Program-made: the position numbers and the translations under genes | The notes under the pieces: generated by a model | What the model was told of the DNA's origin: nothing | Seen by the model: the letters and a program-made list of their open reading frames with translations, nothing else | Databases searched by the model: none | Part shown: positions 1-64,000 of the stretch, piece by piece | Layout of the letters: each line of letters begins with the position of its first letter | Numbering within the stretch: the first letter of the stretch is position 1 | Assembly (NCBI GenBank): GCA_977020255.1 | Contig: CDROCS010002735.1 | Location: forward strand, 1 to 64,000 | Reading direction: 5' to 3' | DNA: 64,000 nt | Origin: Obrimoposthia wandeli | Taxonomy: Eukaryota

Positions 1-1287
1 AGAACCAACCCATCGCAGCATAAAACAAACCGATAACAGGCGATAACCAACAAGCGAATGCCAATGGAATATATAGCAGGTTTTCAGTATTACCATCACT
101 AATGCCTAATCCAAGTGCGGTAATAACAAAAGCTCCACCAGCATTCCAAGGAATTAATGGCGATATTAATGTTCCACCCTCTTCCACTGCTCTAGATAAA
201 TTTAGCTTTGAATAACCTTGTTTTACGTAAGCAGGCCCAAACATTCTACCCGGCAATGCGATAGATAAGTACGGGTCTCCGGCAACAAAATTGGTCGCTA
301 TTGCCGAGCCAGTAGCCGCAGCCCCAGCAAGCCAAAAGCCATTAACGCGCTACGGTGGCACCAATGCCCTAAACAGCCGTGCGCTAATGCTCCGCCAAAC
401 CCTAAAGCGATCATAACGAGCGTGATAACCCACGTCATAGACTGAATACCACCGCGGTTAAGCAAGCTATCTATTTCTGTAATGCCACTATCAATTTTAT
501 AACCTGACTGCATAAAGCTAAACACTTCATGCAAAGAAGCACCTTGCACAAAAATCGCCATTAATACGCCGACAAGTACGCCTGCAAAAAGCGAAGGCAG
601 GGCTGGCATCTTTTTCAAGGCTAAGATAATAACGAGTACAGGGGCGAGTAGTAATATCCAAGACAGCTCAAAGTTTTGTTCTAATCCTAACGTTATCGCA
701 TCAATTTTAGAAAAATCAACAGTATTAGAGCTAGCAATATTGAAACCGACAACCAAGTAGATAGTCAGTGCAATTAACATCGCCGGTACGGTTGTTGGCA
801 GCATGTTGCGGATGTGATCAAATAAATTAACCCCGGTGACTGCTGGTGCTAAATTTGTTGTATCTGACAAAGGTGATATTTTATCACCAAAGAACGCGCC
901 AGAGACCACAGCACCTGCTGTCCAGTACATTGGGATATCGAAGCCAGATCAGAATAATTCGGGAGAAAGTAGCTTTAATCCATAATAGATTAATACCGGC
1001 ACGGTACCACTTGCTATCCAAACACCGACAATCATGCCGACGGTCATTAAGATGGCAATTGATGGCAAGCCGACACGTACAACTTGCATCACTCCACCTT
1101 CAATGTCATCCCAAGTATAACCACGCAACCACGCTAGCACTGAGGTAATAGCCAAGCCTATCGCTAGAGGTACATGGGGGGTGAAATCTCCAAAATAAAA
1201 GAGCTGTATTGCAAGTACTCCTAGGGTGAGCACAATGGGTAGTAGCGCAGCGCCTAAGCTAGGCTTTAAGTTTTTTGTATTAGTCAT
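1..1287 (-). pseudogene. nhaC: NhaC-family Na+/H+ antiporter / amino-acid transporter, disrupted; runs off the left edge
   Basis: ORFs 949..1287 and 298..930 are in the same frame, separated by TGA at 949-951 (..LLSPELF*SGFDIPMYW..). They carry NhaC motifs GAFFGDKISPLSDTTNLA and RGGIQSM. The C-terminal motifs (GDPYLSIALPGRMF, SRAVEEGGTLISPLIPWN) continue in another frame below about 330. Confidence 0.85.
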
Positions 1288-1765
1288 GTATTTCCTATCC
1301 GTTACCTTGGGAGTGCGTTAAACGCTCCCTTGTTTATTTTTTTAATGGGTTAACTGATAGTAAAGAAGTATTGTAAACCTAGGATAAACGCCTTGTAGCC
1401 AATTGTAATATTATGTAAACAACATGTTACATCATGAATTTTGCGAAGGCTAATATATTAGCTTAATAGCATGAGCATAATAGAGTGCGAGGTGTAGGTG
1501 ACTATTTTATAAAAGGTTTATCTTAAGTAATAGCTAATAGGCGAAAATGAGAGATCGAAAATAATAGAAAAGCATTACCGGTGATGGTCTAAGTAGTTTT
1601 CATCCTGAAACGGGGTCGTAGCGAGGCTGACCCAATGGTTCGAGATGGGCAACACTAAGTGTGGGCGTTCAGTTGTTCCAAATAATGACATTTAGTGGTG
1701 ATTAGGTCGAGCTAGTGGAACAGCCGCAGTAGACATTCGTTTCTGGGTGGAAACTAAATCGCTTT

Positions 1766-4096
1766 CTAGGATTTATTGTATTGCTTAGCTAGCTCTAAAC
1801 TCTGCTCAATACTGGCTGTTAAATTTGTGGATAAAGTGACATCCTTTTGTGGTGCTCGCTGCTCTAATCGGCGTAAATGCTGACTCGCACGACAAAAGCC
1901 TAGCATGTCACAAGATCCTGCGAGTTTATGCGCTAGTTGCTCGCTCTCATTGAAGTCTAATTGAGTGGCACTTTGCAATAAATCTTGCCAGATTTGCTGG
2001 CCATTTACATAGAAGGTTCCCATCAGTTCGTTTAGCTTGGCAGCACCCAATATTTGGCGGTTAGTTTCCATTTGTAGTTGATCAAGCAAAGGAGGGGTTA
2101 AAGAGCTTGAATTGGGGGCTAAAATATCTTGGCAGGGTGTGGTTGGTTCAGTGTTTGAATTGGTAATGACTTCTTGTATAGATTCAAATAACTCTTGTTG
2201 GAAAACCGGTTTAGCGACTACTTTTTGAATGCCTTGCGCAAGATAGCGCTCTACATCAGCTGGCCTGACGCTGGCTGTGACGGCAATAATTGGTGTGTGA
2301 TAGTTAGGTGAGTATCTATCACTGCGTATAGTGCGGCTAGCATCTACGCCACTGACACCTCCTAAGTGCATATCCATTAGAATTAAATCGTAGCGTTGCG
2401 CAGCCGCTAGTGCTACAGCACTATTTGCATCTTGGGCAATAGCTAAATGATGATTTGCTAATAGTGATTGCATTACTTGGAGATTTATCTGTTCATCTTC
2501 AACTAATAATATTTTAAGCTCAGGTAATACTGGAGCTACAGGCGCTAAGAGTTTTTGCTCTTTTGCTGCGGGCGCTAAATAAACCGTCGCATTAAAAGTG
2601 CTGCCTTCACCGAGTGAGCTTACTAAGTTTAACGTGCCACCCATTGATTCAGTTAATTGCTTGGTAATTGACAAGCCGAGCCCCGTACCGCCAAATCGAC
2701 GCGTAATGGTTTCATCTGCTTGGGTAAAACGACCAAAAATATGCTGCTGCATAGATGGATCTATACCAATACCTTGATCATTGATGCTGATGCAAACAGC
2801 ATGCTGTGCTGTCGTTGTATCATCGATATTAACAGTAATCGTGATACATCCGCGATCGCTGAATTTAATCGCATTAGCGAGTAAATTGGTGATTATTTGG
2901 CGTAAACTTGCCGCTTTATCAAAATAAAGCACACTTTCAGTAGGGCACACTAATTGCAATACTAAGCCTTTTTGTTCAGCGCCAAATTGCAGTAGGTCCA
3001 CTACATTCATCAACAGTGTATTGAGAGAAAACAGCACATCTGACTCTTGATATACGCCTTGCTCTAACTGGGCGTACTGTAATATATGATCAAATGTACC
3101 CAGCAGTGCATGGGTTGAGTCTTGTAGCACGTTGACCTGTCGATCTTGCGCTTTTGATAAGTCACTATTACCTAGTAGCTGTATCATACCCAGCATACCG
3201 TTCATCGGGGTGCGTATTTCATGACTCATGGTTGCCAAGAACTGCGACTTGGCACTGTTTGCATACTCGGCAGCTTCCTTAGCTTGCTGCAAACTTTGCG
3301 TGCGTATCTCTACCATCTTCTGTAGCTGGTCACGGTTGTAACGCAGTGCACTGGCCGCTTTATCACGTTGCTCTATATCTGCCCTTATCGATAATCTCAT
3401 CTCATTAAGGGCTGATTGTAATTGATCTAATTCATCACCTTGATGAGGTTTCTTGCGTTGCAATAGTAGTGGATTATTAAGTTTGCCCGCTCCGATTTCA
3501 CGGCTATATTTCGCCATGTGCTCTAAGTGGCGAGTGATGGAACGTTGCAGGATGACGGTAATCGCAGCCATAATTAGTAGCATTAATAAGCTTTGATTAA
3601 GTAGTATACGCAAGCCATTTTGCCACAGTTCAGTGTGAATACTGGATAAATCAATAGCGACTTCTAACCGGCCCAGTATTTTCGATCTCTGCTGATTACT
3701 AGCATTAACTAAGTCGAAAACTTCCAGTTGATGACCTTCATCAGCAATTGCGTTGCTAGGAATACGGGTGTTTTTATTCAAGGTAAAGTCTTGCAGCTCA
3801 ATATATGCCACGTACGGCAGGGCTCGAATGCCAGTTAATTGCAGCTTTTGTTGAGCTTGATCCAGATCCCAAAGGCTTTTACTCAACGTTGCTATATAGC
3901 TTTCGTCGATAAGCTGCATACGTTGTTCTACCGCTTTCATTTCGCGAAGGTAATCAAAACGCATTTGTAACGCTGTCGATAGTAAAATGAAGACACAACT
4001 ACAGATGCCGATGTAAATTAACATTCGGTAGTTTAATGGACGTTCGCTGGCATAGCGACTGAGCGCAAAAAATGGATGTGAGTTAGGGGAATGCAT
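1766..4096 (-). CDS. Hybrid sensor histidine kinase (TM-HAMP-HisKA-HATPase-REC-Hpt)
   Basis: H-box [12 protein letters not shown]-boxes DQGIG and GGTGLGL, REC (LLVEDE..DLILMD), Hpt LAHKLAGS. Likely start ATG 4096 rather than 4168. Confidence 0.92.
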
Positions 4097-4859
4097 TGCA
4101 ACTGCCTTGTGGTTGTTTATTGAGATAGTACTGGCCAAAGCACTCTTGTAGCCTGTTGATTGAGCCATCTTGGTGTAACTCAGCTAAACGTTGGTTTATA
4201 TAAGGTAGATGCTTTTGTAACTTGCTGTGTCGGCCGATAGCTAAATAGAAATGTTCAGTACCTATAGAGAGATTAGTGATTTTAATTTTTTCTTTGTAAC
4301 CAAACTTTTGCAGCTGTAATTGGCCACTAAAAGAACCTAAGGGCATGAAGTCTATTCGCTGGTAAGCTAGTTTTGCTAAATTCTGAGCGCCTTTAGATAC
4401 AAATTCTCGATCAGGCAGCGTTTGTAGAAACAGATCAAACAGATCCCCAAAACTATCCCCCAACAATAGACCAACACGCTTTCCTTGTAAGTCATTGAGT
4501 GTTTTATAAGCTCTGGTATCACTTTTGTTGACAAAAATACCCACCTTATCAGCCACTAAATACTCGGTGCTATAAGCTAAGAATGATGTTCTAGGTTTGG
4601 TTTTGTAAGCGGCCACGATAAGGTCAATATTGCCTGACTTTACTTCTTCTAAACAGCGTTTCCAATTGCCACTCGTATCGATGGCAAGTTGATAGCCTAA
4701 TTCTGTAAATAATTTTTTTGCAACACTTGTGGCTATTCCCGTCAGAGCACCTTGCTGTTGCCAGGACACAGGCGGGTATTCAGGATGACCGCAAGCGGTA
4801 ATAACGCGCGCTTGCAATGGCAGGCAAAAAAATATCAACAACCACAAAAAGCATTTCAC
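4083..4859 (-). CDS. Periplasmic solute-binding protein (amino-acid SBP family 3-like)
   Basis: Signal peptide, YPP motif, [24 protein letters not shown]. Sits between the response regulator and the kinase and overlaps the kinase start. Confidence 0.85.
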
Positions 4860-4860
4860 A

Positions 4861-5586
4861 TTAACGCTTCACTTGCGCAGTAAATAAGTAGCCTGCTCCG
4901 TGTACTGTGAGAATCAGCTTAGGATCAGCAGGGTCGTCATTTAGCTTTCGACGCAAACGCCCTATCAGTACATCAACCGTACGATCGTTAGGTGCCCATT
5001 CACGGTTATGAATTTGATCGAGGATTTGGTTTCTACTCATAATGTGTCCTGCGCTGTTAATCAAACAGAGCAAAAGCTGGTATTCTCCTTCAGTCAATTG
5101 CACTTTGTTTTCTTGTGTATCGATTAGCTGACGCCTTGAAAGTAATAAGCGCCATTCATCAAACGTTTTGTAACCTTCAACTGAACTGGTTTGCTCAAGT
5201 AGCTGCTTTTGACACAATGTTACGCGTCGAATGATGTTTTTAGCCCTAGCCAATATCTCGCGAGCATTAAAAGGTTTGGTAATAAAATCATCTGCACCGC
5301 ACTCTAACCCAATCATTCGATCATATTCATCTTGGCTACCCGTCACTAAGATAATGCCTACTTCAGAGTTAACCCTTAGCTCTCTAGTTAACGTCAAACC
5401 ATCTTTGCCAGGCATTCTGATATCTAGTAGCAATAATGTAATAGCGTGCGTAGCTAAAATGTCTTCTGCTTGCTCAGCAGTGGCAGCGCTATATACTTTA
5501 TAGCCGACAGTTTCAAAGTAGCTTGATAGAAAATCTCTGGTGACGGCTTCATCATCTACAATGAGTATCGCAATTTCACTGATCAT
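4861..5586 (-). CDS. OmpR-family response regulator, TorR/ArcA-like
   Basis: ILIVDDE, LLLLDIRMPGKDG, GADDFITKPF, winged helix RTVDVLIGRLRRKL..TVHGAGY. Confidence 0.92.
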   Translation of the reverse strand: MISEIAILIVDDEAVTRDFLSSYFETVGYKVYSAATAEQAEDILATHAITLLLLDIRMPGKDGLTLTRELRVNSEVGIILVTGSQDEYDRMIGLECGADDFITKPFNAREILARAKNIIRRVTLCQKQLLEQTSSVEGYKTFDEWRLLLSRRQLIDTQENKVQLTEGEYQLLLCLINSAGHIMSRNQILDQIHNREWAPNDRTVDVLIGRLRRKLNDDPADPKLILTVHGAGYLFTAQVKR

Positions 5587-5845
5587 AGCACTGGCCTTTA
5601 TGGAGGTTAAAAAATGGCAATATATTGTTTTTATAAAGCAGCAATTTCTGAAATCACATTGTAACTAATAAGTTGTTTAGTACAAGCTAAAAGCAAATTC
5701 GTGGTCAATGGAGATTAAATATTACAGATATCGATTAGAAGGGGCGTATACGTGCAACTCATTATCTTTGCTGTGAGTGTTTCAACTGAGAGTAGGGTTA
5801 TACAATTACTACTAGTCATGTCTATAATAGTAATAATTATCAATT

Positions 5846-6807
5846 ATGGACAAGAAAACACGCATAATTGATATTCTTCTTTTTGATGGTTTGGATCTGC
5901 TTGAATTTGCGGGGCCAGTACAAGCTTTCATTTGCGCAAACGATTTTGACAGCGAAAGCTACATTCATCGTTACGTTTCGATAGATGGTGCTGATGTGGT
6001 GACATCTTGCGACTGCGGCAACTTGGTGTGACAAAGGCCGCATCAACCGGGACCGAAACTCAAGATTTGCTCGTGCCTGGCGGAAGTGGGGTTGATAAAG
6101 CGATTGGAGATCAGCGCATACAATCGCTGATATCCAAGTGGTTGAACGACGGTGGGGATCGGCGAGTTATTTCTATTTGTTCCGGTGCTCTTTTACTTGC
6201 CAATGCTGGTGTGCTTGACGGTATACCAGCGACCACGCATTGGCGTCGCCTTCAACAAGCGCGAAATCAATTCCCAAATGTGAACTGGACAATTGACCAG
6301 CTTTATTCTATTCAAGGACCGTTAATGACATCGGCTGGTGTTACTTCTGGCATCGACCTTGCCCTTGAAGTTATCCGCAGGGATCGTGGACCGATGGTCG
6401 CTCTTGCTACTGCACGACAATTGGTCGTTTATTTGAAGCGAGGGGGTGGTCAGAATCAATTCTCTGACTTACTAGAAGCACAGTTTTCAGATTGTAAAGA
6501 ATTGGGAAAGTTAACGAACGATATTCTTGCTTCTCCGCGCAAAGATTGGACTCTAGAACTGATGGCTGAAGTGGTCAATCTTACCCCCAGAACACTGACT
6601 CGACGATTCTCGAAATCTTTTGGGGTATCGCCCGTTAAATTTCTGGAACGTGTGCGGGTGAAAATAGCCGCAGATGCCATTAGCAGTGGTGCCTCATTCG
6701 AAAAAGTAATTAATATAGCGGGGTTTTCTGGGCTTCAACAAATGCAAAGGGCCTTTAAAAGACAAATTGGCGCCACAGCCAGTCTCTATAAGGAACGGTT
6801 TTGTTGA
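5846..6807 (+). pseudogene. GlxA-family regulator (DJ-1/PfpI plus AraC HTH), frameshifted near 6010
   Basis: 5846..6031 encodes the N-terminus (FDGLDLLEFAGP). 6007..6807 encodes SICSGALLLA, ATTHW, TSAGVTSGID and the AraC HTH. Adding one base in tgcgactg (6007-6014) joins the two frames. Confidence 0.8.
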
Positions 6808-7227
6808 CTTCAGAAGATGATTAATTTAAGGGTTACCTCATTGCTCTAGTTCCAATCTTAAGCGCTCACATTAAGATCTTTAGCCAGTGTGATCTTATGA
6901 CTTTGAATCATAGCTGCCCGGTAAAAATGTAAGCCCTCTAACTCATTTATTTTTAGTGCCTGTTAAGGCTAAAGAGGCACTTTCAATTAAACGTTACTGG
7001 TCGTTAACATAAAATCAGTGAGTTACAGAGCAACAAAAATTAAACTGGACAGCAATGACTTTGAGTAATAAATTTACACATAGCCATTAATGCTAGTTGT
7101 AAAGCACGCTTGAGAAGAAATACCAAGGTACCCATCTAAGTAAAGAGTATGCAATAGATGGTCTATTATTTAAAATGAAGTAGCAGTTTGAGCTAACAGC
7201 ACATCATTATTGAAATGTAGCTATTTG

Positions 7228-7971
7228 TTATGCACCTTTAGCGTTTGCGAGGTAAGCATCTAATGCCTCTGATCCACCGAGAAGGTTACCATTGATAAAT
7301 ATCTGTGGTGCTGTTGACTTCCCAGACACTGAACGTAGAGTGGACTCTTTGAAATCTCTATTTAGAATCAATTCGTCGAATTCGATTCCCGCATTAGTTA
7401 AAGCTTGCTTTGCATGCTGGCAAAATGAACATCCCTCTCGACTAAAGATGGTTGCATCTACTAGTTTTACTGCCTCTGGCGCGATGTAGTTCAACATAGT
7501 ATCAGCATCAGACACTTCAAATGCCTTACCTGGTTCATCCGATTCAAGGAATATTTTCTCAATAACCCCGTCTTTTACCAACATAGAATAGCGCTTTGAA
7601 CGATTACCCATTCTCTGTGGAAATTTTTCATTTAACATCCCCATGTCACTACTAAAATCGCCATTACCATCGGCAATAAAAGTAAGATTGAATGCTTTTT
7701 GGTCTTTTTGCCATTGGCCCATAACAAATGGATCGTTGACAGATAAGCAGAGAACTTCGTCAATTCCATGCTGTTTAAAAATAGGCGCTAATTGGTTGAA
7801 CCGCGGCACATGAGTTGATGAGCAAGTGGGTGTGTAAGCGCCGGGTAAAGCGAATAGAATGACATTCTTGCCACTAAATATATCACCTGCGGTTCTATCA
7901 AGCGCTTCATGTTCACGCAGTGTATGAAATACCACTTGAGGTATACGTTGTCCTTGTTTCTTGGTGGGCAT
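7228..7971 (-). CDS. pgdx: Hybrid peroxiredoxin 5-glutaredoxin (glutathione peroxidase)
   Basis: Prx5 motif LPGAYTPTCSSTHVP, LSVNDPFVM, C-terminal Grx domain with CSFC and TAPQIFI. Likely start ATG 7971. Confidence 0.9.
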   Translation of the reverse strand: MPTKKQGQRIPQVVFHTLREHEALDRTAGDIFSGKNVILFALPGAYTPTCSSTHVPRFNQLAPIFKQHGIDEVLCLSVNDPFVMGQWQKDQKAFNLTFIADGNGDFSSDMGMLNEKFPQRMGNRSKRYSMLVKDGVIEKIFLESDEPGKAFEVSDADTMLNYIAPEAVKLVDATIFSREGCSFCQHAKQALTNAGIEFDELILNRDFKESTLRSVSGKSTAPQIFINGNLLGGSEALDAYLANAKGA

Positions 7972-8554
7972 AATTTTTACCTTATAGCTGTTATTCAACA
8001 TTATTAATGTTAAATAGTGTGACGATGGTTTCAATAGTTGGTTGTATTGCATTCATCATATTTGAGGGCATATCTGTAAGCACTGCTTATCATAGCTCTA
8101 AGTGTTTTTGGCAAAATTCGACATAAAATCGTCAATTATGGACAACCGTTAGCTTATGTGGATTCATTGCTATTGGATACTCTGGGTTGGCTTTTAGACG
8201 ACAGCATAAGTGTGAGTATTCATTACTGCTGCTTGCTTCATTCGTTGGTTAATAAGCAAGGGAAGATTGGTGTCTGCGGTAGACGTCAGACGATGGTCGT
8301 GATTTTATCTGGTGTGCTTTGTCTTGTTGTCTCTCATATGCTCAAAATATATGCATGTAAGTTATTAGAAGGAGTGTGCTAAGTGAGCTGCTGATGTGTT
8401 ATTAACAATATAGGTAGGCAGCTTTATCCACTCAAAAAATACCCGAAATTAACTTCAAAAGTGAATAGCTGACACTGCTACAGTCATTATGATGGATTTT
8501 TAGCCACATTAAATTTTGATACTGGTTTATGTGCTTAAAACATGATTATTTATT

Positions 8555-9094
8555 TTAAGTGTCAAACTGGTGCTCGCGACAAATCAGACTGATATCCGTT
8601 TCAGTCAGGGTTTCTTCAGTTAGGCCACACTGAAAAGTACCGCTACTTTGCTTATTGTTAAATCGACAGGAGCGGCATTGCCCAAACCCTGTGTTGCTGT
8701 TTTGAGCCTGCCATTTAAGCAGTAATGATTTAGTGAACTCTATGCCCTCAGCAGTTTTATCCGTACTGGGTAAATAGGTGAGCATCCTTTGTAAGCAATC
8801 GTTACCTTTATTTGTCAGGTAAAGCCGGGTAACTCGTTTATCTTTGCTACAGGGTTTGCGCTCGATAAAATCTTCTTTTTCTAGTACTTTCAAGCTCTGG
8901 GAGATGCTTCCTTTAGTTTGACCTAAATATTCAGTCATTGCCTGAGCAGTGTTCGAGTATCGATTGCTAATGGATAGAAATTGAAGCATCTCTAGATGCA
9001 CTACTTGTATGTTTTCTGAGTTTGCGGCGCTGCGCATTTGGCTTCTATAAAGGGAGAAGAGTCTTTCAAGCCATATTTCAATATTATTTATCAT
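8555..9094 (-). CDS. MarR-family regulator with Cys-rich C-terminal tail
   Basis: wHTH TKGSISQSLKVLEKEDFI..DKRVTRLYLT; tail CRSCRF..CGLT..ICREH. Likely start ATG 9094. Confidence 0.88.
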   Translation of the reverse strand: MINNIEIWLERLFSLYRSQMRSAANSENIQVVHLEMLQFLSISNRYSNTAQAMTEYLGQTKGSISQSLKVLEKEDFIERKPCSKDKRVTRLYLTNKGNDCLQRMLTYLPSTDKTAEGIEFTKSLLLKWQAQNSNTGFGQCRSCRFNNKQSSGTFQCGLTEETLTETDISLICREHQFDT

Positions 9095-9155
9095 GCTTTT
9101 AATAGTATAGATTCTAAACCTTGTTGACAATAAGAAATATTCAGCTATTATTCAA

Positions 9156-9180
9156 ATATAGTTTAGAGTCTAAACTATAT
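9156..9180. promoter_or_regulatory. Putative MarR operator, 25-bp perfect palindrome
   Basis: ATATAGTTTAGA-G-TCTAAACTATAT. A degenerate copy ATAGTATAGATTCTAAAC lies at 9102..9119. Between them are TTGACA (9124-9129) and TATTAT (9146-9151). Confidence 0.75.
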
Positions 9181-9425
9181 AAAAAGCTTTGAGCAAGTTT
9201 AAATCCAGAAGACAGCCTTGTTTGTTAGTAACATCGCAGAATTGATTAAACATTTGTTAGTTTTGTAGGCATTACTGTTGGGGGTTATGGATAAACTTTT
9301 TGCAGTGATGGATAGCTTAATTAAAGGCTAGGCTAGATGAATACTATTGTTTCAAAACAGTCGCTGAAGTGTTGCTAAACTTGTCCAAGAAAACCTTCTA
9401 AGAATATTTGATTGAGAGAATTAAT

Positions 9426-10175
9426 ATGAAAAAGCAATTGTTATCGTTACTATTTACTCCCGTCTTGGCTACGCTAGCGCCAATACACGTGTATGCTTCA
9501 GCAGAGCATGATGGACATATCATTGCAGCTAGTTCAGAAAAAATCAGCGCCCAATATGACATCATTCACGCTAAAGTAATCACACAAGGTAGCCACCTAG
9601 TTTTCCAACAAGAGGTGAGAGGGAAAGTGGCTCAAAAGAAACCTGCTGTAACGGGCCAGCTAGCAGGTGCCGAGGTTTTTAGTTATGTCTGGCCTACTAG
9701 CCTGAATAGTAGCGCTGTCGGTTTTGAGGCGGACCAAGGTATTTTAGCATTAGCGTTGACAGTCCACCCTGATTTTGATGATACCCCATTATATGACGAA
9801 AATGGCGACGGGAACAAAACCAATGATGGTGATAAATGGCATAGCCATTGGGTTGTACTTGTTAAGGACCCAAGTTGTGGAACCGTAGGAATGAAAGTTA
9901 AAGATATTGCTAAAGGAGTAGACCCTAAACTACCTGTTATTTGGCCTAAACTGCCCATTTTTATTGATAGTCCAGGATACGATTTCTCGTTAAAGGGCAG
10001 TAAAGTTTTAGTGCGCGTCCCTCTTAAAGATATAGGTTTTCCCGTGACGTTTAACTTTGACGGTGTGACTTCTGCACTGAAGGTAAATCAACAAATACAT
10101 GCGCCCTTGTTATGTATTACGGATGTTTGGGATATCGCTTCGGGTGACTTAAGTTTGCCTGGAAACTCCCAGTAA
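9426..10175 (+). CDS. Conserved secreted protein of unknown function (His/Asp-rich motifs)
   Basis: Signal peptide MKKQLL..VYA; motifs HPDFDDTPLYDENGDG and WHSHWVVL; divergent from marR. Confidence 0.75.
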   Translation: MKKQLLSLLFTPVLATLAPIHVYASAEHDGHIIAASSEKISAQYDIIHAKVITQGSHLVFQQEVRGKVAQKKPAVTGQLAGAEVFSYVWPTSLNSSAVGFEADQGILALALTVHPDFDDTPLYDENGDGNKTNDGDKWHSHWVVLVKDPSCGTVGMKVKDIAKGVDPKLPVIWPKLPIFIDSPGYDFSLKGSKVLVRVPLKDIGFPVTFNFDGVTSALKVNQQIHAPLLCITDVWDIASGDLSLPGNSQ

Positions 10176-10232
10176 CCGCTAACATTGACTGCTATTAAAC
10201 GCAGTCAGCTTTTTTAGAAGTGAGAATGGAAT

Positions 10233-10496
10233 ATGAAAATTGATGTTTACGATACTTATGCAACGTTAGCTGGCGGCATACAAGTACATTTTGATGTCTT
10301 CCTTGAAACAGGGCAATCTAAAGATAAAGCATTGGCAGTTGCTAAGTCGTTTTTGCAAGAAATTGGTGAAACGACAAATACGATCACACTGGATCGATGT
10401 GATTTTTGTCATAGGGAAATCGCCAATTCAGATGTGAAAAAGCAGATCGAAGTGGTAGGCCATTATATTTTGAAAATGGAAGGATGCCCAAGTTAA
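10233..10496 (+). CDS. DUF2024-family protein
   Basis: MKIDVYDTY..HFDV..CDFCH..GHYILKMEGC pattern. Confidence 0.7.
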   Translation: MKIDVYDTYATLAGGIQVHFDVFLETGQSKDKALAVAKSFLQEIGETTNTITLDRCDFCHREIANSDVKKQIEVVGHYILKMEGCPS

Positions 10497-10555
10497 TTCA
10501 AAATATTATCCCTCGTATAGAAAGTTTAATCCAAGCCAAGATGAGAATAATTGTT

Positions 10556-11032
10556 ATGCTAAACGCACTAAAAAAACCACCACCGCTGCAAGTTGAAAAC
10601 TGGTTAAATACTCGATCCACTCCAACATTAGAAGCGCTTGTAGGCAAAGTGGTGGTGGTGTTTGCCTTTCAAATGCTGTGCCCAGGATGCGTGCTGCATT
10701 TAATTCCACAAGCCAAAAGATTGTATGATTTTTTTGACAGCAATGAAGTCGCAATACTAGGGTTGCACACCGTGTTTGAGCATCATCAGGCGATGACAGA
10801 GGTTTCCCTTAAAGCGTTTTTGTATGAATACAAAGTGAGTTTCCCGGTAGGGATTGATAAACCTTCTTCTACAGGTGATCTTATTCCCCAAACTATGCGT
10901 GCTTATAATATGCAGGGTACTCCTACCATGCTTATATACGATAAACTGGGATACTTGCGTCAGCAGAAAATGGGGCACGAGCAAGATTTGGCGCTTGGTG
11001 CACTAATTATGTCATTAATTAAAGAAACATAA
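10556..11032 (+). CDS. TlpA/redoxin-family thioredoxin-fold protein
   Basis: GKVVVVFAFQMLCPGCV (CxxC), LHTVFEHH, MQGTPT. Start uncertain (10484, 10541 or 10556). Confidence 0.85.
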   Translation: MLNALKKPPPLQVENWLNTRSTPTLEALVGKVVVVFAFQMLCPGCVLHLIPQAKRLYDFFDSNEVAILGLHTVFEHHQAMTEVSLKAFLYEYKVSFPVGIDKPSSTGDLIPQTMRAYNMQGTPTMLIYDKLGYLRQQKMGHEQDLALGALIMSLIKET

Positions 11033-11071
11033 ACAATGTCGCTATGTGTTTCCTTAAGATTTTAAATAAGC

Positions 11072-11093
11072 GAAAGGCTTTGCTTTAGCCTTT
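11072..11093 (+). terminator. Probable intrinsic terminator
   Basis: AAAGGCT-TTGCTTT-AGCCTTT followed by a T-run, downstream of the redoxin gene. Confidence 0.55.
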
Positions 11094-11168
11094 TTGATTG
11101 AGAAATTTATTGCGATAATGATGCGCGCTAATGAGATGGGGATATTTTTTGCGGGAAATGATCTTAGA

Positions 11169-12062
11169 ATGAGTGATGATTACAGACTACGAGTGTTTTT
11201 AGCGGTAGCAAATGCAGGTTCGTTAACCAGAGCTTCTCAGACATTAGAGATAAGCCAACCTGCTGTTAGTAAACATCTCAAATTGCTGGAGCTTTGTATC
11301 GGTCGGCGCTTGTTTCGTCGCCATGGGCGTGGTGTTTCTATGTCTAGTTGCGGTAAGGAGTTGTACGAGTCGATCTCTCCTATTTTTAACCAGCTTGATT
11401 GTGTGATGAGCTTGATGAAAAATGATCATAGCCAGATAACGGGTCATTTTAAAATAGCCACAGTACACACTTTGAACAGCTATTTCGTGGCCCCAGTTAT
11501 TCGAGATGTTTTTGAGCGTTTCCCCGATTTAAAATTACAAATTTTTGAGCGTAGTTCAATGGATGTCTCGCAGCTGATCGAGAGAAAACAAGCTGATATT
11601 GGGTTGGCATATGACACGATGGTTGCAGGAGAAAACCTATCTGTATATCCCTTACACTTAGAACATATGCAACTATATTTTAATCCTCTTTTGACAGTAC
11701 ACTGTAATCAAGATCAAAGCGTTGTCGTTGATGAAGGGTTACCGATGGTGGGTATGCCTAGCGGCTACGCTTTACATCAAATGCTCAATTTAAAATTTTC
11801 AAAGAAGCTCAATCATATAATACAAGTTGAGACAGTTGATTTGATGCTTGAATTAGTGAGAACAGGGATAGCAGCCTGTATTTTACCCGCTAACTTGCCT
11901 AAAAGAATTATAGAGGAAAGCGGGTTGTTAAGATGTGACATTGCCAAGACAAGCTTACACAGAAAAGTGGTGTTAATTATCCATAATGACAATACTCAAT
12001 TAGCCGCGATTAAATATTTAGTCAATCAGTTCAGCCGGCAAGCAGATAACTACAAAGCATAA
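11169..12062 (+). CDS. LysR-family transcriptional regulator
   Basis: LRVFLAVANAGSLTRASQTLEISQPAVSKHLKLLE..LF.R HTH plus substrate-binding domain. Likely start ATG 11169. Confidence 0.9.
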   Translation: MSDDYRLRVFLAVANAGSLTRASQTLEISQPAVSKHLKLLELCIGRRLFRRHGRGVSMSSCGKELYESISPIFNQLDCVMSLMKNDHSQITGHFKIATVHTLNSYFVAPVIRDVFERFPDLKLQIFERSSMDVSQLIERKQADIGLAYDTMVAGENLSVYPLHLEHMQLYFNPLLTVHCNQDQSVVVDEGLPMVGMPSGYALHQMLNLKFSKKLNHIIQVETVDLMLELVRTGIAACILPANLPKRIIEESGLLRCDIAKTSLHRKVVLIIHNDNTQLAAIKYLVNQFSRQADNYKA

Positions 12063-12214
12063 CCAATAGTTATATCTACTATATCTATAATCATCTATCA
12101 CGGCTTCTAACTTCGTTCCATAATCCTAGTGCACTAAAAATAAGTGACACGTCACTGTTAGTGGTGACGGTTAATAAAGAGTGTAATGAGCCGAATAATA
12201 AAGAGGTAGTGATA

Positions 12215-12982
12215 ATGAATCGTGATAAAAGTTATTTTGATAAGCGCAGTACGCAAGAGATGGCCGTACATTTAGGCAAAAGAGAACTAACGGTGACGCA
12301 ACAATTAGCAGTCACTGCACGTATGCTTTCTTTAGATGGACACGAAGCAGGCCTAGCGGGACAGATAACAGCTAGAGCAGAAGTAGAAGATACCTATTGG
12401 ACGTTGCGCTTTGGCGTTGGCTTTGATGAAGCCAGAGCAGAAGATTTTATAAAAATAGACAATGATTTAAACACGATTGAAGGGGAGGGAATGGCGAACC
12501 CTGCCACGCGCTTCCACACTTGGGTATATCGCAACCGCCAAGACATTTCATCAATAGTGCATACGCACCCTCCGTTTATATCTGCAATGTCAATGCTGGA
12601 AGAACCTTTAGTGATTGCACATATGGATCAAACCCCTTTTTATAATGATTGTGCTTTCCTCAAGGAGTGGCCAGGTGTACCTATAGCTGACGACGAAGGT
12701 CGTCTTATTACTGAGGCATTGGCAGGTAAGCATGCTATTATTTTAGCGCATCACGGTTATTTAGTGGCAGGTAAAACGGTGTCAGAATCTTGCTACTTAG
12801 CCGTCTATTTGGAACGTGCAGCGCGCATGCAATTACGCGCAGCTGCAGTCGGTAAAATAAAATCGGTTCCCGACGATTTAGCCGAAGAAGCGGGGAGATA
12901 TTTACGTAAACAATCAATAATGGATGCGACTTTTGATTATTTTACAAGGCAAACCGAAAGAGTTTACGGTACGTATTTGTAG
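12215..12982 (+). CDS. Class II aldolase/adducin-domain protein
   Basis: AGQITAR, metal ligands HTWVY..VHTHPP..LAHHG. SD GAGG precedes ATG 12215. Confidence 0.88.
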   Translation: MNRDKSYFDKRSTQEMAVHLGKRELTVTQQLAVTARMLSLDGHEAGLAGQITARAEVEDTYWTLRFGVGFDEARAEDFIKIDNDLNTIEGEGMANPATRFHTWVYRNRQDISSIVHTHPPFISAMSMLEEPLVIAHMDQTPFYNDCAFLKEWPGVPIADDEGRLITEALAGKHAIILAHHGYLVAGKTVSESCYLAVYLERAARMQLRAAAVGKIKSVPDDLAEEAGRYLRKQSIMDATFDYFTRQTERVYGTYL

Positions 12983-13069
12983 TGGTAGGAGCATTACTTA
13001 ACTAAGTTGTTAAAACGCTCGAATAGCGTAGCCGAATAAATAGCTACGCTAATCAAAGTTAACGATTTA

Positions 13070-13549
13070 CTATGCTTCGAACTCTTCCATTAACACCTTA
13101 AGAGAAAGCTCTTCTTGACTGGTTGTGCCGCGTAGCGGTTTTCTAGGTTGCCCCGCTGCAATACCGCTTAATGCCAAGCCTGCTTTAATTGCTTTGGGTA
13201 TACCACCTGCAACAATAAAACGTAACATCGGTAATTGACGGTAAAAACTTTTTTGTGCTGACTTTAAGTCTCCTTTAGCAACGCTTTCAAATAATGCTTT
13301 AGGTTCGCGTCCCAGCAAGTTAGGTGCTGCTGTGCACCAGCCACTTGCGCCAGCACATAAAGCCTCTAGTGCCAGTGGATTGCTGCCATTGAAAAACGGT
13401 AATTGACCAGCACTTAGTTCAAATATTTTATGCATACGTTGAATGTCACCGGTGCTTTCTTTAATCATGGTCACGTTTTCAATTTCATTATACATTTTGA
13501 CTAACAATTCAGGCGACATGTCGATGCCACTAGTGGCTGGATTATTGTA
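13070..13549 (-). pseudogene. DapA-like (dihydrodipicolinate synthase family) gene, 5' part deleted
   Basis: The frame extends upstream of the listed ORF to YNNPATSGIDMSPELL, then IKESTGD (Schiff-base Lys). Nothing N-terminal of the YNNP motif is present. Confidence 0.8.
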
Positions 13550-14016
13550 TTCACATAGGTTCTATGTCCAAAGTATTTGCTCCCGGTTTAAGGCTTGGAT
13601 ACATGGTGGCAAATGCCAGTTTTATTGAAAAGGCAGCTCAGGAAATAGTATTGATCGATCGCCAAGGGAATACCGTCACAGAACTGGCTGTTTCTGATTT
13701 AATGTAATCAGGTGAAGTGAAGCGGCATATCCGTAAAGTAAGGAAACAATACCAATCTCGTCGTGACTTTACTGCTCAAGAATTTAGAAGAATATATAAT
13801 AGCGAAGTATCTTTTGAGGTACCTGCTGGTGGTTTAGCTCTATGGGTGAATGTAACTAAACTAAAAGATGTGAAAAGTTTCAAAGGTCATAATAACATTG
13901 ACGAAAACTTGTGCGTCTATTATAGCGGTGAAAATTGCAATGGCGTCTTTATTAGATTTGGTTTTGGTGCGTTAACGCAAAGTGAAATTACAGCGTCTAT
14001 AAAGGCGTTAGTTTAG
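13549..14016 (+). pseudogene. MocR/GabR-type PLP aminotransferase-domain regulator, C-terminal remnant
   Basis: Translation from 13549 gives IHIGSMSKVFAPGLRLGY (PLP-Lys motif), an in-frame TAA at 13705-13707, then RHIRK..PAGGLALWV..RFGFGAL. Confidence 0.8.
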
Positions 14017-14641
14017 GCTTTGCTGCCAGTAGCCAAGTGAATTGAATTTATTTAGCTAAGTTTTTTATTAAGAACCCAGTGCTCAGTAGTTAATCAACTG
14101 GATATACCTCGTCACCACTTACCTGCTTTTAATCGCCAAAAGAATAGACATAAACCTAACATTGAATAGGTTGGTGAAGAGAGCCGTTATGCTTTTTTCC
14201 TGGGGTTAAAATTTAATGAGTCATTTTATATTTATTAACTAACCTTTGCAGCTTTCCATTTTTAGCTATTTTCCTGATATCTGTGTCGAACATATTATCC
14301 AGCAAGAATTACGCTTATAAAATTCAAATAGAGCCGGTTCGATATAACCCAACCGTATATTTCCATTGCGGAAACAGTGAATGTTAGTTGTTAAAAAGGG
14401 TATTTAAACACTTCTTTTGACGTGCTATTGGGCTCCTTTTCGTTCGGTTAATCTAACATACAGCACATATTCGAATAATTAGGAAAAAAATAGATCACCT
14501 TCTTTCTGTAGTCATAATAAGAGCTCAAGAGAGGATGTTTGTTTCGACTACTTATAGAAATATTACTTCTTTACCGTAAACTGCGCTATTTTCGAGCAGT
14601 TTATTTATAGAGTTGGAAAACCTTGCTCAATAGAGTTTAAT

Positions 14642-14655
14642 TGTAAGCGCTTTCA
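14642..14655. promoter_or_regulatory. Putative HpsR (LacI-type) operator upstream of the slcD-like gene
   Basis: TGTAAGCGCTTTCA, one mismatch from the perfect site at 17323. Confidence 0.7.
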
Positions 14656-14927
14656 TAATGCTGTATATCTAGGCATCTTTATTGTGGCGGTTTCATCACT
14701 GAAGCACTAATTTTGAGTAAAAATTCAGTTTTCGGACGCTAACCCGTTCTATCCAGAGAAGGTGCTGTAGCGAGAGCAACTCAATGGTTCTAGATGCGGG
14801 CAAATAAATAGGGGCGTTTGGTTATTCCAAATAACACTATCTAATGGTGTGTAGATTGATCCAATGAAACGTTTGAGGCGGTATTTTTTCAGGATGGAAA
14901 CTAACTATTTACCTTAGGAAGACGTAA

Positions 14928-16073
14928 ATGTCAGCATCTCTAATTAGTCGGGCGGCCTGTATTGAAGATTTGAAAAATCTAACTCAAAAACGCATCCCAC
15001 AGTTTGCCTTTGACTATCTCGCGGGTGGATGCAATGCGGAAAATACTTTGCGCAAAAACCGCGCGGCGCTGGATCAAGTAGAGCTGCAACCTCGTTATCT
15101 TGCTACATCGGCAGGAGCGAGTTTAGACACAGTGATTTTAGGTCACAAATACGCTGCACCTTTTGGTGTAGCACCCTTGGGGTTGAGTGGGCTTATTTGG
15201 CCCAAGGCTTCTGAGTATCAGGCCAGTGCTGCGCGCGATGCAAATATACCTTATATTCTAAGTACATTGGCGAGCACCTCAATTGAACGTGCAGCGCAGT
15301 GCGCTGGTGACAATTTTTGGTTCCAGCTCTATCCACCATCAGACTTAGCTATCCGGGCAGATCTGATGCGTCGAGCAGAGGCTGTTGGCTGCCGACATTT
15401 GGTGGTGACCATCGATGTCCCAGCGGCGGGCCGTAGACCAAAAGATATTCGAAACGGGCTCTCTGTCCCGCCAAAAATTAGCGCCACCAGTATCCTACAG
15501 ACTATGGCCCGACCTTCGTGGGCTATGGCAACGGCTTTGCAGGGGATTCCTCAATTTGCATCTATGATGCCCTATATGAAGAACATCACCAATCTAAAGG
15601 ATGTGGCCAATTATATTCGCACTACTTTGAAAGATGTAGTAGATTTTCCCATGCTGCAGCAGCTGCGCCAGCAATGGTCAGGAAAACTAATTGTAAAAGG
15701 TATTTTGAGCGTGGCGGATGCCGAGTTGGCTTTGGCTGCGGGGGCGGACGCAATTATTGTTTCTAATCATGGTGGCAGACAATTAGATGCCGCGCGCTCC
15801 TCGGTTAGTGCACTGCAAGAAATCAGCGAGGTACTGGGAGATCGCATAGTGGTAATGGCCGATAGCGGAGTGGAATCAGGGCCCGACATAGCGCGATTTT
15901 TGGCGCAGGGGGCACAGATGGTTTTTGCAGGACGTGCCTTTATGTATGGGGTAGGCGCGATGGGTGAGGGTGGTGCGGCCCATAGTATCGAAATATTGCG
16001 TTTAGAGCTGCTACAAGTTATGGAGCAGTTGCGCTGTGAAACTCCGCAGCAATTACCCAAATTTCTATTGTAA
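14928..16073 (+). CDS. slcD: FMN-dependent alpha-hydroxy-acid dehydrogenase; probable sulfolactate dehydrogenase (SlcD-like)
   Basis: WFQLY, TIDVP, KLIVKGI, SNHGGRQLD, DSG..G.DI, GR motifs. The specific function is inferred from the hps context and the shared operator. Confidence 0.65.
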   Translation: MSASLISRAACIEDLKNLTQKRIPQFAFDYLAGGCNAENTLRKNRAALDQVELQPRYLATSAGASLDTVILGHKYAAPFGVAPLGLSGLIWPKASEYQASAARDANIPYILSTLASTSIERAAQCAGDNFWFQLYPPSDLAIRADLMRRAEAVGCRHLVVTIDVPAAGRRPKDIRNGLSVPPKISATSILQTMARPSWAMATALQGIPQFASMMPYMKNITNLKDVANYIRTTLKDVVDFPMLQQLRQQWSGKLIVKGILSVADAELALAAGADAIIVSNHGGRQLDAARSSVSALQEISEVLGDRIVVMADSGVESGPDIARFLAQGAQMVFAGRAFMYGVGAMGEGGAAHSIEILRLELLQVMEQLRCETPQQLPKFLL

Positions 16074-16175
16074 AGGCTTGCTTACCCTCATCGACATCCT
16101 AGCGCTGTGTTTCTCAACACCATTACAGCCAGTGCAGTGGTTATGATTCGCAGTGATATTTAAATCAGTAGTGCA

Positions 16176-17222
16176 TTAATGCTCATTAGGGCTAAGAGAG
16201 ATCCTAGCGGGTGCTATGCCCGTGGTCTCGCGTATCCTAATATCAGCGGGTAGTTGCATATGTGAAATAGCGCGGCTGTTGTTTTCAATACAGTTTAAAA
16301 GGTAAGTTGCAGCAAGTGCTCCCATGCGCCTCGCGGGCACATTAATGGTTGTTAGGCTAGGGGATAGTACAGCGGTAATTTCTAAGTTATCAAAGCCAGT
16401 AATCGACAGTGCTTGCGGTACAGTTATACCTAGTTGACGCGCAGCTGAGAGGGCGCCCAATGCGAGAATATCGTTGCCACAGACCACGGCGCTAAATGGC
16501 TGTCCCGCAGCGACTAGGTCAGAGAGAGCATTGCTTGCCTCTGTTGAGCTGTAACGGCACTCGCGAATTAACTCTGATTTGAGATGAATACCTTTTTCCT
16601 GCAGAGACTCCTGTACCCCTCGCAAACGCTCCCTCGCTCTATCGTTATCCGCCTGTATCCCCGTTATCATGGCTATTTGGGTATGTCCCATGGCTATTAA
16701 GTGCTCACCAATTTTTCGCCCCGCAGCATAGTTGTCAAAACCAATGCAGCTGTGCATGGACTGGCTGTTGTAGGTCCACAAATTGACAAAGGGAATCCGA
16801 TGGAGGTTGAGCATTTGATAAACTTCGGGCCGATGATCTTCACCTATCAGCACCATGCCGTCGATCCCGCGCGTTATCAAACTCTTGACTTCGTGCAACT
16901 CCTCATCGAGGGAATAATTACTACTGGCAATCAGTAAAGTGTAGTTGGCCTCTGAAAGCCCACGCTGTAGGTAGTGAATGCCATTGGCAAAAATGCCGTT
17001 ATCTATGGTAGGCACAATAGCACCTATAGTATGTGTTCGGCTGGAGGCAAGGGCTCGAGCTGCACCGTGCGGGGCATAACCGAGATCTTCTATCGCTGCG
17101 TTAATGCGTTCGCGCAATTTTAGTTTGACTTGTTCCGGATGATTGATACATCGCGAAACTGTAGCGGTAGATACTCCCGCGGCAGTCGCAACGTCTTGCA
17201 ATCTCGGTTTTGGCTGGTGCAT
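16176..17222 (-). CDS. hpsR: LacI-family repressor of the DHPS cluster
   Basis: LQDVATAAGVSTATVSR HTH, sugar-binding fold, divergent from the TRAP operon. Confidence 0.85.
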   Translation of the reverse strand: MHQPKPRLQDVATAAGVSTATVSRCINHPEQVKLKLRERINAAIEDLGYAPHGAARALASSRTHTIGAIVPTIDNGIFANGIHYLQRGLSEANYTLLIASSNYSLDEELHEVKSLITRGIDGMVLIGEDHRPEVYQMLNLHRIPFVNLWTYNSQSMHSCIGFDNYAAGRKIGEHLIAMGHTQIAMITGIQADNDRARERLRGVQESLQEKGIHLKSELIRECRYSSTEASNALSDLVAAGQPFSAVVCGNDILALGALSAARQLGITVPQALSITGFDNLEITAVLSPSLTTINVPARRMGALAATYLLNCIENNSRAISHMQLPADIRIRETTGIAPARISLSPNEH

Positions 17223-17290
17223 ACCGCTTCCTCATCAATGAATACTAGGGCGCCATTTTACAGGTCGCTAGAAATATTCCTAGATACTTG

Positions 17291-17336
17291 TTGACAGTAT
17301 TACAGTAAAACTATAATTTAAATGTAAGCGCTTACA
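17291..17336 (+). promoter_or_regulatory. Sigma70 promoter with a perfect LacI-type operator
   Basis: TTGACA 17291-17296 and TATAAT 17312-17317 (15-bp spacer, short); palindrome TGTAAGCGCTTACA at 17323..17336. Confidence 0.8.
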
Positions 17337-17372
17337 AAAAAACTTACAAAAACCATCTTCGGAGAATACTTA

Positions 17373-17597
17373 ATGCTTGCCGAAATGCTAAAGCAGCACG
17401 CTTATCGAATTGCCATAGCACTGTTTGTGATTTTTTTAGTCAACGTGCTCGTAGGTAAAATTTCAATGGAATTACTAGATTATCAACTACCTCTGGGATT
17501 TGACGGGGTTGTAGAGTTTTTAGTTATGTGTGCCGCATGCATCTTTTTTGTTATCGGAATTCTTCGAAGTGAAAACCTGACCAAAAAAAATAATTAA
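17373..17597 (+). CDS. Small two-helix membrane protein heading the hps operon
   Basis: 74 aa, two hydrophobic segments, SD GGAG upstream, 22 bp before hpsK. Confidence 0.65.
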   Translation: MLAEMLKQHAYRIAIALFVIFLVNVLVGKISMELLDYQLPLGFDGVVEFLVMCAACIFFVIGILRSENLTKKNN

Positions 17598-17619
17598 ATA
17601 AATCTATCAGGAGCAATTC

Positions 17620-18765
17620 ATGAGTAAATTAAATACCCCCCTCAATCCAGAACGTCGCCGATTTATGTCACTGACCAGCAAGTTTGGTTTTACCGCTGCG
17701 ACGCTGGCGGCAGCATCCGGTGTGATGATGTCTGATCAAGCGGTGGCTGCAATATCTAAAGAAGAGAAAGAGCGTGAATCTAAGGCCAAGCATAAAATGG
17801 TGATTGCCACTGCTTATGTGTTAGGCGCATCGCGTAGTTATCCTATTATGCAGTTAGATTTCAAAGAGAACATCCAAAATCTGACCAACCGTGAGGTGTA
17901 TGTCAAACTTGCGCCTGGTGGGCAGCTGGGAGCAGGTGGAGCACTAGCGCAGAAAGTACAGCAGGGTACCATTCAAGCAGCGCAACATTCACTGTCAAAC
18001 TTTGCCGCCTTTGCCCCAGTTGTCGATATGATCAACATTCCTTATTGGTGTGGTGAAAACCAACAATTCACTAACTTAGTGAACTCAGATGCATGGCGTA
18101 ATCAGGTCAACCCGAAGGTTGAAGAAAAAGGCTTTATGCCTCTTTGGTATGTCAATATAGACCCTCGCGTCGTCGCTCTACGTCGCGGCATGGAAGGGCC
18201 AATTAAAACGCCTGATCAGATGGAAGGCATCAAATTCCGCGTACCGGGTTCTAAAATACTGCAACAGTTCTATCGTTTGTTGGGCGCGAACCCTACACCC
18301 GTCGCTTGGGGCGAGACTCCATCTGCCATCAAACAAGGCGTGGCAGATGCATTGGATCCTTCAGTTGAAGCGCTGAACGTATTTGGTTTCAAAGATGTAC
18401 TTTCCCATGTGACCTTTATTCGTTCTGTGCCAGATGCGCAAGTCTACTCTTGCAACTTGGAATGGTTCAGATCGCTACCGAGCAAAGTGCAAGATGGTAT
18501 CAAGTTCGCGGCAGAGGTAACGGCGCAGCAAAATTTAGCTAAAGTACCAGCGGCACGTGGCTATGCAATGGCTGAGTTGGCAGAAGCGGGTGTTAAATTC
18601 TATTCTCCGACAGGGGAAGAACTGCAACAATGGAAAGATACCGCAGGGCATCAGTTACCGGTTTGGGACAAGACTAAGATTGAACTGGCAGGTTCTTTGG
18701 ATGTCTTTAACACTTTACTTGAAGCGGCTAATACTCAAGGGCAACATTTCGTGCACGATATCTGA
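17620..18765 (+). CDS. hpsK: TRAP substrate-binding protein (DctP family), Tat-exported; DHPS-binding
   Basis: ERRRFM Tat motif, GIKFRVPGS, LGANPTPVAWGETPSAIKQGVADA. Confidence 0.85.
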   Translation: MSKLNTPLNPERRRFMSLTSKFGFTAATLAAASGVMMSDQAVAAISKEEKERESKAKHKMVIATAYVLGASRSYPIMQLDFKENIQNLTNREVYVKLAPGGQLGAGGALAQKVQQGTIQAAQHSLSNFAAFAPVVDMINIPYWCGENQQFTNLVNSDAWRNQVNPKVEEKGFMPLWYVNIDPRVVALRRGMEGPIKTPDQMEGIKFRVPGSKILQQFYRLLGANPTPVAWGETPSAIKQGVADALDPSVEALNVFGFKDVLSHVTFIRSVPDAQVYSCNLEWFRSLPSKVQDGIKFAAEVTAQQNLAKVPAARGYAMAELAEAGVKFYSPTGEELQQWKDTAGHQLPVWDKTKIELAGSLDVFNTLLEAANTQGQHFVHDI

Positions 18766-18848
18766 TTTGATCTTAAGTTGTGCCGCGCAGTTAATCTGTG
18801 CTGGCACAGCATTCGTTCAACGATTGATCAATATCAGAGGCTTATATT

Positions 18849-19376
18849 TTGAATATAAACAAAAAATCATTCTGGAAAAACCTAGATGACAATGCAGAAC
18901 GCTGGATGCTACTGGTGTTTTATGTGGTGATTGTACTGACCATAGGGGTCGAAGTGGTGCGCCGCTTTGCGCTGTCTTACTCCTCAATCTGGGGAGAGGA
19001 AGTTGCCCGTTATGCATTTATTTACCTCGCCTGGATAGGTGCTGCTTCAGCAATCAAAGATCGCGCTCATATCCGTATCGATGTGATTCTCAATTTCCTG
19101 TCGCGTACAGGTCAGTTACTCATTTATATATTCGGCGATCTAGTGATGTTGATCATCTCTATGCTGGCCTTTTATTACTCCATGGAAACGCTTTTGACTT
19201 CAATTAAATTTGGTTCAGTAACTCACGGCTTGGGTATCAGTCAAGCTTGGTTTCTCGCCGCTGTACCCCTGGGGTTCTCATTGATGTTATTTCGCCTACT
19301 GCAATCTTTAATGCGCGATATTAGGGCGCTAACAAACGATAAGCCAATCTACACCGGACATCGTCTGTTCGATTAA
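18849..19376 (+). CDS. hpsL: TRAP small permease (DctQ)
   Basis: VVRRF..WGEEVARYAFIYLAWIGAA..AHIRID; four TM segments; TTG start after AGAGG. Confidence 0.85.
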   Translation: MNINKKSFWKNLDDNAERWMLLVFYVVIVLTIGVEVVRRFALSYSSIWGEEVARYAFIYLAWIGAASAIKDRAHIRIDVILNFLSRTGQLLIYIFGDLVMLIISMLAFYYSMETLLTSIKFGSVTHGLGISQAWFLAAVPLGFSLMLFRLLQSLMRDIRALTNDKPIYTGHRLFD

Positions 19377-19391
19377 ACGGGAAAATTTCAC

Positions 19392-20714
19392 ATGTATAAC
19401 TATTTAAATGCTGAAGTCAGCTTGGACTGGGGATGGGAGCTCGGTGGCCCCTTGCTGATAGGGGTCATTATGTTTGGCCTTGGGGTACCTGTCTGGGCGG
19501 TGTTAGGTGTTATCGCGGTACTGATTTTAGAGTTCAGTGGCGCACTGCCGTTGTCGCTCTTAGGCGAAGCGCTGTTTGACGGAATAGATGCTTTTGCATT
19601 GATCGCCATTCCGCTATTTATTTTGACCGGTGACGTATTAGTGCGTACCGGTCTCTCACGTAAATTATTGGATATCGCCGAGGCACTGACCGGGGGTGCA
19701 AAATCTGGCTTCGGTACTGCCACAGTACTAGTCTGCGGTTTCTTTGCCTGTATATCAGGATCAGATGCGGCGGGTGCGGCGGGTGTTGGGCGCATGACAA
19801 TCGATAGATTGGTGGAGCAGGGGTATCCCAAGCCTTACGCTTGTGCGCTTGTGGCCGCTGGTGCTTGTACTGGCATTCTTATTCCGCCTTCAATCGCCTA
19901 CATCATCATTGGCTTAGTGTTGGGGATATCCGCCTCGACGTTGTTCTTGGCGGCATTAGTCCCTGGGCTGTTAGTGATGGGTGTCATTATGTTGTGCAAC
20001 GTGATGCTGAATTTAAGATACGGCTATGAAAATGCCGGAGGCGGCTTTTCGCTAAAGCGTATCGCGAATTCAATTTACGTGGGCCGCTACGCATTAATTG
20101 TACCGGTGATTATTTTAGGCGGGATTTACAGCGGTGTTTTTACGCCGACAGAAGCGGCTGCCGTGGCGGTCATTACCACTATTATTATCGGTTTGTTGCA
20201 GAACACGATTCGCCTGTCGGATTTTCCGGCAATGCTCGCCAGCTCAGCCAAAGTGAATGGTGTGATCTTACCTATCATCGCCTTTTCGCTGCCATTAGCG
20301 CAGGCGCTTGCGGCACTTGAAGTGCCGCAAGGGTTTGTTTACATGGTAACAGATATCACCGATAACCCGACCATGATCACATTATTGATGATTGGCATTC
20401 TGATATTGGCAGGTTGTGTGATGGAGACGACTCCAAATATCGTTATCTTGGCGCCTATTATGCTACCGCTGGCACAGGAAATTGGCATGGCCGATATTCA
20501 GTTTTGCATCATGATGATTACCGCGTTGGGTGTCGGTTTTATTACTCCACCATTAGGGCTCAACCTATTTGTGGTTTCCGGTCTCACCGGTACTTCAATA
20601 CTAGGTATAGCACGCAATGCGGTGCCTTTTGTACTGGCAATGCTAAGCGTAGTACTGCTATTAGCATTTATTCCAGAACTTTCACTCTGGGCACTGCCCA
20701 GTCACACCTACTGA
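19392..20714 (+). CDS. hpsM: TRAP large permease (DctM)
   Basis: LIAIPLFILTG, ISGSDAA, GILIPPS, GVFTPTEAA, ITPPLGLNLFV. Confidence 0.88.
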   Translation: MYNYLNAEVSLDWGWELGGPLLIGVIMFGLGVPVWAVLGVIAVLILEFSGALPLSLLGEALFDGIDAFALIAIPLFILTGDVLVRTGLSRKLLDIAEALTGGAKSGFGTATVLVCGFFACISGSDAAGAAGVGRMTIDRLVEQGYPKPYACALVAAGACTGILIPPSIAYIIIGLVLGISASTLFLAALVPGLLVMGVIMLCNVMLNLRYGYENAGGGFSLKRIANSIYVGRYALIVPVIILGGIYSGVFTPTEAAAVAVITTIIIGLLQNTIRLSDFPAMLASSAKVNGVILPIIAFSLPLAQALAALEVPQGFVYMVTDITDNPTMITLLMIGILILAGCVMETTPNIVILAPIMLPLAQEIGMADIQFCIMMITALGVGFITPPLGLNLFVVSGLTGTSILGIARNAVPFVLAMLSVVLLLAFIPELSLWALPSHTY

Positions 20715-22066
<1,352 letters not shown>

Positions 22067-22067
<1 letters not shown>

Positions 22068-22825
22068 TGAAACTTTTTAATTTAGGTGGAAAAGTAGCCT
22101 TGATAACCGGCGCTTCTTCGGGAATTGGCGCGCAGCAGGCGAGGGCACTAAGTGGTGCAGGTGCTAATGTGGTATTGCTGGGTAGGCGCCGCGAGCGGCT
22201 GGATGAACTAGCAATAGAGATACGTGCCAGCGGCGGCCAAGCTGCCATAGTTGACGCAGATTTAACCAATATTGAACAGTTGGACGACATCGTCAGCCGC
22301 TGTTTAGAGCCCTGGCAGCAAATTGATATTGTGTGTAATACCGCCGGTGTTAATTTGCGACAGCACGCAGATAAAGTGACGTTGCAGAGCTGGGATCAAA
22401 CCTTAGATTTGAACCTGAAAATACCGTTTTTTCTGGCGCAGAAACTAGTACCCGCAATGGCGGAAAGAGGCTGGGGCAAAATTATTAATGTGGCATCCCT
22501 GCAATCAGAGCGGGCTTTCGCCAATGGCATAGCCTACGGTGCTTCTAAAGGGGGAATAATGCAGTTGACCCGAGCGATGGCCGAAGCCTGGTCATCTCGC
22601 GGAATTTGCTGTAATGCGATAGCGCCGGGTTTTTTCCCCACAGAATTAACCCAAGCAGTATTCGATCAAGATCAGTTGGCGCAAAAATTGGCGGATCAAA
22701 CCGCCATTGGACGCAACGGCAGCTTAGCGGATTTAGACGGCGTTTGTATCTTCTTGGCGAGCCATAGCTCTGATTATATTACCGGCCAAACTATCTATAT
22801 TGACGGCGGTTTCACCGCAAAGTGA
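22067..22825 (+). CDS. hpsO: Short-chain dehydrogenase, DHPS 2-dehydrogenase
   Basis: TGASSGIG, YGASK, NAIAPGFFPT; coupled to the hpsN stop. Confidence 0.8.
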
Positions 22826-22831
22826 GAACAT

Positions 22832-23851
22832 ATGACAACTGACACGATGAACGCGCTGGTATATACCGATACTCAAGAGATTACCTATCGCAGGGAGCCG
22901 TTACCAAAACCGCGCCCGGGTGATGTACGTGTTGATATCGCCGCTACTGCAATTTGCGGATCGGATATGCACGCCTATCACGGTAAAGACGCCCGTAGAG
23001 TACCACCATTAATTCTCGGTCACGAGGTTAGCGGCACTGTTCTGGATGGTCGTTATGCCGGACAACGTATGGTGATAAACCCACTGATGACTTGCGGTGA
23101 GTGTGTCGATTGTGCCGGCGGGCGCAGCAATTTGTGCGCCAATAGAGAGCTTATCGGTATGTACCTGCCGGGGGCATTTGCCGAGCAAGTGGCGATTTCA
23201 GAGCGCAACTTACTGCCTATTCCCAGCGATATGAACCCTATCAATGCGTCACTTACTGAACCAACAGCAACCGGATTACACGCGGTTGCGTTAGTTGAAC
23301 GGGTCTTGGCGCGGCCGCTTTCAGAGGCGCGCTGTTTAGTAATAGGTGGCGGTGCGATCGGTATGCTGACCACGCTGATCTTGAAAGCTAAAGGTTGCGT
23401 GGCGATAGATCTTGCAGAAACTAACGCGTTGAGAAGACGCAGCGTTGAAGAGCAAAATTGTGCCACTTGTTTTAATCCAATGGAAGAGCCTCTGCCTCAT
23501 CCTAGTGGCTACGACGTGGTCTTTGACTGTGTGGGTGCTGGTGTGACAAGGCGTACGGCCAGCGAGGCAGTCCGCCCCGGTGGCATTATTTCCCATGTGG
23601 GTTTGCAGGACGATGGGCCGGGGCTAGATACCCGTAAACTTACCTTGCAAGAAGTCATACTATTGGGCAACTACTGTTACACCCGAGCCGATATGCAAGC
23701 GTCGATCGACATGCTGTATCGCGGTCAACTGGGTAGTTTAGATTGGGTTGAAGTGCGCCCGCTCTCAGGCGGCTCTCAGGCCTTCACTGACTTGCATAAC
23801 GGTAATGTGGCGGCGGCCAAAATAGTGCTGCAACCAGATTCGTTATTATGA
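22832..23851 (+). CDS. hpsP: Zn-dependent (MDR) alcohol dehydrogenase, DHPS 2-dehydrogenase
   Basis: ICGSD, GHE, CGECVDC..C structural Zn site, LTEP, GGGAIG. Confidence 0.8.
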   Translation: MTTDTMNALVYTDTQEITYRREPLPKPRPGDVRVDIAATAICGSDMHAYHGKDARRVPPLILGHEVSGTVLDGRYAGQRMVINPLMTCGECVDCAGGRSNLCANRELIGMYLPGAFAEQVAISERNLLPIPSDMNPINASLTEPTATGLHAVALVERVLARPLSEARCLVIGGGAIGMLTTLILKAKGCVAIDLAETNALRRRSVEEQNCATCFNPMEEPLPHPSGYDVVFDCVGAGVTRRTASEAVRPGGIISHVGLQDDGPGLDTRKLTLQEVILLGNYCYTRADMQASIDMLYRGQLGSLDWVEVRPLSGGSQAFTDLHNGNVAAAKIVLQPDSLL

Positions 23852-23964
23852 TTTTTAAGTGCAATGGCTCTAGATTTACGTCGAGGTGATGTGTTTGTTA
23901 TCAGCAAAAAACCAAGTTAGCAGTTTAACAACATACAATGATTATATTTTAGGAAAAAAATAAC

Positions 23965-25083
23965 ATGAATAACAGTGAAAAAATCTGGCATGCGCTGGGT
24001 CAAAACAAAGTAGACAAGATAGCATTCAATCCATGCAATAAGCTTAATTTAGTGATGAAGTACGTCCCTAAAGAGATGGAAGTATGGGACATAACTAAAG
24101 AATCGGGTGGTCTGGCGCTATGTTTTGGGCGCAGTTTAGGCGCTAAACGCTCTGCGATGTTTATTCAAAACACTGGCTTAGGTAACTTGGTAACTGAACT
24201 TTACACTATGCAAAAGTTGTATCAGGAAGGGTTACCTATATTCGCATCTTTTCGAGGTTACTTCCAAGAGCCTATAGAAGCGCAAATCATCTACGGCAGC
24301 AACATGCAAAGGTTACTTGGCGCGATTGATGTCGAGTATCGTATTCTGGAAAAAAGCGAAGATCTGATTGACCTAGAAGAAGATGTCGCCAACTGTTTTG
24401 CTGAGAAGAAAGTCAAAGTTTACTTGTTGTCACCAGAACTTTGGGAAGAACGTGTGGATGACTACCATGTATTTGGTCAGCCAAAATTCACTCCAGTGAC
24501 GGTTAAAACTGAAGCTTATGATGGCAACCCTACGCAAATACGTGCTGAGGCCATCGAAGTAATTATGGATAACGTTGGTAGCGATGATATTGTTCTGTCG
24601 CAGATCGGTTTCCCTTCTAAAGAAGTTTATAACGCCAATGACCGCGCAGAGAATTTTTACATGTTGGGTGCTCTTGGCTCAGCGACAGAAGTGGGCATAG
24701 GGCTGGCAGATGCGCTAGAAGATCGCCATGTCTACATAGTGGATGGCGATGGATCTTTCTTCTTTAACCCTAACCAGTTGGTTGATTTGGCAGCATTTAA
24801 ACCGAAAAACTTAACGGTAATCTGTTTAGACAATGGTAGCTATGGCTCCACTGGCAACCAGCCGACGCTGAGTTCAAGTGGTATGAATTTAAGTTCTTGG
24901 GCGCAGACCATGGGTATAGAGCGCACGGGCATCACAGACGAGCCTGAAGTATTTGCCGAGTTGCTCAAAGAGAAGCCTTCTTTCATTCACTATCTGATTA
25001 AAGCGGGTAATAAAAAAACGGGTGATGAAATACCTTTGAAAGCAGTGGAAATTAAGCAACGCTTTATGGACGCTGTACTCTAA
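23965..25083 (+). CDS. comDE: Fused sulfopyruvate decarboxylase (ComD-ComE), TPP-dependent
   Basis: N-half is ComD-like (NPC..KES..QNTGLGN..SFRG..EPIEAQ..LSPELWE). C-half is ComE-like (IGFPSKEVY..DRAENFYMLG..GDGS..LDNGSYGSTGNQPT). Confidence 0.8.
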   Translation: MNNSEKIWHALGQNKVDKIAFNPCNKLNLVMKYVPKEMEVWDITKESGGLALCFGRSLGAKRSAMFIQNTGLGNLVTELYTMQKLYQEGLPIFASFRGYFQEPIEAQIIYGSNMQRLLGAIDVEYRILEKSEDLIDLEEDVANCFAEKKVKVYLLSPELWEERVDDYHVFGQPKFTPVTVKTEAYDGNPTQIRAEAIEVIMDNVGSDDIVLSQIGFPSKEVYNANDRAENFYMLGALGSATEVGIGLADALEDRHVYIVDGDGSFFFNPNQLVDLAAFKPKNLTVICLDNGSYGSTGNQPTLSSSGMNLSSWAQTMGIERTGITDEPEVFAELLKEKPSFIHYLIKAGNKKTGDEIPLKAVEIKQRFMDAVL

Positions 25084-25141
25084 AAATCTTGAATAAGCCA
25101 ATTGTTTTATCTAAAGCTCTTTAAAACGATTAAACATACGC

Positions 25142-25179
25142 TTGGCAGCTTTGAATGACTGGTTATTCAAAGCTGCCAA
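25142..25179 (+). terminator. Strong hairpin ending the hps-comDE operon
   Basis: TTGGCAGCTTTGAAT-(8 nt)-ATTCAAAGCTGCCAA, 15-bp perfect stem. Confidence 0.7.
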
Positions 25180-25443
25180 ACGGGTTGACAACTCGAGATG
25201 AAAAAAAATCTACTTCAATTTAGGCCCAGATTGATAGTTCCTAACATTTCCTAAGTACCTACATCTATGTAGGCAAGTAGCAAGGAACTTTTGAAGACGA
25301 GCTTCGCCGAGCATAGAGGGTATTATTTCCTTTGATATCGGCTTTTACTGATCAGCTAGCCTAATCGATAATTAATACTGATAAAAACCTTACTCTTACA
25401 ATTCAGCATTTTAAAATCAAATTCTCTCTCAGAGACCCCGTTA

Positions 25444-26094
25444 ATGACCATTAAACAGAAAATAATATCGTCTATTTCTCTTTCAATATTCTTAATAATT
25501 ACCTTACTTGCTTTTATTAGTAATCATAATATAAGCCAGTCATCGATGGACTCTACTATTAAATTTATGGACGAAGAAGTGAGTGCTACCGGAAAAACAC
25601 TAGAACAGAAAATGGAAGTGCTTTTTATAGGACTAGAGCTAGCCGCTTCTCTTTATAGTCCAGATCGAGCGGTGGCCGCGAGCCCTGATAAAGAAGCATT
25701 GGCACGTGAGATGGCACCCATAACGGCTTTGACCAAATCCTTAAGTATCATCAATGCATATGCGGGCCATAAAGGTGGCGTAACATATTCTTCGTCGACC
25801 GCAGGTGAAGTGCCTAATTTTAATGCCAAAGAAAAAAAACGTGAATGGTACTTACGTATCTTTGCAGGTGACAAGCGCTTAATTACCAAACCATACAAAT
25901 CTGCTGAGGGAGGATTAGTGATGGCGATAGCGGTGCCTTTGCTTAAAAATGGTGCCGTTGTCTCAACCATGAACGCTAATTTAGCACTCACTGAAATATC
26001 GTCATTTATAGAACAGCTTAACCCAGCTGCAAAAATTGACTTAACCAGAGATGATGGTTTCATCATAGCGGGTGCGAATGAGTGGATTGGCTAA
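25444..26094 (+). pseudogene. Truncated methyl-accepting chemotaxis protein (TM plus dCache only)
   Basis: N-terminal TM, REWY..ITKPY..MAIAVP..NANLAL Cache motifs. Stops before TM2, HAMP and the signalling domain. Confidence 0.7.
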
Positions 26095-26406
26095 AATCAG
26101 TTTCAACGCTATCTCGCTCAAAAAATAGCGGCTAATTATATAAAAAGTAACTACGAGGCTATTGCATATAAAGGTAGTGGTGCTGATTTAGAACTGATCC
26201 GCGGAAGTCGAAAATTATTGTTGTGTAGTAAGCGATTTAAAGCGGCTAAAACCGGAATAGAGCCTTTGAAACTATTAGTTGCTGTTGGAAATAAAGCTGA
26301 AGCAATGGGATATTTGTATGTAACACTGGGCGATGTCTCAGCTTCTGCTCGTGATTATGCTCAAAAAAATAATATAGAGTTAATTCAGTCTAGCAGTACT
26401 GTTTGA
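26095..26406 (+). pseudogene. Mrr-like restriction endonuclease catalytic-domain fragment
   Basis: In frame after the MCP stop: ..YKGSGADLELIRGSRKLLLCSKRFKAAKTGIEPL..ARDYAQKNNIELI, matching the Mrr_cat D..xK pattern. No start codon or N-terminal anchor. Confidence 0.55.
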
Positions 26407-26533
26407 TGGCAAGGTTAAGATTGACTGAAGATGGCTTGTTATCAGAGCTACATCCGTGTTGCTCTGATTTGCGTTTTAGATTAGGTAATTACGTTGTTTA
26501 CGTAAAGCGTGGCTGTTCTTTTACAATAGATTT

Positions 26534-27838
26534 TTATCTAAAATCAAACAGCTCTCGATGGAATGAACCTCTAGGTAATTTTGCTTTATAGAATGCTTGT
26601 TCACATTTTTCTCCAAGTGACAGCGGACCGCAGTACCAAACGCTACACTCGCAAATGTCCTTCACAACTTCCAATACATCTTTGGGGGTTAGCCAAGAAC
26701 TATTATTGGTATTAATTAAGTGTAAAGTTACATTTGCTTGGTGTGCGCGTTCTTTTAACTGGGCGAGCAAGCTGTCATCGGGTGAATTGTAAGTGTAAAA
26801 AAGATCGACATGTTTATTGTGCTTGAGGTCTTCTAAGGCAGCCATAAATGGCGCGACTCCAATGCCGCCTGCGACCCAAATTTGCTGCTTAGCTTGATCG
26901 TCAAAATCAAAGCAGCCATAAGGGCCTTCCAACTCTACAGTTTGTCCTAGTTCTAATCTGTCTGTAAGAGTACTTGTATAATCACCATTCGCTTGAATTA
27001 AAAAATGCATAAGGCCTTCTTTAATGTTTTTGGATGCAAGGGTAAATGGATGGGCTCGCTCGTCTTTATCAAAGCCAACAAATGCAAATTGCCCAGAACG
27101 ATATGATTGTATACTGCTAGTTGAGCGCATCGTTACTTTTACCCCATTTTGATAAGGGGTTATTTCTTCTATAATCGCGTGGCTTCGATTAGCTTTGCCG
27201 TTTAAATCAAAAATAGTTAATAAACTTGCAATACTTGCCAATGGCACTGTGATTGCAAGTACTAGACCTGGAAGCGATAACCACAGCTGAGAATCTAAAA
27301 AAATCAACATATGTATAACTAATAACAAATAAATGTAAGGAATAAATTTGTGGCTATACTGAAAGAAACGGTGAGGGAAGTATTTAAGCCATGCTATAAG
27401 CACAAAAGCGGTAATAAGATAGAAAGCCCATTCCCCGATAAATTGTGCAGGGTCGCCCATGAATTCAATTAATTTCCAGAAAGGATATTTTTCTTCTGTG
27501 GTGGCTATATAGCCTTGATCCATTGCGATGTCGTCACTTAGAAAACTTAACCAGTGTATGAATGCACAAATAGTTGTGATGATCCCAAGGTACTTGTGTA
27601 ACCGGTATTGCTGATCTAGCCCGCGTAGCCATTTCTCTATCGGCCAATGCTTGACCGAGAGAATTACGGTTAAAGACATTAAGATCATTGTCACGATACC
27701 GCTATAATTGACTAAAAAACTTCTTATCTGCCAAAAAATGGGCCATTTTGAAGTTGCCAATTGCAAAGTAATAGATCCAAAAGGCAGAGCTAACGCTACA
27801 ACAAGGAGCAAAAGGCTGAGGTATAAATTTCTATTCAT
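26534..27838 (-). CDS. Ferric reductase-like transmembrane protein with FNR (FAD/NADH) domain
   Basis: His-bearing TM helices (HKYLG, SH..VIH), HPFTLAS, LEGPYG, AGGIGVAPF, WYCGP, ELFDFR. Confidence 0.88.
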   Translation of the reverse strand: MNRNLYLSLLLLVVALALPFGSITLQLATSKWPIFWQIRSFLVNYSGIVTMILMSLTVILSVKHWPIEKWLRGLDQQYRLHKYLGIITTICAFIHWLSFLSDDIAMDQGYIATTEEKYPFWKLIEFMGDPAQFIGEWAFYLITAFVLIAWLKYFPHRFFQYSHKFIPYIYLLLVIHMLIFLDSQLWLSLPGLVLAITVPLASIASLLTIFDLNGKANRSHAIIEEITPYQNGVKVTMRSTSSIQSYRSGQFAFVGFDKDERAHPFTLASKNIKEGLMHFLIQANGDYTSTLTDRLELGQTVELEGPYGCFDFDDQAKQQIWVAGGIGVAPFMAALEDLKHNKHVDLFYTYNSPDDSLLAQLKERAHQANVTLHLINTNNSSWLTPKDVLEVVKDICECSVWYCGPLSLGEKCEQAFYKAKLPRGSFHRELFDFR

Positions 27839-28051
27839 ATTATTCACTAATAGAGAACGGCCAGTTATCATTATCTAAAGCATTAAAATAATACCGAAAA
27901 TAGCTTAGTTATATCTCTGATAAAGGCTGCATCATTTTTAATATTTACCAATCTGATTAAGACTGAATGTTTCTTAATCATAAATCCCTGGATGTAAAAA
28001 AAATGTGTTTATAGCTTTTGTAAACTCTGTATAGCATAGGAATCATGCTTA

Positions 28052-28079
28052 AGTATCACTATTAATAAATAGTGATACT
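28052..28079. repeat. Perfect 12-bp inverted repeat
   Basis: AGTATCACTATT-AATA-AATAGTGATACT. Confidence 0.85.
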
Positions 28080-28411
28080 AGTCTTTTATAAAGGTTATTA
28101 TTTGTAAATTAAGCGCATTGAGTGGGTTATATAAAACATTACTTAGCTTTAAAGCATGTGGAAGCTCGAATATGGTAATCAATATTTAATTATTGCCGAG
28201 TATACAACGGCTTACTCTTAGGGGATTTGTATGTAACGAAAATAACAAACTTGCTGGGAAATAGAAGTGCCTTTACGATGACGAATAAGTTAACTATTAT
28301 TAATGTTTAAGGCAGAGGCTAAAAATATTAATAAATGGACGGTAAAAGTCGATGGTATATTCTGGTTGCGCTTAGTTTTAATAATACTTAGAAATTCGTT
28401 AAAAGCTTATT

Positions 28412-28435
28412 AACCTAAACCTAAACCTAAACCTA
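28412..28435. repeat. Hexamer tandem repeat (AACCTA)4
   Basis: Read directly from the sequence, just downstream of the SBP gene stop. Confidence 0.9.
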
Positions 28436-28476
28436 AAACATTAATGTCATGGTAAAGTGGGCCCTAGTTGCAAAAT

Positions 28477-29190
28477 TTAGTTATCTTTCACAATTGATCT
28501 ACTCAATCTTTCAATCTGTTTTTTTTCATTAATGATTTTAATTTGTTTACTAATTTTTTTAAGTAAGTTTTTATGCTTAATATGTATAAAGTGATACAAC
28601 TTTTGACTAATTAATGGGGGTTGTTGCATGTAAATGCCTGCTATTTCTTTTTCTGTAATATGAGCTTTAATTATATCGCAATTGCCGACAACTAGGTCAA
28701 CACGGTTTTTTTTAAGCATATATATGAGTTGTTCAATTTTGTTAACTGATACGCTGGCTTTCGCTTTGTTTGCAAGTTTTGTGGATTGTTTACCACCAGC
28801 TTGAAACCCAACTATTAATTGGCTTAAATCACTAATTGAAGCGATTTTAAATGTATCACTATTTGTGAAAGCACAAATATTAATCATATTCACAGGTACA
28901 TCTACTTTTATCAAGTTAGGGTACTCTTTCGCATCTATATTTGATCTTCGAAGTTCGCCGTCGTAAGTACCTTTATTGCTTTCCGTTAAAGCTCTGAGAC
29001 CCGGTAGTTTGATAATGTTTACTTTAAACCCTAGATTCTTGTATGCTTCTATAATTATAGATTCAGTCCATAAGTCACGCTGAGAGGAGCCTCTATCAAG
29101 GGTAGAAAAAGTTATTTCCTTAGGTGCGGCTGCATGTGATAAGTTCGAGCAGGCCAACATTATAGATAAAAGGAGGAGCGATGATTTCAT
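28477..29190 (-). CDS. Orphan periplasmic solute-binding protein (family 3-like)
   Basis: Signal peptide, LPGLRAL..GTYDGE, MLKKNRVDLVV, LYHFIHIKH. Confidence 0.75.
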   Translation of the reverse strand: MKSSLLLLSIMLACSNLSHAAAPKEITFSTLDRGSSQRDLWTESIIIEAYKNLGFKVNIIKLPGLRALTESNKGTYDGELRRSNIDAKEYPNLIKVDVPVNMINICAFTNSDTFKIASISDLSQLIVGFQAGGKQSTKLANKAKASVSVNKIEQLIYMLKKNRVDLVVGNCDIIKAHITEKEIAGIYMQQPPLISQKLYHFIHIKHKNLLKKISKQIKIINEKKQIERLSRSIVKDN

Positions 29191-29298
29191 AGAGCCCTCT
29201 AAAGTTGAATATAACCTTAATAACATTCTACCTTAGAAAGTCCAACAACTAATAGCGGTTAATTCCTATTGTTCACAATAACCTTCCGACATATCGGT

Positions 29299-30354
29299 CT
29301 AAAGGGGATAGCGGTAAACGGTAAATTTCCCTCGTACCTTGCTTATTCCATCATTCATCTTGGCTAGCAGTTTTAGCTGTGGGCATGGAATATAAAGATA
29401 GTTATCGTGAACATCCATTGCATCGGGCCAAAGTAATCGATCGTCTTGCACAAGATTACCGACTATTTTACCCTGTTTGATAATCGTAATTGCTTTATCT
29501 TGCACGTTTCCTAGAAATAAGCGGTTATTATTATCTTTTGTTATGCCACCGATAGTAAGTGATTTACTATATACTTCAACGTGTTGAGCTAGTTGATCAG
29601 CGGTGAGGGTTTCCTTTAGTAAATAATCTGTGTTAATACGATACATTACAGGCCCTCCAGTAGGCTGATAGTATAAGTACCTACCTTGATTATCTAACTC
29701 TATGTCATTTAAATGTAAAAAATCTGTACGAAACGGTTTTCCTTCAAAATAAGTGACAACATCAGGGTGTGCCCGAGCTGAAAAGTGCTTGTCGAGTAAT
29801 CTTCTCGCTTTGCCCGTCTTTAAATCAACCACAATCAGGGCGCCGATACCAAACTCAGAGATATAAGCAACTTTCTTGTTCAGATCAATACGTACGTCGT
29901 TAAGTTTTGCGCCAGCGGGTAATATGTTTTCAGTAAAACGATAAACACGTTCCACTTCGTTTGTTGAAGTATTAATTTTAACCAGTTTCTGGCTATCTTT
30001 TATTGGCTTGGTCCAAAAAGGAGCGGCATAGTCAACGACCCATAAATTATTATTGGTGTCTGTATGTACTGCATTGACATTAGAAAACCGATTATATGCG
30101 TCATTTAGGCTGTGTTTATTCCATTGATTACCAGGGTAAGCAATGACATTTCCATTGCTCATAACCTCACCTACAGAAGGTGAGGGATGGTCTGTCCACT
30201 GTGGCATGGAAACAAATATGCGTTTATCTGTGGTGATGGCGACACCGTTCATAGCAAATTGTGATTGAGCAACCGTTTCTAGTTTTTCTGAGTTGGCTTG
30301 CGCTAAGCTACAAAACAAACAAGTAGCAAGAAGTGTGTACAAAATTTTAGACAT
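29299..30354 (-). CDS. Major royal jelly protein / yellow family (L-dopachrome tautomerase-related) secreted beta-propeller
   Basis: Signal peptide, NGVAIT..RIFVSMP, LWVVD, LNDVRID..AYISE, LLWPDA. Confidence 0.85.
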   Translation of the reverse strand: MSKILYTLLATCLFCSLAQANSEKLETVAQSQFAMNGVAITTDKRIFVSMPQWTDHPSPSVGEVMSNGNVIAYPGNQWNKHSLNDAYNRFSNVNAVHTDTNNNLWVVDYAAPFWTKPIKDSQKLVKINTSTNEVERVYRFTENILPAGAKLNDVRIDLNKKVAYISEFGIGALIVVDLKTGKARRLLDKHFSARAHPDVVTYFEGKPFRTDFLHLNDIELDNQGRYLYYQPTGGPVMYRINTDYLLKETLTADQLAQHVEVYSKSLTIGGITKDNNNRLFLGNVQDKAITIIKQGKIVGNLVQDDRLLWPDAMDVHDNYLYIPCPQLKLLAKMNDGISKVRGKFTVYRYPL

Positions 30355-30385
30355 TACTTTGTTCCTTTAATTTATATTCTCTATT

Positions 30386-30417
30386 ACCTACCTACCTACC
30401 TACCTACCTGCCTGCCT
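30386..30417. repeat. Tetranucleotide microsatellite (ACCT)6(GCCT)2
   Basis: Read directly, about 30 bp upstream of the MRJP start codon. Confidence 0.9.
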
Positions 30418-30505
30418 TAGTTAGATTGGGCAGGTGGTTAATACTACTTGTCATTATGTGGAAAAAATGTGCTTTATTTATAAAAAGCGAACATTTTTAC
30501 TTGCT

Positions 30506-31972
30506 CTAAATACAATAAATCAGGCTACGTTTTAGTGTTGAAAACTTATTTTCGCAACCCATTACGACTAAACTAGCGGGCATATCTTGAGTGCGTATGA
30601 CAATAAATTCACCTTTTAGACTCTTTGTGATATTGGCTAATGTATCGTCGACTAATTTAGCTTTACCTTTGGCGTAATAGCGCGCTGAAAAAGGAAGGTT
30701 TTTAAGATAATAGATAGTAGAGCTTTTGTATTCTAGTTGCTGTTGCCACGCTTGTATTATTGGCTTTTGGCTTGGTTTAGTCATTGGCTTTAGCGCAATG
30801 ATAGCGACGCCTAAGAGTATTAAAAGCGGCGTAAATAGCCCTAAGTAATAATATTTTAAGGCTAGCGGGCAACGCATGTGAAAACGAGCTAAAAGCAAAG
30901 CGAATGCTGGAATACCAGGTAACACATAGGTCCATAAAATATTGCCAGAAAAAGAAAACAATATTAACGGAGATAAGAGCCAGCAATAGAGAAACGAATC
31001 TATCCCTTGCGTTTTTTCAGGTTGCTTATTACTTGATTTATAGTAACGAACTATTTGTACTATAAAGAGAGGAAACCAAGGAAGCGTTGCAATTATCCAA
31101 TACAACCAAATAGTACCGCGCATTCTATCATGAGCACTTCCGTAAAGGTCGCCTTCCCAGCCTGATACAACAAAACGTTTAAAATGCTCGCCCAGCAAAA
31201 AATAATTCAAGAAGCCAGGGGTTGCCTGCTCTGCTAATAAATACCAAGGCAGAGCTAATACTATGAACACTAATATACCTGAACGCCAAGGGAGGCATTG
31301 AAGTAGTTTATGCCACCTTGATTGAAAGCTTATCCAAATACAAAGGCTGATACCAACCAGTAATAGGGCTATTGGGCCCTTTGATAACATACCTAGTGCT
31401 AAAGCAACAAAAAACAGATGTCCCCAGAAAATATTTTTTTTCTGCCAATATAGCCAAAAGCTCGTCATTGCCAGTGAGACAGAAAACATTAATGCGGTAT
31501 CTGTCATCACAGCAGCACCGATAATTATAAAAATACTGGTGGTTGCTAATAGAGCGCAACTTAACCAGGCATAATTTGAGGTATTATCTTTAGTGGATAG
31601 GGATGACCTATTAAACAATTCGCCGGTTTTGGCTAAGTACCAAATAACATATAATGTGGCGAGAGCGACTAGAAAATGCGGAGCTCTCAGGGCAAACTCG
31701 TTATCACCTAGAAACTTTAAACCCGTAGCACTTAACCAAGTAAATATCGGCGGTTTACCCCAAAATGGCACCTCGTAATCAAACATTGGTGTTAACCAGT
31801 TTCCTGTTTCTAACATCATTCTCGCCATTTCACCGTATCTGGCTTCTGTGGTGTCCATTACTGGGTACAAATTAAGGGAAAACAATCTTACTATTAAAGT
31901 GATGATGATAAGTAACAGGGAAATACGTAACATATCGTTGAGTTTTAATTGCTGCCAAACAGTATTATTCAT
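30506..31972 (-). CDS. arnT: ArnT/PMT-family (GT-C) undecaprenyl-linked glycosyltransferase
   Basis: DTTEARYGEMAR.M, FWGKPP, TDTAL, LSKGP, EHFKRF; multi-TM. Confidence 0.8.
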   Translation of the reverse strand: MNNTVWQQLKLNDMLRISLLLIIITLIVRLFSLNLYPVMDTTEARYGEMARMMLETGNWLTPMFDYEVPFWGKPPIFTWLSATGLKFLGDNEFALRAPHFLVALATLYVIWYLAKTGELFNRSSLSTKDNTSNYAWLSCALLATTSIFIIIGAAVMTDTALMFSVSLAMTSFWLYWQKKNIFWGHLFFVALALGMLSKGPIALLLVGISLCIWISFQSRWHKLLQCLPWRSGILVFIVLALPWYLLAEQATPGFLNYFLLGEHFKRFVVSGWEGDLYGSAHDRMRGTIWLYWIIATLPWFPLFIVQIVRYYKSSNKQPEKTQGIDSFLYCWLLSPLILFSFSGNILWTYVLPGIPAFALLLARFHMRCPLALKYYYLGLFTPLLILLGVAIIALKPMTKPSQKPIIQAWQQQLEYKSSTIYYLKNLPFSARYYAKGKAKLVDDTLANITKSLKGEFIVIRTQDMPASLVVMGCENKFSTLKRSLIYCI

Positions 31973-33044
31973 TTGGTTTTTGGCCTATCTCTTGGGAGGG
32001 AGTTATATGAGAAGAATGTTGCTGTTCCATAATTAAATAGAGTGGACGTTGTTTGCTTTCGATAAAAATCCTTCCTATGTATTCACCCAAAATACCAATT
32101 GATAACAATTGCACTCCACCTAACATGAGTACAATCGTGATAGTAGAGCTGTACCCCGCGACAGAGTTACCATAAACGAGAGTTTTAATAACAGTACTAA
32201 TAGCTAACATTAAGGCGATGATAGAAATGGTAAAACCTGCAAAACTGGCTAGTTTCAAAGGTTTAGTGCTAAAAGAGGTTATCCCTTCAAAAGCTAAGTG
32301 TAGTAGTTTGCAATAGCTCCATTTTGTTTGCCCTGCGTGGCGTGGTTCACGATCAAACTTTAAGGTTGTTCGTTTATATCCAGGCCAGGCAAAGAGACCC
32401 TTCATATAGCGTGTTTTCTCTGGCAATAGGTTAATTTGTTTGACTACTCGTCGATCTAGCAACCTGAAATCACCAACATTTTTTGGAATACAAAGATCGG
32501 ATAATTGATTGAGTAACTTATAATATATATTAGCCGAAAAGCGTTTCAGCCAGGTTTCGCCAGTACGCGTGTTTCGTTGCATATCTACAACGTCATAGCC
32601 TTCGCGCCATTTGTCTAGCATTTTGGGAATAAGTGCTGGTGGGTCTTGCAGGTCAGCATCTAATAAAATAACGGCTTTACCTGTTGATTGCTCCAGGCCT
32701 GCGCACATAGCGGCTTCTTTACCAAAGTTACGACTCAAACGTAGGTTGTTAATATCAATTGTAGTGCTATCACCTCTTGGTTGAGCATGAATAGTACGTG
32801 TACTTATAAGAGCTTGATGTAAAACAGTCCAAGAGTTATCAGTACTGCCGTCATCTATATAAATAATCTCGCAGTGTAGGTTTAAGGTATTTAATACCTC
32901 TGTTAGTTTTTGATGACACTCAGCCAGTACTTCAGCTTCATTGTAGTAAGCAATGATAATACTCAAAGTTGGAGTATTATTCGGTGAGATATTGAGCAGC
33001 GCTGAGCTTGCTGGTTTATTAAATTGAGTATTATTTAAGTTCAT
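31965..33044 (-). CDS. GT2 polyprenol-phosphate glycosyltransferase (GtrB/ArnC-like)
   Basis: YNE, IDDGSTD, LSRNFGKEAA, DADLQDPP, GDFRLLDR, GEYIGRIF.ESKQRP. Confidence 0.9.
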   Translation of the reverse strand: MNLNNTQFNKPASSALLNISPNNTPTLSIIIAYYNEAEVLAECHQKLTEVLNTLNLHCEIIYIDDGSTDNSWTVLHQALISTRTIHAQPRGDSTTIDINNLRLSRNFGKEAAMCAGLEQSTGKAVILLDADLQDPPALIPKMLDKWREGYDVVDMQRNTRTGETWLKRFSANIYYKLLNQLSDLCIPKNVGDFRLLDRRVVKQINLLPEKTRYMKGLFAWPGYKRTTLKFDREPRHAGQTKWSYCKLLHLAFEGITSFSTKPLKLASFAGFTISIIALMLAISTVIKTLVYGNSVAGYSSTITIVLMLGGVQLLSIGILGEYIGRIFIESKQRPLYLIMEQQHSSHITPSQEIGQKPNE

Positions 33045-33334
33045 TAGTTTTACTTTACCATTTACCAATATTGGTAGTGCTTTTTTGTAACAGACCTTTA
33101 ATTAAGAAGAGCTCTGCTCATTCTGGATGAGCCGTTATTCTTAATAATCTGCTTAGTCGAATTCACATTGAATGACCTGTTCATAGTAGAAATTTGCTTT
33201 GCAAAGCATAACTATAAGAGGCCTCTAAAAGTTTATGCGGCTAGAGTAATATTGAGTACGTCGAAAAAAAGTGAAATGATCTAAGTTCAAAAAGAGGAAT
33301 ATAAAAAGTAAAGAAGCTTGGTATGAATACAGGG

Positions 33335-33751
33335 CTATTTGAAAACCCAGCACTTTGACAGGGTATAGTTTAAAAACATAGACAGTAAAACACCTGGGAT
33401 GATGGCGATAACCGGCATTTTTTCTGCCCAAACAAAATGCTCTATAAGCAGCATGTAACATAGCCAATTTGGTATAAAACCGATACAACTAACACATAAA
33501 AATAATAGCCACTGGCGACAGCTCGCCTGCCTTTTTTCGCAGTGTTGCTTGCTTGTATGTTTGAAAGTAAAGTTACGATTTAGCCACCAATTGGAGCTGG
33601 CAGCAATCCAAAAAGAAAAGGCTCTTGCAATCGGTAAAGGTAGGTATACCGCAAGCAGGACTAGGCTAAAAGCGTCGACGCAAAAGCCTATACTGCCTAC
33701 ACATGCGAAACGCACGAAACGCCAATTGGGTTTTATTAGTCTATAAATCAA
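33335..33751 (-). CDS. GtrA-family flippase
   Basis: RFVRFACVG, SNWWLNRNFTF, LNYTLSKCWVF. Probable TTG start at 33751 after AGGA. Confidence 0.85.
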   Translation of the reverse strand: MIYRLIKPNWRFVRFACVGSIGFCVDAFSLVLLAVYLPLPIARAFSFWIAASSNWWLNRNFTFKHTSKQHCEKRQASCRQWLLFLCVSCIGFIPNWLCYMLLIEHFVWAEKMPVIAIIPGVLLSMFLNYTLSKCWVFK

Positions 33752-33761
33752 CGCGATTATC

Positions 33762-35012
33762 CTAATAACTAGCTCTGCGAAAGTTAATAGTGGATAAGTA
33801 CTGATTTTGTTTGCCAATACCTGAGCTAAAAGACCAATCATGAGATTTACAAAGATCTTCAACAATTTGTAAACCAAAGCCGAAGTGTTCAGCGGTATCA
33901 ATGCGTAATTGATCGATATCATTGTAGATATACAGCTTATCTGTTTTTAAGACGATGGATATGCTGCCTGCACAGTAATTAAATGTATTGCGCAGAATGT
34001 TTTCCAAGATGAGTTCAAGCATTTTTTCATTACATGCAATAGGTAATGTTTGTAAAATATCTAGAGTAATATTGATGCCTTTTATTTGATACTCTTTATT
34101 GTACGCCTCTGTTTTCTCTCGCAAGATCGTTGCTATATCAACATTGCTGGTCATGGCCGGGAGACTATTCTTTGTTCCAAGATAGAGGAAAGTTTCAATG
34201 AGTAACTCCATTTGTGTATTTGCAATAGACATCCGTGATAATGCTTGTTCTTCTATGTGTTTTGAAGCTTTGGTATCATGTTTTTCACGGCACACTTTTG
34301 CTAATTCTAAGGACGATTTAATAACAGCAACGGGGGTCCTTAATTCATGGCTAACATAAGCAGAAAATTGTTTTTCTCGCTCAATTACCTGATTGATCTT
34401 TAATAGTGTCCTTGCAAAAGCGTCGCTTATTTCGCCAAATTCGTCATTACGATCTAAGGGTTCAAATACTGGTTGATTCGGGTCTGTATCTGCTATTCTT
34501 ATTGATAACTCCCGCACAGGGCGAGATAAGTTTCTAGCGAGTAAAATTCCGACTAAAGAGCCTATTAAAGTTACGACTAGAGATATTAAGGCAAGTATGA
34601 GTTGTACAGGGAGTCTATTATTATCCAACACATCGCCATTAGCGGGTACGTGAACTAAAAAAACTTGCCGTGTTTCATTATCTATTTGTAATAAAATTTT
34701 TTCTAGGTGTGTCTCTTCTTTATTATCTTCATATAACCCAGTTGGCAGTGCGAGCCATTTAGCAGGGATTTCATCTCTATTCTCTAGTAATACTTGAATG
34801 CCAAATAATTCATCTATTTTAGATAAACTTCCCGTTTTCTCAAAATTTGCAACCAATTTTTGACTCTGCGCTTGTAATAAATCTTCGCGCACTTGGTCGT
34901 CTGTGCTTTCAATCGTTGTCCATATAAGGAAACTAAATAGGCCACTTAGAAACGCACTAAAAATAATGAATGTTAATGTGACTTGACGCCTAAAATATCG
35001 AAAGTAATACAT
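33762..35012 (-). CDS. Sensor histidine kinase (ColS-like)
   Basis: Two TM segments, HAMP, VSHELRTP, ENILRN, GFGL.IV. Confidence 0.9.
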   Translation of the reverse strand: MYYFRYFRRQVTLTFIIFSAFLSGLFSFLIWTTIESTDDQVREDLLQAQSQKLVANFEKTGSLSKIDELFGIQVLLENRDEIPAKWLALPTGLYEDNKEETHLEKILLQIDNETRQVFLVHVPANGDVLDNNRLPVQLILALISLVVTLIGSLVGILLARNLSRPVRELSIRIADTDPNQPVFEPLDRNDEFGEISDAFARTLLKINQVIEREKQFSAYVSHELRTPVAVIKSSLELAKVCREKHDTKASKHIEEQALSRMSIANTQMELLIETFLYLGTKNSLPAMTSNVDIATILREKTEAYNKEYQIKGINITLDILQTLPIACNEKMLELILENILRNTFNYCAGSISIVLKTDKLYIYNDIDQLRIDTAEHFGFGLQIVEDLCKSHDWSFSSGIGKQNQYLSTINFRRASY

Positions 35013-35015
35013 AAT

Positions 35016-35693
35016 CTAATTATTACCTATACTGAGTTTTATTCCCTTACCGTGTACTGTTTGAATATAAGCTTGGGCAAAAGGCTTATCAATTATTTTT
35101 CGTAGCTGATATATATGGCTACGCAGAATGTCAGTATCGGGGAGATCCTCCCCCCAAATTCCATACTCTAAATCATCTCGTGATACTATTGCAGGGGAGT
35201 GCTTAATAAGAGTGAGTAATATCTGGTACTGTATTTTATTGAGGTTCAGAGTTAGCCCGGCTCGAGTGACTAAACCCGTTTGCGTATTCAGCTTAAGATC
35301 TAAAAAACTCAGTTCTCCAATATCTTGGCGCTTACCTCGCATATGCAAAGCAAGTAGACGGCAATGTAACTCAGCCATTGCAAAAGGTTTGGTTAAATAA
35401 TCATCAGCACCAGCTTCAAACCCTTTTATCTTATCCTCTAGGTCTGTTCGTGCCGTTAGAAAAATCGTTGGAATTTGGCACTGGCAACGCTGTCGTAGTT
35501 GTCTGCAAGTTTCAAACCCATCTATTCCTGGCATCATTACATCCATAATAATAACATCATAACTGGCGCGCTCAATTAAGGTAAAACTTTGTTTTCCGGT
35601 ATTGGCATGGTCAGTTAGTATGCCATTCAACTCTAAATAGTCGCATATATTACCCGCTAGCTCTAAGTTATCTTCTACTAGAAGTATACGCAT
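35016..35693 (-). CDS. OmpR-family response regulator (ColR-like)
   Basis: ILLVEDN, MDVMMPGIDG, GADDYLTKPF, LRSHIYQLRK..TVHGKG. Confidence 0.92.
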   Translation of the reverse strand: MRILLVEDNLELAGNICDYLELNGILTDHANTGKQSFTLIERASYDVIIMDVMMPGIDGFETCRQLRQRCQCQIPTIFLTARTDLEDKIKGFEAGADDYLTKPFAMAELHCRLLALHMRGKRQDIGELSFLDLKLNTQTGLVTRAGLTLNLNKIQYQILLTLIKHSPAIVSRDDLEYGIWGEDLPDTDILRSHIYQLRKIIDKPFAQAYIQTVHGKGIKLSIGNN

Positions 35694-35697
35694 TGTA

Positions 35698-36681
35698 TTA
35701 TTCTCCTTGTGGGTTGAGTGTGGCGATATAGCTTGCTAAATCACTTATCTCTGTTGTTTTCACCTGCTTGGACAAGTTACTCATCATAGCTCCTTTATCA
35801 GAACTTTCACCTTTTCGCAGGCCGTTTTTAAAACTATAGAGTTGACGCACAAGATAGATTGGTGAAACCCCAGCTATATTTGGAGCAATAATGCTTCCTT
35901 GCAAAGATGCGCCATGGCATGCATTACAGGCGTATTTAGTGCTGGCTTCTTTTCCGCGTTTGATGCTGCCCGGTTCAACATAGGCTGTAAACCCTGTAGT
36001 AGGTGATCTTTTTTTAACCTTCAAAATATCTGCAGGAAGTTCAATTATGCGTTGATTAATGTCTTCTAGAGTATTTTTAGTACCAGGATATGCATCGGAG
36101 TTTAAAATTCTCATACGGGTATTATCTACAATTGTTTTCGGCACCTGCATTTGTTCAATTACATCATACCATTTGATTGGTTTTAAAGTGGCGAACCAAT
36201 CAGCTATTTCCTTTGTTTCAGATAGTGTTATTAACGGTGCCATACGATTCATATGCCCACTATAATCTACACGGTCACCCGTTTTAAAAGCTTGCATTTG
36301 CTTTTGCATGTAATCACTTGAGAGGCCTGCTAATCTTGACGATTCAGGGTGTCCCATACCCGAAGCTAAATGGCAAGAAGCGCATGCCCATACCTTCTTT
36401 CCCTTACCGAATTGCACGATAGTAGGGATTGGTGAAAGAGGGTTTGGGAACCAAATAGGTGCTGAATTTTTATTATCTATTTGTTCGAAACTATATGATT
36501 TTTCACTACCTTCTAATTGTTGTGTTTGTGAACCTTGTGGTTCATTCCATTTTATAGAACTACGCTGGGGAGTGCTCCATTGAGGAGCTGTAACTAAGCT
36601 ACCATCTGCATAAGCGCTGTTTATGTTAAACATTGTGCTGGCTAGAATAAAACCGCCTATTAAAAATGTTTTATTTGGCAT
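35698..36681 (-). CDS. Periplasmic diheme c-type cytochrome
   Basis: Signal peptide; two CxxCH motifs (CASCH, CNACH), each followed by P.LAG-like..Y..Q. Confidence 0.88.
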   Translation of the reverse strand: MPNKTFLIGGFILASTMFNINSAYADGSLVTAPQWSTPQRSSIKWNEPQGSQTQQLEGSEKSYSFEQIDNKNSAPIWFPNPLSPIPTIVQFGKGKKVWACASCHLASGMGHPESSRLAGLSSDYMQKQMQAFKTGDRVDYSGHMNRMAPLITLSETKEIADWFATLKPIKWYDVIEQMQVPKTIVDNTRMRILNSDAYPGTKNTLEDINQRIIELPADILKVKKRSPTTGFTAYVEPGSIKRGKEASTKYACNACHGASLQGSIIAPNIAGVSPIYLVRQLYSFKNGLRKGESSDKGAMMSNLSKQVKTTEISDLASYIATLNPQGE

Positions 36682-36797
36682 AGTGAATTCTCTCATTGTA
36701 TAAATTTTTGATTAGAAAGCGGGTAGAACAATAGTTAAATCGTTGATACCACCTGCACTGCAATACCTAATGGCGGTAGGGTGGGGAGGTAATATCT

Positions 36798-39050
36798 TTA
36801 GTTAGTTGGTGGAATAACAATTGGAGGGTTTACAACCTCAGCAGCCGCAGCACTTAAAGGCATCAGCAGCGAGGGGTGGATATCTTTAGGCAATTGTACT
36901 TCAACCTTGCGTTTAGCAAACTCGATGTTATTTTCAGCAAATATTTGCTGTACTCTTAAGTAAACTTCCTTACGTATCATAAACTGCCCACCGGGTTTGC
37001 AGGTGAATTTCCCCCTAATTAGCATTCCTACCTCATCGACTTCTAAAACACCTTGGCTTTTAAATGGTTCGATAAAGTCTTTTCCTAATTCAGGGTGGGC
37101 TAATAACTCTTTACCCAACGCTTTGAATAGCTTTTTAACTTTATTAATATCAGTGTCGTGTGGCACTCGAAAGCGTAATTTCATAATAACCCAATCACGA
37201 CTGTAGTTTGTCAAACTTGGAATTTCACCATAGGGGATGGTATGCAGAGCACCGAGGTGATGTCTTAACCTTAATGAGCGCAAAGCGATTTTTTCAACAG
37301 TCCCCATAGTACTACCAATAACAACGTACTCTCCCATGCGAAATGCGTCATCTATGAGGAAAAAAACGCCTGAGACAATATCCTTGACTAACGTTTGTGC
37401 GCCAAAACCAATCGCTAAACCCAGAACACCAGCACCCGCTAATAATGCAGTGGTGTTAAAGCCGAGAGTTGATAGCGCTCCAATTATTGATAAAACAAAA
37501 ATAAAGAAGGCGATAGTATTTTTAATAAGCGGCAATAGTGTTGCTGTACGCGAAAGGCCTTGTCCACCTTCTGCATCCATTGCTTCTTCGTCTATATCAG
37601 GGAGTTCTCGTGCTAACTTTCTTTGTATGAAAACATTAACTATTTCCCAGCTAATTAGACCGAACAGCAATACAATAGCCGCTTCAATGACTCTTGTTAT
37701 TATGACTGCGGCAAAGCCTTGCGTACTAAGGCTAAGGTAATCGATACCCCACAGCAAAGAAAATACAAAGACTAAACTCATAAAGGTCAAAATTCTTGCA
37801 ATGCGTAAAACACTGGCTTTTAAAGATAAGTTGAGTTTTTGCTGAGTTTTAGATTGATTGATATTTAACGGATTTTTACTGTTCACAATTGTAATAATGA
37901 CGATATCAAAGAAAGGCACGGCGAGTATCGCGAGCATAGTGAATGTGGCTGCATAGACTATATCATCATCAAATCCAACATTAGCCACGACTATTTCTAA
38001 TGTAAGCCAAACAATAACAATACAAGAAATCACAATAGACGGCCAAATATTGGCAAATAGGATACGCTGTTTGCTATTACCTGATTGCGTATGCAATAGC
38101 GTTTTCTTAATACCCTCTCTGCTTAAATAGACGGCAACGATCATTGCAATATAAGATAGTATGCTGGTCCAAAAGCCTAGTTTGTACAACCCTTGGGGTA
38201 TTCCGAGTTCTTTAAATAAGTCGACAAAAAGGCCCAAAGCAGAGAACAAACTAACGATTACCAAACGGTTAAGTAAGCTGGATGCTAATGTATCGTCTAT
38301 ATTGAATAAACGCAGTTGAGGATGCTTAGGAGCAAAGAAAAATGCACAGCCAATATAGGTTAAACGAGCAATCATTGTGTAATCCAAAAAGGCATGTGCT
38401 GTTAACAAAAAGCTAGTTTGTTTAAAAATAAAAGGTAGTAATAAAGAGCAGACAGTGTAAAAAACACCTGCTCCTATTAATCTAATAAAAGCAATTTTAC
38501 CGAGTGACGCAAACCTTCCACTGCTTAATATCTCATCGTTTGAGCTTGTATTTGAAATTTTTATGCGTGTGACTCTTTTGAAGATAAGCTCAATAGCAAA
38601 AGCGGCAGCCACCAACGCCAATAATTGGAAAGCCGCATTTAAAAAACTCATAGGCTCTTTGAATTCACTGCTATAGACAGAGACTAAATGATCATAAGCT
38701 TTTTTAATATCCAGGATTTTTATAAACGCATCTTGGAAAGCAAAAAAGGTGTTGATTAGGCTCTCTTTTATTACTGAAAATACTGTTAAATCACTTGTAT
38801 TACTTTGCTCGCGTTGTTTGTTTTTTAGTAGTTCTTCGCGCAGTAACACTCTTGCTTGGTTATCCGATAATATTGATAGTTGCTGGTCAACTGTTTTGTT
38901 TTCATCAACCGACTCACTATATATAGGTTCGCCTGAGGTTAGCTCGTTTGAAGTAGCTTCTGCAGCAAGCCATGTCGATAAGCATAAGAGTAGCGCAACA
39001 ATTAAATACTTTAAAAGGTTAGGGTGTAGGCTGCTTTGAGAGTTTGTCAT
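36798..39050 (-). CDS. Large MscS-family mechanosensitive channel
   Basis: LLAGAGVLGLAIGFGAQTLVKDIVSG, GTVEKIALRS, TIPYG; long N-terminal multi-TM extension. Confidence 0.9.
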   Translation of the reverse strand: MTNSQSSLHPNLLKYLIVALLLCLSTWLAAEATSNELTSGEPIYSESVDENKTVDQQLSILSDNQARVLLREELLKNKQREQSNTSDLTVFSVIKESLINTFFAFQDAFIKILDIKKAYDHLVSVYSSEFKEPMSFLNAAFQLLALVAAAFAIELIFKRVTRIKISNTSSNDEILSSGRFASLGKIAFIRLIGAGVFYTVCSLLLPFIFKQTSFLLTAHAFLDYTMIARLTYIGCAFFFAPKHPQLRLFNIDDTLASSLLNRLVIVSLFSALGLFVDLFKELGIPQGLYKLGFWTSILSYIAMIVAVYLSREGIKKTLLHTQSGNSKQRILFANIWPSIVISCIVIVWLTLEIVVANVGFDDDIVYAATFTMLAILAVPFFDIVIITIVNSKNPLNINQSKTQQKLNLSLKASVLRIARILTFMSLVFVFSLLWGIDYLSLSTQGFAAVIITRVIEAAIVLLFGLISWEIVNVFIQRKLARELPDIDEEAMDAEGGQGLSRTATLLPLIKNTIAFFIFVLSIIGALSTLGFNTTALLAGAGVLGLAIGFGAQTLVKDIVSGVFFLIDDAFRMGEYVVIGSTMGTVEKIALRSLRLRHHLGALHTIPYGEIPSLTNYSRDWVIMKLRFRVPHDTDINKVKKLFKALGKELLAHPELGKDFIEPFKSQGVLEVDEVGMLIRGKFTCKPGGQFMIRKEVYLRVQQIFAENNIEFAKRKVEVQLPKDIHPSLLMPLSAAAAEVVNPPIVIPPTN

Positions 39051-39377
39051 AGTATTAAATTCTTACATTTTAGTTAAGCAAAATATTACCTCCTAAGATG
39101 TGTAAAGAATGTGAAATTAATGTTTCTTTAATGAAATTACTATTTTTTACATAATTTTCACAGATGAGCTTATAAATTGGCATTTCAAATCATTACGATC
39201 CGGTTAAAAAATACCAGCTCTCAAATTCATTGATTTTGGTTTTCTGTTATCACTAACCAATCTTTTATCAACGAGATGCCGCTTTTTTTAATGTAAAACC
39301 TACAGGCATACAGCACAAATGATTTACTCGTTCGCCATTGATTAAAAAAGTAACCGTCAATTTAAAAGAGAAAAACT

Positions 39378-40530
39378 ATGCGCTATTTGCTCACTATAAT
39401 GATTGTGCTTATTGGGGCTGATGAATTGCACTATCGCACCTGATAAACCCTTATACAGATCATCAAGCTCGCTGCCGGGATATCAACAATCTAGCTTTAT
39501 TGAATACCAACGTGAAACAGTTGAATGGCTTGAGCAAAATAGGGTATTTGTCAGTGACAACAAGGCTGATGAAATAGAGGCAAATTCGCCGTTTGAATTA
39601 AAACCCGAGGAAAAGTCTAATAGAGGTATTTTATTAGTGCATGGACTCGCGGGGTCGCCTTTCTATTTTAAAGATGTAGCGAAGGAATTAGTAGATAAAG
39701 GGTTTGTGGTACGTGTCATGCTGGTGCCAGGGCATGGCAGTAGGCCTGCTGATCTTAAAAGTTCGACGTTGAAAAGCTGGGAACAATCAGTACAGCACCA
39801 AATTGAGCTCTTTAAAAAAGAGGTTGGTGACTTATGGTTGGGTGGCTTTTCAACAGGTGCGAATTTGGTTACATCATTAGCAATCAATGATTCTGACATC
39901 TCGGGGTTATTATTATTTTCCCCAGGTTTTAAATCAAATAGAAAGGGGCTATTTCTAGCTCCCCTAGCGAGTGTGTTTATCGATTGGATTGATATTGATG
40001 TTCCAGTGGGGAACTATACCAAATATGAGTCATTAACCGTTCAAGCAGCTGCTAATTACTATTTATCAGCGCAGCGAGTTGTTAAAAGATTGAAACAGCA
40101 TAATTATGATAAACCTGTACTAATGACAATTAGTGAAGATGATATCGTCATTGATCCCATTGCGATTTACGAGCTTTTTAATCAAAATTTTATTCATCCT
40201 GACAGTCGTTTGATTTGGTACGGTGACGAGCAGTCATTTACTGATAAAAGGGTGATTTATCAAACTAAGAATATCCCATCTATGAATATCAGTACTTTTT
40301 CTCATATGAACGTACTGTTCTCTCCACAGAATACTTTTTATGGTAAAGCGGGTGGCTTTCGGTTTTGTAGTGCACAGTTAACAGCTGAAAAATTTACAAA
40401 ATGTAAATCTGGAAAAGATACTTGGTATGCAGAATATGGTTACAGTGAAGCGGGACGGATATATGCGAGACTATCGTGGAATCCTTATTTTACAAAATTG
40501 AGTGAGCAAATTGATAGCACTGTAAACTAA
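39378..40530 (+). CDS. Alpha/beta hydrolase (esterase/lipase); the true start is probably frameshifted
   Basis: LVHGLAGSP, GHG, GGFSTG nucleophile, His in FSHM. ATG 39378 lies one base out of frame across the GGGG at 39414-39417. Confidence 0.8.
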
Positions 40531-40823
40531 TGTAATATGTTGATTTTTATTAAAACTTTACAGGTAAAGTACTTGAGTCTTATAAGCATTCGCCAGAGTA
40601 AAAACAAAGCACTATTCTTTGCTGCATTGATAAATAAAGTGGTCTATTAGAGGATGTCATCCAGTGAGCATGGATATTGATAGCGTTAATGTTTTCACAT
40701 TTATTCTACATTAAAAGTTGTTTAATGCTAATTCAAAAAATCAGGGTGTTCTTCTGAACTTCAGTTTTATTTAAATAAGCTTAAATTAACAACCCTAATT
40801 GTTTATAGTATACAGGACAGCTA

Positions 40824-41580
40824 ATGCTAGTAAATATGCCAGTAAAAAACAGAACTATTCTTCTTTCAATGCTACCCATTATTTCTTTCGTTTGCATATT
40901 GATTTTAGTACTTAATGAACTTAAAGATACAGGGCAGGGAATGAACCGAATATACGTTGATAGGGTAGTACCTTTAAAAGATTTGAAGGTGATATCCGAC
41001 GATTACGCTGTATTGGTAATAGATGCCATTAACAAAGCGAACGCTGGGATGTTGACCGCACAGGAGACTGACTTAATTATTGCTTCCTCCCAATCAGAAG
41101 TTTCTGAGATGTGGCAGCAATATATGGCAACTACTTTAACTGAAGAAGAGATAAAGCTCGCTAGTGAAGCTAATGAGCTATTTGTTGTTGCTAACTCGGC
41201 AATAGAAGTTGTCCATAAAAAAATTAAATCAATGACAGGTAATATAGCGGGCCAACTCAATGAGTTAGATGGAGCACTATATGCATCTGTCGATCCTATT
41301 AGCAAAAAAATAACTGAATTAATAAATCTACAATTTCGGGTAGCCAACGCGGAACACGATTTAATCATTGGAGAGTATGAATACTATATGGCGATATTGA
41401 TGTATTTAGCAACAGGCGTCATAGCGATATTAATTCTGTTATGCCTCGTGTTTACTGCCCATAATTGGCGCCCTTCAATGTATTCGTAACATCATTAAAG
41501 CGATGTCATTGAATACGAGCTATCAATTGGAATTAGCAGTAACAATGAGCTTTCTGTCACCACCCGCGTTTTTATAATAT
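40824..41580 (+). pseudogene. Truncated MCP (four-helix-bundle sensor plus degraded HAMP)
   Basis: RIYVDRVVPLKDLK..DDYAV 4HB_MCP motif and TM2, then a frameshifted HAMP-like ELSIGISSNNELS..; no signalling domain. Confidence 0.75.
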
Positions 41581-41846
41581 GACGAGATGCGTGGAGTGGC
41601 CAGATAAGTCCTATCACTTACGTTATTGAATTAAATACACAGATGATATTATTCAAATAGAGGATGTAATTAATCTGCAAAATATCGATAAAATGCCTCA
41701 AACCTCTTCTCTGCATTAAGATTGTAAATTGACTCTTTTAATATGCTTACTGTTTTATCTAGCTAGTGGCTATGTTAAACGCTATTCTTGCGCCTATTAC
41801 GTTTTCCTACCTTCTTATGCGCTGCAGCGTTATCCAACAGGCACTT

Positions 41847-42746
41847 ATGTTTCTTAATTATTTCAAACAAATACCTTTAGGTATTCGATATATCGTGCTT
41901 TCGGCACTCGGTTTTGCCTTAATGACGAGTTTTGTGAAGTTAGTAAACAACTATCATATTCCAGTGTTTGAAATTGTTGCTGTCCGCTCCATTGTCTCGC
42001 TAGTATTAAGCTATGCAGATATTAAGCGTAAGCGAATACCTGCACTGGGACACAATCATAAATTACTTTTCGCTCGTGGAGCTGTGGGGACTGTCGCGTT
42101 GATGTGCGTTTACTTCTCTGTGACAACTCTGCCACTTGCCGAGGCGACAATTCTTCAGTACGTCCATCCTGTATTTACAGCACTGTTAGCGGTTATTTTT
42201 CTTAAAGAGAAAGTGCAAAATTCCACTCTTGTTTGCATAGCGCTGTGTATCTTTGGTTTGGTTACGATTGTTGATCCTAGAACAGCCTTTACCATTAACG
42301 CTAACTTACCCTTGTTTAGTGTGCTATTGGCATTGCTGGGAGCATTTGGTAGCGCTGTTGCTTATATTATTGTGAAGCAACTGAGTAAAACAGAAGACAG
42401 CTCAGTGATTATTCTTTATTTTCCGATGGTTGCTTTACCACTTTCGCTAATTTTGTTGGGCTCTGATTTTGTGGTGCCCAGTGCAGAAGCGTTGATGCTG
42501 ATGATTTTTGTTGGAGTCTTCACTCAAATAGGACAACTGGGGTTAACCAAAGCACTCCAACATGAGGTGGCCAGTAAAATAACGGCTTTTTCTTATATTC
42601 AGGTTGTCTTCGCGATGATTTTAGGAGCTGTTATATTCAATGAATCACCTTCTTTCTGGACTTTGATAGGCGGTGGTCTTATTCTCAGCGGGGCATTGGT
42701 TAATGCTTTGGGGTTATTTGATGTGAAGTTAAAGAAGAGGGGTTAA
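41847..42746 (+). CDS. DMT/EamA-family transporter
   Basis: Ten TM segments, RGAVG..YFS..LPLAEAT.LQY..P.F, duplicated EamA pattern. Confidence 0.88.
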   Translation: MFLNYFKQIPLGIRYIVLSALGFALMTSFVKLVNNYHIPVFEIVAVRSIVSLVLSYADIKRKRIPALGHNHKLLFARGAVGTVALMCVYFSVTTLPLAEATILQYVHPVFTALLAVIFLKEKVQNSTLVCIALCIFGLVTIVDPRTAFTINANLPLFSVLLALLGAFGSAVAYIIVKQLSKTEDSSVIILYFPMVALPLSLILLGSDFVVPSAEALMLMIFVGVFTQIGQLGLTKALQHEVASKITAFSYIQVVFAMILGAVIFNESPSFWTLIGGGLILSGALVNALGLFDVKLKKRG

Positions 42747-42751
42747 GGATC

Positions 42752-43330
42752 GCAAGCGACTAACTGACCCTCATTGCAAGGCGCTTGATATCCTTCATAG
42801 CCATCGACCATCAGCGCATCCCTAAAGTCATTTAGCTTGAGTCTAGGTGCATCGCCGTCATGTATCGGTGAATATGATTGTAATTCATGCGGTTAATGTC
42901 GAAGCCTCGCAACAGCCAGCTGAAGTGCTCATTATGCAAATGTATCATGTTAACAGCATGTTTATTTGGCCATTGTAATCTGTTTTTCTAGGCGCCTCTA
43001 CCATAAGCAAAAATCTGTGTTATCTCAATAAAGTAACTTCAGTTTATTTCTCCATTTTGTTACAAAAGACAAATAGCCTTGAGTTATAGGGTGAGAACTC
43101 CATTTCTTGTTCAACGATGATCGACAATCCGTTAATGAGTTTTCTGAAATCAACAAAGTGACGATGCAAATAGATATGCTCAAAGTCGTTCACATTTCTC
43201 ATGGCTGTAGATCACGTAGAAACTGCGCAATAAACTTTGTATCACTGATGTCATTACATCGGAGGCTCACACCATTGAGCATCACCTCTGGATTAACTCC
43301 CACAGGCTTAGCAACCTCTCGTTGCGAATG
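42752..43330 (-). mobile_element. Degenerate, internally deleted IS66-family element (tnpA end, tnpB, tnpC fragment)
   Basis: The minus strand translates, with stops and shifts, to HIYLHRHFVDFRKLINGL..LFVFCN..KLKLLY*D..FCLW*RRLEK..WP..WLLRGFDI (TnpB, ATG 43202 overlapping an upstream TGA) and LMVDGYEGY (TnpC, 42788..42814). IR-like GCAAGCGACTAACTGACCC at 42752. Confidence 0.8.
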
Positions 43331-43575
43331 CTTCTTTTCTTTAGTATCAATATCTGGCATCGTTGATCATAAATCAGCTGTCAGTAGTATCCCATTATTG
43401 CTTCATCTCTTGGCGGAGAAAAAGAGCGAAGCTTATCTTCAGCTTGCCTTTCTTCTTACCGATTTATATGATGCACTTCACAATTGAATCCGAGTAATAT
43501 GTAACTATAATAGATGCTGATTAACAGATGAGTAGCTACGCAATTAAACTTGTTAATATACAAAGAGGCTGATAA

Positions 43576-43854
43576 ATGGCTTATGCCTGTGCAAGACACA
43601 TTTTAGTTAAAACAAAACCTGAAGCGTTAGCGATACAGTTACAGCTGGCGAAAGGAGCTAGCTTTAGTCAAATGGCTAAAAAACATTCCACTTGCCCGTC
43701 AGCTAAAAAAGGAGGGGACTTGGGAGAATTTAAAGAAGGTATGATGGTAAAAGCTTTTGATCGAGTGGTTTTTAGGCAAGCTTTACTCACAGTACACGGC
43801 CCAATTAAAACAAAGTTTGGTTATCATTTAATTGAAACGATTTATCGCTCTTAG
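43576..43854 (+). CDS. ppiC: Parvulin peptidyl-prolyl isomerase
   Basis: ARHILVK, HSTCPS..GGDLG.F..G.MV, IKTKFGYHLI. Confidence 0.95.
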   Translation: MAYACARHILVKTKPEALAIQLQLAKGASFSQMAKKHSTCPSAKKGGDLGEFKEGMMVKAFDRVVFRQALLTVHGPIKTKFGYHLIETIYRS

Positions 43855-43871
43855 CCAGAACACGCTTTAGA

Positions 43872-44537
43872 TCATGAATATTTACTCACAAATAATGTCT
43901 GTGATTCTCTGATATGATTCTGCATTGCCTTTTTGGCACATTGTGCATCTCTTGCATCTAGTGCATCTAAAATATCAATATGTTCTTGTAATGAATTGCT
44001 GAACGAATAAGGGCTTTCAGCTTGAATGTTTAAGGCTCTGTGAGATAGGCGATGCTTAATTATATCCTGCAACAAACGCTTACTACCACTGGCTTTAGCA
44101 ATTTTATTATGAAAGCTGTCATCAAATTGTGCCCATAACTCTAACCAATTTTGTTCTGTTTGCGTACTTGATAAAGTTTCAGCTTGCCCGCGTAAATCAC
44201 TGAGCGTTAATCTATCCATTCTTGAGGCAGCACGAAAACAAGCTTCTCCTTCTAATAGAATACGTATTTCAAAAATATCATGCACATCTTCAGCAGTGAA
44301 ATCTGTTACAACAGGGCGGCGATTTTTTTCTTGATGCAAGAAACCATCTTTTATCAGATCACGTAAAGCATCGTGAACGGGCGTGCGACTAACACCTAAT
44401 TCACTAGCCAGTTTCTTTTCAGCAATAATATCACCTGATTTCATTTGGCCACTTAAGATACGGCCTAATAATATTTGATGTATACGATCAGATAAACGTG
44501 ATTGCGAATGATCTTCTTCTAGTAAAAGCGTGTTCAT
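43872..44537 (-). CDS. GntR-family regulator with FCD domain
   Basis: LASELGVSRTPVHDAL HTH, DDSFH..IAKASG, EHIDILDAL..MQNHI. Confidence 0.9.
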   Translation of the reverse strand: MNTLLLEEDHSQSRLSDRIHQILLGRILSGQMKSGDIIAEKKLASELGVSRTPVHDALRDLIKDGFLHQEKNRRPVVTDFTAEDVHDIFEIRILLEGEACFRAASRMDRLTLSDLRGQAETLSSTQTEQNWLELWAQFDDSFHNKIAKASGSKRLLQDIIKHRLSHRALNIQAESPYSFSNSLQEHIDILDALDARDAQCAKKAMQNHIRESQTLFVSKYS

Positions 44538-44615
44538 ACAATTTCCTATGCCTAAGTGAGCAAACAATAGCAAAAAGCGCACCTTAAAAAAAGAAATGTA
44601 TGTAATATAACAAAA

Positions 44616-44627
44616 AGTGCATGCACT
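44616..44627. promoter_or_regulatory. Putative GntR/FCD operator
   Basis: Perfect palindrome AGTGCATGCACT between the divergent gntR and aceE-like genes. Confidence 0.55.
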
Positions 44628-44722
44628 ATTATATTAAGTGACTTCACTAAGCTTATAAGTTCATGTAGTCTAATCTAAATTGATTGGAATAAATCGTACG
44701 GATTAAGTTTGAGGAAGTGGGT

Positions 44723-47419
44723 ATGAGTGATAAGCATAATAATGAGGCATTTAATGAGGCATTTAATGAGGCATTTAATGAGCAGGATATTGCCTTAGAA
44801 AACCAAGAATGGCTAGCTGCATTAAATGATGTGCTAGCACATCAAGGAAAAGAGCGCACCAAAGAAATACTACGTCTATTACAAGCAAATATGTTGAGCC
44901 AAAACGTTGGTCTTAGTGATGCTCTTTTAAATACTCCATATCGCAATACCATTCCTGTTTCAGAACAACCTAGCTACCCTGGTAACCCTGAATTAGAAAT
45001 ACAACTTGAAAATATTATTCGCTGGAACGCCGCTGCTATGGTGTTAAAGGCAAATGATTTAGGCACTGGTGTTGGGGGGCATATTTCTACCTATCAATCT
45101 GCTGCAACAATGCTGGAGGTTGGTTTTAATCACATTTTTAAAAACCGTAATGCTCAGTACGGCGGAGATCAAGTACATGTTCAAGCTCATGCGGCACCTG
45201 GGATATATGCAAGAGCGTATTTGGAAGGGCGCATTAGCGATAATCAGATTGATAACTTTAGACGTGAATTACAACCTAATGGAGGATTGAGCTCATACCC
45301 ACATCCTCGAAGAATGCCAGGTTTTTGGCAGGGGCCGACCGCATCCATGGGCTTATCAACGCCTTCGGCTATTTACCAAGCAAGATTCATGAAATACCTG
45401 GAAAACAGAGGGTTAAAAGCCGCTGATGGAGGGAAAGTGTGGTGCTTTATTGGGGATGGCGAGTCAGATGAACCCGAAGTGATGGGGACTATCAATATGG
45501 CGACACGTGATAATTTAGATAATCTGGTGATGGTGATTAATTGTAATTTACAGCGTTTAGATGGCCCGGTACGCGGTAATGGAAAAATTATTCAAGAACT
45601 AGAACGTAATTATCGTGGTGCTGGATGGAATGTCATCAAAGTTATTTGGGGCAGCGAATGGGATGAGCTGTTTTCTAGGGATAGCGAAGGTGTATTACAA
45701 GCCCGCATGGATAGAGCTGTGGATGGCGATTATCAGTTTTATACGGTTTCTGATGGTAATACAGTACGTAATCATTGGATTAAGGATAACCCTGAACTCG
45801 CCACGCTGATGAAAACATTATCTGATGAACAAATAAGATGCATAAAACGCGGTGGCCACGATAGGAAAAAAGTTTTTGCTGCTTTTGAGAAAGCGTTGCA
45901 ACAAAACGGTAAGCCGACGGTTATGTTGATTAAAACCGTAAAGGGTGAAGGTATGGGGGCTTCTGCAGAGGGGCAAAATACCGCGCATCAAAAAAAGCAT
46001 TTAACCGATCAAGAACGTATAGATATGGGCCGTCGTTTCAATATCCCTTTATCTGATCAAGAACTAAGTGAAGCTAAGTTGTACAAGCCTGATGACGATT
46101 CAGCAATAATGAAATATTTACATTCACAGAGAAAACAATTAAACGGTTACTTGCCTTCTAGAGTGGTAGAAGCAAAACCATTGCAAGCACCGGATTTAAG
46201 TATATTTGAGAAAATCACAGCTGGCTCAGTGCGCGAGCAATCAACGACAATGTCTTTTGTGCGTATGCTTTCAGTACTACTTAAAGATAAAGAGTTAGGT
46301 AAATATATTGTCCCAATAGTACCAGATGAGGCACGCACTTTCGGCATGGAATCGCTATTTAATCAATTTGGTATTTATTCCAGCGAAGGGCAAAAATATA
46401 AACCTGTTGATTCCAGTAGTCTACTGCCATATAAAGAAGCGAAAGATGGTCAATTGCTGCAAGAAGGCATTTGTGAAACCGGAGCAATGGCCTCATTTAT
46501 GGCAGCAGGCACCGCTTATGCAAATTATGCGGTACCTAGTATTCCGTTTTACATCTTCTATTCAATGTTTGGGATGCAGCGAGTAGGAGACATGGTATGG
46601 GCTTGCGCTGATAACATGACAAAAGGTTTCTTATTGGGAGCTACGGCTGGGCGAACGACTTTAAATGGAGAAGGGCTACAACATCAAGATGGTCACTCTC
46701 ATGTTTTGGCGGCAACAGTGCCTAATTTGCAATGTTATGACCCTGCTTTTTCTTACGAATTAGCCATTATAATACGTGATGGCATTAAGCGTATGTATCA
46801 GCAAAATCAGAACATCTTTTACTACATTACGCTTTATAATCAAAACTATGCAATGCCCAGTATGCCAGAAAATATTGCGGACGGTGTATTAAAAGGCATG
46901 TACAAGTTTCAAGAAAACTTAAATCCTGGGCATAAAATCCACTTATTGGGTAGTGGAAGTATTATGCAAGAAGTATTAGCCGCTGCAGATCTTTTGCAAG
47001 AGTTTGATTGTTCATGTGATATTTGGAGTGTAACAAGTTACACCCAGCTAACTAGAAATGCTCAAAGTGTTGAGAGAAAGAACCGACTTGATCCGAGCAA
47101 TATGCAGTTAAATGATATTCAGCTACTGACCCAAGAAGAGAGCGGAGTATATGTGAGCGTAAGTGATCATTCGAAGTCTCTGGCAAATGGTATTTCGAAT
47201 TGGCTACCAAGCTCACCGGTAATTTTGGGCACTGACGGTTTTGGTCTTTCGGAAGATCGTGCAACACTACGCGAGTATTTTGAGGTGAATGCGCAATACA
47301 TTGCTTGGGGAGCGCTGGCTAAATTGTTTGAAAATAAGCAAATTGATGAGGGAAAATTAGAAGCAGCGCGTAAGGTATTAAATATACCACTAGAGAAATT
47401 TGATCCTATGAGTGCTTAA
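44723..47419 (+). CDS. aceE: Homodimeric 2-oxo-acid dehydrogenase E1 (AceE/MdeB-like paralogue)
   Basis: GGHIST, LSSYPHP, SMGL, GDGESDEPE..NCNLQRLDGP, PDEARTFG, QEGI.E, EGLQHQDG. Confidence 0.85.
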   Translation: MSDKHNNEAFNEAFNEAFNEQDIALENQEWLAALNDVLAHQGKERTKEILRLLQANMLSQNVGLSDALLNTPYRNTIPVSEQPSYPGNPELEIQLENIIRWNAAAMVLKANDLGTGVGGHISTYQSAATMLEVGFNHIFKNRNAQYGGDQVHVQAHAAPGIYARAYLEGRISDNQIDNFRRELQPNGGLSSYPHPRRMPGFWQGPTASMGLSTPSAIYQARFMKYLENRGLKAADGGKVWCFIGDGESDEPEVMGTINMATRDNLDNLVMVINCNLQRLDGPVRGNGKIIQELERNYRGAGWNVIKVIWGSEWDELFSRDSEGVLQARMDRAVDGDYQFYTVSDGNTVRNHWIKDNPELATLMKTLSDEQIRCIKRGGHDRKKVFAAFEKALQQNGKPTVMLIKTVKGEGMGASAEGQNTAHQKKHLTDQERIDMGRRFNIPLSDQELSEAKLYKPDDDSAIMKYLHSQRKQLNGYLPSRVVEAKPLQAPDLSIFEKITAGSVREQSTTMSFVRMLSVLLKDKELGKYIVPIVPDEARTFGMESLFNQFGIYSSEGQKYKPVDSSSLLPYKEAKDGQLLQEGICETGAMASFMAAGTAYANYAVPSIPFYIFYSMFGMQRVGDMVWACADNMTKGFLLGATAGRTTLNGEGLQHQDGHSHVLAATVPNLQCYDPAFSYELAIIIRDGIKRMYQQNQNIFYYITLYNQNYAMPSMPENIADGVLKGMYKFQENLNPGHKIHLLGSGSIMQEVLAAADLLQEFDCSCDIWSVTSYTQLTRNAQSVERKNRLDPSNMQLNDIQLLTQEESGVYVSVSDHSKSLANGISNWLPSSPVILGTDGFGLSEDRATLREYFEVNAQYIAWGALAKLFENKQIDEGKLEAARKVLNIPLEKFDPMSA
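44741..44782 (+). repeat. In-frame 12-bp tandem repeat, 3.5 copies (NEAF)
   Basis: (AATGAGGCATTT)3 followed by AATGAG. Confidence 0.95.
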
Positions 47420-48824
47420 GCTTTGCTACTTGGCAATCAGTCATTAGAATAATATCCAAGGTGGTACTTTTCACTAGTAAGCTAGTGTATTAGATATCAT
47501 CTTTAAAAGTATCAATTACTATGTGGTCATTATATTCAGCCTTAACACGGCGCAAACTCTATCACGTTTGATAGTGGGAAGGGGCTAATACTTTAGTTAA
47601 ATACTGAGCAACAATGCCTTTTTTTCTTCTGTTTTTATTAACTGTATTTAACTTCAATACATGTTATCAAGGTATTGATTAATAATTATTTTTACAGGAT
47701 ATTAAGGTTGGAAAACACTCGTACAGCGATGCTTGTCCCTTTTTATTGTGCTTAGATGTTCAGAGGTCTATTTCCAAAAATATTGATGCCTATGATGCGT
47801 CTTACTATCCCTCAAAGAAATTTTCTAGCCATAGCAAGTCTTTGCTAAGTAATGCATATTGCCATATAAATATGACGCTTTTTTAGCGCTTGAAAGGTTG
47901 GTACTTGAGTTGATAACTTTTCACATTTTCATCAAACAATTGATCAAATACTAAACGTCTTGCTTATTTTAATGTATTTAAAATACATAATACATGTTTT
48001 TTAATATGTATTATTATTAAGTCTGGAATAACAACACAGATTAAAGAGGCAGTATTCTAAAAAATAATGCTAATAATCCCATCGAAGCATAAAATATTCA
48101 TCGATAGCGTATTGGGTGTTTTTGGAAATATAAAATGATATTTTCGTTTCCAAGTAGCTATTTATTTTGCCAAAGAGAACATTCCATAGACCTTGTTTCA
48201 CTAACTTAGTTCGCAGCCGGAAATATCTAGAGCCTAGGTATATTAGTTGTCGGTTCAAGATGGCATGCTTTACTCAATAGTAAATTTATATAAATATGCA
48301 GTTAATTAGGCTACTGATAATCAATTTTTGTTTGTAGTGCTGGAACTAGTCATTTGAATGTATTTCCATAGCACAAAAGGGTATTTATGAGCCTGGCTGG
48401 AGATCACTAATCGCAAGATAGAGCTGCAATACAAAGTGTGTGCTCAAAATGATAAATGTCTTGCAAGAAACTTATCATTGTAGTGACCAATACTGTGAGT
48501 GTTTTTAAATTTCAGCACGCTATATTAATAGATGCTTAACAAGAGATGAGCGGTTTGAATTGTCAATATTTAAGAAACTATCTTTTTCTTAGAATGTAAT
48601 TCCCGCATAACATTTAGTCTGTTAAGATCAGTGTTGAAAATTGCGCCAATTAGCGACCTAGCAATACCTAAATGCCATTTCTTTTTTGGGAGTTAAATTC
48701 TACTAAATTTCTGCACATGCATTACCTTAGCCCGACATGTTGAAATATCTTAGTAGAATTTGATGATGTTATATTAAAGCAATACAGCGATTTACAGCTG
48801 CTATGAAATAGGTTTTATCACAAC

Positions 48825-49487
48825 ATGAGTAGTACTGAAAAGATAATTATAGCGGATGATCATCCGTTATTTAGACAAGCCCTCGCGGTTATGTTGCGAG
48901 CACACTTTAGAGATGCGCAGCTGTATGAAGTTGAAACTGTTTTTGAATTAGAAGAGTTATTGAAAACGCAAGCAGAGGCCGCTGATCTAATATTGCTGGA
49001 TTTAGATATTCCAGGGGCGCAGGGCTTTAATACGTTAATTAACTTGCGTTCAGAGCGCCCTGAAATAGGCATTGTTATAATTTCTGGTATTGAAGATATA
49101 GATACTATTAATAAAGCGATGCACCATGGAGCAGCTGGGTTTATACCTAAATCGACCTCAGTTACTGATATGGTAGAGGCGATAAAAAAAGTGTTTGCAG
49201 GAGAGTTATGGACGCCGGCTGGAGGGTTTAATTCGGCTACTTATGAGGTGAATATAGATGAACGAATTGATTCTTTAACCCCTCAGCAGCACAAAATTCT
49301 ACTTATGTTTGCAGATGGATTGCTAAATAAACAAATAGCCTATGAGCTTGGTTTAGCAGAATCAACTATCAAAAGCCATGCCAGTACTGTTTTTTTAAAA
49401 ATGGGAGTTCGTAATAGAACACAGGCTGTGATAGTGCTCAATGAAATAATAATGGCGCAAAACTCCTTCGGCCCAAAGACCAACTAA
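48825..49487 (+). CDS. NarL/LuxR-family response regulator, CrbR/ErdR-like
   Basis: IIIADDHPLFR, LLDLDIPG, GFIPKS, LTPQQ..GLLNKQIAYEL..TIKSH. Confidence 0.88.
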   Translation: MSSTEKIIIADDHPLFRQALAVMLRAHFRDAQLYEVETVFELEELLKTQAEAADLILLDLDIPGAQGFNTLINLRSERPEIGIVIISGIEDIDTINKAMHHGAAGFIPKSTSVTDMVEAIKKVFAGELWTPAGGFNSATYEVNIDERIDSLTPQQHKILLMFADGLLNKQIAYELGLAESTIKSHASTVFLKMGVRNRTQAVIVLNEIIMAQNSFGPKTN

Positions 49488-49643
49488 CTTTACTCATTGT
49501 TTATCATTTACATGTATACCCTTTTTAAACATTCTACTTAGCTCTATCTTCAAAAGCCCGGAATTTAGTGTTGAAAGCTAAAAATGAAAAGTATTATAAT
49601 TTTGATTTTATATCTAAAAATACCAAGTATTACTTTAAATTGC

Positions 49644-52600
49644 TCAGCTAAAATCCTGATGAGCATAGTTTTTCTCTAAATTTTTCGCTAGCAATGAACT
49701 CATCAAAGCACGCAGCGCAATCGGTTTAACAATTTTCCTTAAGTAACCAATTCCTGCTTGCTGAGTTCTCGTCACCACGTGCTCATCAGTAGTTGCTGTT
49801 ATTAAAATTGCGGGGATTGGATATTGGCTTTTTGTTTGTAAAAGTTTAATTAAACTAATTCCATCTGTGGCGGGTGAGGATGCTTGGGAGTTAAATAATG
49901 CATTGTCTTGTAGCTGATAATCGACTAATAAAAAATCAAATTGGTTATCATGTTGTGCGAAAAGTTGTAAAGCAAGCTCCGTACTTTGAGCGGTGTAAAC
50001 TTCACATTTCCAAGCTGTAAGTAAATCTTGCATGCCTAACAATATGCTCTCTTCATTATCAATGCAGAGTACTTTAACACCTTGTAAAGTTGATACTACA
50101 TTAGGTGCGAGGCTAGGGATATTTAGCTGTTTAGGTGCGATCGGCACCTTTACACTAAACATAGAACCCTTGCCGATAGTTGATTTTAAATCGATACCGT
50201 GGTTTAGCAAGCAAGCTAAACTTTGAGCGATGTTGAGCCCTAACCCAAGGCCCTTGGGTCCTGTCGTTTTTGTGTCAAGTTGCGTGAACTGCTCAAACAC
50301 TTGCTGCTGTTGCTCTTTTGGAATACCTGGGCCCGTATCATAAATCTGAATGCATAAATGCTTGCCTTGTCGGCGACAGCCTAATACTACTTTACCTGAA
50401 TTTGTGTAGCGAAAAGCATTACTGAGAAAGTTTTGGATAATGCGGGTGAGTAGGGTTAAATCACTGAAGATATACAGGGCGCTATAATGGCATTTGAAGT
50501 CTATACCGTATTGTTTTGTTAACGGTTTAAACTCTAAACTTAGCATGTCAAAAAGTTGTTTTACAGCAATAGGTTTTACGACAGGTGTGATGTTACCACT
50601 TTCAATTCTCGCTATCTCATTTAAATCTAGCAATAGGTTATTGGCAATTTCCAGAGAGTTATCAATTTGTTTTATTTGTTTACGCTCTTGGCTTGTTACT
50701 CTGGAGCTTAGACTAACCGCTGAAGAAAATAGCCGGGCAGCAGATAAAGGTTGTAACAAATCATGGCTACAAGCTTTTAAATACTGGCTCTTCTTGAAGT
50801 GTGCTTGTTCTGCTTTATGTCTCGCTAGTGCTAATTCCTTATTGGCTTGTTCTAGCTCGTTGTTGGCTTTTTCTAGCTCGGCGGTGCGCGTTAGTACTCG
50901 TCCCTCAAGGTCATCGTTTTCTTCTTTAAGGTGCTCTTCAGTTTGCCTATAAGTCGTGATGTCACTAAAAATCATTACAAAACCACCACCGGGTATGGGG
51001 TTACCTTCGATATGAATAGTGATGCCATTATCTAGTTTACGCTCTGAGCTATGACGGCTTCCATCGCGAATAAATTGCAAACGTTTTTGCACTTGCTCAT
51101 TAATATTGGCAGCATACTTAGGCCGCTGACTTAAGTTGTAATGAATTAATTGACTAATAGGGCTACCAATATAAATAAACTCTTCTGGGAAATGAAAAAT
51201 ATCTAAATAACGTTGATTCCAAGCCACCAGCTTTAATTCGCTATCAATAACAGAAATGCCTTCACTGGCATTTTCAATTGCACTTTGCAACACTGTACGG
51301 CTAAATTCAAGTTGCTGGTTTGAACTTTCTTGCACTAATTGAGCGATCTGGTCAAAAGCCATTTCATTGCCTTCTACCGCAAAGGAGGTGACGAGCTTTG
51401 CAGATGCTGAACCTAGTACCGCAGCCAAAGTCGTTTCTGCGTGAAAAATGACGGCTTCATCAAAATCTCTTGCTTTAAGGTCCTTGTTTTCATTGGTAAA
51501 TTTTTTAAAGGAGAGTTCGGCTTTCTCAGTACCCATGAAGCGCGCCACTAAAAACTCCAATTCATGGATGTCAACTTTGGGCTGTCTAGGAAAACTCCAT
51601 TGCACTGTTTCACGCTGGGGGTAAAAAAACTTGCTTTGCATCTGTTCTCTCAAACTTTGCCTTGAAGACACAGAGACAATCCACATCACGACTATATTAA
51701 AGCCTAAGCCGATTAATGTGATTACAGTGGTACCTGGATAGATAGAGTCTTGTAAAGAGTGTTTGTAAAGGCCTAGTTGTGGAAAAAAATTAAAAACCAG
51801 CCAAATACTAAAACCAACACACACGCCGCTTAAAACACCGCTTAAAGTGGCCCTACGCCAAAAAAAGGCGGCCACCAGAATAGGACCGATTTGCGCAATT
51901 GCACCGAAAGCCACTTCTCCTAATGAAGATAATGTGTCGGGAGGTGAAAGTAATAGCAAACTAAAACTTAGTGCAATGACAAAAAACACCAGCGCTTTGC
52001 GAATCATTAATAGTTGAGTTTGAAAGTGATTGAAATCGTGGTGCTGCTTACGTGAATATTTAAACATTAATGGGAATACGATTTCATTACTTAGCATCGT
52101 ACTTAAAGCGATGGTTGAAACGATGACCATTGAGCTTGCAGCAGATACCGCACCGATAAAGGCAAATAATGACAACCATAGCTGGCCATCATAGGATGGT
52201 AAAAATAACGCATAGGCATCGGCTGAAAGTGAGTCGCCGTATATAAGGTAGCCGGCAAGCCCGATAGGGCCAGCAAAAAATGCAAAAATAATTACGTACA
52301 AAGGTAGCAGCCAACGTGACAAGTTAGCGTATTTGGCCTCTTTAATTTCAACAAACATCACTTGAAATTGCCGCGGTAAGCAAAGAAAGGCAGCCGTGGA
52401 AATGACTAACATACCAACCATGCCAACAAGGTTGCTTGGGTGGAACTGCGCTTGCATATCAATGTGTTGCATTGAAAGCTGAAATATTTGTTGCGGCGAA
52501 TCATAAATATAGAAACAAACGAACATGCCCACCATGATAAAGGCAATTAGCTTAATCAGTGATTCAAAGGCAATTGCGATCATGACGCCTGGATGCCGCT

Positions 52601-53138
52601 CACTAATATCGATAGTGCGAACACCAAACAAAATTGTAAATCCAGTTAAAATCAAACTAACTATCAGTCCTAGTTGCCATGCAGGTAGGTCTTGGCTTTC
52701 CTGTAGCATTTGGTAAGAATACACAATCGCTTTTAGCTGTAGGGCGATATAGGGCATCGTACCGATAAAAGCGACTAAGGTAATAATAATAGCGAGTTTC
52801 TGCGATTTGCCAAAACGTGCAGATAATAAATCAGCAATAGAGGTAATGTTTAGTTTTAAGCTGATTTTAATAATGCGTTGAATGAAGCCCCAGCCGAAAA
52901 TAAACAGTAATACCGGCCCCAAGTAGAGAGAGATATAAGTGAATGATCCATTAGCGGCTTGAGCCGCAGTACCTAAAAATCCCCAAGATGTACAGTAAAC
53001 ACCTAGCGATAAAGCATAGATAATACGGTGATTATTTGCACCGATAGAATGGCGATATTTACCGCCTAAATGCGCGAGTAAAAACAGTAAACTGATATAC
53101 CCTAAACTCACGCTTACTAATAACCAATTCGAAAACAT
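49644..53138 (-). CDS. crbS: SLC5 (Na+/solute symporter)-fused hybrid histidine kinase, CrbS/MxtR family
   Basis: N-terminal symporter (SLGVYCTSW, SIADLLSARFGKS, LPRQFQV), PAS (AWNQRY), SHDLLQPL H-box, DTGPGIP, C-terminal REC. Confidence 0.85.
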   Translation of the reverse strand: MFSNWLLVSVSLGYISLLFLLAHLGGKYRHSIGANNHRIIYALSLGVYCTSWGFLGTAAQAANGSFTYISLYLGPVLLFIFGWGFIQRIIKISLKLNITSIADLLSARFGKSQKLAIIITLVAFIGTMPYIALQLKAIVYSYQMLQESQDLPAWQLGLIVSLILTGFTILFGVRTIDISERHPGVMIAIAFESLIKLIAFIMVGMFVCFYIYDSPQQIFQLSMQHIDMQAQFHPSNLVGMVGMLVISTAAFLCLPRQFQVMFVEIKEAKYANLSRWLLPLYVIIFAFFAGPIGLAGYLIYGDSLSADAYALFLPSYDGQLWLSLFAFIGAVSAASSMVIVSTIALSTMLSNEIVFPLMFKYSRKQHHDFNHFQTQLLMIRKALVFFVIALSFSLLLLSPPDTLSSLGEVAFGAIAQIGPILVAAFFWRRATLSGVLSGVCVGFSIWLVFNFFPQLGLYKHSLQDSIYPGTTVITLIGLGFNIVVMWIVSVSSRQSLREQMQSKFFYPQRETVQWSFPRQPKVDIHELEFLVARFMGTEKAELSFKKFTNENKDLKARDFDEAVIFHAETTLAAVLGSASAKLVTSFAVEGNEMAFDQIAQLVQESSNQQLEFSRTVLQSAIENASEGISVIDSELKLVAWNQRYLDIFHFPEEFIYIGSPISQLIHYNLSQRPKYAANINEQVQKRLQFIRDGSRHSSERKLDNGITIHIEGNPIPGGGFVMIFSDITTYRQTEEHLKEENDDLEGRVLTRTAELEKANNELEQANKELALARHKAEQAHFKKSQYLKACSHDLLQPLSAARLFSSAVSLSSRVTSQERKQIKQIDNSLEIANNLLLDLNEIARIESGNITPVVKPIAVKQLFDMLSLEFKPLTKQYGIDFKCHYSALYIFSDLTLLTRIIQNFLSNAFRYTNSGKVVLGCRRQGKHLCIQIYDTGPGIPKEQQQQVFEQFTQLDTKTTGPKGLGLGLNIAQSLACLLNHGIDLKSTIGKGSMFSVKVPIAPKQLNIPSLAPNVVSTLQGVKVLCIDNEESILLGMQDLLTAWKCEVYTAQSTELALQLFAQHDNQFDFLLVDYQLQDNALFNSQASSPATDGISLIKLLQTKSQYPIPAILITATTDEHVVTRTQQAGIGYLRKIVKPIALRALMSSLLAKNLEKNYAHQDFS

Positions 53139-53261
53139 AACACTCTCTACAGCGATTTAATGACGTTATTTAATATTATTCTTTTAAGTTAAATTTAGCA
53201 TATATCTAATTGAAATAAATATCTTATTTAATAGATATTAAAGTTCAATGCCATTGTTAAA

Positions 53262-53283
53262 ACTTAAGTATTAGTACTTAAGT
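53262..53283. promoter_or_regulatory. Inverted repeat, candidate regulator site between crbS and the ABC operon
   Basis: ACTTAAGTA-TTAG-TACTTAAGT. Confidence 0.45.
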
Positions 53284-53549
53284 GCTAGTTATTATGGACT
53301 AAACCTTCAGTGCTAATCCTTATTGCCGATTGTGGGTTTTGCTAACTAATTTAAGATAAAGCTACATTAGAGAAGCACAAGTAAAGCTTATCGTTTAACC
53401 CAATGTGTAAATTGGTGTGATCGATATAGAAAATAAGTTAATACTAAATATAAAAAATTGACTTAAAACTAATGATTTAATTACCGTTAGTCATCTATAT
53501 CTATCTCAAACTACTATTGGATGAAATCAACACAAAAGGGAGTGTGGGT

Positions 53550-54356
53550 ATGACCCAGTCAATACTCAAAGTAGATCAGATATCTCTAGCATTTGGTGGA
53601 GTGAAAGCGCTGACAGATGTGAGCTTTGAGGTAAAAAAAGGCTCAGTGTTTTCAATTATAGGCCCAAACGGCGCCGGGAAAACGTCAATGCTAAACTGCA
53701 TTTCAGGACGTTACCAGCCAAATAGCGGTAGCATATCTTTTCAAGATAAAGATGTTACTAACCTAGAGCCTAACTATCGAGCAGATTTAGGTATGGGGCG
53801 TACTTTTCAAAACTTAGCCTTATTTGGGCACTTATCGGTTTTAGATAACATTATGGTGGGTCGCCATCACTTATTGAAGAATAACTGGTTAACAGGCCCT
53901 TTATATTGGGCGTCTGGCGCACAAAAAGAAGAATTAGAGCACCGCAGAATTGTAGAAGAAGTTATTGATTTCTTGGAGATTTCCCATATTCGAAAATCCA
54001 TTGCAGGCACGCTTTCTTATGGCTTGCGTAAGCGAGTAGAGCTCGCTCGTGCCATGGCGTTGAATCCAAAGCTTATTTTGCTAGATGAGCCAATGGCCGG
54101 TATGAACTTAGAAGAAAAAGAGGATATGGCTCGCTATATTCTTGATTTAAATGAAGAGTTTGATATCACTGTGATGATGATAGAGCACGATATGGGTGTG
54201 GTCATGGATATTTCACATGAGGTAATGGTACTTGATTTCGGTAAGAAGTTGATTACAGGATTACCCGAAGAAGTGATGGCCGATCCACATGTTAAACGCG
54301 CTTATCTTGGTATTGAAGATGATGAGATTGACGATGCAATGCAGGAGGCTAGTTAA
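53550..54356 (+). CDS. LIV-type ABC ATPase (LivG-like)
   Basis: GPNGAGKT, RTFQN, LSYGLRKRVELARA, LLDEP. Confidence 0.92.
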   Translation: MTQSILKVDQISLAFGGVKALTDVSFEVKKGSVFSIIGPNGAGKTSMLNCISGRYQPNSGSISFQDKDVTNLEPNYRADLGMGRTFQNLALFGHLSVLDNIMVGRHHLLKNNWLTGPLYWASGAQKEELEHRRIVEEVIDFLEISHIRKSIAGTLSYGLRKRVELARAMALNPKLILLDEPMAGMNLEEKEDMARYILDLNEEFDITVMMIEHDMGVVMDISHEVMVLDFGKKLITGLPEEVMADPHVKRAYLGIEDDEIDDAMQEAS

Positions 54357-56305
54357 TGAGTAACGTAACAGATTTTGAAATGGGAGAATTTGACACTTTC
54401 CCTAAAATACTGCGACATAACGCAAAAAATTGGCCAAGTAATATTGCCATGCGTGAAAAAGAGCTCGGCATTTGGACGGAGTTTAACTGGGATGAGTATC
54501 AAAACCGCGTTAAGTGGATGTCACTTGCACTGGTGAATTTAGGTGTGCAAAAAGGCGATGCCGTTGCTTTATTAGGTGATAACCGTCCTGAATGGGTGTG
54601 GGGTGAAATAGCCGCGCACGCCATGCGTTGTTATTCAATCGGTATTTTTCAAGATTCACTGCATGAAGAAGTTGTTTATCTTCTTAATAAATCCAAAGCA
54701 ACGGTGGTAATCGCTGAAGATGAAGAGCAGTGCGATAAACTGATGGAACTTGGTGACCAAATAGATAGCGTCAAAGTGATTGTGTATTGTGACCCTAGGG
54801 GCATGCGTAAATACGATGACCCTCGTCTTATTAGTGTCGAAGAAATTTATAGTCAAGGTCGTGAAATTGATAGCCTCTCTCCAGAGTTATACGACACTTA
54901 TGTTGATGCCACTAATGCCGAAGAAACCGCTATATATTGCACAACATCCGGTACCACATCACTGCCTAAAATAGTTCTACTAGGTGGCGGCAACTTTGTT
55001 AAGCACTGTAGCGCGTACTTAAGAGCTGACCCTAGAGAAGCAGGGGATAACTATGTATCGGTGCTACCACTGCCTTGGATAATGGAGCAAGTATACGCCA
55101 TCGGCCAAGCACTCATCGCCAGACAGATAGTTAACTTTGTTGAAGAGCAAGAAACATTGATGTCAGATTTGCGTGAAATTGGCCCAAGCTTTGTGTTACT
55201 TGCACCTAGAGTATGGGAAGGAATTTTAGCTGATGTAAAAGCACGCATGATGGATTCAACTCCACTTAAGCAAAAGCTATTTGATTTTGCCATGAAACAT
55301 GCTGAAGACGCCCAAAAGCTGGGTAGGAAATCTTGGTTAGCTGATGTTTTACTAATGAAAGCACTGCGTGACAGATTGGGATTCACCTTTCTTAAGTCAG
55401 CGGCTACCGGTGGTGCAGCGATGGGCCCAGATACCTTTAGATTTTTTCAAACCATTGGCGTTCCATTAAGACAGCTGTATGGGCAAACTGAATTAGGCGG
55501 CGCTTATACTGTACATCAAAATGATGATATCGATTATGACAGCGTGGGGTTCTGTTTTGATAATTCAGAAATCAAAGTCATCAATACCGACAGCGAAGGT
55601 GTGGGTGAAGTTATTGCTAAAACTGTCGGTATGTTTACCGGCTATTTAGATAATCAAGCCGCTTACGATGAAGATGTAAAAGACGGTTGGATGCATACAG
55701 GTGATGCTGGATACTTTAAGGATTCTGGTCATTTAGTGATTATCGATCGCATAAAAGATTTGGCAAAAACCAGTAATGGTTTGCAGTATTCGCCGCAATA
55801 CATTGAAAACAAACTCAAGTTTTCTTCATTCATCGGTGAAGCGGTTATTTTAGGCAAAGAAAAGCCCTTCCTGAGCGCTATCATTTGCATTCGTTTTTCT
55901 ATCCTTTCCAAATGGGCCGAACAGCGTGGTTTAGCTTTTACAAACTATACCAACCTAACTACTTTGCCAGAAGTGTATGAGAAATTAGCGCAAGAAGTTG
56001 CCATTGTTAATGAAACATTACCAGATGCGCAAAAGATTAATAAGTTTGTATTACTTTATAAAGAATTAGATGCAGATGATGGGGAATTAACGCGTACTCG
56101 TAAAGTACGCCGCTCTGTTATCGCTGAAAAATATAAAGATATTATAGATTCAATCTACAACAATGATGAAGTTGTTGATATTGATACTGTTATCACTTTC
56201 CAAGATGGCAGCACTTCAAGAATTCAAACTCAGCTAGCGGTAGAGACGTTGATTGAAAGTACCACTCAATCAGCACCAAAAAATCTTCAGAGGATAGCAT
56301 CATGA
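54356..56305 (+). CDS. Long-chain acyl-CoA synthetase (AMP-binding)
   Basis: TTSGTTSLPK, YGQTE, GWMHTGD, IIDRIKD, ELTRTRKVRR. Confidence 0.9.
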   Translation: MSNVTDFEMGEFDTFPKILRHNAKNWPSNIAMREKELGIWTEFNWDEYQNRVKWMSLALVNLGVQKGDAVALLGDNRPEWVWGEIAAHAMRCYSIGIFQDSLHEEVVYLLNKSKATVVIAEDEEQCDKLMELGDQIDSVKVIVYCDPRGMRKYDDPRLISVEEIYSQGREIDSLSPELYDTYVDATNAEETAIYCTTSGTTSLPKIVLLGGGNFVKHCSAYLRADPREAGDNYVSVLPLPWIMEQVYAIGQALIARQIVNFVEEQETLMSDLREIGPSFVLLAPRVWEGILADVKARMMDSTPLKQKLFDFAMKHAEDAQKLGRKSWLADVLLMKALRDRLGFTFLKSAATGGAAMGPDTFRFFQTIGVPLRQLYGQTELGGAYTVHQNDDIDYDSVGFCFDNSEIKVINTDSEGVGEVIAKTVGMFTGYLDNQAAYDEDVKDGWMHTGDAGYFKDSGHLVIIDRIKDLAKTSNGLQYSPQYIENKLKFSSFIGEAVILGKEKPFLSAIICIRFSILSKWAEQRGLAFTNYTNLTTLPEVYEKLAQEVAIVNETLPDAQKINKFVLLYKELDADDGELTRTRKVRRSVIAEKYKDIIDSIYNNDEVVDIDTVITFQDGSTSRIQTQLAVETLIESTTQSAPKNLQRIAS

Positions 56306-57195
56306 ACTTTGAATTATTAACCCAGCTCGTCATTAACGGCCTAATTGTTGGCTTGTTATATGGCGTGATTGGCATGTGTTTCGTGCTCGTTTACAAATCC
56401 ACCAAGATTGTTAACTTCGCCCAAGGCGAGTTTCTATTAATAGGCGCTTGGGTTTGCTGGACAGCGCTGGTGTATTTTGAACTACCATTTTTATTAGGTT
56501 TTGTACTTAGCCTTTGCTTTATGGCCGCTTTCGGCATTTTACTACAGCAGATAGTGCTGAGGCCAATGATAGGCGAGCCAATTATATCGGTGATTATGAT
56601 CACCATTGGTTTGTCCATCTTCTTCCAAGCCTTGATGAAGTGGATCTTTGGTGTATCTGCGCAAAGCTACCCTCAAGTTTTTGATCAGCAAAGCATTAAT
56701 ATTCTTGGTTTGAATATCGAAATGGCATACCTGATGAGCACCGCAATCGCGATCATCATCATGGGCGCTTTCTACTTCTTCTTCAAGCATTCAAAACATG
56801 GTTTAGCCATGCGTGCAACCGCGTTTGACCAACAAGTTGCACAAAGCTTAGGCGTATCCGTTAAGAATGTATTTGCCATGAGTTGGGGTATTGCGGCTAC
56901 CGTTTCTGCAACAGCAGGCATCGTGCTAGGCATGGTAAACGGTGTTTCTGATTCTCTTTCAATCATGGGGATCAAAGTTTTCCCAGCCGTTATTTTAGGT
57001 GGCTTAGATTCAATTGTTGGCGCCATTGTCGGCGGGGTAATAGTTGGAGTGTTGGAAAACGTAGCAGAATTTGTCGATAGCCAATATTTACATATAGGCA
57101 ACATGTATGACATCGCACCTTTCTACGTACTACTAATAATTCTATGGTTCAAGCCTTATGGATTATTTGGTACTAAAGACATTGAACGTATTTGA
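56302..57195 (+). CDS. LIV-type ABC permease (LivH-like)
   Basis: NFAQGE, GLAMRATA, AVILGGLDS. Confidence 0.92.
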   Translation: MNFELLTQLVINGLIVGLLYGVIGMCFVLVYKSTKIVNFAQGEFLLIGAWVCWTALVYFELPFLLGFVLSLCFMAAFGILLQQIVLRPMIGEPIISVIMITIGLSIFFQALMKWIFGVSAQSYPQVFDQQSINILGLNIEMAYLMSTAIAIIIMGAFYFFFKHSKHGLAMRATAFDQQVAQSLGVSVKNVFAMSWGIAATVSATAGIVLGMVNGVSDSLSIMGIKVFPAVILGGLDSIVGAIVGGVIVGVLENVAEFVDSQYLHIGNMYDIAPFYVLLIILWFKPYGLFGTKDIERI

Positions 57196-57214
57196 TATTT
57201 TTTAGGAGTTACTT

Positions 57215-58288
57215 ATGTCAAGTTTAACGATGCGTCCGTGCGGTGATTTCCGCACTAGCTATAAGCAAGATAATACAATATTTGAAACAAAAACGATTCG
57301 CATGCTAGCTATAGCAACGATTCTTTTACTGTGTACAGCGCCACTTTTTTTAGACGGTTATTTCTTAACCTTATGTATTCAAATTTCATATTTAGGCATA
57401 GCGGCATTAGGATTAAATATTTTAGTGGGCTTTACGGGGCAAATATCACTAGGTCACGGCGCATTTTTTGGTTTTGGCGCGTTTGCATCAGCCTGGTTAA
57501 ATACTAGCTTACATATCCCTGTTTTCTTAAGTATTCCACTGGCTGGTTTTTTAACAATGGGTGTCGGCATGATGTTCGGTTTACCCGCGGCACGTATTAA
57601 AGGGCTTTACTTGGCGATAGCAACCTTAGCGTCACAATTTATCATTGAAGACTTTTTTGCCAGAGCAGACTGGTTTTCAGGTGGTTCTTCAGGGGCATCA
57701 GCTGAACCCTTTAGTTTGTTTGGCTACGCATTTGATACTGATCAAAGCTTTTATTATGTCGCACTTTTTGCCCTAGTTTTTATGTTTATCTGGGGTTGTA
57801 ACTTGATGCGAAGCCGCGATGGCCGTGCCTTTGTTGCATTGAGGGACCACTATTTATCAGCTGAAATTATGGGCATCAAGCTCAATAAGTATCGCTTGTT
57901 ATCTTTTGGTGTTTCTTCTTTTTATGCAGGTATAGGCGGAGCTTTATACGCACACTATTTAGGTTATGTTTCCGCAGAAGGATTCACTATCTTTATGTCA
58001 GTACAGTTCTTAGCCATGATTATTATCGGTGGGTTAGGCTCTATAAACGGCACTTTAATGGGTGTTATTTTTATGGTGTTTTTACCTGAAGTATTAGAAA
58101 GCGGTGTGAGCGTACTCAGCGAAACACAATGGGGCAACATCCCAATGGTAATCGACGGTTTAGCCTATATCAAAGAAATGGCGATAGGCTTAGTGATTAT
58201 CGGCTTCTTAATTTTTGAACCTGAAGGTTTAGCACATCGTTGGGCACAAATTAAAAACTATTGGAAGTTCTACCCATTCTCTTATTAA
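57215..58288 (+). CDS. LIV-type ABC permease (LivM-like)
   Basis: GFTGQISLGH, GLYLAIATLA, SRDGRAF.ALRD, IIGGLGS, PEGL. Confidence 0.92.
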   Translation: MSSLTMRPCGDFRTSYKQDNTIFETKTIRMLAIATILLLCTAPLFLDGYFLTLCIQISYLGIAALGLNILVGFTGQISLGHGAFFGFGAFASAWLNTSLHIPVFLSIPLAGFLTMGVGMMFGLPAARIKGLYLAIATLASQFIIEDFFARADWFSGGSSGASAEPFSLFGYAFDTDQSFYYVALFALVFMFIWGCNLMRSRDGRAFVALRDHYLSAEIMGIKLNKYRLLSFGVSSFYAGIGGALYAHYLGYVSAEGFTIFMSVQFLAMIIIGGLGSINGTLMGVIFMVFLPEVLESGVSVLSETQWGNIPMVIDGLAYIKEMAIGLVIIGFLIFEPEGLAHRWAQIKNYWKFYPFSY

Positions 58289-58455
58289 ATATAAAAATAA
58301 AGGGTTAAGAAATAAGAAGAAAAGCACATACGTAATTTCAAGAGATCTCTGGATAACTAAGTTTACGGAGTTCTCTTCAAGTAAGTAGTAGTAAAGGATC
58401 GGCCAGATATTGGCAAAAATAGGCAATTAGCCATAATTTATGAAGGAAGCTTGTT

Positions 58456-59730
58456 ATGAAAAAAACAACTATTAAACCAGCTAGTCAACATAAAATCTTG
58501 TTACCCACCATTTTAGCTGCAGCGGTACTTAGTACCAATGTACAAGCGGCTGCTGGTGATACAGTATTTGTTGGTCACTTAGCCGACATGTCAGGACCTA
58601 CTGCCTTTATTGGCAAAGTATATGCTAATGGTATTCGCGACTCACTTGCTTATATCAATGCAAATGGCGGTATCAACGGTACGAAGCTAGAATCTGAAAC
58701 AATCGATTATGCGTACAAAGTACCACAGGCAATTTCCGCATATAAAAAATGGAAATCAAGAAAGAAAATGGTCGCTATGCAAGGCTGGGGAACTGCTGAT
58801 ACTGAAGCACTAATATCCTTTGTTGCTAAAGATAAAACGCCAGTATTCTCGGCATCGTATTCAGGTCATTTAACCGATCCTACTGGTTTAAACCCTAATA
58901 CTAAAAAACCAGCTCCTTACAACTTTTTCTATGGCGCTTCATATTCAGATGCTTGTCGTGGCCTAGTACAATGGGCAGCGCAAGATTGGAAAGACAAAAA
59001 AGGTGAAGGCAAGCCAAAGTTTACGCATATAGGCGCCAACCATCCATTTCCAAATGCACCGAAAAAAGCCTGTGGAGAATATGCAACAGAGCTAGGGTTT
59101 GATGTGCAACATCCAGTGGTCGTTTCGATGAAACCGGGTGATTTTAAAGCACAGTGCTTAAGTATTAAGAGCTCTAAGTCCAATTATGGTTATATTGGAA
59201 ACTTAGGTGGTTCAGTACTTTCACTGGTTAAATCTTGTAATACCGTTGGCACCAAAATCCAGTTTATGTCTAATATTTGGGGTGGCGACAAAAAGACGTT
59301 TGCCGCAGCAGGTGAAGGCATAAAAGACTATATATTCCCATCAATGACACCTTTTTGGAATGATGACGTACCGGGTATGAAGCTTGTGCGCGAAATTTCG
59401 AAAATGTCAGACACTGAAGGTAAAAAAGAACGTTTACATCATTATATGCGCGGTGTTTGCTCTACCTACTTTATGAAAGAGGCGATGGAGTGGGCAGAAG
59501 CAAATGGCGGCATCACCGGTGAGAACATCAAAAAAGGCATGTATGCTAAATCTGATTGGGTGCCAAAAGGTTTGGAAGGTGTTTGTTTAGCCGCTAACTG
59601 GACAGAAACAGATCACCGCGGTATTAACCAAGTTAATATCCACAAAGGAAATTACAACGGTGGTGAAGTGGTAATTGAAAAAGTCTCGACCGTGACGTTA
59701 AAGCGTCGTAAGGACTGGTTAGGGTATTAA
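58456..59730 (+). CDS. LIV-type periplasmic substrate-binding protein
   Basis: Signal peptide, DMSGPTA..GGING, GWGTADTEAL, YSGHLTDP. Confidence 0.9.
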   Translation: MKKTTIKPASQHKILLPTILAAAVLSTNVQAAAGDTVFVGHLADMSGPTAFIGKVYANGIRDSLAYINANGGINGTKLESETIDYAYKVPQAISAYKKWKSRKKMVAMQGWGTADTEALISFVAKDKTPVFSASYSGHLTDPTGLNPNTKKPAPYNFFYGASYSDACRGLVQWAAQDWKDKKGEGKPKFTHIGANHPFPNAPKKACGEYATELGFDVQHPVVVSMKPGDFKAQCLSIKSSKSNYGYIGNLGGSVLSLVKSCNTVGTKIQFMSNIWGGDKKTFAAAGEGIKDYIFPSMTPFWNDDVPGMKLVREISKMSDTEGKKERLHHYMRGVCSTYFMKEAMEWAEANGGITGENIKKGMYAKSDWVPKGLEGVCLAANWTETDHRGINQVNIHKGNYNGGEVVIEKVSTVTLKRRKDWLGY

Positions 59731-59842
59731 TCAATAAGGAGTATTGTCAGGGTGAAAACCCTGTCATTTAAATAATACAGAGGTCTCTGTTAGTGTAATA
59801 ATTATAACGCTGACAGAAACCTTTCATAGTTTGGAGTTTGTT

Positions 59843-60664
59843 ATGTCGCAAGCCGCTACCAAAACCGAAGTTGCTAAACCGCTTTTAGCAGTTAATAACA
59901 TTGAAGTTGTTTATGACGAAGTTATTCAGGTGCTTAGAGGTGTTTCTTTAGAAGTGCCTGAAGGAGATGTCGTTACATTATTAGGGCCAAATGGCGCGGG
60001 TAAATCAACAACTTTAAAAGCTATATCCGGTTTACTAAAAACAGAAAATGGCGAGGTTACCCGTGGTGATGTAAGTTTCATGGGTGAACGTATAGATAAA
60101 AAATATGCCGATGAAATAGTCCGTACTGGTATGATCCAGGTGATGGAAGGGCGACGCATCATTGAAGATATGACGGCTTTAGAAAATTTAAAGCTAGGTG
60201 CTTACACCCGTAATGACAGCAACATAAAATCAGATATTGAAATGGTATATCACTATTTCCCAAGGCTAAAAGAACGTACGGGATTAGCGGGTTACTTTTC
60301 TGGTGGCGAACAGCAAATGCTGGCAATCGGGCGTGCATTAATGGCCAGGCCAAAGATGATCTGTTTGGATGAGCCATCGATGGGTCTATCACCTTTACTA
60401 GTAAAAGAAGTTTTCGGTATCATTAAAAAAATTAATAAAGATCAAGGTATTACTATGTTACTGGTCGAGCAAAACGCAAACTATGCGCTACGTGCTGCTG
60501 ATTACGGTTACATCATGGAATCCGGTAAAATTGTACTTGATGGCACAACAGATCAGTTGATGAATAATGAAGATGTGAAAGAGTTCTATCTTGGTGGCGG
60601 TAATGAAGAGCGTAAAAGCTTTAAAAATTTAAAATCTTATAAGCGCCGCAAGCGTTGGTTATAA
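59843..60664 (+). CDS. LIV-type ABC ATPase (LivF-like)
   Basis: GPNGAGKST, MEGRR, SGGEQQMLAIGRALM, LDEPSMGL, LVEQN. Confidence 0.92.
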   Translation: MSQAATKTEVAKPLLAVNNIEVVYDEVIQVLRGVSLEVPEGDVVTLLGPNGAGKSTTLKAISGLLKTENGEVTRGDVSFMGERIDKKYADEIVRTGMIQVMEGRRIIEDMTALENLKLGAYTRNDSNIKSDIEMVYHYFPRLKERTGLAGYFSGGEQQMLAIGRALMARPKMICLDEPSMGLSPLLVKEVFGIIKKINKDQGITMLLVEQNANYALRAADYGYIMESGKIVLDGTTDQLMNNEDVKEFYLGGGNEERKSFKNLKSYKRRKRWL

Positions 60665-60751
60665 TTGTTTATTAATACACTGTCAATATTGTACTTTTGA
60701 TAAATCGATCGTCTGTTGTTTTTAATATTTAATCTATTTTAGTGAGTTGCT

Positions 60752-61999
60752 ATGAGCCCGTTTTTTTCCCCGCAAGAAACACAATCGAACATTGATCGCG
60801 AAGCTTCTTTATTAACAAGATTAGCGCCATTTATAGAGTATGCTCAACAACATAGTGAGTATTATGCCAGTACTTTAGAAAGTCTTGATGCCAGTACTAT
60901 CACCACAAGAGAACAACTTGCTAAACTGCCAATTACTCGAAAATCTGCGTTAATTTCTATGCAGAGTAAGCAACAGCCCTTTGCTGGCATCAATGGGACA
61001 CATGCTAAAGTTGATCGCATGTATCAGTCACCAGGACCGATTAATGAGCCTGAAAGTTGCACTGATAATTGGTGGAGATTGGGTCAAGCGTTTTATGCAG
61101 CGGGTTTTAGAGCGGGCGATAAAGTACAAAATTGTTTGTCATATCATCTAACTCCCGGTGGTTTTATTCTTGACTCGGGCGCTAGAGCTTGCGGCTGTAC
61201 GGTTATTCCCGCAGGCCCTGGACAAACTGACCAGCAACTTGATGTGATCGAAAACTTACAGCCTGACGGTTATTGTGGGACGCCTTCCTTTCTAAAAATA
61301 TTATTAGATAAAGCGCAAGTAAATAACAGAGATGTTTCTAGTATTACCAAAGCATTAGTAACAGGTGAGGCTTTTTTTCCTGCTTTAAGAGAAGAATTCA
61401 AAGCTGCAGGCATACTGGCGCTACAAGCTTATGCAACTGCAGATATTGGCTTGATAGCCTACGAAAGTGACCCGCATGAAGGGTTAATTATTGCAGAAGA
61501 TATTTTGGTAGAAATAGTACGTCCGGGAAGCATTGAGCCGGTAGCAGTAGGCGAAATAGGTGAGGTTGTTGTCACTAGTTTTAATAAAGAATACCCACTG
61601 ATTCGCTTTGCGACGGGTGATTTGTCAGCGATGTTACCGGGTACTAGTCAATGTGGTCGAACTAATGATCGCATTAAAGGCTGGATGGGCCGCGCTGATC
61701 AAACCACTAAGATCAAAGGGATGTTTGTGCATCCAGAGCAAGTGGAAAAAGTACGTTTAGCGTATCCACAAATCGTAAAAACAAGGCTAGTAGTCTCTCA
61801 ACAAAACCACAATGATGTAATGCAATTGCATTGCGAAGTTGATCAAGCTCAATTAGATCAAGTGCAGTTAAATACTTTACAAAGCAGCATCACAAAAACA
61901 TTAAAGGCTGTCACTAAACTGAACGGTAATGTAGAGATAGTGTCTATTGGTCAATTAGCTGATGACGGCAAAGTGATAGACGATCAACGCACTTTATAG
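60752..61999 (+). CDS. Phenylacetate-CoA ligase (PaaK)-family protein with an atypical P-loop
   Basis: GFRAGD, GTPSFL, VTGE, AYATAD, IRFATGD, GRADQTTKIKGMFV. Confidence 0.8.
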   Translation: MSPFFSPQETQSNIDREASLLTRLAPFIEYAQQHSEYYASTLESLDASTITTREQLAKLPITRKSALISMQSKQQPFAGINGTHAKVDRMYQSPGPINEPESCTDNWWRLGQAFYAAGFRAGDKVQNCLSYHLTPGGFILDSGARACGCTVIPAGPGQTDQQLDVIENLQPDGYCGTPSFLKILLDKAQVNNRDVSSITKALVTGEAFFPALREEFKAAGILALQAYATADIGLIAYESDPHEGLIIAEDILVEIVRPGSIEPVAVGEIGEVVVTSFNKEYPLIRFATGDLSAMLPGTSQCGRTNDRIKGWMGRADQTTKIKGMFVHPEQVEKVRLAYPQIVKTRLVVSQQNHNDVMQLHCEVDQAQLDQVQLNTLQSSITKTLKAVTKLNGNVEIVSIGQLADDGKVIDDQRTL

Positions 62000-62034
62000 C
62001 TTTAGATTACAAGCAGGCTAAAAATAGGAATATT

Positions 62035-62526
62035 ATGAATTTAACAGCATTTCAAGATGCTTACCCTGAAGATTTAAGCCATTGTTTTGGCTGCGGGAAA
62101 AATAATCCTCAAGGGCATCAATTAAAAAGCTATTGGTCATCAGAGCCAGTAAAAGAAGCAGCAGAGCAAACTTTTGCCAAATTTACCCCAAGTGCATGCC
62201 ATACAGCAATCCCAGGCTTTGTATATGGTGGCTTAATAGCATCATTAATTGACTGTCATGGCACAGGAAGTGCTTCTGCAATGGCTTATAAACAAGCCGG
62301 CAGAGCATTAGGTGAAGCCCCTGCACTTCGCTTTGTTACCGCAAAGCTAGACGTTAACTTTGTGGCTCCCACGCCTCTAGGAGTTGAGCTAACGTTAATA
62401 GGCACCTTTAGTGAAGTAAAAGAGCGTAAGATAATAGTAGATATCACGCTAAGTGCTCACGGCAAAATATGCGCTAAGGGCCAAGTCATAGCGGTGAAAA
62501 TGCCAAGCAGTATGGGCGCAGTATAA
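62035..62526 (+). CDS. PaaI-family hot-dog thioesterase
   Basis: HCFGCG, VYGGLIASLIDCH, FVTAKLDVNF..PTP. Confidence 0.88.
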   Translation: MNLTAFQDAYPEDLSHCFGCGKNNPQGHQLKSYWSSEPVKEAAEQTFAKFTPSACHTAIPGFVYGGLIASLIDCHGTGSASAMAYKQAGRALGEAPALRFVTAKLDVNFVAPTPLGVELTLIGTFSEVKERKIIVDITLSAHGKICAKGQVIAVKMPSSMGAV

Positions 62527-62622
62527 CCATTAGAAAAACCTTGCTTGTGTTAATCGTATTAAAAGAGGTATAAAGCGCATTTTATATAAAAATGTAATTT
62601 ATAACACAAGCAGGAAATATCA

Positions 62623-62820
62623 ATGAATAGTCTTCTTGAGCAAAGTATCAGCTGCCCTTATTGTGGTGAATCAATAGCAGTATTGATCGATACAACTGAT
62701 TTGGACCAGCAATATATAGAAGATTGCCAAGTATGTTGTAGGCCTATTAATTTTTCGATATCAACTACTGTCTGTGGAGATATTGATGTCGCTGTTTTTA
62801 GTGACGATGAAAACTATTAA
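62623..62820 (+). CDS. CPXCG-motif cysteine-rich small protein
   Basis: SCPYCGE..YIEDCQVCCRPI. Confidence 0.9.
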   Translation: MNSLLEQSISCPYCGESIAVLIDTTDLDQQYIEDCQVCCRPINFSISTTVCGDIDVAVFSDDENY

Positions 62821-62849
62821 CTGATCACTAACTATTTAAAACTAATCGT

Positions 62850-63668
62850 TTATAGGAACAAATCAAGCGTTAATTTTTTAGTTGGATCAACAGCGTATTT
62901 CGAAAAATCAGTTACCCCGTTTTCAGCTAAAACTTGCTCATCAATAAAAAAATTCCCTGTACAGCTTTTCGCATCTTGTAGCAAAATATGGTGCGCACTA
63001 TCGGCAACGATTGCCGCAGTCCTACAGTTTTCTGCTTGAATTACCCCGCCAAGCGCTGCAAGTGCGGCAGTATGAATAACCGTTTTTGGCCACAGGGCAT
63101 TCACTGCTATCCCTTGTCGACTAAACTCTTGCGCCATACCTAGCACACACAAACTCATCCCATATTTTGCAATAGTGTAAGCTGTATGGTTTTCAAACCA
63201 TTTGGCTTGCATATTCAATGGCGGCGCCAAGTTTAATATATGTGGGTTATCGGCTTTAATTAAATAAGACAGGCAAGCTTGTGATACTGCAAAGGTGCCT
63301 CGTGTGTTGACTTGATGCATAAGATCAAAGCGCTTCATGGTTGTTTGCGCGGTATTAGTTAAGCTAATGGCGGATGCATTGTTAATACAAATATCAATGC
63401 CCCCAAAGGTGCTCACAGCCGTGCTAATCGCAGCGGCTATCTGATCATCTTCTCTAATATCAACTTGCAAGGGCAGAGCGTTACCCCCAAGTGCTTCAAT
63501 TTCTTTAGCGGCGGTATATATCGTACCGGGAAGCTTAGGGTGAGCGATGGCTGATTTTGCAACAATAACGATATTTGCCCCATCAAGTGCTGCTTTTTTT
63601 GCTATTTCTAAACCAATGCCGCGACTAGCACCGGTAATGAATAGTGTTTTATTATGTAAACTTTGCAC
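62850..63668 (-). CDS. SDR oxidoreductase (HSDL2 / citronellol dehydrogenase-like)
   Basis: ITGASRGIG, HPKLPGTI, NNASAI, YTIAK, NALWP. Confidence 0.88.
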   Translation of the reverse strand: MQSLHNKTLFITGASRGIGLEIAKKAALDGANIVIVAKSAIAHPKLPGTIYTAAKEIEALGGNALPLQVDIREDDQIAAAISTAVSTFGGIDICINNASAISLTNTAQTTMKRFDLMHQVNTRGTFAVSQACLSYLIKADNPHILNLAPPLNMQAKWFENHTAYTIAKYGMSLCVLGMAQEFSRQGIAVNALWPKTVIHTAALAALGGVIQAENCRTAAIVADSAHHILLQDAKSCTGNFFIDEQVLAENGVTDFSKYAVDPTKKLTLDLFL

Positions 63669-63748
63669 GTAACTTAACCCTTGAACTTATAATAATATTT
63701 TAGATTAAAAAATCTATCCAAACACTTGAACTATAATACTATAACGAT

Positions 63749-64000
63749 TTAAAAATGTTCTTCATCAAGTTCCATTATTGTTTTAGAATCGGTCATGACC
63801 ACTGCAAATAAGGTGCTGGTTTGCGGTAAGATTTTTTGCATAAAAAATAGCGATGTGGTGATTTTTGCAGTATAAAAACCGTCAGTATCTTTAGCTAGTT
63901 TTTGCTGCGCTATTTGCGCCATTCGACACCACATGAAAGCTAATGCAACTAAACCGAACAGTCTCAAGTATTCACTGGCTACAGCGGCGGCCTGTTCGGG
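63749..64000 (-). CDS. Acyl-CoA dehydrogenase, C-terminal part (gene enters from the right edge)
   Basis: ..AAAVASEYLRLFGLVALAFMW..FYTAKI..FFMQKILP..F*. Confidence 0.85.
   Translation of the reverse strand, partial: PEQAAAVASEYLRLFGLVALAFMWCRMAQIAQQKLAKDTDGFYTAKITTSLFFMQKILPQTSTLFAVVMTDSKTIMELDEEHF

Follow-up and report, generated by a model that had tools for sequence, protein, structure and literature searches.

The locus at 14642-25182 of the analyzed window (one continuous 64-kb stretch of DNA) raises the question of whether genes for the uptake and oxidation of an algal sulfonate, 2,3-dihydroxypropane-1-sulfonate (DHPS), are joined here to genes that would carry the product on to sulfoacetaldehyde, and whether such a combination is new. 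The locus contains ten genes, including a 74-aa open reading frame that was absent from the initial annotation; the genes that had been listed, from an FMN-dependent dehydrogenase (FMN_dh) through to a two-domain ThDP decarboxylase, are all present on the strands and in the order given. The limits that had been drawn also coincide with real features, as a LacI-type palindrome begins at 14642 and 25179 falls inside a hairpin (25139-25182; 18-21 bp stem), a strong, bidirectional terminator-like structure at the operon end. On the sequence, it is well supported that the cluster is genuine and well regulated, and that it would serve DHPS import and oxidation to sulfoacetaldehyde in a marine Oceanospirillaceae bacterium.

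Predicted uptake and oxidation of DHPS

The order hpsR/hpsKLM-hpsN-hpsO-hpsP is indeed the roseobacter order, as seen in the annotation of R. pomeroyi (PMC4334477) and on a Leisingera plasmid. HpsK, HpsN, HpsO, and HpsP are, by sequence comparison, clear orthologues of structurally characterized DHPS proteins. The predicted DHPS-binding TRAP solute receptor, HpsK (17620-18765, plus strand), has a twin-arginine-like leader (RRRF), scores 534 bits against R. pomeroyi HpsK (PDB 24gc) vs. 69.5 for the next chain, and keeps 7 of 7 ligand residues (Tyr75, Ser125, Asn128, Arg184, Arg207, Asp272, and Gln274). It is followed on the same strand by the TRAP small permease hpsL (18849-19376; PF04290) and large permease hpsM (19392-20714; PF06808, and TIGR00786 above its cut-off), whose products are 59 and 68% identical to their Leisingera counterparts, respectively. 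Periplasmic HpsK would bind DHPS, and HpsLM would import it. The 74-aa ORF (17373-17597, plus strand), directly 5' of hpsK, encodes two hydrophobic helices and has no match to a Pfam or Atlas family. Of 24 loci with an HpsK-type dctP, at least 18 carry an intact homologue, with a dN/dS of 0.12-0.32, and the Leisingera counterpart is annotated as hypothetical. This conserved small membrane protein probably joins HpsLM in DHPS import.

HpsN (20763-22067, plus strand) is a HisD-like protein predicted to be an (R)-DHPS 3-dehydrogenase, which would convert (R)-DHPS and 2 NAD+ to (R)-sulfolactate. It scores 592 bits against CpHpsN (8v35) vs. at most 250 against histidinol dehydrogenases, and it retains the GRYSH motif, the Gln/His/His/Asp zinc ligands, the Glu-His catalytic pair, and the Lys; the sole departure from the published metal, sulfonate, and catalytic residues is one conservative Ser-to-Thr substitution (residues from PMC11382572). 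The predicted SDR-type DHPS dehydrogenase HpsO (22067-22825, plus strand) is 58% identical to Leisingera HpsO. Its top chain is 6le3, which carries the label gluconate 5-dehydrogenase; RpHpsO (8wwf) and 9pvq score 267 and 246 bits, and other gluconate-type SDRs at most 171. HpsP (22832-23851, plus strand), a predicted Zn-dependent DHPS dehydrogenase of the Zn-ADH type, aligns at 282 bits with 8wwd, which we take to be the HpsP of PMC11131964; the next chain scores 128 bits, and the alignment conserves both the Cys ligand and the catalytic His of GHE.

HpsO and HpsP would together take the other DHPS enantiomer, either by way of a 2-oxo intermediate, as in the racemase model, or through C3 oxidation to sulfolactaldehyde. 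The racemase role that the classical pathway gives them is disputed (PMC11131964 vs. PMC13335735). HpsP has been reported to yield (S)-sulfolactaldehyde (PMC11131964); if so, S-DHPS would require two enzymes that this cluster lacks, an aldehyde dehydrogenase and an (S)-sulfolactate dehydrogenase.

The predicted regulator and its operators

Divergent from the hps operon lies hpsR (16176-17222, minus strand), which encodes a predicted LacI-family repressor (LacI HTH and Peripla_BP domains) that is 43 and 40% identical to the products of the hpsN-adjacent LacI genes of Leisingera and Cupriavidus, respectively. A promoter-like TTGACA-15 nt-TATAAT sequence for the hps operon can be read at 17291-17317 (plus strand); it was not listed by the promoter scan tool because its 15-nt spacer is under the 16-18 nt range of that tool. 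Directly 3' of its -10 box is a putative HpsR operator (O1, 17323-17336), the perfect 14-bp palindrome TGTAAGCGCTTACA, and a minus-strand promoter-like site (17337-17310) overlaps this operator. A second putative operator (O2, TGTAAGCGCTTTCA, 14642-14655), with one mismatch to the palindrome, sits 286 bp upstream of the FMN_dh gene, and a 28-nt stretch is common to the O2 region and the hps promoter region. The palindrome has 3 matches in the window vs. 0.37 expected by chance.

The same arrangement extends to other genomes. The palindrome precedes hps operons in about 35 gamma- and alphaproteobacterial loci, as well as those of the alphaproteobacterium Leisingera and, in a related form, the betaproteobacterium Cupriavidus; five relatives (L001, L002, L003, L006, and L081) have another copy 5' of the FMN_dh gene; and in two others (L041 and L043) the operator precedes xsc. 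Because the same palindrome precedes the hps operon, the FMN_dh gene, and, in relatives, xsc, these genes are predicted to form one regulon. We infer that HpsR, when inducer is absent, would act as a repressor by binding both copies of the palindrome, the one that overlaps the divergent promoters of hpsR and hps and the one in front of the FMN_dh gene.

Proposed route from (R)-sulfolactate to sulfoacetaldehyde

The FMN_dh gene (14928-16073, plus strand) encodes an FMN-dependent L-2-hydroxyacid dehydrogenase (PF01070, 389 bits). It has all the catalytic motifs of such enzymes (Y, Y, D, R, K, H, and R), shares the long internal segment found in the membrane-bound subclass, and is colinear with the full-length membrane-associated mandelate dehydrogenase 6bfg. 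We propose that this membrane-associated enzyme would oxidize (R)-sulfolactate to sulfopyruvate. (R)-Sulfolactate is, by the CIP rules, an L-configured acid. The stereochemical argument of the initial annotation holds, with R-sulfolactate as the product of HpsN (PMC11382572) and SlcD listed as an R-sulfolactate dehydrogenase (PMC11131964). The enzyme does not, however, belong to the roseobacter lineage of hps-linked enzymes in the SlcD position: it is 38% identical (222 bits) to the hps-linked enzyme of Leisingera, it falls in a separate clade, and a single clade with the roseobacter enzymes in the SlcD position is rejected (AU p = 0.00076). It is therefore proposed to be SlcD-like in function but of a separate lineage.

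The single-chain, two-domain ThDP decarboxylase (23965-25083, plus strand) is the proposed sulfopyruvate decarboxylase ComDE, which would decarboxylate sulfopyruvate to sulfoacetaldehyde. It scores 109 bits with TIGR03845 and 193 bits with TIGR03846, both below the NCBIfam equivalog cut-offs, and 156 bits with TIGR03297 (phosphonopyruvate decarboxylase). The fused ComDE clade, on a deep and very long branch, is sister to split ComDE (91/85) and apart from AepY (100/100). Assignment as a phosphonopyruvate decarboxylase (AepY) is disfavored, as the protein groups with sulfopyruvate decarboxylases and no PEP mutase lies nearby.

These distant relationships could also be read to mean that the DHPS role belongs to the core hpsR-KLMNOP alone, and that FMN_dh and the decarboxylase, adjacent by chance or for some other cause, act on another 2-hydroxyacid/2-oxoacid pair such as lactate or phosphonolactate-type compounds. 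FMN_dh is no closer to the roseobacter hps-linked enzyme than to the mandelate/lactate dehydrogenases and has the scores of a generic LldD/MDH relative, which counts against a sulfolactate substrate; ComDE is under both the ComD and ComE cut-offs; and an FMN_dh homologue at 59% identity has an unrelated gene context. Nevertheless, we regard this reading as highly improbable. FMN_dh scores far below the LldD equivalog cut-offs and ComDE far below that for Ppd, the decarboxylase groups with ComDE in the tree, and the HpsR operator stands at the FMN_dh gene in six genomes. Furthermore, FMN_dh and fused ComDE occur alongside hpsN in at least 12 loci, in two different gene orders, and with xsc; independent sampling that started from FMN_dh again returned ComD/E or hpsNOP as neighbors. 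In L041 and L043, xsc is contiguous and adjoins ComDE (Xsc 1007 bits to NF005713). The physical joining of both enzymes to DHPS uptake and oxidation that had been put forward thus agrees with the common operator and the recurring linkage.

The description of the cluster as self-contained holds down to sulfoacetaldehyde but not beyond: the window contains no C-S cleaving enzyme, and no Xsc, Pta, SuyAB, CuyA, aldehyde dehydrogenase, or sulfite exporter was found in it. The expected next enzyme would be Xsc, encoded elsewhere in the genome. Alternatively, the pathway may end at sulfoacetaldehyde, with DHPS partly oxidized for reducing power (2 NADH and one quinol, with release of CO2) and the C2 sulfonate excreted rather than desulfonated, either as sulfoacetaldehyde itself or after conversion to isethionate or sulfoacetate. 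The Neptunomonas-type loci (this one, L001-L003, L006, and L081) all lack xsc within 10 kb, and none of the contigs of the probable source sample reached 80% identity to an Oceanospirillaceae xsc, although that search is unable to establish absence. Since xsc is often apart from hps genes (PMC11382572) and relatives carry it under the same operator, such an ending appears unlikely, and onward conversion by Xsc remains our expectation.

Relatives and origin of the cluster

The initial annotation considered this architecture unfamiliar in AT-rich marine gammaproteobacteria, but it is not unusual for Gammaproteobacteria. Neptunomonas japonica DSM 18939 (NZ_AUGR01000002.1, L001) has the identical ten-gene order, strands, and both operator copies, and four Neptunomonas/Oceanospirillaceae MAGs (L002, L003, L006, and L081) match in order, strands, and two operators; protein identities to the present cluster are 72-93% for L001 and 93-100% for L081. 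No description of these five loci was found in the searchable literature. Joined clusters of hps, comDE, and FMN_dh also occur in Roseobacteraceae. In R. pomeroyi, the cluster is hpsKLMNOPQR-slcD (PMC4334477, PMC13335735), and on the Leisingera caerulea plasmid (L082) the order is hpsR-small ORF-hpsKLMNOP-usp-comD-comE-FMN_dh, so that there too the genes for the sulfolactate-to-sulfoacetaldehyde steps share one locus with the hps genes. The regulator family, operator, small ORF, and hpsKLM-N-O-P order are shared with the present cluster, at identities of 46-68%. In contrast, ComDE is here one polypeptide, 36% (ComE) and 27% (ComD) identical to the split Leisingera subunits, FMN_dh lies upstream of hpsR with its own operator, and the hpsQ (UspA) gene is missing.

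A rearranged form, hpsR-hpsNOP-comDE(fused)-FMN_dh with or without xsc, occurs in Oceanospirillaceae, Thiotrichaceae, and other Gammaproteobacteria (Leucothrix pacifica, L009; Cocleimonas flava, L012; L041 and L043). It shares the operator and the fused ComDE and FMN_dh lineages (54-67% identity) with the present cluster, but has another gene order and relies for transport on either a TRAP system of another type or an ABC system; in L041 and L043, an operator copy is followed by xsc, a gene that the present window lacks. Cupriavidus pinatubonensis (L083; PMC11382572), with hpsR-hpsN-hpsO-(MFS)-hpsP-suyAB, likewise has a LacI regulator and a related operator, and its HpsN, HpsO, and HpsP are 61, 53, and 49% identical to the present proteins, respectively, the active site of HpsN being the same. 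However, it uses MFS uptake and cleaves sulfolactate directly with SuyAB, and has no FMN_dh or ComDE. For Roseovarius nubinhibens, the account cited in PMC11382572 (Denger et al., 2009) describes a bifurcated sulfolactate pathway with SlcD, ComDE, and Xsc, and to that extent the chemistry proposed here, sulfolactate to sulfopyruvate to sulfoacetaldehyde, is the same; roseobacter-type enzymes, compared via Leisingera, are only distantly related to the present ones.

The cluster has a GC content of 0.476 vs. 0.41 and 0.39 in its flanks, and a GC3 of 0.41-0.52 vs. 0.33-0.39. It could be an old resident locus, not a horizontally acquired island, with its higher GC due to protein constraints. The sister MAG L081 holds the cluster at the same chromosomal site, with 93.7% nucleotide identity, similar to or above that of the flanks (89-90%); the locus showed neither an integrase, transposase, or tRNA nor flanking direct repeats; and the cluster is more GC-rich than its own flanks in every relative. 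On the other hand, GC3 is raised too, and both junctions hold broken genes. To the left, a DHDPS-family gene is reduced to its C-terminal half (13070-13519, minus strand; the Pfam match spans profile positions 143-287 of 289), and an aminotransferase-like fragment (13555-14016, plus strand) is interrupted by an in-frame stop. To the right (25444-26406, plus strand), a 216-aa chemoreceptor sensor fragment is followed by a stop and a putative endonuclease-like fragment, where L081 has an intact 631-aa MCP; the left-junction content of L081 also differs. Moreover, the flanks in N. japonica are wholly different, a near-identical cluster is found in different gammaproteobacterial orders, and hpsN clusters reside on alpha- and betaproteobacterial plasmids. 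Long residence is therefore a real possibility, but one against which we lean.

Because the same cluster is present in public genomes, such as that of N. japonica, the pathway is a known one and the locus a variant of it. Novelty is confined to two points: the FMN dehydrogenase of these Gammaproteobacteria is non-orthologous to the roseobacter hps-linked enzyme, and ComDE is fused, as a deep-branching sister of split ComDE. Very probably, the locus is best explained as an HpsR-controlled catabolic regulon through which the bacterium would process algal DHPS by way of (R)-sulfolactate, sulfopyruvate, and sulfoacetaldehyde.

Identity of the hps core genes

The DHPS (2,3-dihydroxypropane-1-sulfonate) cluster comprises ten genes between positions 14642 and 25182. 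ORF listing combined with Pfam and NCBIfam scans identified (i) an FMN-dependent 2-hydroxyacid dehydrogenase (FMN_dh; 14928-16073, + strand); (ii) a LacI-family regulator (hpsR; 16176-17222, - strand); (iii) DctP, DctQ, and DctM transporter genes (17620-20714, + strand); (iv) a HisD-like dehydrogenase (20763-22067, + strand); (v) a short-chain dehydrogenase (SDR; 22067-22825, + strand); (vi) a zinc-dependent alcohol dehydrogenase (Zn-ADH; 22832-23851, + strand); and (vii) a 372-a.a. ThDP protein that matches both subunits of sulfopyruvate decarboxylase (23965-25083, + strand). Every gene named in the initial annotation is present where it had been placed, and the borders drawn there are real features, namely a 14-bp palindrome starting at 14642 and a strong hairpin at 25139-25182. 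The cluster has a GC content of 0.476, as opposed to 0.41 and 0.39 in its flanks, and its GC3 is raised as well.

The HisD-like protein (PF00815, 430 bits) scores 592 bits to Cupriavidus HpsN (8v35) and 548 bits to 8wwe, but at most 250 bits to HisD chains. In HpsN, the histidine of a GRY(A/S)H motif (His126) binds the sulfonate, and the zinc ligands and catalytic residues have been numbered (PMC11382572). Alignment with the Cupriavidus sequence demonstrates that the window protein keeps this HpsN-specific motif, including the sulfonate-binding histidine, and that the zinc ligands (Gln248, His251, Asp352, and His411), the catalytic Glu318 and His319, and Lys353 are all identical. The sole published contact that has changed is Ser226, which is a threonine here and likewise in Leisingera. 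The DctP-type receptor scores 534 bits to HpsK of R. pomeroyi (24gc; next chain, 69.5 bits) and, upon alignment, retains all seven DHPS ligands described for the DctP-family RpHpsK (Tyr75, Ser125, Asn128, Arg184, Arg207, Asp272, and Gln274) (PMC13335735).

The SDR and Zn-ADH genes lie directly 3′ of hpsN, in the positions of hpsO and hpsP. The SDR scores 267 bits to the solved HpsO (8wwf), yet 282 bits to 6le3, a structure labelled gluconate 5-dehydrogenase. The Zn-ADH keeps its catalytic histidine and scores 282 bits to 8wwd, which we take to be the HpsP of PMC11131964, while the next chain reaches 128 bits. On these sequence comparisons, the HpsN, HpsK, HpsO, and HpsP genes are assigned to DHPS metabolism with high confidence. 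The role of HpsO and HpsP, and whether they oxidise at C2 or at C3, is itself disputed: one study retains a racemase model (PMC13335735), and another describes C3 oxidation to R- and S-sulfolactaldehyde (PMC11131964). The latter chemistry would additionally call for two enzymes that the window does not encode, an aldehyde dehydrogenase and an (S)-sulfolactate dehydrogenase.

A putative fused ComDE and a distinct FMN dehydrogenase

The ThDP protein falls under the equivalog cut-offs for both sulfopyruvate decarboxylase subunits (TIGR03845, 109 bits vs. 148; TIGR03846, 193 bits vs. 221.5), which Leisingera ComD and ComE pass with 149 and 246 bits, respectively. It is 36% identical to Leisingera ComE and 27% identical to ComD. 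Phosphonopyruvate decarboxylase (AepY), another possible identity for this protein, was rejected, as TIGR03297 yields 156 bits (cut-off, 312.5) and the window has no PEP mutase; identity is 24-27% to AepY vs. 31% to ComD/E. In the ComDE tree, the fused proteins form a clade (100/100) that is sister to split ComDE (91/85), and split and fused ComDE together are set apart from AepY at 100/100. The protein is thus grouped by phylogeny with the sulfopyruvate decarboxylases rather than with phosphonopyruvate decarboxylase, and a putative role as ComDE is consistent with the adjacent xsc genes in two related Oceanospirillaceae MAG loci (L041 and L043). The fused ComDE lineage constitutes a modest new point. 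A split ComDE-like pair was also observed on a plasmid of Sphingobium sp. TomMM15 (1569-6596 of the fetched locus), where it adjoins an aldehyde dehydrogenase and is near an FMN enzyme that oxidises 2-hydroxyacids. Its chemical logic would be that of the window cluster, and in the ComDE tree its branch is very long.

FMN_dh (PF01070) belongs to the FMN-dependent 2-hydroxyacid dehydrogenases and aligns end to end, internal segment included, with full-length membrane-associated mandelate dehydrogenase, and it keeps all catalytic motifs of the L-2-hydroxyacid dehydrogenases. An assignment as the L-lactate dehydrogenase LldD was rejected, given scores of 257 bits (NF033901; cut-off 550) and 301 bits (NF008398; cut-off 376), and the gene context also argues against it. 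The roseobacter reference for the SlcD/ComDE comparison was the Leisingera caerulea plasmid rather than the R. nubinhibens sequences. FMN_dh is 38% identical (222 bits) to the hps-linked enzyme of this plasmid, and is closer (44-46%) to paralogues from unrelated contexts. The FMN_dh tree comprised 25 sequences, with few outgroups, long branches, and the SlcD proteins of R. pomeroyi and R. nubinhibens left out; within it, the hps-linked enzymes of Gammaproteobacteria group in one clade (97/98), whose nearest relatives come from unrelated contexts, and the roseobacter-type enzymes form a separate one (99/97). Constraining all hps-linked enzymes to a single clade was 39 log-likelihood units worse and, for this set of sequences, was rejected (p-AU 0.00076), and with it orthology of FMN_dh to the enzyme of the roseobacter hps clusters. 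An SlcD-like enzyme that is apparently non-orthologous to the roseobacter one would be a second modest new point. Its putative activity, oxidation of (R)-sulfolactate to sulfopyruvate, is inferred from its occurrence alongside hpsN, ComDE, and xsc and from a shared operator.

When loci were sampled through FMN_dh instead of HpsN, split ComD/E or hpsNOP were again found beside FMN_dh, and a homologue at 59% identity stands alone. A plasmid search with FMN_dh returned nothing above 46% identity, the nearest matches being in unrelated contexts in Chondrinema and Pararhizobium. Two JGI metagenome contigs (L094, 2075-5194, and L095) encode an FMN_dh that is 67% identical to that of the window, in modules of the order LysR-comD-comE (split)-FMN_dh-SDR without hpsN. 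These are probably sulfolactate-only modules, whose SDR could be a sulfoacetaldehyde reductase.

A predicted HpsR operator and a small ORF upstream of hpsK

The LacI-family regulator is divergent from the hps genes, and the region between them contains a TTGACA-15 nt-TATAAT element followed directly by a perfect palindrome, TGTAAGCGCTTACA, at 17323, the predicted HpsR operator. A second copy with one mismatch is present at 14642, upstream of the FMN_dh gene; 0.37 matches would be expected by chance in the window. The palindrome is conserved ahead of hps operons in approximately 35 fetched loci, and also precedes the hpsN clusters on the Leisingera (Alphaproteobacteria) and Cupriavidus (Betaproteobacteria) plasmids. 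Five relatives retain the second copy ahead of FMN_dh, and a further copy is found ahead of xsc in L041 and L043. These operator copies provide the strongest evidence within the sequence that FMN_dh belongs to the DHPS regulon. A third palindrome-like site (53602-53615) was rejected as an operator; it has two mismatches, falls within the coding sequence of a branched-chain-type ABC ATPase, and is probably due to chance.

Directly upstream of hpsK is a 74-a.a. ORF with two hydrophobic helices (17373-17597, + strand). No Pfam or Atlas family matched it, and the gene calls of the sister MAG (L081) do not include it. An intact homologue (61-88 a.a.) exists in at least 18 of the 24 loci that encode a TRAP receptor of the HpsK type, Alphaproteobacteria included, and its dN/dS is 0.12-0.32. 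Its product might form a fourth part of the TRAP transporter for DHPS. Together, the conserved operator and this ORF make up one of three modest new points.

Distribution, origin, and predicted end point of the pathway

The initial annotation regarded the joining of DHPS uptake and oxidation to SlcD and ComDE as unfamiliar among marine gammaproteobacteria. This implied rarity is wrong. A scan of species-representative genomes for HpsN gave 80 loci at 71% identity or more, mostly from Gammaproteobacteria, and the window's gene order is repeated exactly in Neptunomonas japonica DSM 18939, a Neptunomonas MAG, a sea-ice MAG, and two Oceanospirillaceae MAGs. One of the latter two is the sister MAG, in which the cluster occupies the same chromosomal site with 93-100% protein identity; the other bears a Nitrincolaceae label in its contig name. 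The exact HpsN sequence of the window has no record in public assemblies. A second order, hpsR-hpsNOP-comDE-FMN_dh, is found in Leucothrix pacifica, Cocleimonas flava, and several Oceanospirillaceae MAGs. Two loci of this type, L041 and L043, add a bona fide xsc (1007 bits to NF005713) directly after the LacI gene of the cluster (16601-18614) and behind an HpsR palindrome, and Xsc would therefore be in the same regulon in a gammaproteobacterium. The Leisingera plasmid (Roseobacteraceae) differs in its order (hpsR-small ORF-hpsKLMNOP-usp-comD-comE-FMN_dh), and the hps core of the window is 46-68% identical to its genes. Clusters of hpsNOP with slcD, comDE, and xsc have already been illustrated, including one from the gammaproteobacterium Granulosicoccus (PMC11382572). 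Because joined clusters occur in all of these, the combined architecture is not new, and the locus holds a gammaproteobacterial version of the already known DHPS route. According to the same study, only Alphaproteobacteria have the Xsc route (PMC11382572), whereas several gammaproteobacterial loci here have xsc behind the same operator.

Whether the cluster was acquired as an island was also considered. The shift in GC and GC3, the entirely different flanks in Neptunomonas, the disrupted genes at either junction, and the presence of hpsN clusters on plasmids speak for acquisition. Against a recent event are the identical location of the sister MAG's cluster and the absence of a mobility signature, as no tRNA, integrase, flanking repeats, or Rfam family was found at the island borders.

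At the left junction (13070-14016), just the C-terminal half remains of a DHDPS-family gene, beside an aminotransferase-like fragment with an in-frame stop. At the right junction (25444-26406), a 216-a.a. chemoreceptor sensor fragment ends at a stop, after which the same frame continues with a fragment that is read, from translation only, as the C-terminal portion of an Mrr-type endonuclease. In the sister MAG, an intact 631-a.a. MCP occupies this position. Two segments are absent from the sister MAG: a 2.7-kb stretch (5833-8539) with an AraC/DJ-1 regulator and a Redoxin-glutaredoxin fusion, and 11654-13575, which covers the 3′ part of a LysR gene, a class II aldolase, and the DHDPS fragment.

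The functional interpretation in the initial annotation, conversion of DHPS to sulfoacetaldehyde, was largely correct. Most likely, HpsKLM would take up DHPS, HpsN would oxidise it to (R)-sulfolactate, FMN_dh would oxidise this L-configured acid to sulfopyruvate, and ComDE would decarboxylate sulfopyruvate to sulfoacetaldehyde, with the whole route under HpsR repression. No C-S cleaving enzyme is encoded in the window. Comparison of an Oceanospirillaceae xsc with contigs X1, X9, and X11 from the probable source sample gave zero matches at 80% likeness, which cannot prove absence, and an Xsc protein search returned only matches of at least 89% identity from other MAGs, with no recognisable Neptunomonas or sister-MAG entry. 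It is conceivable, but we consider it improbable, that the Neptunomonas-type regulon is complete as it stands and ends at sulfoacetaldehyde, with DHPS oxidised just for reducing power and the C2 sulfonate released. If so, it would represent a C3-to-C2 sulfonate cross-feeding step to the community. The step would rely on a non-orthologous FMN_dh and a fused ComDE, and HpsKLM would have a fourth, so far unrecognised, small membrane subunit.

DHPS is a main sulfur and carbon currency from diatoms to bacteria, and roseobacters and SAR11 are usually held responsible for its turnover. The pathway predicted here points to a set of marine Gammaproteobacteria, spanning Oceanospirillaceae, Thiotrichaceae, and sea-ice and symbiont-related lineages, with apparently complete and co-regulated genes from DHPS to sulfoacetaldehyde. 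Since the NCBI pipeline gives FMN_dh and the fused ComDE generic names only, surveys that use the roseobacter SlcD and ComDE as marker genes would overlook both. To the DHPS model, the conserved HpsR operator and the small ORF preceding hpsK add two simple elements that can be tested.

What the first reader, a model, noticed from the sequence alone, without database searches (positions are those of the whole stretch)
23965..25083. Single-chain ComDE resembling the fused methanogen coenzyme M biosynthesis enzyme, placed in a catabolic operon
Catabolic ComD and ComE in roseobacters are separate genes. A natural fusion is known from Methanosarcinales-type coenzyme M synthesis. This protein is fused, and from recall its linker and ComD-end features (EPIEAQ, LSPELWE) and IGFPSKE..NFYMLG look like that archaeal type. 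This suggests an anabolic archaeal-type enzyme repurposed for sulfonate catabolism, or an unrecognised bacterial clade of fused ComDE.
Basis: partly seen in the sequence, partly recalled or inferred. Interest (0 to 1): 0.75.

Follow-up and report, generated by a model that had tools for sequence, protein, structure and literature searches.

The report
Single-chain sulfopyruvate decarboxylase in DHPS operon
A marine gammaproteobacterium's operon for eating the algal sulfonate DHPS ends in a one-piece sulfopyruvate decarboxylase that belongs to the same fused lineage as the methanogen coenzyme M enzyme, not to the two-gene version roseobacters use in an otherwise matching operon.

Summary
ORF 23965-25083 (+, 372 aa) is an intact single-chain ComD+ComE-type thiamine-diphosphate decarboxylase. 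It is the last gene of a DHPS operon: LacI regulator, TRAP HpsKLM, HpsN, SDR, Zn-ADH, then this gene, with an FMN 2-hydroxyacid dehydrogenase upstream.

A careful tree puts all fused ComDE in one clade (support 100/99). The query sits in a gammaproteobacterial subclade (Neptunomonas, Leucothrix, Ca. Poriferihabitaceae; at least 120 clusters at 90% identity). Its sister is a group of fused proteins from "delta proteobacteria"/Syntrophobacteraceae, followed by Chloroflexi, near Methanosarcinales and Methanoperedens.

Roseobacter split ComD/ComE lie in a syntenic operon but are only 29% identical. Grouping them with the query clade is rejected (AU p = 1e-5), so this is not a recent proteobacterial fusion. 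Positions that separate ComDE from phosphonopyruvate decarboxylase carry the ComDE state, and no PEP mutase is nearby.

An archaeal donor is possible but unproven: the non-nested alternative is not rejected (AU p = 0.14). Sulfopyruvate activity and the fate of sulfoacetaldehyde are inferred; no Xsc is in the window.

Verdict: a new member of a known kind, of moderate interest. Curated HMM cutoffs miss it, so gammaproteobacterial DHPS-to-sulfoacetaldehyde flux may be under-counted. An earlier first-stage note on this window (s1-229464) already called the island a DHPS island.

The parts
14928..16073 (+). FMN-dependent 2-hydroxyacid dehydrogenase, the SlcD-like candidate for sulfolactate to sulfopyruvate
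   Evidence: Pfam FMN_dh scores 389 bits. An FMN dehydrogenase is conserved next to the fused gene in L001, L005 and L006. Roseobacter operons carry an alpha-hydroxy acid oxidase after comE. Identity to the roseobacter protein is only 35-38%. The substrate is inferred.
16176..17222 (-). LacI-family regulator, divergently transcribed
   Evidence: Pfam LacI plus Peripla_BP. It holds the same position and orientation as in roseobacter hps operons, at 43% identity.
17620..18765 (+). TRAP solute-binding protein, HpsK-type (DHPS-binding)
   Evidence: 534 bits to PDB 24gc, 'DHPS TRAP transporter'. 67-68% identical to the roseobacter operon protein.
18849..19376 (+). TRAP small permease (DctQ/HpsL)
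   Evidence: Pfam DctQ. 58-59% identical to the roseobacter counterpart.
19392..20714 (+). TRAP large permease (DctM/HpsM)
   Evidence: TIGR00786 scores above its cutoff. 68% identical to the roseobacter counterpart.
20763..22067 (+). HpsN, sulfopropanediol (DHPS) 3-dehydrogenase
   Evidence: 592 bits to solved CpHpsN 8V35 and 548 bits to (R)-DHPS dehydrogenase 8WWE, against about 250 bits to histidinol dehydrogenases.
22067..22825 (+). SDR oxidoreductase in the HpsO position (DHPS 2-dehydrogenase candidate)
   Evidence: Pfam adh_short. Syntenic with and 53-58% identical to the roseobacter operon SDR.
22832..23851 (+). Zn-dependent alcohol dehydrogenase in the HpsP position
   Evidence: Pfam ADH_N and ADH_zinc_N. 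Syntenic with and 44-47% identical to the roseobacter operon ADH.
23965..25083 (+). Single-chain ComDE (sulfopyruvate decarboxylase candidate), 372 aa
23965..24444 (+). PYR (ComD-like) domain, residues 1-160, with catalytic Glu46
   Evidence: TIGR03845 matches residues 4-160 at 109 bits, below the 148-bit cutoff. E46 is invariant. The model shows an alpha/beta domain here.
24445..24540 (+). Linker, residues 161-192 (coil; includes HVFGQP 168-173)
   Evidence: No secondary structure and pLDDT of 68-85 in the model. A linker of about 32 aa is present in all fused ComDE and is recognisably homologous with the 'delta' sister group.
24541..25080 (+). PP (ComE-like) domain, residues 193-372, with TPP motif GDGS 261-264 ... 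D289 N290
   Evidence: TIGR03846 matches residues 193-371 at 193 bits. Pfam TPP_enzyme_C. TM-score 0.83 (normalised by target length) to RhiF 9iz4_B.
25139..25182 (.). 18-bp-stem hairpin about 55 nt after the stop codon, the likely operon end
   Evidence: The sequence can be read. The T-run lies on the minus-strand side only, so a terminator role for the + operon is inferred.

Best explanation
The gene encodes a single-chain, thiamine-diphosphate- and Mg-dependent 3-sulfopyruvate decarboxylase (ComDE type, EC 4.1.1.79) that closes a DHPS catabolic operon in an Oceanospirillaceae (Neptunomonas-like) bacterium.

The proposed route has six steps:
- The TRAP system HpsKLM imports DHPS.
- The SDR and Zn-ADH (HpsO/HpsP-like) interconvert its enantiomers.
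- HpsN oxidises R-DHPS to sulfolactate.
- The FMN dehydrogenase oxidises sulfolactate to sulfopyruvate.
- The fused enzyme removes CO2 to give sulfoacetaldehyde.
- Enzymes encoded elsewhere (most likely Xsc) then desulfonate it.

The N-terminal PYR domain (catalytic Glu46) and the C-terminal PP domain (GDG...DN) are joined by a linker of about 32 residues that takes the place of the middle domain of larger TPP decarboxylases. As in other TPP enzymes, the active site should form at a PYR/PP interface in an oligomer.

The gene was inherited already fused. It belongs to the one fused-ComDE clade shared with Methanosarcinales-type archaea and several anaerobic bacterial phyla. In Gammaproteobacteria it occupies the operon slot that split comD-comE fill in roseobacters.

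Shown here: gene, domains, intact cofactor motifs, operon content, phylogeny. Inferred: substrate, oligomeric state, co-transcription, the downstream step, and the direction of transfer.
For: - Intact two-domain TPP enzyme. NCBIfam and Pfam hits; invariant E46, Q68, R97-G98, G261-D262, N290, T296-G297; confident model (pLDDT 93.7, pTM 0.93) with two alpha/beta domains and a coil linker, matching TPP decarboxylases and RhiF.
- ComDE rather than Ppd. The summed ComD and ComE HMM scores (302 bits) far exceed the Ppd score (156 bits against a 312.5 cutoff). The protein lies in the ComDE clade, apart from bona fide Ppd. It carries the ComDE state at E102, A106, W160, P217, N268, G294 and N349, where Ppd differs. 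No PEP mutase is in the neighbourhood.
- Sulfonate context anchored to solved proteins: HpsN at 592 bits and HpsK at 534 bits.
- Linkage conserved in other Gammaproteobacteria. hpsN-SDR-ADH-fused ComDE-FMN dehydrogenase is kept in Neptunomonas (L001), Leucothrix pacifica (L005) and L006.
- Synteny with roseobacter plasmid operons LacI|TRAP-hpsN-SDR-ADH-usp-comD-comE-oxidase, where ComDE is the accepted sulfopyruvate decarboxylase (PMC11382572).
- Phylogeny: fused clade 100/99; query clade with the 'delta' group 100/100; with Chloroflexi 99/98. Both halves are congruent. Roseobacter grouping is rejected at p = 1e-5.
Against: - No enzyme assay exists for any member of this clade.
- The protein is below every curated equivalog cutoff. 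Its N-half is divergent, with a long stem branch and clade-specific changes next to the catalytic Glu (E47S, G51A, A54F).
- RhiEF shows that a ComDE-like enzyme can be a phosphonopyruvate decarboxylase (PMC12141560), so family resemblance alone does not fix the substrate.
- No Xsc or other sulfoacetaldehyde-consuming gene was found in the window or in the L001, L005 or L006 flanks.
- No RNA data are available.
- A 113-bp gap and a GC content 4-7 points below the neighbouring genes separate it from the upstream genes.
- The discriminating residues were derived from my own alignment, not from published mutagenesis.
Confidence: 0.8

Rival explanations
1. A fused ComDE lineage passed from Methanosarcinales-like archaea, where it makes coenzyme M, into bacteria. 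In Gammaproteobacteria it was then recruited for catabolism, displacing split comD/comE in a pre-existing hps operon.
For: - In the full-length careful tree the bacterial Chloroflexi + 'delta' + gamma group sits inside a 98/96 group otherwise made of Methanosarcinales, ANME, Methanoperedens, Methanocella and Methanolliviera. The C-half tree agrees.
- Relatives have anabolic contexts: comA directly upstream in Chloroflexi L038, and a PLP cysteate-synthase-like gene directly upstream in Methanoperedens L010.
- The operon core is 44-68% identical to the roseobacter one, but ComDE is only 29% identical.
- ComDE has lower GC than its neighbours in four lineages.
Against: - The alternative tree, with the bacterial group sister to all other fused forms, is not rejected (AU p = 0.136).
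- The N-half tree does not resolve the position.
- The immediate sisters are bacterial.
- Sampling was limited to the 80 best loci of one pattern scan.
- Direction of transfer and 'displacement' are inferences.
Confidence: 0.4
2. It arose by a recent fusion of proteobacterial (roseobacter-type) split comD and comE within the catabolic operon.
For: The operon is syntenic with roseobacter operons in which comD and comE overlap by 4 nt, a layout that could fuse easily.
Against: - Only 29% identity to roseobacter ComD+ComE, against 34-43% to fused forms.
- The roseobacter pair lies in the basal split group.
- The constrained tree is 123.5 log-likelihood units worse, AU p = 1e-5.
- Both halves separately place the query in the fused clade.
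- The 32-aa linker is shared with other fused forms.
Confidence: 0.01
3. It is a phosphonopyruvate decarboxylase (AepY/Ppd or RhiEF-like) rather than a sulfopyruvate decarboxylase.
For: - TIGR03297 aligns end to end at 156 bits.
- Ppd enzymes are likewise single-chain with a linker of about 30 aa.
- RhiEF shows that ComDE-like proteins can use phosphonopyruvate.
Against: - The score is half the curated Ppd cutoff.
- The protein is separated from Ppd by a 100/99 branch.
- It has ComDE-state residues where Ppd differs.
- No PEP mutase or AEP transaminase is nearby, unlike real aepX-aepY loci.
- It is embedded in a DHPS operon in at least four genomes.
Confidence: 0.03
4. It decarboxylates, or carboligates, a different 2-oxoacid. 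The divergent N-half reflects a changed specificity, and sulfolactate is degraded by another route (SuyAB or CuyA) encoded elsewhere.
For: - Scores are below all cutoffs, and there are clade-specific substitutions around the catalytic Glu.
- The stem branch of the gamma + 'delta' clade is long.
- No Xsc is nearby.
- The 'delta' sister loci show no sulfonate context.
- Some clade members (L003, L007) are not next to hps genes.
Against: - Linkage to hpsN and an FMN 2-hydroxyacid dehydrogenase, which together generate sulfopyruvate, is conserved in several gammaproteobacterial orders.
- The gene occupies exactly the slot of comDE in roseobacter operons.
- ComDE-specific residues are retained.
- L003 has an aspartate-type aminotransferase nearby, compatible with cysteate/sulfopyruvate chemistry.
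Confidence: 0.08

Closest known systems
Fused ComDE of Methanosarcinales (M. acetivorans MA3298; coenzyme M biosynthesis)
   Same: Single polypeptide with PYR and PP domains and a linker of about 32 aa. Same monophyletic fused clade (100/99). Same predicted reaction, sulfopyruvate to sulfoacetaldehyde.
   Different: Only 34-37% identical. The archaeal genes sit beside a cysteate-synthase-like PLP enzyme and are anabolic (PMC12713407). This gene ends a catabolic DHPS operon. Its ComD-like half is more divergent, falling below the TIGR03845 cutoff that the archaeal and other fused forms pass.
Roseobacter catabolic ComD + ComE (e.g. Sulfitobacter, Leisingera plasmid operons; Roseovarius/Ruegeria pathway)
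   Same: Same operon slot and same pathway logic: LacI | TRAP HpsKLM - HpsN - SDR - ADH - decarboxylase, plus an FMN 2-hydroxyacid dehydrogenase.
   Different: Two overlapping genes rather than one. 29% identity. A different, basal split lineage. Grouping is rejected at p = 1e-5.
Split ComD/ComE of Methanocaldococcus jannaschii type (class I methanogens)
   Same: Same family and cofactor motifs, with the ComDE-specific residues shared.
   Different: Two subunits. 31-33% identity. Located in the split part of the tree.
Phosphonopyruvate decarboxylase (AepY/Ppd; and split RhiEF, PDB 9IZ3/9IZ4)
   Same: Same two-domain TPP fold without a middle domain. AepY is also single-chain with a similar linker length. 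RhiF aligns with the C-half (93.7 bits by phmmer; TM-score normalised by target length 0.83 and 32% identity in the structural alignment).
   Different: 25-27% identity to AepY. Below the TIGR03297 cutoff. Different residues at discriminating positions. No PEP mutase partner.

Membership tests
Sulfopyruvate decarboxylase ComDE (EC 4.1.1.79) | PYR domain with catalytic Glu plus PP domain with the GDG...N(N) TPP/Mg motif, and no middle (TH3) domain | tested here: met
   E46, GDGS 261-264 and D289-N290 are present. The model has two domains and matches TPP decarboxylases at TMq of about 0.7 without their middle domain.
Sulfopyruvate decarboxylase ComDE (EC 4.1.1.79) | Scores above the curated equivalog cutoffs of TIGR03845 (alpha) and TIGR03846 (beta) | tested here: not met
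   Alpha scores 108.9 against a 147.95 cutoff; beta scores 193.2 against a 221.5 cutoff. Eight other fused forms tested also miss the beta cutoff, and seven of them pass alpha.
Sulfopyruvate decarboxylase ComDE (EC 4.1.1.79) | Phylogenetic placement with ComDE and apart from phosphonopyruvate decarboxylases | tested here: met
   The ComDE and Ppd clades are separated at 100/99, and the query lies deep inside ComDE.
Sulfopyruvate decarboxylase ComDE (EC 4.1.1.79) | Genomic linkage to enzymes that make sulfopyruvate | tested here: met
   HpsN (592 bits to 8V35) and an FMN 2-hydroxyacid dehydrogenase are in the same island, and the linkage is conserved in L001, L005 and L006.
Sulfopyruvate decarboxylase ComDE (EC 4.1.1.79) | Catalyses 3-sulfopyruvate to sulfoacetaldehyde + CO2 | not testable with these tools
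   This needs an enzyme assay. No member of the gammaproteobacterial clade was found characterised in the searched literature.
Fused (single-chain) ComDE clade, Methanosarcinales type | One polypeptide, ComD part then ComE part, joined by a linker of about 32 residues | tested here: met
   Linker length is 32 aa in the query and 28-39 aa in all fused forms examined.
Fused (single-chain) ComDE clade, Methanosarcinales type | Shares the single fused ancestor (monophyly) in both halves | tested here: met
   The full tree gives 100/99. The N-half tree gives 90 and the C-half tree 97 SH-aLRT.
Fused (single-chain) ComDE clade, Methanosarcinales type | Coenzyme M biosynthetic context (next to cysteate synthase or comA) | tested here: not met
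   The window gene follows hpsN-SDR-ADH. The anabolic neighbours are seen only in L010 and L038.
Roseobacter-type catabolic split ComDE | [quoted passage not shown] | tested here: not met
   This is a single gene. The AU test rejects a common clade (p = 1e-5). Identity is 29%.
Phosphonopyruvate decarboxylase (AepY/Ppd) | Score above the TIGR03297 cutoff and a PEP mutase partner gene | tested here: not met
   156.1 bits against a 312.5 cutoff. No PEP mutase is among the neighbours, whereas aepX adjoins aepY in the reference loci.

The most novel reading that the evidence does not exclude
A single fused ComDE lineage crossed from methanogen-related archaea into bacteria, switched from coenzyme M (or sulfonate metabolite) biosynthesis to sulfonate catabolism, and replaced the split ComDE in an otherwise conserved proteobacterial DHPS operon. 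On this reading, marine Gammaproteobacteria run a DHPS-to-sulfoacetaldehyde route that current marker-gene surveys score as absent.
Probability: 0.35. Interest if true: 0.55.

Novelty: new member of a known kind. Interest (0 to 1): 0.4.

Why it matters
DHPS is a major currency between phytoplankton and marine bacteria. Surveys that score comD and comE as separate markers attribute the sulfopyruvate-to-sulfoacetaldehyde branch to Alphaproteobacteria. A North Sea bloom study found comD/comE only in SAR116 and Planktomarina (10.1101/2024.12.10.627767). PMC11382572 states that the Xsc pathway occurs only in Alphaproteobacteria.

The gammaproteobacterial single-chain form falls below all curated HMM cutoffs, and NCBI labels it a generic TPP enzyme or hypothetical protein. 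It has at least 120 clusters at 90% identity in marine metagenomes, so part of this flux may be missed.

It is also a clean case of two distant branches of one enzyme family filling the same slot of a conserved operon. It offers a soluble, single-gene, aerobic-host version of sulfopyruvate decarboxylase for biochemistry.

Tried and rejected
- The 18-sequence C-half alignment was too diverse for the locus scan. A 6-sequence alignment worked.
- The careful tree on 103 rows did not finish in two 300-s runs. I pruned to 66 rows by dropping unnamed long-branch representatives, the very long Sphingobium pair L084, partial rows L037 and L048, and near-duplicates.
- Cluster look-ups gave few names, so taxonomy rests on the GTDB loci.
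- NCBIfam on the neighbours of clade members L003 and L007 at E <= 1e-30 was mostly blank: an aspartate-type aminotransferase, an IS66 transposase and a haloacid dehalogenase.
- The 'delta' sister loci showed no sulfonate genes.
- I searched for Xsc or PEP mutase in the island's immediate flanks (9408-14013 and 28480-33068) and in the flanks of L001, L005 and L006, and found none. ORFs of the window beyond about 33 kb (for example 54356-56305, 649 aa) and before about 9.4 kb were not scanned against any family library. Earlier notes of the scan hold nothing on xsc.
- No RNA run holds the stretch, so read laying was not used and co-transcription is untested.
- The recent-fusion idea and the Ppd idea were tested and rejected (see rival explanations).
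- I considered whether the Amphritea copy (L002) is a natural re-split. It is a pseudogene with two stop codons and a frameshift.
Full report
**1. The observation**

The + strand ORF 23965..25083 (ATG start, 372 aa) exists as described. Pfam finds only the C-terminal TPP-binding domain.

NCBIfam aligns three models:

| Model | Residues matched | Score (bits) | Cutoff (bits) |
|---|---|---|---|
| ComD, TIGR03845 | 4-160 | 108.9 | 147.95 |
| ComE, TIGR03846 | 193-371 | 193.2 | 221.5 |
| Ppd, TIGR03297 (single-chain phosphonopyruvate decarboxylase) | end to end | 156.1 | 312.5 |

The protein is therefore a ComD+ComE-type fusion that misses every curated equivalog threshold. This explains why NCBI labels its relatives 'thiamine pyrophosphate-dependent enzyme' or 'hypothetical protein', while JGI and UniRef call them sulfopyruvate decarboxylase.

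**2. The surroundings**

The genes from 14.9 to 25.1 kb are, in order:
- an FMN-dependent 2-hydroxyacid dehydrogenase (+)
- a LacI regulator (-)
- DctP, DctQ and DctM
- a HisD-like dehydrogenase
- an SDR
- a Zn-ADH
- the fused gene

Two of these can be anchored to experimentally solved proteins. The HisD-like protein scores 592 bits to sulfopropanediol 3-dehydrogenase HpsN (8V35), against about 250 bits to real histidinol dehydrogenases. The DctP protein scores 534 bits to the DHPS-binding TRAP protein (24gc). This is a DHPS uptake and oxidation operon.

A strong hairpin at 25139-25182 follows the fused gene. No PEP mutase, Xsc, SuyAB or CuyA was found among the ORFs scanned next to the island (9.4-14 kb and 28.5-33 kb). 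ORFs farther out in the window were not scanned.

The island genes have 44-53% GC against 40.5% for the window. The fused gene has 43%. A truncated DHDPS-family fragment lies at the island's left edge.

**3. Relatives**

The word-index search returned 383 hits. The best 120 are all single-chain proteins of 362-408 aa (nearly all 370-391), at least 61% identical and from marine metagenomes and Gammaproteobacteria. The top hit is 98% identical and comes from an Oceanospirillaceae MAG.

The exhaustive search over 50% cluster representatives shows how isolated the clade is:
- Its own cluster is followed by one cluster at 43% identity (P0121).
- Next come many fused proteins at about 35%.
- ComE-sized proteins follow at 39-49% over the C-half.
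- Last are proteins at 25-30% identity. The two tested, P0188 and P0191, pass the Ppd cutoff.

A scan of one genome per GTDB species found seven species in the query clade: Neptunomonas, Amphritea, Ca. Poriferihabitaceae, Leucothrix pacifica and three unnamed Gammaproteobacteria/Pseudomonadota. C-half identity then drops sharply to 44-47% with 'delta proteobacteria', Methanoperedens, Methanosarcinales, Syntrophobacteraceae, Nitrospirota, Bathyarchaeia and Asgard archaea.

Roseobacter comD/comE pairs were recovered from annotated plasmids and are about 31% identical by tblastn, or 29% by BLASTP against the concatenated pair.

**4. Synteny with roseobacters**

The Sulfitobacter, Leisingera and Alisedimentitalea plasmids carry this layout: LacI (divergent) | small ORF - TRAP P, Q, M - hisD-type (hpsN) - SDR - ADH - universal stress protein - comD - comE - alpha-hydroxy acid oxidase.

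Identity of the window proteins to their roseobacter counterparts:

| Protein | Identity (%) |
|---|---|
| DctP | 67-68 |
| DctM | 68 |
| DctQ | 58-59 |
| HpsN | 59-66 |
| SDR | 53-58 |
| ADH | 44-47 |
| LacI | 43 |
| FMN dehydrogenase | 34-38 |
| ComDE, whole length | 29 |

The operon core is shared, but the decarboxylase is of a different lineage. Within Gammaproteobacteria the linkage is conserved. Neptunomonas L001 has the identical layout at 75-94% identity. Leucothrix L005 and L006 have LacI | hpsN-SDR-ADH-fused ComDE-FMN dehydrogenase. In all four lineages the fused gene is 4-7 GC points below its neighbours.

**5. Phylogeny**

For split enzymes I concatenated the adjacent ComD and ComE. 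Ppd served as outgroup: three annotated AepY/Ppd plus representatives passing TIGR03297.

The careful IQ-TREE (66 rows, LG+C20 PMSF) gives:
- ComDE separated from Ppd at 100/99.
- Split forms basal. These include class I methanogens, Methanococcoides-type, Asgard, Freya/Jord, roseobacters with a Thermodesulfobacteriota pair, and a Clostridia pair at the base.
- A single fused clade at 100/99.
- Inside it, a 98/96 group of Methanosarcinales, ANME, Methanoperedens, Methanocella and Methanolliviera together with a bacterial group (99/98).
- The bacterial group consists of Chloroflexi plus ['delta proteobacteria'/Syntrophobacteraceae/P0121 plus the gammaproteobacterial query clade] (100/100).

The 103-row quick tree agrees. 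Trees of the N-half and C-half separately both put the query clade with the 'delta' group inside the fused clade. The gene was therefore inherited fused and is not a chimera.

Forcing the query clade together with roseobacter split ComDE costs 123.5 log-likelihood units (AU p = 1e-5).

Forcing all other fused forms into one clade, so that the bacterial group is not nested among archaea, costs only 14.4 units (AU p = 0.136). The N-half tree also leaves the position open. An archaeal donor is therefore plausible but not demonstrated.

**6. Context of the relatives**

In Methanoperedens (L010) the fused gene directly follows, with overlap, a 441-aa PLP enzyme. This is the cysteate-synthase arrangement known from Methanosarcina (MA3297-MA3298; PMC12713407). 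In Chloroflexi (L038) it directly follows comA, phosphosulfolactate synthase. Both contexts are anabolic.

The 'delta' sister loci show no sulfonate genes. The gammaproteobacterial clade is thus the branch of the fused lineage found in catabolic operons.

**7. The protein itself**

Of 71 columns that are at least 85% conserved in other ComDE, the query clade keeps 49. These include catalytic E46, Q68, G73, R97-G98, Q107, R193, E220, N230, Y232, G261-D262-G263, D289-N290 and S295-T296-G297.

Where ComDE and Ppd differ (E102, A106, L154, W160, P217, N268, G294, N349), the query has the ComDE residue. Changes shared with the 'delta' sister (E47S/N, G51A, A54F, N77T, N213Q, S236A) cluster in the N-half and explain the low ComD score.

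They do not mark an archaeal type.

The linker is about 32 residues in every fused ComDE and about 30-33 in Ppd. Its sequence is variable, but it is recognisably homologous between the query clade and the 'delta' group.

The AlphaFold model is confident (pLDDT 93.7, pTM 0.93). It has alpha/beta domains at residues 1-160 and 193-372 and a coil linker with pLDDT 68-85. Foldseek matches benzoylformate, ketoisovalerate, indolepyruvate and pyruvate decarboxylases at TMq 0.68-0.74. These enzymes are about 150 residues longer because of their middle domain. RhiF matches on the C-half (TMt 0.83).

**8. Caveat on substrate**

RhiEF (9IZ3/9IZ4) is a split ComD/ComE homologue that decarboxylates phosphonopyruvate (PMC12141560). 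Architecture and family resemblance therefore cannot by themselves assign sulfopyruvate.

The assignment here rests on four points:
- the tree
- the ComDE-state residues
- the absence of PEP mutase
- above all, the conserved embedding between HpsN/FMN dehydrogenase chemistry, in exactly the slot that comDE occupies in roseobacters

It remains an inference, which I put at about 0.8. The fate of sulfoacetaldehyde is open: no Xsc lies in the parts of the window that were scanned or in the flanks of L001, L005 or L006.

**9. Comparison with the literature**

Fused ComDE is known from Methanosarcina. Catabolic ComDE is known from roseobacters.

PMC11382572 already shows a gammaproteobacterium (Granulosicoccus antarcticus) with hpsNOP-slcD-comDE-xsc. 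The same paper nevertheless states that the Xsc pathway is confined to Alphaproteobacteria.

A North Sea metatranscriptome study found comD/comE only in SAR116 and Planktomarina.

I found no paper describing the single-chain nature, distinct ancestry or sub-threshold HMM scores of the gammaproteobacterial enzymes. The library does not cover most subscription journals.

**10. Verdict**

This is a new member of a known kind: a divergent, catabolically deployed bacterial branch of the fused ComDE clade.

Interest is moderate (0.4). The reasons are the operon-slot replacement by a distant branch of the same family and the practical blind spot for marine sulfonate surveys.

An earlier first-stage note on this same window (s1-229464) described the island as a DHPS-to-sulfoacetaldehyde island. 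My tests agree, except that 'self-contained' overstates it, because the desulfonation step is not encoded there.

Noticed in passing
window 13070-13519 (-) and 13717-14016 (+): At the left edge of the higher-GC DHPS island there is a truncated DHDPS-family gene, covering only profile positions 143-287 of 289, and a 99-aa orphan ORF. They look like gene remnants at an insertion boundary. GC rises from about 0.41 to about 0.50 at 14.9 kb.
   Followed up: partly
window 23965-25083; L001 9446-10564; L005 5792-6949; L006 9446-10564: In four lineages the fused ComDE gene is 4-7 GC points lower than the hps genes beside it. This hints that it joined the operon separately.
   Followed up: partly
L002 7625-8729 (Amphritea sp. 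MAG): The Amphritea copy of the fused gene is broken. It has an in-frame stop in the linker (HVFG*P), a second stop before IGFPS, and then a frameshift. It is either a decaying pseudogene or a poor assembly.
   Followed up: yes
L013 5892-7079 (MAG labelled Anaerolineales): Its fused ComDE is 93-95% identical to those of two Methanosarcinales MAGs (L015, L070). The contig is probably mis-binned archaeal DNA, or else a very recent transfer.
   Followed up: partly
L063, L069, L072 versus L020, L022: Methanosarcinales are not uniform. Methanomethylovorans, Methanococcoides and Methanolobus carry split ComD/ComE of the class I methanogen type. Methanohalobium, other Methanosarcinaceae, ANME-2 and Methanoperedens carry the fused type.
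   Followed up: partly
L084 5941-7070 (Sphingobium sp. TomMM15 plasmid): A very divergent split ComD/ComE-like pair (branch length 2.9) is annotated 'hypothetical protein' and 'aldehyde dehydrogenase'. It sits next to a real aldehyde dehydrogenase and an alpha-hydroxy-acid oxidising enzyme. Its substrate is unknown.
   Followed up: no
window 25444-26094 (+): A 216-aa ORF downstream of the operon has an N-terminal hydrophobic segment and no Pfam or NCBIfam hit. It is followed by a 439-bp gap and may be a truncated sensor or chemoreceptor-like gene.
   Followed up: no
window 14928-16073 versus L081 9062-10186: The FMN 2-hydroxyacid dehydrogenase is only 34-38% identical to the roseobacter operon's oxidase, much less than the TRAP and HpsN proteins (58-68%). 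In the window and Neptunomonas it lies upstream of LacI, but in Leucothrix, L006 and roseobacters it lies downstream of ComDE. It may be a second non-orthologous component.
   Followed up: partly
L038 6695-8628 (Chloroflexi MAG): comA and a fused ComDE overlap and are followed by a methyltransferase and an asparagine synthase-like gene. This looks like a bacterial biosynthetic cluster for a sulfonated metabolite.
   Followed up: no
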